DNA of 64,000 bases from Marsupella aquatica (lineage: Eukaryota; Plantae; Marchantiophyta). The stretch covers positions 9,980,287-10,044,286 of the forward strand of contig OZ316899.1 in NCBI GenBank assembly GCA_973895155.1, given 5' to 3'. Each line of letters opens with the position of its first letter. The first letter of the stretch is position 1. The position numbers and the translations under genes are program-made. This document shows positions 1-64,000 of the stretch, one piece after another. The notes below the pieces were generated by a model. That model ran no database searches. It worked only from the letters and a program-made list of their open reading frames with translations, and was not told the origin of the DNA.

Positions 1-193
1 CAAAAGTTTAGAAAATGAGGAGATAGTATAACTAACACTAAATGACATGGTCTCACATTAAAACTATTAGAATAGTAAATAACTAGTACATAAGTTACTA
101 TGTTTGAATGAGTGTCGACTATTTACATAAAAACTAGGTAAGTAACTATCTAAATTAATTTAATTATTATAGCTTTGCAAGTAACAACTAAGT

Positions 194-3100
194 CTACTTG
201 TCCATCCTTTGGAGATAACTTTGGACAGTTTGTAGAACATTTCGAGGAATCTTCAAACCTCTGCCTGCCATGTTTTCTTCTTTCATGCCAGATTTAAAAC
301 CATACATTGCAGAATTTGCATACTGCCAATGTTGAGCGTTCTCACCAAACCTTGGATCTCGTTCCCATGTCTTAGTGGACATGAAGCAGTTTAGATACCG
401 TGCACTCTCAGTCACATCAAGTTTAGAGTGTTTAGGCCTCCACCATTCGACTGGAAATGTTGGAGCATATTGTTGAGGCAGAGGAGGTTTGTTGGAGATG
501 TAGTTGGGACTTCATGCTTAGGGTCCACCAAAACCCAAAGCTCTCACCAACCAAAAATGACCTCCATCATTTTTATTCTCCCAGTCATCCTCAGGTCGAA
601 GAAATACAAAGTTCCATTCACGAATATCCTGTAGGGGAATCCATCGTCCTTGTTCTCTCTCAGCTCGAGATCCAACAAATGGTGCTGCTTGATCTTCCAT
701 CTCTTCCAAGACCTCATTTTGAAGAGCCATCATCTCCACATTCTCCTCATCTTCACTTGGAGGACCACTTTGTTCTGGTTGGTTGACCTTGTAACCAGTG
801 TCGTGGTTAGTCTTAGGCCAAAATCCATTTTTCAAGGGAAATTGAGTACTTCCCTCCCCTTCTAGTGAGAGCCCATTTGTCAACAACTCCACAATTCTCT
901 CCCAATATTTCACAAGAGGAAATCTTTCCTTATATGCTATAGATGTCTCATCAGTGCAACTCCTTCTAAAAAAATCAAGGTACTTGTTAAGAAATGGGAT
1001 AATCTCTTCAGATTTTTTGTGTATCTCTCCAATGGATTTAGCCTAAGGGCTCTCCACTAGTAAAAGAAGAGAATTTGTTGTCAAATCTGTTGCTCAAATG
1101 CACCTTCCTCCAACTGGAGCCCAAGCTTGCTTTACATGAGACTCATACTGAAATATTGGTACATTATCTCTCATAGAGAAAAGAAATGATACGGGATTTG
1201 AGTGACCTTGAATATCTTTAACTTTGAAAGTTTGAAGATATTCTTTGTAAGATGCAACTTCTTGTATCAATCTGGGAACTGGATGAATGCTCTCACATTC
1301 CCAAACCTCTGCCATAAGAGCAAGGAGAGTTGCAACTTCCTTGTGCTGAACTTGATATGATATCTTCGAAAAGAGTGCCTCAACATCTTTGTGTGTATGA
1401 CTAACCATTAGAAAAGACATTTGAACAGTTTCAAATACTCCTCTACTCACAAGCTCACTACAAAATGCCATGACAGTCTGGTTTTTGTTATCCTTTGCTG
1501 AGTTATCCATTTGCAGTGTTAGGTGCCTTGGCAAGGGCTTGAAAGATGGACTGCCTTGTTCCCCATACATGTCCCCTCCTTGATCCTCACCATGTTGGGT
1601 GGAGACCGTCTCCATCTGACTCTCGGCTGCATCTTCAGAACCAATATACCTATTCATTGGAATACTCTTTGGTTCCAAATATCCCTTAAAAAATGCATCA
1701 AAGTCAAGAAGGGCTTGAAAGAAAGGTCTATGAGGTTCCAAATAAAGGCCATCCAACATGTCACCTGTCTTGTCTCCATTGTACTCTTCAAGGTCTCGAA
1801 GACACTTAGCCAAGGATGTCACTGTGAAATCAGCATCTCCTGGGCAAAGGCCAGTGACACTAAAGTGTGCATAGACTCCTGGATCCCTTCTGTGGGTCAA
1901 CATCCCTATGAGAGCAATAGGTAGTGGCATCCCATGACCCGAAAGCGATTTAGGAGTACTGACCATTTTTGGAATCCACGTCTTTGCTTGATCCATCTTG
2001 TCGTGAATGCTGCAAAGATATTCCCCTGGATGTTGCTTAGCCATCACTTGATGAGCATAGTAAACATATCTACGTGACATCTGCTCATGAAGATGTTGCG
2101 CTTGTTTTTCTTCAATTTGAGCACGCTCTTTTTTCCTTCGTTCTCGCATCAAACTATCTTTGTATTCACAACAAAGAGTACACTTGGCAAATGCACCATC
2201 TTTATGGAAACTAAAGTTTGCGAATGATTTGCTCCAAATCTTGTATAGAGTATTCTTTGTAACTGGAGGAAGCCCCTCTTCCTTCATCTTTGTTCTCACA
2301 TCTTCCAAAATCTCCAACTTCTTGTAACATGCTGGAAGACGATACTCAATGGAGTCTGTCCCATGAGCCCCAGCATAAGGTATATGAGGGATGGGCTCTG
2401 CATTTCGAGTCAAAAAATCCTCCAACAGAGCTTGTGCATGCAAGGTATTTGACCGTGTTTTCATGGAGCCCGTGTTTCCATGGAACCCAATTTTGCAACC
2501 CTCCACATATCTCCTTTTGTAATCATAATATTTCGTGTGGCTAAAGCCATTGATGATTGCAAATGCATGTCTACATACGACCATACCCTTGAGAACATGG
2601 TGCCCCTTATCATGAACATCATCTTCTCTGTAGTGGAAGAGGTTGAAAATGTGTGATGTTTTTGACTCGCTAGACATCCCATGAAATTATATCCGGATAT
2701 CTTCTATGTCTTCTCTTGGCATAGTCACACAACATTTATGCTTGCAACAATTCTCTCTTTTAATTTCATCAATCGAAGCTTCCGTTGTTTTTGAAACTGC
2801 CTTGGTTTCCAACAACCTTCTCTTCTTTTCAATCGGATCTACATGAGTACTCTTGTTGAAATTGTATGGCCTTGTGCGCGGCATTCCCCTATCATTTACA
2901 TTTGGATAGAGATCATCCCTATCCACCGTCTCCATCCTCTCTGAACCTTCAACCAAAATGTCTGACAAAAATTTCTCATTTGCAAGTAGTTTTGTTGAAT
3001 CAATCCGCCATCGAACCAAAGTAATTACTCCCCTATGGAAATTGGGAAAGTATTGTGATTCCACCACATCTTTCATAGCAATCCCTACATGGTCCTCACC

Positions 3101-3955
3101 AAGGATTTCATCGTCAACCACCGTTGTTTCTTGAGGCACAGTGATGGTCCCCGTGGCAACCCTATTGGTTCGATCTGAACCAATGTATAGTTCGACCAAC
3201 TCTGACATCCAATTTGACCGTTGGAAATAGTCACAATTAGTTTTAGAAATTTCAGCTGAGGGAGACTCCGCAACAAAATTCCGCTCTATGTTGATATCAT
3301 CACCCGCATCCTTCTTTGAGAAACTCTTTCTACTTCGGACATCTGCCACATCCCAGAGAACCCATGAGTCTTTTGCCTCGTCAATTGTTTCAGCCCCGCT
3401 GTGTTTGTAAGGTAAAACCCTACTCCCATGAATGACATTAGTGACCCTCACACTGATCCGTGATTCACTAAGTAAAATGTTGTGACATCTTTCCATTGGA
3501 TTTGTATTGAAAGCAACTCCAAGGGCTACACAACACCCAAAGATGAACATTTCAACCTCATCCCCTTGCCTCAGAGTGGTCGATGAGTCCTCCTCTACAA
3601 TTGGATTGTTTTCCAAATTACTCTCCGGTCGATTTGAACAACTACCTACACTAATGCATTTTTGAGAATTTGTTATCGTTGATAGATATGCGCAAGACAA
3701 ATCCCAAATAATGCAAGAATCAATGGCATCAAAAAGGTTTTCTACCCGAGGCATTGGAAATGGTAGTTTTGTGGTTCAGTCAAAAACTTTCTCAATGAGA
3801 ACGCCCATTTTATTCTCTCTTAACAATATCTTTTGAACACTATCTTGCGGGTTGATTTTTTGAACTTTCCCGCTTGCAACATTGTAACCACCAATTGTCA
3901 ATATCACATTGTCGCCTCTCAAAAATATTCCGGTCATTCCAACAACGTGTTCACC
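194..3955 (-). pseudogene. DDE transposase, DUF7869/Sola-like, broken by stops and frameshifts
   Basis: Collinear ORFs 2687-3754, 1094-2677, 518-913 and 194-415. Motifs CxxC (KCTLCCEYK), IHDKMDQ, LQMDNSAKDNKN and FLMVSHTHKDVEALFS match the DNxxxxNKN...FLxxGHTHEDID core of DUF7869/Sola-type transposases. N-terminal tandem 'VAxG...LP...TIDEAKDSWVLW' units resemble plant-transposon beta domains. Splice acceptor near 3955. Confidence 0.7.
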
Positions 3956-4019
3956 TGCACAATTTGAAATGTAAGGTATTAGTTAACAATGGTCCCAACT
4001 AGGAAGCAGATAGGTGTGA

Positions 4020-5130
4020 ACCCTATCCAAGACAATGCGCAAATAGGGATCATCCCCATCAAGCAAAATAATAGGTCCGTAAAAAATCCTTATCTAGCCC
4101 TAAGATCCCTGATCCCTATTCAGACGTTGGATAGGGATGATCCCTGTCCAGACGGCAGATAGGTTCTGTCACTGTCCAAACAATGGACATAGATGATCCC
4201 TGTAACCGGCGGACAGGGATCATCCCTGTCCAAAATACGGGTAGGGATGATCCCTGTCAGAATAGTGGATAGGGTCTGTCACTGTCCAAACGGCAAACAA
4301 GGATCATCCCTGCCTAGCGGCGGATAGTGTCTATCACTGTCCAAAGGGCGGACACAGCTGATCCCTGTCCAAATGGCGGATAGGGTCTATCACTGTCCAA
4401 ACAATAGACATGGATGATTCAAGGTCCGGATCACTTAGGATCACTCAGCGGTCCTATCTGAAAGTAAAACCTTTCATATTGGGTTCCCATAAAGCAAATA
4501 CCTCAAACGGCGGAGAGGGATCATCCCTATCCAAATGACGGACAAGGATCATCCCCATCCAAATGATGGACAGGGATCATCTCTATCCAAATGGTGGACA
4601 GGGATCATCTCTATCCAAAAGTCGGGCAGGGATCATCCCCATCCAAACGGTGGACAGGGATCATCCCTATCCAAACGGCGGACAGGGATCATCCCCATCC
4701 AAACGGTGGACAAGGATCATCTCTATCCAAAAGGTGGACAAGGATCATCCCCATCCAAATGGTGGACAGGGATCATCTCTATCCAAAAGCCGGAGAGGGA
4801 TCATCCCCATCCAAACGGTGGACAGAGATCATCCCTATCCAAACGGTGGACAGGGATCATCCCTATCCAAAATCCGGACAGGGATCATCCCCATCCAAAC
4901 GGTGGACAAGGATCATCCGTATCCAAAAGCTGGACAGGGATCATCCCCATCCAAACGGTGGATAGGGATCATCTATATCCAAACAGTGGACACACATTAT
5001 TCTTATCCAAAAGCCGGACAGGGATCATCCCCATCCAAACAGTGGACAGGGATCATCTCTATCCAAACGGTGGACAGACATCATTCTTATCCAAACAGCA
5101 CATAGGGATGAACCCTATCAAAACAGCTAA
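4020..5130. repeat. Tandem array (~28-29 bp unit) built on the palindrome GGA(T/C)AGGGAT-C-ATCCCT(A/G)TCC
   Basis: Directly visible, most regular at 4508-5100. GGATAGGGAT is the reverse complement of ATCCCTATCC around a 1-nt centre. Confidence 0.95.
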
Positions 5131-5339
5131 TAGGTATGACCCTTGTACAGACAGTTAACCTCTACACACTAATTTAATGTTTGACCAAAGAAAGGTTGGA
5201 TTGAGATGATCCCAATCGTGAGTTGGGCTGGATACCCCAACCTTAAGTAACTTAGATATACAACTCCTAAATTTGATACCAATGGAATATTCTGGAATTG
5301 AGTTGAAAATTACTTGTAATGGAAATGATTCTTGAACAC

Positions 5340-8300
5340 TGTGATGCCTAGACAGGAATCACTCGGCCAGTTAAGTGGGTAAAGCAGGAAGGCACCCTAG
5401 GAACACCTTAGTATATGGACAAAACAAGGAAAATATAAACAATTAGGGGCAACCATGGAACCCGGGCCGAGGCCGGAGGTAAGGACGTTGAGGGTGAAAA
5501 CTCGATTAGGGTTAGGGCGCGTTAAGCGTCAGCGGCTAGGAAGGATCAACGGGAAGAAGGACCGGCAGAGGAGAGGGGTAAGGAGCGCTTGCAGGAGATG
5601 GTGGCTCATTTGCGAGCACGAACTAGGCAGACGACTACGGGAGGCCAACTACTGTCAGCTGCTTAGGCAAGCACTCAGGGAGAGAGTAGATACCGACGAT
5701 CGACCTAAGGAGGGTATGAGCAACGTCAATCAAGCGGCACATTTCTGGGGATGCCTGTTCGAACGGGCAACTGAGTACATCAAGACTTACGAGGACGAGG
5801 AATCAGAAAGGGCAGCTCGAGAACGGCAGGAGCTCGCTCGATTGTGGGAGCTGCAGAAGACGGCTTTCTTAGGAGGCGAACTCATCAAGGACGAGTTCCT
5901 GTGGACGCCTACTTCCAATCAACTCGACGATCTTCTGTTTTGCAAAGACAGCGTCGTCGGCATCCGAGAGGCCATCAAGAACTGCAACGACATACACTGG
6001 GAATTAAAGGGTAGCACGGAAAGGTGGACCCAGGCAACGGTGCTAGGAGAAACCTCCACGGCAGCAGAGATGAAGAGGAAGGGAGCCGTCAACGATGAAG
6101 CCACCCCGGCAAAAAGAACGAGGTCGGCGGCACCAAAGAAGCCAGCCGGGCAGCAGAGCAGGAGGCAGGGAGAAGCCGAAGAGGAGGAGGTCGATCCCAT
6201 CAAGGCCATTCCAACCAGGGATGACACCTGGAAGGGCTGGGCGGCAACCCTACCGGTGGAGGTGCAACTACATTTTGCACGGGAGGAGGATGCATGCTTT
6301 ACGGCCATGCAGACCAAGAAGTACCAAGGCTTCATGGCCGGATCCGGCTTAGAGGCCTTTGTAAGATTACCATGGCTGAAGCCGGAGGTACCGGAGTCAG
6401 ACCTATTAGAATTCGTGGGGTCATGGGAACCCGAGACCAATTGCACGAGGATATATGGGAAGGATTTCTATCTTACTCCCAAGGTAATTGCCGAAGTGTT
6501 TGGCTTGCCGATAGGCAATAAGACCAAAGTTGATACCAGGAAGACCTTGCCTGACAAGGAGTTCCGGTCGTTCCCCGGGCCATCAACGAAGAATGGCTTC
6601 TTCCGGAACACCTGCACCAACCCGCACATAGGAGAGATGATCGACTTCTTGCGGGTGACCATGCATTGTAACTTGCCGAGGGCAGAGATCGGCAAGGCAC
6701 AGGTCTATCTGGCAGAGAGGCCAGACCCAAGCCGGGACTACAACGGGTACCTCCTCAACCAATTGAAGAAGATCTTAAAGGAGGAGCAGCAGGTAATCGG
6801 CATGGGGAGCGTGTCGCGGCTTGGCTATCACATGCCGCTGTTGTGCCGGTATGCCAGAGGTCAGACTTTTGCCCCAGTACTTCCCCTGCAGGTAAGGGCA
6901 CCCGAGGAAGCTCCAACGCCGAGGCCGTTGGCTGAGAAGCCTCAACCACCTGTTAGCCCTACGATCGAGCAGGTGTTTAGGCCCAGGAAGGAGGACTTGC
7001 CGATGCAGCAACCAGGCATGCAGAGTCTGCTGAAACTACTGGAGAAAGAAAAGAGATCGGCATCGACAACAACAACGGCAACGGCAACAATGCAGGACAC
7101 TACTACAGAGGTAGGCCTACACCGGCTCACAAGAGAAAACCCCTTTGCTGGAGACAAGGAGAGAATCAGGCCGGAATCCAAGCCAGGTGTTCGAATGTAT
7201 GTGGGAATCTCAAGCTCCGAATCTGAGGCAGAATTGCCTGAAGCTCCTACCGACGAAGAGGAGAGGGAGAAGCCGGACGTCCAAGAAGTAGAGGAGGCAG
7301 TGGAGGACTGCAGCCATGATAATTCTGGCTATGGGTCGGACCATCACGTTCCAGGAGTAAGGACCTGTGGCCGGTTTGTCCCCACACTTCCAAGGGTAGT
7401 GCGAGGGGACCCCAACCAGCAGAGTAGCCCTGAGTCTCCCCCACCAGATGTTGCTCCCCCGAGCTTTGACGGCATAAAACAGATGGTGCAGGAATTTCAG
7501 GAGCGAATCAGGCAGGAAGAGGAGGCAGCCCTGGCTAGGGAAAAGGATTTACCAGGAGGAGATTGGCCGGAGGACATCAGGCGGCTAGCCGAAAAAGGAA
7601 GCAAACCTCTAGCCACGATTGAAGAGATCCGCAAGACGGCTTGGGAGCAGAGGCCGCGATGGGCGATGCCGATCACTTCTACTTACTCCACCTACGCTAA
7701 GAATAGAGCCATGGAGTATGGTGAGATGTGTGGGGAACTTGCGCTCGGCATCTTTGGAGAGGAGTTGGAGGTAGGACCCTTTTTCCATAGGGAGCAGTTG
7801 GAGAAGCACCAATTAGAAGAAGCGGTGGCTTTAGAGAGAAGCAAGAAGGACGAGGTCATTCGGCGGCTTAGGAGGATGGAAGCCGAGATTGAAGATCTAA
7901 GGGCGGCCAAGAAAGCCCAAGATGAACTGCGGATTAAACGGCATGAGCTGAACATCATGCAGGGGCAGTTGGACACCGCGCAGGCTGATAATCAGAATAT
8001 CAAGGATAAACTGACTCAGACGCAGGGAGAGTTGGCCGACACGATCAAAGAGAGGGAGAAGTGGAAGCAAGAGCTGAAGAATACAGAGGAGGCCCACATA
8101 ACAGCCAACAGCCGGGCCATGGCGGAGACCCAAAGAAAGGAATGGGCGTTGAAGGGGGAGCTCGAGAAAATCCGCGGAGCCCTTGAGCAGAAGGAGGCCG
8201 AGTTAGGGAAATCCTATCAAGGGATTATGGCGCTACAGTAGGAGCTTGCGTCCCTGACGGCCAGCTTCAAGGCCGACCTAAGGGAGAAGGACAAGATACT

Positions 8301-9992
8301 CGATCAGACTTACGCCAAGATGAACCAGATGGAGTCTGTCATCATTGCAGAGCTCGACAAGGAGCTAAGAGCAACCCGGGAGGAGAGGACTACCTTGAAA
8401 CAAGAACGAGAGGAAGCCCAGAAGGAACTAGAGGAGGCGCGCAAGGACCTGGATGAGACCCAGGAGGAGTTGGAGGAAATCACGAGGAAGATGGAGAACC
8501 TCCAGCGGCGGGCCGACAACCAAACGGAGCGGCTGAAGAAACAAGCCGCAGTATTTAAGTGCTTGTCTTCATCAGGCCCAACTCCAATTGGGGCAACCAA
8601 GTTACCAGGAGTGGTACTGGCCGAAGAAAAAGCCGCGCCACCTGCACCAGTGCCGGAAGTAAGTGGGAAGGGGAAGGGACCAGCTGCCGAACCAGAAAAG
8701 AAGAAGAAGCCTTCAGGGTCAAGGAAACCTTCAGGGTCAAGGAGTAATCCGACTCCACAAGCCGTGGTGACCAAGGAGGTAGAACCAGCACCATCCTCCG
8801 GCATAAATACGGCAATAGATCCCGCTATCATCACAGGTGGGGGTGGTGCGGCCCAAGCCGAACTACTCCGTAATGAGGCCGGTATCCCAGATCCGCCTCT
8901 TGAGCAGGCCAGGGAGACCGTAGCCGAGGCTGAGGCCGTAACCGATTCCCGAGCCGATGCCGACGCCAATGGAGAGTTGACTCAGTCAAGGGCAGGTAAT
9001 CTGTCAGAGAATGAACCTACGGCAGTGGCTGAGGAGGAAGCGTTGGGGGCGTCCATTAAGGATCCACCACCGGTGTCGTGACGGTGCAAGGGCGTCGTTC
9101 CTTTTAGGGAGGGCGGACGTGGAGGGAGGAGGCGTGAGTGGGCAGGGCGGGCGCTGATCTCCAAGTTTAGGATTAGGATCAGGACCAGGAGCGGCCCTGA
9201 CACTTAGCTTAGTGGGATTGCGGTTCCACTGGTAGGAGCAACACTTGTGCTCCTGCCTTGCTGTACATAGGTAGATTCGGGCAAGTAGATTACTGTTAGG
9301 TAGATTAGGCTTACGATGCAAAGAATGGCGGATCCACTACCAGGATAAGTACCTGGGCAGCGGGGAGCTCAGGGCCTCTTTTTTAGCAAGTTTTTAGTTT
9401 GCACCAGCCGGGCTGGGATCAAGTAGTACGAGAAGCTCTCGGTTAGTCATACAGTGACCCTTGTGTATATTCATGTTTCCTCATGCCTAAGAGCTGAATA
9501 GAGTTGGCCTCACGGCTTAGTTCGCAGAGCTTGTGTATGAGATGTACTGTTTGTATGGCAAGTGCATGGTATGACTCAGTCAGAATGAGTCATTTTGCTA
9601 TTTGTGTGTCGCATTAACTTGTGTGAAGAGTGCCCACATCAACCAGAAGGAAGGAAAGTAAGCAGGGGAGTGAGAGTTGGATGTGTCGAGCTGAGAGAGG
9701 TCTTAGCGGCTTAACCAAGCCTATTGGGGATCATTCCGGCGGCGGAATCCAAACATACCTAACAAGACGGAGGGGAAGACAAGGGAAGGCCTAGATTAGG
9801 CCGGCTACGTATCTCATGACCCGATGAAGGATCTGTCCAGTATATGTGTGTAAAATGTTAATAGTAGTAGTAGAAGGTTAGCAGCGTCCCATGCCGCTAA
9901 GCTACGGAAACGGCCTCGCCAAGCGCGAAACCTGCGGGAATCGGCTTGAGCTGGGGGTTTCTTGGGTTTAGGGAGCCATGGGACGCACCACA
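5340..9992 (+). mobile_element. Giant LTR (4653 bp), family 1; 5' LTR of a truncated Gypsy copy
   Basis: Starts TGTGATGCCTAGAC, ends GGACGCACCACA, nearly identical to the LTRs at 15825 and 26683. Followed by PBS and gag start. Confidence 0.95.
5716..9081 (+). pseudogene. LTR-encoded ORF, copy 1 (one CAG>TAG stop at 8239-8241)
   Basis: ORFs 5455-8241 and 8320-9081 are in frame and homologous to the intact 1113-aa ORF at 16198-19539. The frame is open upstream to ATG 5455. Confidence 0.85.
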
Positions 9993-9996
9993 TTTT

Positions 9997-10014
9997 TGGC
10001 GCTAAATGGAGGGG
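9997..10014 (+). promoter_or_regulatory. Primer-binding site (tRNA-Asn-like)
   Basis: TGGCGCTAAATGGAGGGG lies 4 nt after the LTR end and is near-complementary to the plant tRNA-Asn(GUU) 3' end (expected TGGCGCTAGAAGGAGGGG). Confidence 0.75.
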
Positions 10015-10061
10015 GCATTTCTTAAGCCGTGAGATATGAAGTTAGAACGGAAGAGTAGGTA

Positions 10062-10420
10062 ATGACTGACCTTACGCCGAGGGAAGAAAGAGTGATTCAA
10101 CGGGAGAGAGCTCGACTGCAGCAGCTCGCCGGGTGGCATGATACACAGCGACTGAGAGGGGCAGAAAGAGCTGGTAGCTCCGAAACTGGAAGTGGCGTTG
10201 AAGAAGACATACCAGAAGAAGAGTCGGTAAGGAGAAGTGAGTCTCCAACCGACATGGGGGAACCAGAGGCACGGCCAGACGAGAGGCCAGGGACCAGACT
10301 GAGCCAGCGGTCGCGCATACATTACAAGGCATTTCATGGGAGAGGAGATGAGGATCCGGACGAATGGTTGGATGATTTCGAGGGAACCGCTGCAGCAAAT
10401 GGAGAATCGGCCATCAAGAT
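10062..10420 (+). pseudogene. gag: Truncated gag (first ~120 codons)
   Basis: Matches 20530 onward (MTDLTPREE...DPDEWLDDFE) up to ...CCATCAAGAT at 10420, then switches abruptly to host-transposon palindromic repeats. Confidence 0.9.
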
Positions 10421-10429
10421 CAAGATCAA

Positions 10430-10716
10430 TCGGCCTATCCAAGTAGAGGATAGAGATCATCCTTGTCCAATTGCTAATAAAGATCGTCAATATCCTCTGA
10501 TCGAACAAAGATTATCTTTATTAGGAATTGGATAGAGATCATCCCTATCCAAGTAGAGGATAGAGATCATCCCTGTCCAATTGCTAATAAAGATCGTCAA
10601 TATCCTCTGATCGAACAAAGATTATCTTTATTAGGAATTGGACAGAGATCATCCCTATCCAAGTATAGGATAGAGATCATCCCTGTCCAATTGGATAGGG
10701 ATCATCTCTGTCCAAA
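10430..10716. repeat. Palindrome repeats GGA(T/C)AGAGATCATCCCT(A/G)TCC, including a ~100-bp tandem duplication
   Basis: Same motif family as 4020-5130. The block 'attgctaataaagatcgtcaatatcctctgatcgaacaaagattatc...' occurs twice. Confidence 0.9.
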
Positions 10717-10773
10717 CTGTGAGAAAACCTCATCTTTGTTGATTACAAATTAAGATTTTCCAAACTAATATGC

Positions 10774-13505
10774 ATGGATGGGACTATTGCAGGGAGCGAT
10801 CTAAATGGATTGATACCAACAATTTCAGAATCAGATTGCTCCAAGGGAGTCTTGTTGGAGCAGAGCAAACCAGATTTTTGTTGGGGCCTTGAGTTCTCTA
10901 GAGTTGATTTTGATTTCCTTAGCACACCAGAGAGACGGGATCCCATTTTGTGCATAAAGGTCAGAACAGAAGATCAAGAGACTCTTGTACTCGGACCTGT
11001 AGTCTTCAAAGGAATTGAAGGAAGAGGGTTTGTTTCCGTCATTCTTGAGCTCCATGAAATGATACGATGGGTTAAGCTACATCTACCATCAAAGGCGTAT
11101 TCTTCAGAGTTCAATGTTGAGTGGTTTGCTGTTGGAGAACTTGGCGTGATGGCAATGGGATTTTTCCCTAAGTCGTATTCAACTCAAAAGGTGATTGCTG
11201 GAGTGAAGGGGATTCTTCCACTTGACATCATGTATGGGTTTCAATATGTGAAGCTGAATATCCATAAACACTAAGGGAATTATACATTTCCGGTGACATG
11301 GATTTTAAATAATTTGCTTGACAAGGCAGGATTCCTATCTTTGGAATCAGGTGTTTGCCTTGACAAGCAAATTGCATTTGCAGAGGAGTTTGCGATGGAT
11401 AATGCAAAAAAGTGGGTAGAATCATTACCCAAGCCTACAAATGTTGCACCAATAGCGGTGAACGAGCTTCCAGTAGTTGTTAACAAAGAAGTTCCCAAAC
11501 CTAGAAAAATATCTCAAGAGACAACAATAGGGACTGCAGGAACAACGGCTGGGACAAGCACCAAACAAGTGGTAGGGAAGCGAAGACTAAGAGAGAGGAA
11601 GGGTCGCAAGAAAATTGAGACATTGCCGAAGGAACCCGAGAAGAAGCCAGTAGCGAAGAATCAGAAAACTGACAAGACTCTTTTGCGGTGAACCCCTGCG
11701 GACGTACAGATGCTCCCAGAAGATGAGGGAGACAAACTTGATGCCCCTGAGAAGAAGAAGGTCTTAGAAGGAAATGATGTTCTCTAGAGAATAGAGCAGT
11801 ACTATACTTTTGGGATAAATGAACTGTTTTCTATTCCAGTGGAGAAAATTGTGCCTGCACCTACAAGATTATGTTACAGGATGCTCAGTAGTACCCATGT
11901 GAAGCACATAGCCCAATCCATGGTCAAAAACCCTGGACATGAACCTCACGTCGTGGACCTGCTTCCTTATAGTCCGAAGCTTATAAAGTTGCTCCATTTT
12001 GATAGCACGGAGAACGACCGCAAAGACTTTCTTGCAGGAGTGAAGAAAGGCGAGATTGGTTTCTTTGCCATCAGTGGGCAACATTCGGCTAGGGCGGCCA
12101 AGTGGGTTCTCGAATGGGCCAAAACTGATGCCAAGCTCACAGTGTTGGCAAAAAAGTTTAAATACAGGAAGTCTAGATTATTGTCAGACCTTACACCATC
12201 GGCTATATTGGTTGAGCACTCAATGAGATCAAATGCCATCAATTTGACGATGGTGTTTCAATCGTGCTTCAAAGATACAATTGTTCTGCAAGGAAACAAT
12301 TCCTTGAATGCGGAGGACCAAGAAAGCCAAAGAACGGGGACAACAAGTCAAACGCCCAAGAGAATCAAAAATTTCAGGTGAGAAACATTTTTCTTGTTTG
12401 GACAGAGATGGTCTCTGTCCAAGAGTGTGATTGTCCATTCTAGAGATTTCTCTTCCTTTTACTTTTGGTTATGACTTGGATGGAGATGGTCTCTGTCCAA
12501 CAAGCAAGTGATAGTTTGTTGTCAAATCTCATTGATTGTAGATAACTTATTTTCCCCTAATTTTGACTGTAGGATTATTTGGCATTGGCAAGGATGACCA
12601 TGGGGAGAAAAGACTTGAAAAATGTATATTGGTTGCTCTTTGCCGAGAATGATCTTTTCAAGCTCTGGCGGTTAGTGTGCCAGATGTGGATTGATGGACA
12701 TCTTCCTGATGGAACTGGTACACAGGGAAACAAAAGGTCCGAAAAGGGTATAACGGTCACAATGTTTCGTTGTTTTGATGGTGAAATCTCAAGTAGAGAT
12801 TTGACCAGAATTTTGAACAAGGTGAAGTCAGGTCAGGTTTTATTGAAGAAAGATCCTACAAATAAGTCAGATGTTCCAGCAATGGAGGACTTTGCAAAGG
12901 AGGTGAAGATATTGATCAAACTGAAGTCTCTTGTTGGAGATTACTACTTCAAGAAGGATCCAAAAAACTTCCCAGCAGATAGTGATTGGGTTAAAGTAAT
13001 TGAGGTCCTCCCATTGTTAGGTGTCGAGTCGGAGTTGAACAGGTGCCGAAGAGCGGCTGGTGAAGTATGGTTGACAAATTTATTGAAGTCTAATCATACA
13101 AAGGAGAGTGAGATATTGCCAATGACATTGGTGATGCGTCTAGATGATATTTACTGTCAGAAGTTTGGCGGTGGGACAAGTTCTCGGACCCAACCGTGGG
13201 TCACATTTCTTAGTAACAACCTAATGAAGACAGTGGATCCGGAGTCGTTGGAAGAACAATCTCCAACATGCCCTCTTGCAATTGTTGATTTCAACCGACT
13301 TCAACAGAAGGAGTGGACCGAAGCAGAGATTTTGGTACTCTTCCAATACATAGTAGAGCTACCACGGAATCCCACCATTGTTGTGATGATAACTGTCCAT
13401 CCGGGTTACCTTGTACTAAATGTCCTAAGCGCTCTTCGTAAATTAGGACATTCAAAAACTCTGACTGTTCACATTGAGTATGGGAGTTATTACCGAGATG
13501 ATCAA
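10774..13505 (+). pseudogene. ParB/Sulfiredoxin-like domain gene of the DUF7869 transposon (spliced, multiple stops, 3' truncated)
   Basis: ORFs 10774, 11293 and 11839 share one frame, separated by single stops. ParB-like pattern IPVEKI...YRMLSSTHVKHIAQSM...FFAISGQHSARAA. GT-AG intron 12378-12572. Exon 2 continues to 'CPLAIVDF' and is cut off by CACTA sequence. Confidence 0.6.
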
Positions 13506-14240
13506 CTCCTTTCTGAAAAGAACATGCCCATCAGGACAGGCATGGATGGAATCATAGTTCAAGCCAAGATTAGATATGCATCTTTTTGCCTCGTACATGT
13601 TCTTGGGAAAAATATTACCATTTGGTAGCACAGTTGTTTGCAAGAATGCCAACAACTCAGAAACTAAAACGTTGGGGACATTGTGGTTGCCGTAGATGTT
13701 TAGAAACATGATGACAAATCCTAGTTTAGAACATTTGCTACCAGGTTACAAAGACTTCCTGCCTTCCTGTATTTGCAGGGGAGAGGCAAACATCCCATCA
13801 TGCCCAGGGGTTTCCTACCCTATCTCAAACTCATCAAGAGGCTCTTCGACAGGGGGCACACTTGCATCTGCAGCTGTATCCTCTTCATTGTCCAGCCCAT
13901 CATGAAATGCATCCAAGTCTTGGAAGATGTCTCTCACCATCTCTTCCACATGAACTCCTTCGTCACGTGGTGTTGCCTAAGCACCATCCCGTTGGAGAGC
14001 TGACAACCCACAGAGACCAGCTACAACATTTTCAAATGCACCAGGCAGAACCTCACTTGCCCATCTTGTAGCATTGGCAGCATCAAATTCTAACCTCCAC
14101 TCCTCGTCGGAAGAATCTTCCTCTGCAGGATCATTCCAAACTCGATGTCGTGGATCTCTTCCATGAACCGCGATATGCCGCCAAACCTCATTCAAACCCC
14201 TGGTACGGGATCCTTAGCAAATTGCACAAGGACATCTCAT
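13505..14240 (-). pseudogene. En/Spm (CACTA) transposase 5' fragment
   Basis: RCPCAIC...EVWRHIAVHG resembles the transposase-associated domain. LPNGNIFPKNMYEAKRCISNLGLNYDSIHACPDGHVLFR is the classic Transposase_21 N-terminal motif. Confidence 0.8.
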
Positions 14241-14784
14241 CCTATTGGCTCCTGAAAGTCTGGTTTGTAACCTTTCACGCTGCCAAAGCTTATTATCATG
14301 GCGTGATGTCCTTGTGGGATGATGCAAAGGCAATGCCTGTGCCCTGGGCTGGGTTTGGGGAGGGTGGTGACCAGGGTGCATTGTAACAGGCTGGAAGCTC
14401 TACAGTCATGGACAACAGTGAACAAGGATGCCTAATGGTGGTATTTGTGTTCCATATATCCCTGACTGTATCTGCCAAAAGAGTTAACATAACGTGAAAT
14501 AAATTCTCACAAACCCTAAACCACCCCAAAAGAAAAAAACAGGTTCTTGAGTAGTGTACCTATTGTCAAGTGAATGACACAAAATTCCTAAATGTTGGAG
14601 GGTGTCACCACCTCCTCCGCTGTCCTCAAATGTACCGCCTCTGCATGTACACCCATGACCATATCAGAGTCCAATCATGTATAGTCATAAGCACAGGTGT
14701 GGGAGCGGTATCAAATATCTCACCTTATTACCAGGTGAGATATGGGTACCAACTCTGTTCTCGATGCCACTTAGACCTCAGGTA

Positions 14785-15231
14785 CTAAGGCATGTACATT
14801 AAATCATCAAGGCCTAAACCTTGCTCATGCCATGGGGATCTTGCATCCGTGCCTACAAGCAGTGGATGCAATGCCCTCCACTGGGGGCAAGTTGCTACCA
14901 AGTCCCTCCATCGTGTATTAATTTGTCTATATTTGCAGATATCTTGGGCGCAGGACACCACAAGAACCCTCGGCCAGACATGTGAAAGAACTATATCATC
15001 TGCCAAATCAGGCAACAAGGACCCACCTACAACATCGGGCTTGACTAACTCATTTGCTGAAAAGTAGATGTCCTCTTTGGACTGTGCATCCTCATTCACC
15101 ATAGATTCAGCGTCTCTTGTATCCTTGAGTGGTGGGCCTTGCCACCCAGCGCCCTCACCAATCCCAGCACTTGCGCCTAAGTGCCCTCGGTGCCCGAACG
15201 CCTCCACGGAATACCTCGAGCAAGCATCCAA
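14785..15231 (-). pseudogene. F-box-like fragment
   Basis: LLPDLADDIVLSHVWPRV...YRQINTRWRDLV resembles the plant F-box consensus (LLPGLPDD...R.V...WR.LV). Confidence 0.5.
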
Positions 15232-15918
15232 GTGCCTCTAGCACCACCTCCGGCCACTCCCATACGAAGCCGCACTTGCTCACCTACACGACCGCTACTC
15301 AACGGTCCTCACTGTCTGCACAAACAACCAAGCCCCTTGGTAAGTAACCCCTCCGGATCTAGAACTCGCCCAGTCTAGCATCCTAACTCAAGCTCAACAG
15401 ACGTTGGTAAATAGTCAGTGATAGGTCCTCCCAATGCCATAAGCCGGAACCAGAACCCACGCCCACTGTCCGTCTAGGACAGCTCCTTCCTTGGGCGCGG
15501 CTCGGGTTCCCCCTCGTACCTATCCATCACCAACTGACCGCCCTGACCTCAAGACATGCTCATGGCCCAAATAGCGTAGCTTGTCCCAAACTTGTCTCAA
15601 CACGCCGGGACCAGAATGGCCCCGACTCTAACAACCGCTCCCGGTTTGCCCCACTGATGGTCTAGGGACCGATCGCCCTTGGGACTCAGCCTCCATACCT
15701 ACTTGGCCTTGCCTCCCCAATGCAAGCTCCCTTGGGAGGCTGAACGCGGCTTGGCTGTTGTTCGACAGGATTTGGCAAGCGGGCAAGCTAACACCCACAA
15801 ACCACGAGAACCCATGGCACCCCCTGTGATGCCTAGACAGGAATCACTCGGCCGGTTAAGTGGGTAAAGCAGGAAGGCACCCTAGGAACACCTTAGTATA
15901 GTGACAAAACAAGGAAAA

Positions 15919-15924
15919 TATAAA
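15919..15924 (+). promoter_or_regulatory. Candidate TATA box near the 5' end of the LTR
   Basis: TATAAA ~95 bp into the LTR, upstream of the LTR ORF, conserved in all three family-1 LTRs. Confidence 0.4.
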
Positions 15925-16197
15925 CAATTAGGGGCAACCATGGAACCCGGGCCGAGGCCGGAGGTAAGGCTAAGGGTGAAAACCCGATTAGGGTTAGGGC
16001 GCGTTAAGCGTCGGCGGCTAGGAAGGATCAACGGGAAGAAGGACCGGCAAAGGAGAGGGGTAAGGAGCGCTTGCAGGAAATAGTGGCTCATTTGCGAGCA
16101 CGAACTAGGCAGACGACTACGGGAGGCCAACTACTGTCAACTGCTTAGGCAAGCACTCGGGGAGAGAGTAGATACCGACGATCAACCTAAGGAGGGT

Positions 16198-19100
16198 ATG
16201 AGCAACGTCAATCAAGCGGCACATTTCTGGGGATGCCTGTTCGAACGGGCAACTGAGTACATCAAGACTTACGAGGACGAGGAATCAGAAAGGGCAGCTA
16301 GAGAACGGCAGGAGCTCGCTCGATTGTGGGAGCTGCAGAAGACGGCTTTCTTAGGAGGCAAACTCATCAAGGACGAGTTCCTGTGGACGCCTACTTCCAA
16401 TCAACTCGACGATCTTCTGTTTTGCAAAGACAGCGTCGTCGGCATCCGAGAGGCCATCAAGAACTGCAACGACATACACTGGGAATTAAAGGGTAGCACG
16501 GAAAGGTGGACCCAGGCAACGGTGCTAGGAGAAACCTCCACGGCAGCAGAGATGAAGAGGAAGGGAGCCGTGAACGATGAAGCCACCCCGGCAAAAAGAA
16601 CGAGATCGGCGGCACCAAAGAAGCCAGCCGAGCAGCAGAGTAGGAGGCAGGGAGAAGCCGAAGAAGAGGAGGTCGATCCCATCAAGGCCATTCCAACCAG
16701 GGATGACACCTGGAAGGGCTGGGCGGCAACCCTACCGGTGGAGGTGCAACTACATTTTGCACGGGAGGAGGATGCATGCTTTACGGCCATGCAGACCAAG
16801 AAGTACCAAGGCTTCATGGCCGGATCCGGCTTGGAGGCCTTTGTAAGATTACCATGGCTGAAGCCGGAGGTACCGGAGTCAGACCTATTAGAATTCGTGG
16901 GGTCATGGGAACCCGAGACCAATTGCACGAGGATATATGGGAAGGATTTCTATCTTACTCCCAAGGTAATTGCCGAAGTGTTTGGCCTGCCGATAGGCAA
17001 TAAGACCAAAGTTGATACCAGGAAGACCTTGCCTGACAAGGAGTTCCGGTCGTTCCCCGGGCCATCAACAAAGAATGGCTTCTTCCGGAACACCTGCACC
17101 AACCCGCACATAGGAGAGATGATCGACTTCTTGCGGGTGACCATGCATTGTAACTTGCCGAGGGCAGAGATCGGCAAGGCACAGGTCTATCTGGCAGAAA
17201 GGCCAGACCCAAGCCGGGACTACAACGGGTACCTCCTCAACCAATTGAAGAAGATCTTAAAGGAGGAGCAACAGGTAATCGGCATGGGGAGCGTGTCGCG
17301 GCTTGGCTATCACATGCCGCTGTTGTGCCGGTATGCCAGAGGTCAGACTTTTGCCCCGGTACTTCCCCTGCAGGTAAGGGCACCCGAGGAAGCTCCAACG
17401 CCGAGGCCGTTGGCTGAGAAGCCTCAACCACCTGTTAGTCCTACGATCGAGCAGGTGTTTAGGCCCAGGAAGGAGGACTTGCCGATGCAGCAACCAGGCA
17501 TGCAGAGTCTGCTGAAACTACTGGAGAAAGAAAAGAAATCGGCATCGGCAACAACAACGGCAACGGCAACAATGCAGGACACTACTACAGAGGTAGGCCT
17601 ACACCGGCTCACAAGAGAAAACCCCTTTGCTGGAGACAAGGAGAGAATCAGGCCAAAATCCAAGCCAGGTGTTCGAATGTACGTGGGAACCTCAAGCTCC
17701 GAATCTGAGGCAGAATTGCCTGCAGCTCCTACCGACGAAGAGGAGAGGGAGAAGCCGGACGTCCAAGAGGTAGAGGAGGCAGTGGAGGACTGCAGCCATG
17801 ATAATTCCGGCTATGGGTCGGACCATCACGTTCCAGGAGTAAGGACCTGTGGCCGGTTTGTCCCCACACTTCCAAGGGTAGTGCGAGGGGACCCCAACCA
17901 GCAGAGTAGCCCTGAGTCTCCCCCACCAGACGTTGCCCCCCCGAGCTTCGACGGCATAAAACAGACGGTGCAGGAATTTCAGGAGCGAATCAAGCAGGAA
18001 GAGGAGGCCGCCCTGGCTAAGGAAAAGGATTTACCAGGAGGAGATTGGCCGGAGGACATCAGGCGGCTAGCCGAAAAAGGAAGCAAACCTCTAGCCACGA
18101 TTGAAGAGATCCGCAGGACGGCTTGGGAGCAGAGGCCACGATGGGCGATGCCGATCACTTCTACTTACTCCACCTACGCTAAGAATAGAGCCATGGAGTA
18201 TGGTGAGATGTGTGGGGAACTTGCGCTCGGCATCTTTGGAGAGGAGTTGGAGGTAGGACCCTTTTTCCATAGGGAGCAGTTGGAGAAGCACCAATTAGAA
18301 GAAGCGGTGGCTTTAGAGAGAAGCAAGAAGGACGAGGTCATTCGGCGGCTTAGGAGGATGGAAGCCGAGATTGAAGATCTAAGGGCGGCCAAGAAAGCCC
18401 AAGATGAACTGCGGATTAAACGACATGAGCTGAACATCATGCAGGGGCAGTTGGACACCGCGCAGGCTGATAATCAGAATATCAAGGATAAACTGACTCA
18501 GACGCAGGAAGAGTTGGCCGACACGATCAAAGAGAGGGAGAAGTGGAAGCAAGAGCTGAAGAATACAGAGGAGGCCCACATAACAGCCAACAGCCGGGCC
18601 ATGGCGGAGACCCAAAGAAAGGAATGGGCGTTGAAAGGGGAGCTCGAGAAAATCCGCGGAGCCCTTGAGCAGAAGGAGGCCGAGTTAGGGAAATCCTATC
18701 AAGGGATTATGGCGCTGCAGCAGGAGCTTGCGTCCCTGACGGCCAGCTTCAAGGCCGACCTAAGGGAGAAGGACGAGATGCTCGAACAGACTTACGCCAA
18801 GATGAATCAGATGGAGTCTGTCATCATTGCAGAGCTCGACAAGGAGCTAAGAGCAACCCAGGAGGAGAGGGCTACCTTGAAGAAGGAATTGGAGGAAGCC
18901 CACAGGGAGCAGGAGGAGGCCAAAAACGAGCTGGAGGGAGCACGTAAGGACCTGGATGAAACCCAAGAGGAGTTGGAGGAAATCACGAGGAAGATGGAGA
19001 ACCTACAGCGGCGGGCCGACAACCAAACTGAGCGGCTGAAGAAACAAGCCGCAGTATTTAAATGCTTAGCTGCAGCAGGTCCATCTCCCGTTGGGACAAA

Positions 19101-19539
19101 CCAGTTACCAGGGGTGGTAATTGCCGAAGGACAGGCCGCGCCACCTGCACCAGTGCCGGAAGTAAGTGGGAAGGGGAAGGGACCAGATGCCGAGCCACCA
19201 ACGAAGAAGAAGCGGAAACCTTCAAGGTCAAGGAGTAATACGACTTCACAGGCCGTGGTGATCAAGGAGGTAGACCCAGCACCGACCCCAGACAGGGTCA
19301 CGGCTAAGGATCCAACTACCCTAGGGGAAGGGGAAGCCGAAGCCGTGGGAGTGGCTGAGGCCGAAGCCGTGGGTATTGCCGAGGCCGGTGTCGAGGCTGA
19401 AGCCGAAGGTGGACCCAGTCAGGCCGAGGGAGAGTTGACTCGGTCAAGGGCAGGTAATCTGTCAGTAGGCGGGCCAACGGCAGTGGCTGAGGGGGAAGTG
19501 TTGGGGGCGTCCATTGAGGATCCACCACCGGTGTCGTGA
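16198..19539 (+). CDS. Intact LTR-encoded 1113-aa protein: plant-transposon (Transposase_32/Athila-ORF/PMD-like) domain + Pro/acidic linker + long coiled coil
   Basis: Uninterrupted ORF lying wholly inside the LTR. GLEAFVRLPW...LLEFVGSW...TRIYGKDFYLTPKVIAEVFGLP resembles the 'EF...V.G..V..S...I...FGLP' core of retrotransposon extra-ORF domains. Residues ~700-960 are heptad E/K/L-rich. Confidence 0.85.
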   Translation: MSNVNQAAHFWGCLFERATEYIKTYEDEESERAARERQELARLWELQKTAFLGGKLIKDEFLWTPTSNQLDDLLFCKDSVVGIREAIKNCNDIHWELKGSTERWTQATVLGETSTAAEMKRKGAVNDEATPAKRTRSAAPKKPAEQQSRRQGEAEEEEVDPIKAIPTRDDTWKGWAATLPVEVQLHFAREEDACFTAMQTKKYQGFMAGSGLEAFVRLPWLKPEVPESDLLEFVGSWEPETNCTRIYGKDFYLTPKVIAEVFGLPIGNKTKVDTRKTLPDKEFRSFPGPSTKNGFFRNTCTNPHIGEMIDFLRVTMHCNLPRAEIGKAQVYLAERPDPSRDYNGYLLNQLKKILKEEQQVIGMGSVSRLGYHMPLLCRYARGQTFAPVLPLQVRAPEEAPTPRPLAEKPQPPVSPTIEQVFRPRKEDLPMQQPGMQSLLKLLEKEKKSASATTTATATMQDTTTEVGLHRLTRENPFAGDKERIRPKSKPGVRMYVGTSSSESEAELPAAPTDEEEREKPDVQEVEEAVEDCSHDNSGYGSDHHVPGVRTCGRFVPTLPRVVRGDPNQQSSPESPPPDVAPPSFDGIKQTVQEFQERIKQEEEAALAKEKDLPGGDWPEDIRRLAEKGSKPLATIEEIRRTAWEQRPRWAMPITSTYSTYAKNRAMEYGEMCGELALGIFGEELEVGPFFHREQLEKHQLEEAVALERSKKDEVIRRLRRMEAEIEDLRAAKKAQDELRIKRHELNIMQGQLDTAQADNQNIKDKLTQTQEELADTIKEREKWKQELKNTEEAHITANSRAMAETQRKEWALKGELEKIRGALEQKEAELGKSYQGIMALQQELASLTASFKADLREKDEMLEQTYAKMNQMESVIIAELDKELRATQEERATLKKELEEAHREQEEAKNELEGARKDLDETQEELEEITRKMENLQRRADNQTERLKKQAAVFKCLAAAGPSPVGTNQLPGVVIAEGQAAPPAPVPEVSGKGKGPDAEPPTKKKRKPSRSRSNTTSQAVVIKEVDPAPTPDRVTAKDPTTLGEGEAEAVGVAEAEAVGIAEAGVEAEAEGGPSQAEGELTRSRAGNLSVGGPTAVAEGEVLGASIEDPPPVS

Positions 19540-20464
19540 CGGTGCAAGGGCGCCGTTCCTTTTAGGGAGGGCGGACGTGGAGGGAGGAGGCGTGAGTGGG
19601 CAGGGCGGGCGCGGATCTCCACGTTTAGGATTAGGATTAGAACCAGGAGCGGCCCTGACACTTAGCTTAGTGGGATTGCGGTTCCACTGGTAGGAGCAAC
19701 ACTTGTGCTCCTGCCTTGCTGTACATAGGCAGATTCGGGCAAGTAGATTACTGTCAGGTAGATTAGGCTTACGATGCAAAGAATGGCGGATCCACTACCA
19801 GGATAAGTACCTGGGCAGCGGGGAGCTCAGGGCCTCTTCTTTAGCAAGTTTTTAGTTTGCACCAGCCGGGCTGGGATCAAGTAGTACGAGAAGCTCTCGG
19901 TTAGTCATACAGTGACCCTTGTGTATATTCATGTTTCCTCATGCCTAAGAGCTGAATAGAGTTGGCCTCACGGCTTAGTTCGCAGAACTGGTGTATGAGA
20001 TGTACTGTTTGTATGGCAAGTGCATGGTATGACTCAGTCAGAATGAGTCATTTTGCTATTTGTGTGTCGCATTAACTTGTGTGAAGAGTGCCCACATCAA
20101 CAGAAGGAAGGAAAGTAAGCAGGGGAGTGAGAGTTGGATGTGTCAAGCTGAGAGAGGTCTTAGCGGCTTAACCAAGCCTATTGGGGATCATTCCGGCGGC
20201 GGAATCCAAACATACCTAACAAGACGGAGGGGAAGACAGGGGAAGACAGGGGAAGACCTATATTAGGCCGGCTACGTATCTCATGACCCGATGAAGGATC
20301 TGTCCAGTATATGTGTGTAAAATGTTAATAGTAGTAGTAGAAGGTTAGCAGCGTCCCATGCCGCTAAGCCGCGGAAACGGCCTCGCCAAGCACGAAACCT
20401 GCGGGAATCGGCTTGAGCTGGGGGGTTTCTTGGGTTTAGGGAGCCATGGGACGCACCACATTTT

Positions 20465-20482
20465 TGGCGCTAGATGGAGGGG
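20465..20482 (+). promoter_or_regulatory. Primer-binding site (tRNA-Asn-like)
   Basis: TGGCGCTAGATGGAGGGG immediately after the LTR; one mismatch to the complement of the plant tRNA-Asn 3' end. Confidence 0.8.
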
Positions 20483-20529
20483 GCATTTCTTAAGCCGTGA
20501 GATATGAAGTTAGAACGGAAGCGTAGGTA

Positions 20530-23520
20530 ATGACTGACCTTACGCCGAGGGAAGAAAGAGTGATTCAACGGGAGAGAGCTCGACTGCAGCAGCTCGCCGG
20601 GTGGCATGATACACAGCGACTGAGAGGGGCAGAAAGAGCTGGTAGCTCCGAAACTGGAAGTGGCGTCGAAGAAGACATACCAGAAGAAGAGTCGGTAAGG
20701 AGAAGTGAGTCTACAACCGACATGGGGGAACCAGAGGCACGGCCAGACGAGAGGTCAGGGACCAGATTGAGCCAGCGGTCGCGCATACATTACAAGGCAT
20801 TTCATGGGAGAGGAGATGAGGATCCGGACGAATGGTTGGATGATTTCGAGGGAACCGCTGCAGCAAATGGAGAATCGACCATCAAGATGCAGATTCTTCC
20901 CGGCCTGTTCAAGGGTGAGGCTAGGCCTTGGTACAGAGCATTAGATGTGGAAGATCAAGCCATCTGGGATATCTTCAAAACACTCTTTGTTAAGGAGTTT
21001 CGACCCATTGGAACTTCAGAACTAGCAGTGCTGAAGTTGGGACAACTTCGGTTCAAGGAGAATAAATCCTTCAGGAAGTTCTTGCAACGCTTTCAGAAAC
21101 TGGTAAGACATACAAAGACCAATGCATCTGAAGGTATGCAACTTCAATGGTTGGTGAATGCTTTGCCACAGAAGATGAGTTTTGCAATTAGGAAGGAGAA
21201 CCCGGAGACTTTAGCCGAAGCAATTAAGGATATTCAATTATACATTAATGCAGATATCACAAGCCGGAAGAAACAGCTTAAGTCTGAGAGTTCCTCATCA
21301 GAGGAGGGATCACCCCATAAGAAAAAAGATAAGAAGAAGAAACATTCCAAGAAGTCTAGAAGTGATAAGTCAAGCTCGAATAGTGGGAGTAGCAAGAGTG
21401 AGTCATCTTCTAGTTCTGAAGAAGAAAAAACTAGGAAAAGGAAGGGCATAAGGAGAGGGAAGACGAAAGTCAAGATGGAGGCTAAGCCACCAGATAACAT
21501 CGTAGCCCTTACCGAGCAACTTAAAGCTATCATTGCAGAGGTAAAACCAAAGAAGAAGGTAGTACAGGAGGATAGCTCTGTATGGTGTGCCTTATGTTAT
21601 AAAACCGGACACCATAAAGATGCGTGTCCTAAGCTTAATACTAATCATGTTCGGCATGTGGCCGAGATCAGACCATGTCAGGGAGAAGTAGAGTACTTTT
21701 TAGGAGATGCCGCTGATAGTGTTTTCGGCATCAGTGAGATTGGAGCACGAGACCTATCCAACAGACCTGCATCTCTGTGGTCAGGGTTAAGGAACAATCC
21801 AGGAGAGATGTATCCTCGGATTATTCAGAACCCGTCAGTACCTCCTAGGCCGAATGTGCAAAGATTTGCGGCGTGCTATAATTGTGGTCAACCTGGCCAT
21901 TTTGCTAGAGAATGCCCGAATGCACGCAAACAGGGTGATGGACAACCAGCTCAGCTATGTATGGGATGCCGACAGGAAGGTCATATGCTAGGGCAATGTC
22001 CTACTTGGTTGGCAGGCCTGGCCGCAAATCATAAGCTTTTGCCGATCAAGATCTTACCGCCAGGTACTACCCCCGGAGGAGTTCAAATCAACCACATCGA
22101 ACTAGGATGGCAAGAGGATGCCGAGGCAGAGTTCGTACCATCTGATGATGAGGCCGAAGCCCTATCAACCTTCTCAGAGGAGGATTTAGATCATGATTGC
22201 TACCGGGTCTCTACTCGATCTACCAGAAGGAAGGAAAGGTGGGATGGGCTGGCCAAAAATAAAGGGAAGGTTACGGAGGAAAGGATCGACTCTTCGTCAA
22301 CATCAACAGAAGGAGAAGGGAGGGCTCCGGCAATACAGGTAAGCCATGAGCCCACCAGTGAACCCAATCCTTCACAAGATAGCGACTTCAATCGAGATCA
22401 TCCTAAGTTGTTCTACCCCTCTGTTACGGCTAGTGTTAAGGAACAACTAAGAGAATTAGAAACCCTGGAGAATACCGAAGCCATTGCCAAAGATGTAAAA
22501 CGAGCAAAAGCATTGTTTGCTTCGGAAGACCCAACAGCTGTGGAGACTAGCGTGGCAAAACTGGCCGAATCCAAGGAAACACCACCAGAGGAGAAGCCGA
22601 TTGTTCCCTATGACCTGGCTAAAGATGTACTAGAATCTAGAGTCTCGGCAACAGTAGGTCAACTATTGAAAAATAGCCCGTACTTCCGGAAGCAATTAAG
22701 GAAGGCTATTCTCGGCAAGCCGAGATTACCCAAGGTAGCAACCAGATCCGACGTACTAATGATAGAAGAAGATCAAGGAGCCCCAGCATTACCATTAATG
22801 ATTCAAGGAGAATTATTACTACGGGTACCCATCGATGGAGGATCAGGGGTATGTATTATGATTGATTCAACAGCAAAAGGGTGGGGTCTAACACCGGAGA
22901 TGACTGGAAGAGTGTTGAACATGGCCAATGGATATCAGGTCATTCCTACGGGAGTGTTAACCGGCATCAAGACAGAGATAGGAGGTATCTTCTTTAGCAT
23001 TAACTATGTAGTAATGAAGCCGGTAAACCCTACGTCATTCCGGCTATTGATTGGTAGGCCATGGCTGTACCTAGCCGAGGTAATAGAAGATTGGGGTAAA
23101 AAGCAGTTCACTTTCGGGACCCCCTCTATCACAGTATCCTGGGACACTAAGGATGACCGTAGGAAAAGCATAAGGGAAGTAGATGGGTACGACAGTGGAC
23201 TGGAGTCAGCCGATGAAGTACGTTGGTTAGAATGCCTCACTAACCTAACCGAAGAAGGTGTCTTTGGACCTGAGGTACCCCCCAGCGGATTATGGCAGGA
23301 ACCAATGGAAGGTGACTTGGAAGAAGAAGACGCAGAGGTCGAGGACTGCTTTACAATAGAATCCACCTTTTTAGCTGCAATTCCGGAGGAAGTAAAGGAT
23401 GTAGACCAATTGGATGAAACGGCTAAGTGGGGAGCAGTAGCAGGGACAGTGAATTTTCTGCAGGCGTTGTGGCAGAGCCGGCAGGGTTCACAACGCCATC
23501 GATCATCGGCAAGGAATTAA
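20530..23520 (+). CDS. gag: Gag-protease polyprotein (996 aa)
   Basis: Capsid-like F.G...EDPDEWL. Three CX2CX4HX4C knuckles (CALCYKTGHHKDAC, CYNCGQPGHFAREC, CMGCRQEGHMLGQC). Aspartic protease IDGGSG...LLIGRPWL. Confidence 0.92.
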   Translation: MTDLTPREERVIQRERARLQQLAGWHDTQRLRGAERAGSSETGSGVEEDIPEEESVRRSESTTDMGEPEARPDERSGTRLSQRSRIHYKAFHGRGDEDPDEWLDDFEGTAAANGESTIKMQILPGLFKGEARPWYRALDVEDQAIWDIFKTLFVKEFRPIGTSELAVLKLGQLRFKENKSFRKFLQRFQKLVRHTKTNASEGMQLQWLVNALPQKMSFAIRKENPETLAEAIKDIQLYINADITSRKKQLKSESSSSEEGSPHKKKDKKKKHSKKSRSDKSSSNSGSSKSESSSSSEEEKTRKRKGIRRGKTKVKMEAKPPDNIVALTEQLKAIIAEVKPKKKVVQEDSSVWCALCYKTGHHKDACPKLNTNHVRHVAEIRPCQGEVEYFLGDAADSVFGISEIGARDLSNRPASLWSGLRNNPGEMYPRIIQNPSVPPRPNVQRFAACYNCGQPGHFARECPNARKQGDGQPAQLCMGCRQEGHMLGQCPTWLAGLAANHKLLPIKILPPGTTPGGVQINHIELGWQEDAEAEFVPSDDEAEALSTFSEEDLDHDCYRVSTRSTRRKERWDGLAKNKGKVTEERIDSSSTSTEGEGRAPAIQVSHEPTSEPNPSQDSDFNRDHPKLFYPSVTASVKEQLRELETLENTEAIAKDVKRAKALFASEDPTAVETSVAKLAESKETPPEEKPIVPYDLAKDVLESRVSATVGQLLKNSPYFRKQLRKAILGKPRLPKVATRSDVLMIEEDQGAPALPLMIQGELLLRVPIDGGSGVCIMIDSTAKGWGLTPEMTGRVLNMANGYQVIPTGVLTGIKTEIGGIFFSINYVVMKPVNPTSFRLLIGRPWLYLAEVIEDWGKKQFTFGTPSITVSWDTKDDRRKSIREVDGYDSGLESADEVRWLECLTNLTEEGVFGPEVPPSGLWQEPMEGDLEEEDAEVEDCFTIESTFLAAIPEEVKDVDQLDETAKWGAVAGTVNFLQALWQSRQGSQRHRSSARN

Positions 23521-34250: not shown

Positions 34251-36869
34251 CTAATGCCTGGCACGCTTGCCAGAGCCGCCCGAATGGGAGCGGCCATCCC
34301 GCTGCCTTCGAAGCCTGTCATTGTCCGCCTTGAGGAGCTGGACCTGGTCCAACAGAGATTCGTTCTCTTGCCTTGCCGCGTCCATCTCCTCTGCTGCCTC
34401 CTGACATGCCTCCTCCAGCAGTTGGGCGTCGCTCGTCAGTTTACCCGCCAGCTGGTCCTGCTTCTCGGCCTCGGTTTGGAGCCGCGCCACCTCGGTCTGC
34501 AGCGTGGCTATCTCCGCCGTGTCCCGCTGGGCTCGTTCCTCGGCCTCCTCCAGGTCTTTCTGCCAGGTGACGGTTTGATTCTTCAAACTGTCAATCTGGT
34601 TCCGGAGTCGTGTAATCTCGGCCTCGTTCCCAGCTTTGGCCTGTTCAGCTAGGGCGGTAAGAGCGTGCGCCTTTGCTAACAACTCATCGGCGGCTGCAAC
34701 CTTGGGTCGTAGTTGCAGAAGCTCAGCCTCTTGAGCCGCAACTTCATTCTTTAGGTACATGGACTCCACCCGGTACCGCTCTATCCTCTGAAGGGCCTCT
34801 GACTGGGCCCGACCTGCCTTTACTGCGGCAACCAACTCCTGATTGAAGAAACAGGCTACCTTCCGGGCCATGAACTCCCCGATATCCCGGGCAATTTGAT
34901 GAGAGAAATCTCCCAGAAGCCCGTTCAGAAATGTACCCGGTACGAAGAGTTCCGGGTGGTCCAGGTTGTGCCTGTCCGGAGTTGGGCACGGGCAGACGTC
35001 AACACGCGCGGGGGCCGAGGCAGTGACGTCCAGCCCTGGGGACGTAACGTTGGAAGGGGCTGGAGTGTCCTCCTGCAGCAATGTCCGGTTCTCCGGAATA
35101 GCCACCGGTGGGTCTTTGGGAGACCCGGGCTCGGGTAAGACCTCCGCCGTACCGACTTCTGTACTTAGCCCGGCTTGTTGGGTCGCATCAACGGTTGCGA
35201 CAACCGACCCATCCGGTACCTCCTCGGTTACGACTACAACTACTTGTGGAGGTGGGGTGGGTGAAGCTGGCGTGTCCGCTGGACTTCGGGCCTCGGGTTG
35301 TGGTCGTCTCTCCAAGGCCGGGAAAACCCACCTAGCTGGGACCAGCTTTGTAACGTTGACACGGGGAAGGGTTCGTCGATCAAACCGGGCGTACCACTCA
35401 AGAATGATCTCGATGTGGCTAGCAAAATATGCCTTCCCGCCAATGTACAGCGTCTTCCTTTTCCGCTCCATCTCTTCATGGAATTTCTTAGCGAAGTACA
35501 ACGCCCACTTCCTAGGTCGATAGTTCTCGACCTGGATAACCTGGGCGGCGGAGATCTCCCCCCGGGGTTCCATCATGTGGAGGGCGTACCTCTGGAACTC
35601 CAGTCGCTCAGCTATCTCGGGGATGAGGCAGGTCTTCATCACGAACCCGTTGTCCACTGCTCCCTCTGAGGGAAAACTTGAAGATTGGTACTTGGCTCCC
35701 TTGCCCCCGGGAGCCCATGATTCGACTCGATGGTCACCTTCGGGTAACCCGAAGATCATCCTGAGCCGTTCTTCCGTGAGGGACATACTCCTTCCCCGCA
35801 GCCGAGTATGTTGACGTGCGTCGTCATAATTCCTGACGAACTCCGTCATGTCCTCCCCGTAGTACCTGCAAGTGTTCCAGGGGAGGGAGGCGAGGTGCTC
35901 GAATCCCTGAGTCTTCAGGTACACCGCATGCTTGGGATGGAGGATGTTTTTGTGAACGTTTTCCCCCATGCGGTGCATCGTCACCTTGGCTATGGCTACC
36001 GTGGCCAACGGTAACCCGGATGCAGTGGTGGATTCCTTCCTCTTCTTCCCCCGTGACTGGCTCGGGGAAGGTGACACTTCCCCATCCTCCCGATTGGGCC
36101 TGGGTAGTGCCACTGCCGTTAGTAACGGGCCCGGGGCGGCCATGGTCACCATGTTGTCTGTCGGGGCCGCTCCTGGGGTCAGAGCAGGGGGTGGGGACGA
36201 TATAGTGTCGGCCCCCTGAGCGCTTGTTCCTCTGGGCCGCCTGGTCAAGGGTGGGGTAGCCTCGTCGTCATCGCTAAGATCCACAGCGTTGATGACGGAG
36301 CGTACTTGTGCTGGCTGGGCGATCGGTGGTGGGGTTTGGCTAGGCTGCGGCTGAGGCTGAAGCTGAAGCTGAGCCTGAGGTTGAGCCTGAGGTTGAGCCT
36401 GAGGTTGCATGGGTACGGGTATGGGTTCGACTGAGTTGGTCATGTTGGTTGATGGCCGAGTTCCCATGAAGCTCTGTAGGTGCTGGTAGAAGTTCTCCGA
36501 AGTGAGTGCAGACGACCTTGTCGAACAGGTAGTGCTGGACTCGTTGTTGATGATAGTCCGAACCTGAGCAGGGATGTGGTCGAAGTGATGTCGTTGCAAG
36601 TCGATCGTACCCGGGATATTGAAGACCTCATCCGGAAGCCGAAGCAATGCTTTCCAGAAACCGATATATTTGTCTCTGTTGAAGAAGTACCCAGATACCT
36701 CTGCTGGTCGGTAAAGCTCGCTCTGAGACGGGTAGTCAAAGTTAAGGATGTAGTGGTGTCGTCCTGCTAGGCGGATGGCTCTCTCGTACTCGCGTTCGAT
36801 TTCGTATCGGCGCGGGTTGGCGTGTTTCAATGAGTCGGCCAAGTGCCTTCCGATAGATAGGAACTGCAT
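34251..36869 (-). CDS. Intact 872-aa protein homologous to the family-1 LTR ORF
   Basis: GFEHLASLPW..EDMTEFVRNY..TRLRGRSMSLTEERLRMIFGLP..NGF..TC..PEIAERLEF..PRGEISAAQV aligns with GLEAFVRLPW..SDLLEFVGSW..TRIYGKDFYLTPKVIAEVFGLP..NGF..TC..PHIGEMIDF..PRAEIGKAQV. C-terminal coiled coil. Confidence 0.85.
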   Translation of the reverse strand: MQFLSIGRHLADSLKHANPRRYEIEREYERAIRLAGRHHYILNFDYPSQSELYRPAEVSGYFFNRDKYIGFWKALLRLPDEVFNIPGTIDLQRHHFDHIPAQVRTIINNESSTTCSTRSSALTSENFYQHLQSFMGTRPSTNMTNSVEPIPVPMQPQAQPQAQPQAQLQLQPQPQPSQTPPPIAQPAQVRSVINAVDLSDDDEATPPLTRRPRGTSAQGADTISSPPPALTPGAAPTDNMVTMAAPGPLLTAVALPRPNREDGEVSPSPSQSRGKKRKESTTASGLPLATVAIAKVTMHRMGENVHKNILHPKHAVYLKTQGFEHLASLPWNTCRYYGEDMTEFVRNYDDARQHTRLRGRSMSLTEERLRMIFGLPEGDHRVESWAPGGKGAKYQSSSFPSEGAVDNGFVMKTCLIPEIAERLEFQRYALHMMEPRGEISAAQVIQVENYRPRKWALYFAKKFHEEMERKRKTLYIGGKAYFASHIEIILEWYARFDRRTLPRVNVTKLVPARWVFPALERRPQPEARSPADTPASPTPPPQVVVVVTEEVPDGSVVATVDATQQAGLSTEVGTAEVLPEPGSPKDPPVAIPENRTLLQEDTPAPSNVTSPGLDVTASAPARVDVCPCPTPDRHNLDHPELFVPGTFLNGLLGDFSHQIARDIGEFMARKVACFFNQELVAAVKAGRAQSEALQRIERYRVESMYLKNEVAAQEAELLQLRPKVAAADELLAKAHALTALAEQAKAGNEAEITRLRNQIDSLKNQTVTWQKDLEEAEERAQRDTAEIATLQTEVARLQTEAEKQDQLAGKLTSDAQLLEEACQEAAEEMDAARQENESLLDQVQLLKADNDRLRRQRDGRSHSGGSGKRARH

Positions 36870-37010
36870 CCAGAATCAAATGGCCGAGCTGGAGAGGATC
36901 GTGTGCGACATTCAGAGGAGATAGTAGTGGCGACTTAGAGCGAAGAGAGAGCTGGGGTCGAAGCTAGCGCGTGGACTGATGGACTGGTGCACTACAAAGG
37001 GTTGGCTCCC

Positions 37011-37018
37011 CTTTTATA
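37011..37018 (-). promoter_or_regulatory. Candidate TATA box (TATAAAAG) upstream of the solo-LTR ORF
   Basis: Consensus TATA ~140 bp upstream of ATG 36869, followed by a pyrimidine-rich leader. Confidence 0.5.
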
Positions 37019-37988
37019 CCTTGAGGGCTCGATCCCCCGACGTCTCCTCGACGCCCATAGGCTGAACCGCTCACGCTTGTGGTGTACCAGCCACTTCGCC
37101 AGTCTGAGTCAGCGCGTGTCAGTGGCCGCTTCTTAAGTACATTATACGGACCCGAGGGAGGGGCCCCTCCATGCTCGTAACCCGGGTGTGCGAATAGCGA
37201 CCCGCCGCCAGTCCGAACCTGAATTCCCCCTTATTGCCTAATGATGTCCTACCCATAATGATTACCTAAATACTATCGTTATGCTAATAATAGCGGCCTA
37301 AGACACTCCTAACGCGCATGCTAAGCGCAGTTAGACCGAATCACTCATTAACCGCCATACCGGCGGCGTCACAATGGGTTCACCTGACAATACAAGGACA
37401 ATGAAATTCCTGCTTTTTGAGTTGATCCGACCCACTGGTGCTCAGGTCCAATTTTGATAGGTATAGGGGATATGTGAACAATCCGTACTAGGCACCTGCA
37501 CGGATGCAGGACATTGTTTGAATATACTACAAAATCCATATCAAAGGTGAAATGAAGTGCAACCAACTTGTCATGGCACATACATATTTTGTTGTAAAGG
37601 AGGATACATTCAATGATAAACTTATAGGGCAATTTGATTAATTGCATGCCTGATAATTTATACGCTTAAAACTTAGAAGTCCTGTTTTAATTTAGCAGTC
37701 TGATGAGAGTGTTTATGAAAATGACCACTCAGCCTAAATACTTCCAAGAAGGCTTGTAAGGATAAGTTTTTATAGGCATGTACCCAGCCACTGATGCCAG
37801 AGCACAAGATAAGTGTTGCCTATATAAACTCGCCTACCCAACTCCTTTTCAAAATTGAATCTCTGCAATCTCCAAAAATAGTACATCCACATCAGGTGCA
37901 CTGTTTAGTTTCACAGCCAAGATATGTGATCTCTCACAGGAGTGCACGAGGTAGGATCAATGGCATGGCAATGACAATAAAATATCCA

Positions 37989-38591
37989 TCAATCAACACC
38001 ATGTGCAGAGTGATCATAGATTTCTCTGTCACAAGCATAACCCTCTGCTTGACGATCTTTCAAGCAATGATAGTGCCACATAGTGGGACACCTAGCACAG
38101 TGGACTATATCTGTCCAGTAGTCATCATCATGCTCACCACATGCCTTGCATCTATGAAGTGGGCAAGCTGTGGCATGAGCAAGCAAACACTCAAAACAGA
38201 AAAAACTCACGCAAAAACGGTTTGGACATTTTCTAACATTTGCTGCAGCATCAACAGAGCCCTCATAGGACCCCAACTTCCCACACTGTGCACACTTAGC
38301 CTACTTCTCCAAACAATCAGTGCACATCCAGTCTCCCTGGTGTGTTGATGAGAGGCCCACCCCTGGACAGTTGTTTTCTGCAGCAAGGTGAGACTCCGGG
38401 TTGAGGTGGAAATGCCTCATGCAAGGGCCCTCACAAATGACCAGGCCCCCACCATTGTCACAAATGGCACAACAATGAGCTGCCTTCTGGAACATCTGAC
38501 TTGCAGAGAAGTTAGTAGCATTTGCCCCAAGTACACCTGTGTTTCTCACCTGTGTCACACGCTTTTTGGCTTGAATTTTAGGGCGTGTCAT
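37989..38591 (-). pseudogene. EDM2-like composite PHD-finger fragment (in-frame stop at 38301-38303)
   Basis: CAICDNGGGLVICEGPCMRHFH...WMCTDC...CAQCGKLGS...CPLHRCKAC...CARCPTMWHYHCL parallels the EDM2/NSD-type triple PHD (CAICDNGG..CEG.C.RSFH...CPLHKC..C...CRRCP..YH.KCL). Confidence 0.75.
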
Positions 38592-39289
38592 GCCTGCGCA
38601 TGAGATAGACTCTACAATTTAGCAGACTGCACAGAAAGTAAAATATATTTAGCATTTAAGGTACAAAGGCATTTGCTACTGCAATGAATTGGAATGGCCA
38701 CACAAGGATGCAGAGCATACATACTTTTGGTATGTTGAGCCCACACACAAAACTGATCCCCTAATACAATTGCTCCACCAACACCTCAATTTTAATTGTG
38801 GCTATGATTCACCAAAGGAGATCTGCAACAACATTTCATGCATTTGAATCACATACAATAGTCGTGACATGTAAAACAGACATTCTTCGAAGAGGATTGG
38901 TATGAAGCAGTGTCATAAGGGTTGAAATTTATACATCCTAAATAGGCTATGATAGTGGTTGAGACAAATAAGTCAAACATAAATCACATTTTGCAGGTTG
39001 TCACATGGCCCATTAATTCATTGAACGTTACAATGTTCACCAAGTTAAAGCAGTCATGAAAGCAATCTTTCAATAGAGACTTTTAAGTGAGTTTGCTAGC
39101 CTCTTAAATTAGGATATTTTGCTTAGTGCAGGCATAATAGGATAAGTTACGTACTGTTGACCCTAAACCCTGGACCCAAAATTGCTCATACATCAAAATT
39201 TTAAGTAAATATCCTTTGTGTTGAAGTCAGATTGTTAAGCTATAGGTCAATGGTATCTGGTCTGTGCATGCGGTGTGACAAGTGGTCCT

Positions 39290-39739
39290 CTAGAGCATGT
39301 GATCCAAACATGTGTAGACACCAAAGTCACCGGTGGTGGGGTCTGGGAGGGCAGGACAAGTGACATCACCAGGCACACTGCAGGATGGCGAGTGGTTCCA
39401 GATGATACATTGTGCTCTGTGCAAATATCGACATCCAAGAGAACGGTCATCCAATTCTGGGCCAAAAGCCCTACAGGCTAGACAGTCATATTGGCAACTG
39501 TGCACACACCCTTGGCACCTAATTTGTGGCGGGTCATGTACAAGAGACACAAATACCAAGGATGTCGGGAAGGGTACTAAAGCAGGTAGAGGCCGGCTGT
39601 AGTTGTTTTTGGAAACAACAGGGTACTCAAAGTACCATGCAGACTGGGCTGGAAGGATCCCAAGTTTGACATACTCAAGGCGCAACATCTCTGCCTTGCG
39701 TGCAAGCCGCACATGTTCAGCGTTGCGGGTCCTCACCAT
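39290..39739 (-). CDS. Cys/His-rich ORF of unknown function (possible zinc-finger exon)
   Basis: 149-aa ORF with CQGC, CLAC, C..LH...C motifs; same strand as the nearby PHD fragment. Confidence 0.3.
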   Translation of the reverse strand: MVRTRNAEHVRLARKAEMLRLEYVKLGILPAQSAWYFEYPVVSKNNYSRPLPALVPFPTSLVFVSLVHDPPQIRCQGCVHSCQYDCLACRAFGPELDDRSLGCRYLHRAQCIIWNHSPSCSVPGDVTCPALPDPTTGDFGVYTCLDHML

Positions 39740-40252
39740 AAGTGTTGCTTTTGTTGTGATGTCCTCTATTCACGTCCTTTGATGAGCAAGGTGAGCATGA
39801 GGTCGACTTGCCTCGCCAACAACAACCAACCTAAACTAATCAGTTCCCACTCATTGTCTTGGTTCCAACTACAGGTCATAGTATACACATAGCATGAAAC
39901 GTGCATAGTACATATTTGATTCTGAGTTTATGAGTTTCCTAAGACAAAGAGCTTGGTGATAAACCCATGATCTCGACGGACATGTATATCAATCATATTA
40001 AGATCCTATTTTTTCATCCAGAAAGACCGAAAGTCTCACCTTGCAGGTTGCACCAGAGAGAAAATTCATTGGCTGTCATGTTGTGCAAGTGAACCTCCAC
40101 TGATGCCCCCGGTGTAGCCCCTCAGATGCAGGTGACACTTACCAACTCCCAAGTTGCCTGGTCTAACAGAAAATGCTTATATCTTCAGAACTTTATAGAG
40201 CAAGTACATGATCACATGGCATTGGCCCTACCAAACTGTACGTTCAAAAAGA

Positions 40253-40291
40253 GACTACAATATTCAGAAAGAGTCAACTCTACACTTGGTT
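40253..40291 (+). pseudogene. 39-bp ubiquitin fragment
   Basis: Encodes DYNIQKESTLHLV, identical to ubiquitin residues 58-70; flanks are unrelated to ubiquitin. Confidence 0.7.
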
Positions 40292-40826
40292 CATACACAT
40301 ACTTTTGGAACTATTCATATTTGGCCTTATGGAACTCTTGCCAACTACAACTCCCATTATGCACAAGCTCACATCAACAGAGAAAGATACAGAATGCATA
40401 CTTACTATGGCTCTTAGCACCTTCACTACCTTGTTGAACCCAATCCTGAGGTCTTTTCAGCGTGTTTGTTGTGATGTCCCCTTTGGCACCCAACACCTTA
40501 GTCCTTGATGTAACATAATGCGATTTTACAAGTTAGATGCTTTGGAACCTTCTATGGTCTTAGTTGAATTGATGTCATTGTAAGGTGAAAGACAAGGAAT
40601 ACGAAAGTTGGTTGAAGAGCTGTGAACAACACACTAGCATGAAATGCTTCAACCAATCCACTACCAAATGGAACTCTTACACAGTCACATCCTTTCAGTA
40701 AACAGAAACTCAGTCAAACTTCATAATCAAAGTACAGACTCTGAAGGACCAAAGGAGGATGTTGTGAGTTTCTCCGTTGTTTAATGTGTTACCCTTCTAG
40801 TTTCAAAGTTAGCAAATGCTGAATAA

Positions 40827-41180
40827 TGTGTCTACCAGATCTTCGAAAAGAAGCCCACCACAATTAAGAACTTCGGTCTCTGGGTGAGGTATCAGAGTCG
40901 TACAAGTTATCACAACATGTACAAGGAAAATTGTGATACCACGTTGAACGGAGCTGTAGAGCAGATGTATGATGAGATGGCTTCTCGTCATAGAGTTTGG
41001 TTCCCTTGCATCCAGATCATCAAGACTACAACAATCCCTGTCTCTCTGTGCAAGCGAGAAAGTACCAAGCAGTTCCATGATTCAAAGATCAAGTTCCCCT
41101 TGACGTACCGCAAGATTCAACCTCCATCACGAAAGCTGAAGACGACTTACAAGGTCACCAGGCCCAACACATTTGTTTGA
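40827..41180 (+). pseudogene. RPL18A: 60S ribosomal protein L18a, 5'-truncated copy
   Basis: [30 protein letters not shown]...[16 protein letters not shown]...[12 protein letters not shown]...RPNTFV-stop. N-terminal third absent; substitutions at conserved sites. Confidence 0.85.
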
Positions 41181-42299
41181 GTAGTGCGGGTGCAAGTTCC
41201 CAATTTTGAAACAATTTGGCTCATTTTATGTCCCGGCCGAGGGACTCCTGGAGTTTATGTATTGAGTTTCTAGGTCAAGATGCTTAATATAAGGAAATTC
41301 AATTTTCACTTCGTTCCCAACTTCTATTAATTGAATATACACAAGCTGGAAGCAAGAAGACAAGCCACAATCTAGCATCTTAGCCAAACACATTCGTCCC
41401 GACAAAGCAAAACTACAATCACATAGTGCGAGTCGTGTCTGCACTGGCAACCCCAGTGAGACTGATCAGCATTTGGACTGCATCATTGTCTAGAGCTAGC
41501 AGGGGAAGGAATCAACATAGATAGCAGTGGAAGGTGCAGTGGAGATAGCATGGGGACAGGAAAGGAAATGCAGGATCCTTAAGCATAAATTTCCAAAAAT
41601 GGAACAACAGGAAATGAAGAATAGGCATTGAAGCGGTCAACTGGACAAACATTGTAACAAGGCAGCAAGCATTGGATTAAGAAGATCCAAGGTTTCATCA
41701 GCAGCAGCAAGGTTTCATCAACAATGGCATTGTGAGACAAATCACTCCTTACAAATTTCTACAGAGGTCCTCCCCACTTGCAGCTCCTCGGCCAGCCTAG
41801 ATTTCTTGTAAGACAGATTTCTTGTTTGGTGAGGAAAGATCAAAAAGCAACTGATCAATGCCTTACATAAGAGCTGGATGCAGCCTTGTCTCACATTTAA
41901 TGTTAAACTGAATGAAAGACATTATGTGCATGCACACAAGGAAGACATGAATATAATTAAGGTAGGTTTTAAGGAGCGGAGTCAGCAGTTGCCCGGGAGC
42001 TTGCAATCGGACTTAGAAGGTTCAAATTGAAGCGCCATTAGTTTGGCGTGGTCAAGAGATGTATTCAGTAAATAAATGTTGATCAGGGATACTCACCTCT
42101 TTTGAATGTATTCCAGCTCCAGGATACTGACTCAGCTAAGCCCAACTGGACAGAAGTCACTCAGATCCACAAAAAAGTAAAGATTCACCTCCAAGCCGGA
42201 AGCCAATCACTTCAGTAGAGCAGCTTCTGGACGGAACCAACTTTGCTCAGCCCCGAGGGGAGATAATCCATCAGTTATCAGTCACCCCCCTTCTTTTTC

Positions 42300-42772
42300 T
42301 CTAATCTCGGAGACCTCTCCGAGATGGCGACGGTTTTTTTTGGCAATCTCGGAGAGCTCTCCGAGATCCCTAACATGTTTTTGGCAATCTCAGAGACCTC
42401 TCCGAGATGGCAACAATTGTTTTTGGCAATCTTGGAGAGGCTCTCCGAGATCCCTACCATTTTTATGGCAATCTCGGAGAGCCTCTCCGAGATCCCAACA
42501 CACTTCCAAGAGTATGTTGGAGACATGGTAGTTTGTTTGCTCACCATGTGAGAGAGCCTCTCCGACATACCAAGTCACTCCGTTGCCATCTCGGAGAGCC
42601 TCTCCAAGATACCAAGTCTTTTTGTTGACCATCTCGGAGAGCCTCTCCAAGATACCAAGTCTTTTTGTTGACCATCTCGGAGAGCCTCTCCGAGATACCA
42701 AGTCACTTTGCAAACCATCTTTGACTTTCCCATTCCATTTCTAAGACCATCTCAAAGAGCCTCTCCGAGATA
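42300..42772. repeat. Left subterminal array of palindrome ATCTCGGAGAG-N-CTCTCCGAGAT
   Basis: About 11 copies with short spacers, directly visible. Confidence 0.95.
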
Positions 42773-42906
42773 CAAATACAAAAAACTTGCAAGTGATACA
42801 CATCACATTCACTTTTCATATATATGGTAATGTGTACACAGCAACACTTCATTATTGCTACCTTCTCTAAAGCTAAACCCTGTTGGCCACTACTTTATTC
42901 TATTAT

Positions 42907-43560
42907 CTAATATGTGCACAGGTCATAAATAATCTTCTTTCGTAAGTTTCCTACCTGGCTGCCATCAAAATCCATAGGAGCATCTCGACTTATGCGCTCT
43001 GCATAGTTAAGGATGAATACCCCACAATTTACACTATCTTCTTGTGATGGAAGGCCTGACACTAAAGTTCTAGGCCAGTTGTATGCATCTGGTGAGGGCA
43101 TGCCTCTTTGACTTGCTTCATCCTTGATATATTTTGTTAGTATACATGAGATACTCATTTCGAGCCTCCCAAAAGTTTCCTGATTTCTCCCAAAGCGAAT
43201 CGAGGAACAACACCTCTTTTCCAGTTAAATCAATCACTGCCAACACCCAATGCTCCCTGTTTGCCTGGTGGATAGGGACCAATATCCTGTCATAATCAAA
43301 TATATTTTTGGTTTTGGTCCATTGAGCAACATTGGCAAAACAGTATACAGGCGTTGAGAGCAACGTGTAGAATGCTATGATGAAAAATGCACACTTTGGA
43401 TAGCCTCTTGATCTCCCCCTAAACTGCAACAAGGCCAAGTATGCATCGATGATATCTGAATGTAGTCATTGAGCTGTTGTTCTTCCTTCAGACAAGCATC
43501 TCATTGACGCCCTGGTCAACTTGTAATCTACAAAGTTGAATAGTACTTCCTCGTCTGGGA
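42907..43560 (-). pseudogene. Ulp1/C48 SUMO-protease domain (frameshifted)
   Basis: IIDAYLALL...RILVPIH...HWVLAVID...FLDSL...PSQEDSVNCGVF, with the His-Asp-Gln-Cys catalytic set intact. Confidence 0.85.
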
Positions 43561-44287
43561 GCTCTATGGATAGACATGTGGATACTATGTCTGGAAAAAG
43601 TCTTGAGAGCAGACTACTTCAGCAAATAACCCAGGTATCCGGATATTCCCACCACGTGCTGCATAGGATTGAACAGCATGGCATTAGGCATCATCTTCAT
43701 CTGAGCTATATGTCACAAAAGAAGGGTGAGCTATCTTGTCACTATCACTACTGACACTCTCACTTTCATTGTAGTCTACCTCTACTGCTCTATCATCTAC
43801 AAATCTAGACTTTTGCCTCTTTGTGTACTTCTTAGCTACACCCTTGAGCCGTTTGAAGGGGCGTGAATCAACAATCCCTTTTGCGTAAGTTGGAAGGCAA
43901 AATCTTTCTGGAGAGAAAGTTTTCGATGCTTCCTCCCATGCTTCACGGACTTTGTCCTTGTCCGATGTGTGCCATTGTTTGGACTCGATGTTCCTATAGT
44001 GAACTGCCTATTGGTTAAGTAGACAGTTTAAGGTAATACCATAATAATGTGGAACTTCACATTTTTATTGATCCTCACCATGCACAATGTAAATTGCAAA
44101 CTACCTACAACAAATGGGTTCTTGGATTCAACGTTTACTCACAATCCTGAGCATTCCCACCCTTGCCTTCTGCGGCATCCTCCTCTGAATCAGACTCAAG
44201 GACCAGCTTCTTCCGCCCTTCAGGATTCTTAGTCTCCTTGGCCTCCTCCTTACTCTCCTCGCCTTCCACCTTGGTCTGATTGCCTTG

Positions 44288-45922
44288 CTACATTGAAAGG
44301 AGTTTTGACAACACTGAAGCTGCTGACTCACCAAAGTAGTCATGCACTTCCATCCCAAATACTAGTCGCCCACAATTATTGGCAGCTTTGTAGATAGCAC
44401 CAAAGTGGACATTCCAAGAAAATATGATATCGCCGGGACTGGTGATGTGCTCTATGATGCATTGCAAGGTTGCAGGCGATAACGTTTCAGCCAATTCGTC
44501 TCTCATTGCATCATCTTCCTTTGTAAAATTGGATAGAGCATTGCTCTTTGCTGGGCACAAGTCACCAGTAATTGGCTTCACATGTACCTTTGGGAGGATC
44601 ACCTCTGTACCCTTCATGGCGAATATATCCAAATGCAGATATTGAGTCTGTCGTATCATGCAAAATAGATTCGCACTTGTTAGCAACACTAATTGCTAAA
44701 CATATCCGACATCGATCCTACCTATCTCAGAGAGGCTCTCCAAGATGGATCCTACCTATCTCAGAGAGGCTCTCCAAGATCCATGCTACCTATCTCAAAG
44801 AGGCTCTCCGAGATGGATCCTACCTATCTCAGAGAGGCGCTCCGAGATCCATGCTACCTATCTCAGAGAGGCTCTCCGAGATGGATCCTACCTATCTCAG
44901 AGAGGCGCTCCAAGATCCATGCTACCTATCTCAGAGAGGCTTTTCAAGATGGATCCTACCTATCTCAGAGAGGCTCTCCGAGATGGATCCTACCTATCTC
45001 AGAGAGGCTCTCCGAGATCCATGCTACCTATCTCAGAGAGGCTCTCCGAGATCCATGCTACCTATCTCAGAAAGGCTCTCCGAGATGGATCCTACCTATC
45101 TCAGAGAGGCTCTCCGAGATCCATGCTACCTATCTCAGAGAGGCTCTCCGAGATCTCCGAGATCCATGCTACCTATCTCAAAGAGGCTCTCCAAGATCCA
45201 TGCTACCTATCTCAGAGAGGCTCTCCGAGATGGATCCTACCTATCTCAGAGAGGCTCTCCAAGATCCATGCTACCTATCTCAGAGAGCCTCTCCGAGATT
45301 GATCCTACCTATCTTGGAGAGCCTCTCCGAGATTGATCCTACCTATCTCCGAGAGCCTCTCCGAGATCAATGTTACCCATATGGGAGAGGGTGTCCGAGA
45401 TCGTAATTGCGGACACATTTTTCAACTATCTCGGAGAGCCTCTCCGAGATGACTTCTATTGAAATGCCAAAATTGAAGTGAACTTATAGCTTTTTTGCTT
45501 GACGCCATGTAGCAAGGTGTGTCATTCCAAATGGTGAATGAGTCAATGTGAAGGTACTCAAATATTGAGCCTGTGTGGGCAAATGAACCACTGTGCACGA
45601 TGCATAAGAAACCGTCATTTGTGAGTAGAGAGTCTGCCAATGTCGTCGCCACTTCTAGGTCACTGAGCCGAAATCTATTCCACACCGGAACATTATTTTC
45701 AGCCTGCGCTATGCGATAATCTGTTCCTAGCTGAACAAAGATCATATCACAACCATGGCCCTTAGGTACACCATCAACTATCCAACCTTGTTTTCGCAAG
45801 CCAGCCAACTTCAATTTCTTACACCAGTCCCGAAATTCCCTCATGAATGGAGGGAGAGGCAACTTTCCCGTGGTTGGCTGGTATTTGTCGTTCAGCCAAG
45901 AAGAACACTCTAGTAAGGTCAT
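44288..45922 (-). pseudogene. Degenerate beta-class N6-adenine/N4-cytosine DNA methyltransferase-like domain (two exons)
   Basis: Exon A: CDMIFVQL...LADSLLTNDGFLCI (compare VDLIxxDPPY...RVLKPGGSLYI). Exon B: LQCIIEHITSPGDIIFSWNVHFGAIYKAANNCGRLVFGMEVHDYF (compare LERLI...TxPGDLVLDPFxGSGTT..AA...GRRFIGIE). The DPPY and FxGxG motifs are not conserved. Confidence 0.5.
44705..45452. repeat. Intronic 34-bp tandem array containing the 23-bp MULE palindrome
   Basis: About 20 copies of TACCTATCTCAGAGAGGCTCTCC(G/A)AGAT + GGATCC/CCATGC spacers, lying between the two MTase-like exons. Confidence 0.95.
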
Positions 45923-45959
45923 ATGCTCTTTTGCATGGCAAAATTGCAGGGCAGATGTA

Positions 45960-48734
45960 ATAGCATGAGAGGGCCGAGGTACTCCAAGAATTTTGCAAAG
46001 ATCATCCTCCGGAATTTCTGGGGCTTCTGTTGAAATTGGCTTCTTTGTGGGTTCGTCTATCCTCTTCTCGGCTTTCTTCTTTGGCCGACTGGTTGGCTTA
46101 CCAGAGATTTGTGGTTTGCTTGGGGTCCCACTCGGGGTCCGCTTGGGGTTGAAAGGTCAGGCTCCTCCTCATGGCCTCTGCATTGTCCCCGGTGGCCATC
46201 TCATCCTCCTCTCCATTGTCCCCACTTGCCGCTTTCTCATCCTCCTCTCCATTGTCCCCGGTCTTTCTCGGCTCCGTCTTCTCATCCATAGGACGACATT
46301 TGCTTGAGGTAGACCCTGGGGTTCCAAACTTTTCTTTACTTTTTTTTGCAGAACAAAGTAAGGAGTTTAGTATACATTTTACAATGATACTATCTCGGAG
46401 AGGCTCTCAAACATAGGTCAGATGTACAATGCAAGCTAGGGTGTAAACCTTACCAGGAGTGCCTTGTTCTGAGGTGGTGTCTTCTGATTCCTTTTCTTTC
46501 TTCCCCCGAACCTTCTTCCCATCATACTCTGGCTCTCCAAGAGGCAAAATGGCCTCCAAGCCAATGCAGCCTTTGTTGACTGCTCAAGATCTGCCAACTT
46601 TGAAGGCGCAAAAAGGTTGTCTGGTAATTTCCCCTCCTTTAGGAGGTTGGCAGCTTCCTTCTCTTCAGGCGTAATGAACTCATTCCAATCATTGAACTCC
46701 ATGAACCATGGAAATTTTGTCTCTCCCAGTCTGAAAAGACTCTTGCTGCTGGCTTCAGCCCATGTGTTGGATACATTGATAGCGGGCCTTTCTCCGTCAT
46801 CCATGCAGTCAGAGCACTTGGTAACACTTTGAAAGTAGAGGCTCCAATGCTCTCCTGATGAAGTAAATATCTGACCACACACCTCTTTGCACGCTTCCTC
46901 CACACATCTTTGCTTTGCTTTGCTGGATTCCACATCTTCTTGCCCTCCTCATAGGACCGAGTCTATACAAATTGCTTGTACATCTTGTTGTGAAACTCAA
47001 CAAACTCGTCTTTGCTTCCATTGAAGTTCTGCCACTCACCAGAATCATATGCACTGTCGGCAAACTCTGACATTATCAAACTGCCAACGTGGGCAATGTA
47101 ACACCACATTGACCACACTAGCAACCAAGCTCTCACTGCTAAATCACCATATACATCTGGATGGTGGTGTTGATTCTTCTCTTCCGCGGTTGAGAAATGA
47201 ACGCGGAGTAACTTGTTTTGACACTCAGCAGGCATCACCGCACTTGCAAAAAATTTAACTCTTTCCAACCCCACTTGCACTTGTGGACGATCTTGCTGTT
47301 TACTTTGCAACTGGTGCAGCTCCTTGGCAATCTCCAAAAATTCCTCTCCATTTGCTGGATTGACAATCTGAGCAAACTTCTGCATTTTTCCCTCCCAAGA
47401 CCTACAAGCTTCACTCGTCATGAGTGCGGTTTCCTTCTGGAACTTATCCAAACTCTAGGCATGGCCAACTGCAGCATCGGTTGCCATCTCCTTCGCAAGT
47501 TGAATCCTCCCGTCTTCAATATTATTCCACAACATGATGTACATAGCAGCATCCTTTGTCATGCACTTGCTATACCATGTCTTTCCATGCCCATGGCTTC
47601 TTGCTGCTAAGAATCTAGCATAACCATCCGGATGAAGCAATGTCTGATACTCCTCCAAAGGTGTCATCAACAGCTTCTTCACCCTGTCTGCATTGGTCAA
47701 CCAAGATGTTTGCACAACGTTTGTGCTTATCCTGCATAAAAGAAGCGACAAATGTTGGCGTCAAAGGCTATGTACGAGCAAATTACATCTCTCTTGGCAT
47801 GGATATCTCGAAGAGGCTCTCCGAGAAGGCATCACTCTTCAAGAAGGCACTCGAAGAAGGCATCGCTCTTCAAGAAGGCACTCCGAGAAGGCATCGCTCT
47901 CCAAGAAGGCATGGATATCTTGGAGAGGCTCTTTGAGAAGGGAAGGTTCTTTCTATCTTGGAGAGCCTCTCCGAGATCGGATTGCCTATGTGGGTGCAAA
48001 AGAACAACAAATGCAAGAACAACCAAAAACCAAGGGGGCGGAAACTTACGCATTGAGGCCATGCATTGCCTGCTCAATCTTCCTGAATCCTTGTTTTCCA
48101 GGCTGTAGAAGAGAGAATCTCACGCAAGGGTGGTACTTCTGCTCGTCAGGATAATCTTCAGCCACTTGTCTCCATGCATTCAGGCGATGATTTCCATCAA
48201 ACACCCAAAACATCTTACCCTTCAAAACGTGAAACTCCTCGTACTCATCACACTCCATCTCAAATTTTGTGTTAGCTTGTTCCCATAGAGGGTCCCAATC
48301 CGCGGAAAGCTCAGACATGGAGTGGGTGGCGTTATGCGCATTGGTCTCTGATATGTGGAATTCCAAAAACTTGTCCACATACCCATTCTTCACAAAGTCC
48401 TTCTTCATCTTGAGAATGGAGCTCCGAACTAACAGAGAGTCCGAACTGCCTCCATTGTCATCAAACGACATAGTGGAATCCGAGGTGGCTCTCTGGGCTT
48501 CCCACTTGGTTCAGCTCCAAATGAAACCAAGTACTCCCCAACAATCCCTTCGAATGCACCTTTGTTCAGACGTTCAGCAGACACATTTTCAAAGTTCAGA
48601 ACCTTCGGCTCTAGCTTCTTCACTGTGTGAGTTTCCCGACCACTGGCGGTGCTCTCTGTTGTCTTTGATCTGGTCTGCCAACCAGATGATGAAGGAGAGG
48701 GAGTGGGTTGCTTCCTCTTCCCTGTCATTTTCAA
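45960..48734 (-). pseudogene. ParB/Srx-like N-terminal domain plus helical/acidic region of the MULE accessory gene
   Basis: PPRIPLCRLMTMEAVRTL...KMKKDFVKNGY...MFWVFDGNHRLNAW shows the ParB DGxHR motif. GT-AG intron 48049-47732. Collinear ORFs 47455, 46963 and 46436. Confidence 0.65.
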
Positions 48735-48769
48735 ATCTCACCAACTATTGAATTGCACGAGCGCAACTT

Positions 48770-49240
48770 GCACAGCACTTGCACCACCCACAGCTCAATC
48801 GGAGCAAGCTCAATCACTGGCAGTGGCACAACACTCAATCGCACCGCTCGCACAGCACTTGCACTTGCATCGCCATAGCTCACCGCACTCAATTGCACCG
48901 CTTCCACCACTTGAACTCACAATCGCACCGCTTCCAGCACTCGCACCACCACAACTCAGTCGCAGCAAGCTCAATCACTGGCAATGGCACAACACAACAC
49001 TCAATCGCACCGCCAGAGCTCACCGCACTCAATTGCACCACTTCCACCACTTGAACTCACAATCACACCGCTTCCAGCACTCACACCACCACAACTCAGT
49101 CGTAGCAAGCTCAATCACTGGCAGTGGCACAACACAACACTCAATTGCACCGCCATAGCTCACCGCACTCAATTGCACCGCTTCCACCACTCGCACTCAC
49201 AATCACATTACTTCCAGCACTCGCACCACCACAGCTCATA
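48770..49240. repeat. C/A-rich 140-bp tandem repeat (~3 copies)
   Basis: CACCGCACTCAATTGCACC recurs at 48881, 49021 and 49161. Confidence 0.9.
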
Positions 49241-49849
49241 GCACACAGAGCGCGGAGAGGGAAAGATCACAAAGCAACTTATGCTCTCCGAGAAACATGA
49301 GGTAAATTTCATCTGCACTCGCACTCGCTTGGCCTCAATTGCTTGCCTTTCAAATGAGGAAAGGCAAGAGACGGCGGGGACTCACCAAAGTAGTCATCAT
49401 CATCATTAGACAACAAAAGATCTAGGGGCATCTCAATAGAATTCACTATCGCCGTCATGCAGGTCCAGTCCCATCCAAGCAACGGGAGATCTATGGGACC
49501 AATCATTGATTGCAAGTGGTAGGGGCCACGGGAGGAAGTTGACATGTTAGCAGTTTATTGGCTTATATGTAGTCGTACTCTGATAATGATGAATGCCTAG
49601 ATTTGACTCATGTCAAAGTCGCAACACTGAAGTACCTATACAGATGCTTTCATTATTACTACCCCTTCACGCCATAATGTCCTTGGTACGATTGATTCCA
49701 GACCAGATAATATTCCTATCATTCCTTGGTATTAATGAGTACGATTGTTCAACGACCGGATTTAATTCCAAAAAATATACAGTACTCGCATGACATGTCA
49801 GGCCAGTCTCAACTTCCTCATTGTCTCCAAGATGACATGTCAAGCCAGG

Positions 49850-52115
49850 ACCCATGTCAGATAAGCTCTCCACTTTGACATGTAAAGTCGGGACTTAAGT
49901 CGGAGAGGCTCTCTGAGATGACATGTCACGCCAAGACCCATGTTAGATAAGCTCTCCGAGATGACATGTAAAGTGGGGACTTAAGTCAGAGAGGCTCTCC
50001 AAGTTGACATGTCATGGAGGACCCATGTCAGAGAGGCTCTCTGAGATGACATGTAAAGTGGGGACTTAAGTCGAAGAGTCTCTCCGAGTTGACATGTCAT
50101 GGAGGACCCATGTCAGAGAGGCTCTCCGAGATGACATGTAAAGTGGGGACTTAAGTTGGAGAGGCTCTCCGAGTTGACATGTCATGGAGGACCTATGTCA
50201 GAGAGGCTCTCCAAGATGACATGTAAAGTGGGGACTTAAGTCGGAGAGGCTCTCCGAGTTGACATGTCATGGAGGACCCATGTCAGAGAGGCTCTCCAAG
50301 ATGACATGTAAAGTGGGGACTTAAGTTGGAGAGGCTCTCCGAGTTGACATGTCATGGAGGACCCATGTCAGAGAGGCTCTCCGAGATGACATGTAAAGTG
50401 GGGACCTAAGTTGGAGAGTCTCTCCGAGTTGACATGTCATGGAGGACCCATGTCAGAGAGGCTCTCCGAGATGACATGTAAAGTGGGGACTTAAGTTGGA
50501 GAGGCTCTCCGAGTTGACATGTCATGGAGGACCTATGTCCGAGAGGCTCTCTAAGATGACATGTAAAGTGGGGACTTAAGTCGGAGAGGCTCTCCGAGTT
50601 GACATGTCATGAAGGACCCATGTCAGAGAGGCTCTCCAAGATGACATGTAAAGTGGGGACTTAAGTCGGAGAGGCTCTCCGAGTTGACATGTCATGGAGG
50701 ACCCATGTTAGAGAGGCTCTCCGAGATGACATGTAAAGTGGGGACCTAAGTTCAGAGAGGCTCTCCGAGATGACATGTCATGAAGGACCCATGTCAGAGC
50801 CTCTCCAAAATTGAATATTACACAAGATCAGACCTTTGAGAGGCTCTCCGAGATGACATATCAGGTTGGTGAACCACTGTGGAGAGCCTCTCTGACAAAT
50901 ATTGGGCCTAATCCTTGTTACACACCTGAAGATGGCATCTCGAAGAGCCTCTCCAACATCCCTAGACCCTTCATACCTGCGCAAGATGGTATCTCGGAGA
51001 GCCTCTCCAACATGGGTCGAGGCTACATACCTCCGCAAGATGACATCTCGGAGAGCCTCTCCAAGATGAAACTTGGTGAGATCCGGTGCAAGATATAATC
51101 TCGGAGAGCCTCTCCAAGATGAAACTTGGTGAGATCCGGTGCAAGATCTAATCTCAGAGAGCCTCTCCAAGATGGGTCAAGGCTACATATCTCCGCAAGA
51201 TGGCATCTCGGAGAGCCTCTCCAAGATGAAACTTGGTGAGATCCGGTGCAAGATCTAATCTCGGAGAGCCTCTCCAAGATGGGTCGAGGCTACATACCTC
51301 CGCAAGATGGCATCTTGGAGAGCCTCTCCAAGATGAAACTTGGTGAGATCCGGTGCAAGATCTAATCTCAGAGAGCCTCTCCAAGATGGGTCAAGGCTAC
51401 ATACCTCCGCAAGATGACATCTCGGAGAGCCTCTCCAAGATGAAACTTGGTGAGATCCGGTGCAAGATATAATCTCGGAGAGCCTCTCCAAGATGAAACT
51501 TGGTGAGATCCGGTGCAAGATCTAATCTCGGAGAGCCTCTCCAAGATGGGTCGAGGCTACATACCTCCGCAAGATGGCATGTCGGAGAGCCTCTCCAAGA
51601 TGAAACTTGGTGAGATCCGGTGCAAGATCTAATCTCAGAGAGCCTCTCCAAGATGGGTCGAGGCTACATACCTCCGCAAGATGGCATCTCGGAGAGCCTC
51701 TCCAAGATGAAACTTGGTGAGATCCGGTGCAAGATCTAATCTCGGAGAGCCTCTCCAAGATGGGTCGAGGCTACATACCTCCGCAAGATGAGATGTCGGA
51801 GAGCCTCTCCAAGATGAAACTTGGTGAGATCCGGTGCAAGATCTAATCTCAGAGAGACTCTCCAAGATGGGTCGAGGCTACATACCTCCGCAAGATGGCA
51901 TGTCGGAGAGCCTCTCCAAGATGAAACTTGGTGAGATCCGGTGCAAGATCTTATCTCGGAGAGCCTCTCCAAGATGGGTCAAGGCTACATACCTCCGCAA
52001 GATGGCATGTCGGAGAGCCTCTCCAAGATGAAACTTGGTGAGATCTGGTGCAAGATCTAATCTCAAAGAGCCTCTCTAACATGGGTTGAGGCTTCCAGAT
52101 GGCATCTGAGAGAGC
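49850..52115. repeat. Central higher-order palindrome arrays (85-bp dimer unit, then 107-bp dimer unit)
   Basis: ATGTAAAGTGGGGAC recurs every 85 bp (50221, 50306, 50391). A second block has ~107-bp periodicity. Each unit holds two CGGAGAG-N-CTCTCC palindromes. Confidence 0.95.
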
Positions 52116-52590
52116 CTAATGGACACCCTAAACTTGCTGTCAAAGGTTCTTGGATGTTGGTCCAATAAACTTAGTCACTGTCAATAACAGTTTTCACGCT
52201 CACAAGGGTACGTTGTCAAGAAGGATTCTTACATATTCAACGAGGGAAGAATATTTGTAACAATTTTTACGCTTGGTCTGGGCGATAAGGTACTCTGACA
52301 AAACAATCTTGACATATTCAACAAAGAAAGAAGCGAGTCTAACAATTTTTACAGCAATAAGGTACTCTGACAAAACAATCTTGACATATTCAACAAAGAA
52401 AGAAGCGACTCTAACAGTTTTTACGCTTTGTCTGGGCGATAAGGTACTCTGACAAAACAAAGTCAAAAGAATGAATAACAGTTTTCACATATTGTTTGCT
52501 AATTAACTTACGCTCTTGAGAAACAAAGAGGAATTGAGCAAGCCGGAAAGGCAATAACATCCCTTACATGAATGAGGCATCTCTCGGTAG

Positions 52591-55500
52591 ATGCCACTTG
52601 AACTCTCTTGGTGCTCATTTTTAGTCTTTCTTCAAGTGGTTATCATGGCTGGCCGTGTGAGGATCACGTTTCCAGACAATGGAGACGTTGTTGTGCTAGT
52701 GACTGATGGTGTTGTTTGGCATACACCAGACAATGAATTAGCTCGTCGGTTCGATGTTGAGATTGGGGAGTGGGCACTCTTTGAGGCCGGCGATGTCTTA
52801 CCATTGATTGAGGCAGACTCAGAGGAGAGTGGAGATGAAAGGATATGGCATCTGAAAAGGGAAGTTTCGTACGTCCTTCAGCGGAGAGTGTACTCTGTTC
52901 CTCTTACTGAAGTTGGTTTGCAATCTCGAACTGGAGAGAAGATTTCAGAGTGGCCGGCAAAGGTAGAGCAAGCCAAATTTCTTGAAAGTGTTGTTGCTGC
53001 AATGCTGAAAGGGAAAGGCGTTTCGCGATGTGTAAAGGCTGCCCATTCCATTCTCATAGTGCATTATCCACAACAAGTCATGACTCTGCTGGAATGGTAT
53101 GATGGGGATTGCATTTTTGAGCTCCCCCCATTCACAGGTATCCACACAAAGGGTGCCTTCTTCTTGGGTATGGAGCGAAGAAATGACTGCTACTTGTGGA
53201 GCAAGCTCATCAAGACAGGGGCCCAAATTGGACCCAACCTGAACAAGGGAGGCTTTAAGTATAAGATTGGGAATGTGAGATTCCTGGGCTCTTTGCAATG
53301 TCCACATTCAGATTTTCCGGCTCTTACAAGTAAGAATGAGCGCAATTGCACAGAATGGCAGCGAGATAGGGGTGGGAGAAATGAGGTTCCATTTCCTGTT
53401 GGGCGACTAGTTCCAGCAGAGAGTGTGATTTGCGTCTTTTGTGATCGGCCTCCTAAGTGTATAGCCAAATGTCCAGCCGAAATGTTCTACATCACTCCGA
53501 CCTCTCATGACCATTACATTTACAAGCAAATGACACGTGTTGCTATGCATGTTGAGAGTCACTCACATCCGGCCAAATTTGTTCTCAAGAAAGATCAAAA
53601 AGCTTTCTTACATAAGTTGATGGAGGAGAAATTGAAGAAGAATCCTCATGCTATGCCGTTTGTGATCAAGAGTGACACAATTAAAGCTCTAAGGGATATT
53701 TTTGATGACAAGGTTGCTGGGATTAATGTCACATTTGAGGAAGCACGGGATCTGAATGAAACATTGGCGATCCTATCAGATCGATCAGTTGTAAGATCTA
53801 TGATACAGAGCATACACAAGTATACCATGCCTCATCCGACCTCCAAGTCATCCTTGATCTTCAAAAAGAAACAGTGTTTTCATTTGTCCAGAGCACTCTA
53901 TTTCCAAACCAGAAGCTAGATACAGATGAGCGCCCACACATTTTCAAGATGACTGTAAAGGGTCCAGGGTTTGGAATCAATCTCATTCGAAGGATGCAGC
54001 CTAGTGGAGATCTATAAGACTCATGGGTGATGTTTGATGTCATGCATCGGATGACTGAGAAGCAATGGTGCACAATGTCAGCTCATGTATACGACCACCT
54101 ATATAGAGGTCTTTGCACAATTTTTGTATGCGAGCTAGTTTCGGAAGATACTGCTGCACTACAAACTGCATGGAAGGTCATGAAGCAAGTGTGTAAGGCA
54201 AATGGGCTTGACAATGTTACGTTTTGTGGGTTCATTGCCGATAATGCTGCAGCTAGGTGGAATGCAGTTCGAAACATATTCTGGGATGGAAGAGTTAATT
54301 CTCAAAAGGAGCAATCTGATGCATTTCACTGGGCGCAATCAGTGGAGAAGATGACAAAGAAATGCATTCTTCCAGGCAAAGCAGTTGAGCATAAGGAGTT
54401 TCTGGATTCATTGAGGGACGCTGCCAATGCGGTTCTTGCATTTCGGACTTTGAGAAGATGAAGGATTGGTGGAAAAATGGGAATGCAATCAAAGGAAAAA
54501 CCAAGTCACTAGAGACATGGCTTTCGTGGTGGATTGTGTGATTCTCCCAGTGGGGAAACTTTATTCGACTGGTAAGTCTATGAATTCTTAGTAATATTCC
54601 ATCTTGGAGAGGCTCTCCGAGATGATTAATCTTGGACATGTTAGAGAGCCTATTCGAGAACAACAAATGGGTCTTCTCGGAGAGCCTCTCCAAGATGGAA
54701 CATATGGGTAATCTCCGAGATGGAAGAGGTGGGTCATCTCGGAGAGTCTCTCCAAGATGAAAGAGGTGGGTCATCTCGGAGAGTCTCTCCAAGATGGAAC
54801 ATATGGGTCATCTTGGAGAGCCTCTCCTAGATGAAAGAGGTGGGTCATCTCGGAGAGCCTCTCCCAGATGGAAGAGGTGGGTCATCTCAGAGAGCCTCTC
54901 CGAGATGAAACATGTGGGTCATCTCGGAGAGCCTCTCCCAGATGGAAGAGGTGGGTCATCTCGGAGAGCCTCTCTGAGATGGAACATGTGGGTCATCTCG
55001 GAGAGCCTCTCCGAGATGAAAGAGGTGGGTCATCTTGGAGAGCCTCTCCAAGATGGAACATATGGGTCATCTCGGAGAGCCTCTCCAAGATAAAAGAGGT
55101 GGGTCATCTTGGAGAGCCTCTCCCAGATGAAACAAATGGGCGATTCGGAAAGCATGTTAGAGAGCAAACTTTTGTTTTGTGAACACATGGTTCATCTTAG
55201 AAAGGCTCTCCGAGATGGAACACTGGTCATCTTGGAGAGCCTCTCTGGGATGGACCCCGTTGGACATGTTGTAGATGTACAATATGACCCATGTACATTT
55301 TTTGGTAATACTCTTTTCTTTGATTTTTGTGTAGGACATGGACAGAACTAAGTCTGCATTGATGCTGAACCATAGCGGGGCAGAATCCGTGCATGCCGCG
55401 ATGCGCCGATGGTCTTTCACAACAAAGATTGAGATAGTGCAATCTTGTATAACGGATGCAACCCGTGCATCAAATCAAATTGGTGCCCTTGTGAACTACA

Positions 55501-56971
55501 CGACCCACCGGAGAAAGGGCCGTGGCCCAAGCCTCTTTGAACTTCGTCTCCGAGATGCCAAGATGGTTGGGAATGTTAAGAGTTTCTTCCCAAAGTTAAA
55601 TACGGTGATGACTCAACCGGAGATGGTTGAATATGCTTCGGGGGACCCAATTCCTGGTGACTATGAAACTCAATGAATGCCGGTGCAAGGCAAGGTTCCA
55701 ACTAATGCTATTGCAGTAGAAGACTCCTATCGCGATGATGTCATTCTAGTAACGCGGCCTAAGAAGCGGAAGTTCAAGGGGATTTCAAGCCAAGATGCAA
55801 ACTTGAAAAGTACCATTTCTGACGTGGTCAACTTGTCAACCTCGTTAGACTCTCCTACAGGCTCTGGTGGATCAGATGTGATGATTTTGGAGAGCCCAGT
55901 ACAGCGTGCGACAAGGTCAGCACGTGTCCCTCCACCATCAACCCCAAGGAGGTTGACTCGAGTGCCTCCTCCACCCCCAACAAGGGCAACACGTGTTCCA
56001 CCTCCTCCAACCCCAACAAGGTCAATACCAAGGTCACCTCCTGTTTGTCCACCAACACGGTTTGCTAAACCTTTGCATAATGCTGGCGAACAGAGACAAG
56101 TTCAAGAGAGCAATGTGATGCCAAGAATGTTGTTTTTGTCTCGCATCAGTCGCCATGGAAGTGGTTCCACTTGTAGAGGTGCCTTCAAAGGCACAGAACG
56201 TCCAGCATGCGGTCTATACATCAAGGAGGTGGGGTTTTGTCATGCAACGTTGGGTGTGGTAGGATTGTGCTTATTGGCTGGGAGCAGTTACAAGGATCCA
56301 AACATTCCACAAAAGTTTTGGTTTTGCCCAAACAAGGAGTGTTGCCATAAATCCTCCATGGCATATGTTACTGGGCGGCTGCCCCCACTACCTAAGAAGG
56401 TCCCAGTTGCTCGAGGAACCTATTTGACACAAGAGGAAGTTGATTTTCTCCATGTCAATGGATTGAATGTGGTACAGACCATCATTCTTGGTGATTCAAT
56501 GGTGAGTCCTAGAGATGTAATTGTGGATTTGAATAGTTACCCTGAGCAGATGGATCCATTGAAGCCTGATGTCAGGCTGAGCCGGCGCAATGGCTACTTA
56601 CGGCGAAGGAGATCGGTTGTGACGGCAGATGCAAAGAAACGTATTGAGAGTGCCAAATCCAAGTTGATGAGGTTCACTTCCATGACTCGAATTGAAAAAG
56701 GGAATGCAACTGGCTTACGAGTGGTACTTTCCACACTCATTGTGACCGCAATTCAGCCCATTGTGTACAGATATGTGTGTTCCCAACTTGCTCTTGTCAA
56801 GATTTCATCATGAGAGATACTGAAAGATTCTTCTTTCCTTGCAAACACTTGTATTGGTGCTATAAAAACACCTGGGGACAAGATCTAGAGAGCGACCAAG
56901 AGATCCACCAGCCAATCTTGACACTTAGCGAGGTTCGTAAATTGGTGTCAAATGTAGCAGGCTCAGGGTGA
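52591..56971 (+). pseudogene. MULE transposase (Cys/His zinc region, DDE core, C-terminal SWIM finger), with frameshifts and stops
   Basis: C..C...C...HSHP region. MMFDVMHR, GFIADNA, DAFHWAQ and AESVHAAM give the D-D-(C/D)xxH-E Mutator signature. SWIM: CSCQDF...PCKHL. GT-AG intron 54572-55334. Confidence 0.8.
54598..55252. repeat. Intronic ~37-bp array of the MULE palindrome
   Basis: About 15 copies of GGGTCATCTCGGAGAGCCTCTCC(A/G)AGATG inside the transposase intron. Confidence 0.95.
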
Positions 56972-57059
56972 ATGCATGTCACTAATGTTTCGAGTTTAGT
57001 GGGTAGAACGATCTACTTTTGTATCCTTTCATAATAATAAATGTTCAAGATTTCAAATG

Positions 57060-57652
57060 ATGTTGATCCCATCTTGGAGAGGCTCTCCGAGATTCCAACC
57101 CAGTGTGGATCCCATCTCAGAGAGGGTCTCCAAGATTACAAGTGATGTTGATCCCATCTCGGAGAGCCTCTCCGAGATTCCAGTTATGTGGATCCCATCT
57201 CGGAGGGGCTCTCCAAGATTCCAAGTGATGTTGATTCCATCTCGGAGAGGCTCTCTGAGATTCCAGTTATGTTGATCCAATCTTGGAGAGGCTCTCCAAG
57301 ATTCCAAGTGATGTTAATCCCATCTCAGAGAAGCTCTCCGAGATTCCAAGTGATGTTGATCCCATCTCGGAGAAGCTCTCCAAGATTTAAACCCAGTGTT
57401 TTTGGCAATCTTGGAGAGGCTCTCCAAGATTCCAACCCAGTGTTGATCCCATCTCGGAGAGGCTCTCCAAGATTCCAAGTGATGTCGATTCCATCTCAGA
57501 GAGGTTCTCCGAGATTTCAACAATTGTTGGAGACTTTGGTGACCAATCTCGAAGAGGCCTTCGAGATTGACACAAAATAGGACGTCAATCTTGGAGATGC
57601 CTCCGAGATTGATTAAAAAAAGGGGTCAATCTTGGAGAGGTCTCCGAGATTG
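57060..57652. repeat. Right subterminal array of the MULE palindrome
   Basis: About 14 copies of ATCT(C/T)GGAGAGGCTCTCC(G/A)AGAT with ~17-nt spacers. Confidence 0.95.

Positions 57653-64000: not shown

Follow-up and report, generated by a model that had tools for sequence, protein, structure and literature searches.

The giant Sola1 transposon Sola1-1_Ec32 of Ectocarpus carries, on the strand opposite its transposase, a ParB-like/DNA-methyltransferase gene, and the authors propose that the accessory protein binds and modifies its own element (PMC12477816, Genome Biol 2025). PAG3 of Plavaka elements in the red alga Bostrychia, with related genes in Plavaka and Mutator elements of Chondrus, has an N-terminal ParB-like domain; such PAG3-type genes lie beside tandem inverted-repeat arrays across families and self-binding has been proposed (bioRxiv 10.1101/2025.02.11.637652). 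In Arabidopsis, the anti-silencing VANC proteins of the Mutator-like VANDAL elements are reported to bind short motifs in non-coding regions of their own family (PMC5735166; PMC10398659). Here we analyse a window of 64,000 nucleotides, the whole stretch of DNA under study, from the liverwort Marsupella aquatica. One element in it corresponds to the algal type described in 2025, namely a ParB-like accessory gene in a DNA transposon beside family-specific inverted-repeat arrays. The concept has already appeared in print for Sola1, Plavaka and Mutator elements of algae; what is new here is the land-plant case.

We interpret the locus as a decayed copy, truncated on both sides, from a liverwort family of cut-and-paste DNA transposons, a family defined by its DUF7869 transposase. 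This identification is part of an overall explanation, covering identity, sites and mechanism, in which we place moderate confidence. The first-pass annotation had described a transposase gene (minus strand) and a ParB-like gene (plus strand) lying head-to-head around palindrome arrays, and this layout is borne out by a Pfam match, by site counts and by the quoted ParB-like peptide, located at 11833-12110: the DUF7869 transposase gene and the ParB-like gene, which has several exons, diverge from arrays in which a 21-bp palindrome recurs in tandem every 28 bp. The transposase pseudogene (356-3754, minus strand) is delimited by Pfam, tblastx and identity to the related loci L012 and L007. ORF 1094-2677(-) matches DUF7869 (PF25273; E 3e-39, 135 bits against a gathering cut-off of 26), ORF 2687-3754(-) lies in frame with it across one stop codon, and minus-strand coding homology reaches down to ~356 in tblastx. 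In-frame stops occupy 2687-2689 and 1094-1096, and a palindrome copy sits inside the pseudogene at 2904-2924. Transposase identity is 57% to L012 and, across several aligned pieces, 35-52% to L007; PF25273 is likewise annotated on neighbours in L007 and L011.

The left palindrome block (4110-5143) combines a part with a 111-bp period (4110-4404) and the 28-bp tandem array (4504-5124), while the right block (10427-10715), with six sites at 10448-10713, lies directly upstream of the ParB-like gene. On the plus strand follow exon 1 of the accessory gene (10774-12378, placed by an AlphaFold model and by colinearity with P0001, an intact relative of 510 aa), a GT..AG intron recognised from the sequence (12379-12572) and a truncated exon 2 (12573-13490, placed by identity to P0073 and L012). 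The copy is dead, with in-frame stops in both genes, an array split by a retrotransposon fragment and the accessory gene cut at ~13490. Both element ends are missing. The 5.1-kb fragment between the two array blocks (5339-10426, plus strand) is foreign to the DNA transposon; it is a nested piece of a Gypsy-type LTR retrotransposon, 94.6% identical to 15824-20894, and consists of a complete 5' LTR with a long ORF and the start of gag, ending in a deletion breakpoint. The ORF for the gag N-terminus (10062-10535) matches the window from 20530 onwards. A Pfam search with the minus-strand ORF 13452-13709, putatively of CACTA type, was blank.

The ParB-like gene belongs to the transposon, a conclusion supported by four related loci, L005 and L007 (Riccia sorocarpa), L011 and L012, all of which keep a DUF7869 transposase (-) with a ParB-like gene (+). 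The search for element ends returned nothing beyond a 20-bp perfect inverted pair in L005 (108-127 / 16286-16305), a candidate TIR with no target duplication flanking it. The Sola-like label given to the element by the first-pass annotation is thus far a putative one; Sola1 elements are characterised by their TIRs and a 4-bp target-site duplication. In intact relatives the divergent accessory gene appears to encode, in this order, an N-terminal region, the ParB/Srx-fold domain, a helical stretch and a degenerate tail resembling beta-class methylases, and to be followed by a NIF/CTD-phosphatase-like gene. The methylase-like C-terminus and the downstream NIF-type gene of these relatives are missing from the window copy, and the missing 3' part of the gene was not found elsewhere in the 64-kb window.

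How ParB-like is the accessory protein? The description holds for the modelled fold and fails for the sequence. Exon 1, which has three in-frame stops (11272, 11689 and 11785), opens with a conserved N-terminal part of unknown function, which a basic linker joins to the ParB/Srx-fold domain (11788-12378); exons 1 and 2 were searched and structure-modelled separately. The AlphaFold2 model of the domain (pLDDT 86.9, with low confidence for residues 157-197) matches M. xanthus ParB 7bnk_A in VIA with Z 10.1 and rmsd 2.3 Å over 95 residues. The top 12 VIA matches are all N-domains of ParB, Noc, PadC or KorB (Z 8.3-10.1), and enzymes of the ParB/Srx fold score lower (Z 5-7). Foldseek places the same ParB/Noc/PadC/KorB set first (E 7e-3 to 5e-2), and the Atlas model of a Riccia homologue, P0054, lies nearest to ParB_N clusters (TM 0.62-0.63). 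On these models the core domain adopts the ParB/Srx N-domain fold. Pfam ParB_N (PF02195) matches neither the window protein nor any of the 37 family members; searches of Pfam, PHROGs, NCBIfam and PDB (phmmer) with the ParB-like exon gave no ParB sequence match, and a profile of the 37 sequences matched no PDB sequence, so that it is structure which carries the likeness. A word-index search with the 180-aa exon returned no homologues, an artefact of its length window; an exhaustive HMMER search found 72 relatives of the domain. These display a near-invariant motif, S-G-Q-H-S-x-x-A-A, with the G...A spacing of the ParB GxxRxxA box. The arginine patch itself (GERRxRA) is absent, G97 and A103 being kept and the central arginine being replaced by a near-invariant serine (S100), which makes CTP-clamp chemistry doubtful.

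The CTP-dependent clamps ParB/parS, Noc/NBS and KorB/OB resemble this system in N-domain fold (Z 8.3-10.1, rmsd 2.3-3.9 Å, 91-102 residues), in clustered palindromic sites of 14-21 bp near the gene and in the G...A spacing of the GxxRxxA box. In contrast to them, the liverwort protein has G-Q-H-S-x-x-A in place of the arginine patch, no detected helix-turn-helix and no Pfam ParB_N sequence match, and its gene is eukaryotic, contains introns and has no ParA partner. The structural match covers ParB residues 37-132 only, and neither a helix-turn-helix nor another DNA-reading domain was identified, the match ending at about ParB residue 132 and the exon-2 model being poor. This gap is what would be expected if the palindromes were instead sites for the transposase or a host factor, or internal enhancer-like sites for transposition or transcription, while the ParB-like protein did other, perhaps nucleotide-dependent enzymatic or regulatory, work of the sulfiredoxin, serine kinase or DndB type. 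The G-Q-H-S motif, which is nearer to the G-x-H-R of Srx/DndB than to the ParB arginine patch, points the same way, as does a 2026 preprint according to which a Mutator transposase activates transcription in a sequence-specific manner. We nevertheless judge this alternative unlikely: the best structural matches are DNA clamps rather than enzymes of the fold, and ParB-like genes with adjacent inverted-repeat arrays recur in unrelated transposon superfamilies.

Exon 2 (48% identity to P0073, 40% to L012) encodes a helical region and then 'CPLAIVDFNR ... VHIEYGSYY', where the truncation falls; 'CPLAIVDF' lies at ~13270-13293 and homology to relatives ends at ~13490. The earlier suggestion that 'CPLAIVDF' may begin a methyltransferase-like domain is plausible by position only; the methyltransferase matches are sub-threshold, come from two relatives and concern a part lost from the window copy. 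The Riccia relative P0066 scores 17.6 bits against N6_N4_Mtase (PF01555; cut-off 26.7), over the C-terminal motif-I part alone, and a relative in L009 has E 0.089 against NCBIfam PRK13699; the window's exon 2 has no Pfam match to PF01555. The model of this exon is poor (pLDDT 65), and Foldseek and a wide VIA search returned only generic alpha/beta matches (Z <=6). At the candidate position, equated by inspection, catalytic motif IV, (D/N/S)PP(Y/F/W), is absent and the residues read DFNR (window), DFSQ, DFSR, DFAR or DTTS; AdoMet motif I, FxGxG, is likewise absent in relatives at the position equated by inspection (YSGGYA or FSGGVF). A MAFFT alignment equated the window's 'VHIEYGSYY' with methylase motif I, an assignment that we reject, as 'VLDAYSGGYA' of L009 lies ~130 residues further, past the window truncation. 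The methylase likeness is weak, and most of it concerns sequence past the truncation.

As far as the published passages describe it, Sola1-1_Ec32 shares with our element a divergent accessory gene, in a DNA transposon, that joins ParB-like and methylase-type domains. Its host, however, is a brown alga and not a liverwort, and its methylase is predicted to be active (N4-cytosine or N6-adenine), whereas the liverwort likeness is sub-threshold, with DFNR, DFSQ or DFAR at the DPPY position. Those passages of PMC12477816 do not mention palindromes, whereas the liverwort lineages have private ones. Plavaka PAG3, compared by description, has in common a ParB-like accessory protein, inverted-repeat arrays and the identical self-binding idea, but it belongs to another transposon superfamily and its effector is a 2OG-dependent oxygenase instead of a methylase-like tail.

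With up to 3 mismatches, the 21-mer of the first-pass annotation gives 51 strand-matches, corresponding to 29 distinct sites against 0 expected, at 2904, 4129-5064 (28-bp tandem array, ~22 units) and 10448-10713; the same search of the window gave 0 sites outside 2904-10713. Arrays of a 21-bp odd-centred palindrome are therefore present as claimed, but the exact consensus quoted for them, GGATAGGGATCATCCCTATCC, never occurs in the window (the closest site has 1 mismatch), and the arrays give GGACAGGGATCATCCCTATCC as their consensus. Perfect symmetry is confined to the site at 4211, 1 of the 29; the other 28 have 1-3 arm mismatches, and deviations from the perfect form amount to 60 transitions and 7 transversions. 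The palindrome had also been reported from the intron of the ParB-like gene, and two variant copies are found there, GGACAGAGA-TGG-TCTCTGTCC at 12400-12420, whose 9+3+9 arms are perfect, and another at 12478-12498. As most window sites are imperfect and stem from one tandemly amplified 28-bp unit, copy number is partly a matter of satellite expansion.

Across four lineages, that of the window included, four mutually exclusive palindromes occupy equal positions. The cross-count matrix is strictly diagonal, each palindrome being confined to its owner (19, 40, 15 and 20 sites, with ~0 expected by chance for each) and scoring 0 in the others. All lineages have sites between the two genes, in the intron that follows the ParB exon and within the transposase gene; L002, L005 and L012 have their own palindromes in the intron equivalent to 12379-12572, and the period is 27-29 bp in three lineages. 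L012, the closest relative (57% in the transposase, 47% in the ParB domain), shares the 9+3+9 format and the 28-bp period, and its half-site, GGATCGAGA, differs from that of the window, GGACAGGGA, at 3 of 9 positions. The earlier notion that specificity evolves with the lineage agrees with these private sites, their identical positions and the greatest site similarity in the nearest relative. Dispersed single copies also occur away from the arrays: the window has them at 2904 and 12400, L012 at 2420, 9291 and 9761. L011 keeps the genes and has no clear palindrome, only 45-bp direct repeats.

Could the arrays be neutral, hairpin-prone minisatellites with fast turnover in non-coding DNA, private to each lineage through drift and tandem amplification? 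In the main array already asymmetric units form a homogenised 28-bp satellite, 1 of the 29 sites is perfect, transitions dominate the variation, and L011 dispenses with the palindrome, all of which such a process would produce. Yet it is a palindrome, and not any repeat, that four lineages have kept independently, in equal placement down to one intron, with a similar period in three of them and with dispersed single sites; we regard neutrality as quite improbable. Since the transposase and the accessory gene both co-diverge with the palindromes, covariation cannot separate the two, a circumstance that also suits recognition by the transposase or a host factor; the sites, however, lie in the promoter and introns and not at the element ends, the usual place of transposase binding. 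Very improbable, in our estimate, is an action of the palindromes as RNA, in which transcribed arrays would form hairpins and thereby supply small-RNA silencing or serve as its decoys. The sites are indeed inverted repeats in transcribed non-coding parts (introns and a probable 5' leader), but arms of 7-9 nt with loops of 0-3 nt are too short for Dicer substrates and the non-transcribed divergent promoter is filled with sites too.

Another element of the window, at 42255-57711 and labelled a MULE at first pass, likewise has divergent genes around its own palindrome, with 91 sites, all at 42432-57512 and 0 in the DUF7869 element. Its layout, with the ParB-like exon on the minus strand (48049-48510), does mirror that of the DUF7869 element with a different motif, as had been observed, and its F-W-V-F-D-G-N-H-R aligns to F-F-A-I-S-G-Q-H-S. 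The likeness consists in divergent genes and private palindrome arrays, whereas significant protein similarity is absent. In local, global and low-mact modes, hhalign of the two ParB-like proteins gave a probability of 0.1-1% over 16-18 columns at the G(Q/N)H motif, and tblastn, BLAST and phmmer gave no match between the remaining stretches of the two genes, C-terminal parts included. Pfam was blank for the large ORFs of the second element, as was a PDB profile search with its ParB-like family, one member of which (alignment A3) matches DndB with E 0.028. The first-pass annotation had supposed that a protein and its site moved as a module between superfamilies and had named profile comparison as the refutation test; this comparison is non-significant, and we reject the transfer as unsupported, tblastn, hhalign and BLAST/phmmer having all failed. 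The two proteins may belong to one fold class and the two elements may share a design, and common ancestry, if any, may be very old; a recent common origin finds no support in these comparisons.

Based on these observations, we propose that the accessory protein reads its own palindromes and controls the element, with site and protein changing together; this mechanism belongs to the overall explanation that we think moderately probable. One private palindrome fills the non-coding DNA of each lineage, often as arrays of 28-bp period, in the divergent promoter region, in the intron directly after the ParB-like exon and in later introns, with one or two sites in the transposase gene. The protein may dimerise and, through a part that would read DNA, recognise the palindromes of its own element as ParB, Noc and KorB do parS-type sites. 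It would load at the arrays and act on the element in cis and on sister copies in trans. The likely effect would be to set the expression of the two divergent genes or to counter host silencing, as the unrelated VANC does for VANDAL, and joint change of protein and site would keep subfamilies from cross-talk. VANC is likewise a transposon-encoded accessory protein, reported to bind motifs in the non-coding DNA of its own family, and we consider it the closest functional analogue in land plants. It differs in being an unrelated protein without the ParB fold, with short direct repeats as motifs instead of palindromes, and its function has been demonstrated experimentally, whereas that of the liverwort protein is one we infer. 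VANC targets are reportedly tandem repeats, and protein and motif are said to diverge from family to family. A bolder version, which we put forward tentatively and think less probable than the proposal above, is that the DUF7869 transposons of liverworts possess a eukaryotic equivalent of ParB/parS. A ParB-fold protein without the arginine patch would recognise a private 14-21-bp palindrome, nucleate on 28-bp-spaced promoter and intron arrays and, in concert with a methylase module that is itself dead and with a CTD-phosphatase-like partner, shield or tune its own copies against host silencing, while co-evolution prevents cross-reaction within one genome.

What are the implications for liverworts and their transposons? 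For annotation, the element accounts for one class of palindromic satellites seen in liverwort assemblies, and for one family of the 'hypothetical proteins' annotated there. For red, green and brown algae the self-recognition idea is already on record and, to our knowledge, has never been tested; liverworts, with Marchantia genetics and Riccia genomes, would put such a test within reach. If the protein does read its own palindromes, the four lineages offer a natural set of matched protein and site pairs, one of them a pair of near neighbours, which could reveal the evolution of DNA-recognition specificity in a eukaryotic ParB-fold protein. It could also give insight into the ways in which early land-plant DNA transposons regulate their expression or evade silencing.

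We propose, as the best-supported reading of the DUF7869/Sola-like element at 194-13505, that its ParB-like accessory gene and its palindromes form a self-recognition module, in which we infer the binding, the DNA-reading part and the effect. Transposons crowd the window, whose sequence is eukaryotic, and both genes of this element are damaged. On the minus strand, an ORF with a DUF7869 domain (1094-2677; Pfam E 3e-39) and an upstream transposase ORF (2687-3754) share one frame with a single stop codon between them, and coding homology to relatives reaches about 356, beyond a second stop at 1094-1096. The in-frame stops and the extent of the homology indicate that the transposase gene, from about 356 to 3754, is a pseudogene. 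Three accessory-gene ORFs in a single plus-strand frame (10774-11274, 11293-11691 and 11788-12378) are colinear with P0001, an intact 510-aa relative that runs uninterrupted across their span; they make up one exon carrying three nonsense mutations. An intron with GT..AG borders (12379-12572) precedes exon 2, whose similarity to relatives ends at about 13490; the remainder of the gene was found nowhere else in the window. The short minus-strand ORF directly past the truncation point (13452-13709) drew a blank in Pfam at E 0.05, and we take it to resemble the ‘transposase-associated’ region found at the N-terminus in CACTA elements of plants. The two genes diverge around palindrome arrays, as the first-pass annotation had claimed, and are head-to-head once a retrotransposon fragment at 5339-10426 is discounted. 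This fragment (a full 5' LTR and the start of gag) is 94.6% identical to 15824-20894 and lies between two array blocks, which are therefore not naturally separate; without it the gap between the genes is about 1.9 kb, mostly palindromes. It is a partial copy of a Gypsy-type LTR retrotransposon at 15824-31318, whose LTRs of about 4.6 kb each carry a long ORF; one of these (16198-19539, 1113 aa) is rich in coiled coil and has weak, coiled-coil-only Pfam matches. An 872-aa minus-strand ORF at 34251-36869 contains a region that by eye resembles the middle of ORF 16198-19539, and the surrounding 33354-37373, first annotated as a solo LTR, is probably a second, diverged LTR family.

The palindrome had been described as a 21-mer occurring in arrays and in the accessory-gene intron. 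Arrays and intron copies are present, but the exact consensus as written has no occurrence. Allowing up to three mismatches, there are 29 distinct sites against 0 expected: one within the transposase gene (2904), 22 at 4129-5064, mostly in a 28-bp tandem array, and six at 10448-10713. The intron holds two variants: a perfect 9+3+9 palindrome, GGACAGAGA-TGG-TCTCTGTCC, at 12400-12420 and another variant at 12478-12498. The array has the consensus GGACAGGGATCATCCCTATCC; among the 29 sites, 4211 alone is a perfect palindrome, and deviations from perfection comprise 60 transitions and 7 transversions. Array units have asymmetries in common, so much of the site number comes from units that were mutated before being amplified in tandem, in an element copy that is old and decaying. 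Plain satellite dynamics account for part of the array signal.

The strongest evidence, which is comparative, comes from related loci. An exhaustive HMMER search recovered 72 relatives of the accessory domain. Several of the relatives retrieved belong to the liverwort Riccia sorocarpa (GCA_046195345.1, the assembly given in PMC11923412), in keeping with a liverwort genome. Four loci had enough flank for comparison of layout, L005 and L007 from R. sorocarpa and L011 and L012 from ENA assemblies, and in all four a ParB-like gene on the plus strand is paired with a minus-strand transposase of DUF7869 type. A NIF/CTD-phosphatase-like gene (PF03031) lies 3' of the ParB-like gene in L007 (12797-15352) and L011 (13724-14623), and also in L009 (4508-5218; E 1e-7), a contig with accessory genes only; the truncation has removed it from the window copy. 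Every lineage carries a palindrome of its own: GGATCGAGA-N3-TCTCGATCC in L012 (47 sites), GCTCGACA-N3-TGTCGAGC in L002 (15 sites) and GGGGACGCGTCCCC in L005 (20 sites). As in the window, sites fill the divergent intergenic region and the intron just 3' of the ParB-like exon, with further sites in later introns and one or two in the transposase gene. When every motif was counted in every locus, the result was strictly diagonal. L012 is the closest relative (57% identity in the transposase, 47% in the ParB domain), and its palindrome has the 9+3+9 form and 28-bp period of the window's, differing at three of nine half-site positions; in the distant Riccia lineage (26%) the palindrome is an unrelated 14-mer. 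L002 and L012, whose palindromes differ, come from one assembly, ERZ22147080. The one exception is L011, which keeps the genes and in which 45-bp direct repeats, and no clear palindrome, were found. Such covariation would follow if the accessory protein read the sites; binding by the transposase fits equally, since the transposase co-diverges. Arrays with a 27-29-bp period occur in the window (4504-5124), L005 (2876-2982 and 10977-11172) and L012 (3725-3879, 4933-5389 and 7069-7285). This period recurs in three lineages whose palindromes are unrelated, a hint that spacing is constrained to about 2.7 turns of the helix and is not due to chance. The Riccia element in L005 is bracketed by a perfect 20-bp inverted pair, ACAGTGGAACCTGGATAATT, at 108-127 and 16286-16305, 16.2 kb apart; this pair is a candidate terminal inverted repeat, and no target-site duplication flanks it.

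Is the module shared with the second transposon of the window (42255-57711)? The view that both have the same architecture is fair: the second element has its own palindrome, TCGGAGAG-N-CTCTCCGA, with all 91 sites within 42432-57512, and a minus-strand ParB-like exon (48049-48510) with 16 relatives, one from Calypogeia fissa, and an invariant F-D-G-N-H-R motif. Its identification as a MULE found no confirmation in Pfam. The first-pass annotation further held that the module had moved between superfamilies and named profile comparison as the refuting test. That comparison was negative: hhalign of the two families gave a probability of 0.1-1%, with 16-18 columns aligned around G(Q/N)H, and no similarity was found between the remaining parts of the two elements' genes, so that transfer is without support. 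ParB/Srx-fold proteins may equally well have been recruited independently, or have diverged very long ago.

The label ‘ParB-like’ is borne out by predicted structure, while sequence tools are silent. Pfam, PHROGs, NCBIfam and PDB searches with the window protein were blank, as were those with 37 of 37 aligned relatives and with the family profile; each exon was searched and folded separately. Modelled with the relatives' alignment, the accessory domain folds confidently (pLDDT 86.9), and its best Foldseek matches are Noc, ParB, sulfiredoxin, PadC and KorB. Structural re-alignment to Myxococcus ParB residues 37-132 gave Z 10.1 and an rmsd of 2.3 Å over 95 residues; the top twelve matches are all ParB-type N-domains, followed by the Srx and serine-kinase branches at Z 5-7. 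An independent ESM Atlas model of the Riccia homologue P0054 lies nearest ParB_N clusters (TM 0.62-0.63). The predicted ParB-type fold thus holds within limits, the match being confined to the N-domain. In the near-invariant family motif, S-G-Q-H-S-x-x-A-A, G and A are spaced as in the ParB GxxRxxA box, but serine replaces arginine. No helix-turn-helix came to light; the model of exon 2 is of poor quality and has no match above noise. In the ESM Atlas, P0054 also lies near fungal DUF3723 (PF12520, mostly Ascomycota) by features (0.87, short of the lead threshold of 0.9), with a structural TM of 0.34-0.41. DUF3723 is a recurrent accessory gene in fungal Starship giant transposons, and a ParB-fold link between it and the liverwort protein is possible on these models. 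As for the suggestion that ‘CPLAIVDF’ opens a methylase-like domain, by inspection CPLAIVDFNR occupies the place of the beta-class DPPY motif, but no match is significant. Two relatives alone give a signal, both sub-threshold and in a part beyond the window's truncation: P0066, from Riccia, against the C-terminal part of N6_N4_Mtase (17.6 bits, cut-off 26.7), and an L009 ORF against an NCBIfam DNA-methyltransferase model (E 0.089). Catalytic positions are conserved in no family member; the C-terminus, if of methylase descent, would be a dead methylase.

What would such a module do for its element? The accessory protein would bind the palindromes of its own element and, once bound, may act on sister copies as well as on the divergent promoter. 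The outcome would be either autoregulation, for which KorB-type regulators offer an analogue, or anti-silencing, with an analogue in VANC, a group of unrelated proteins encoded by VANDAL elements in Arabidopsis (PMC5735166, PMC10398659). Comparable arrangements are on record. Sola1-1_Ec32 of Ectocarpus (PMC12477816), like the window element, has a ParB-like gene, there ParB-like/methylase, opposite the transposase. Red-algal Plavaka PAG3 likewise has a ParB-like domain with adjoining inverted-repeat arrays; the authors, who propose self-binding, note its homologues in Chondrus Plavaka and Mutator elements (bioRxiv 10.1101/2025.02.11.637652). No liverwort link of ParB-like transposon genes was found in the literature searched. 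The concept of self-recognition is therefore already published as a proposal, and the present analysis adds a fold test of the accessory domain, a test for homology with the second element, which was negative, and a tabulation of five motifs (four lineages and the second element) in which palindromes are mutually exclusive while site positions are conserved across the four lineages. To that concept the Marsupella element contributes a land-plant case.
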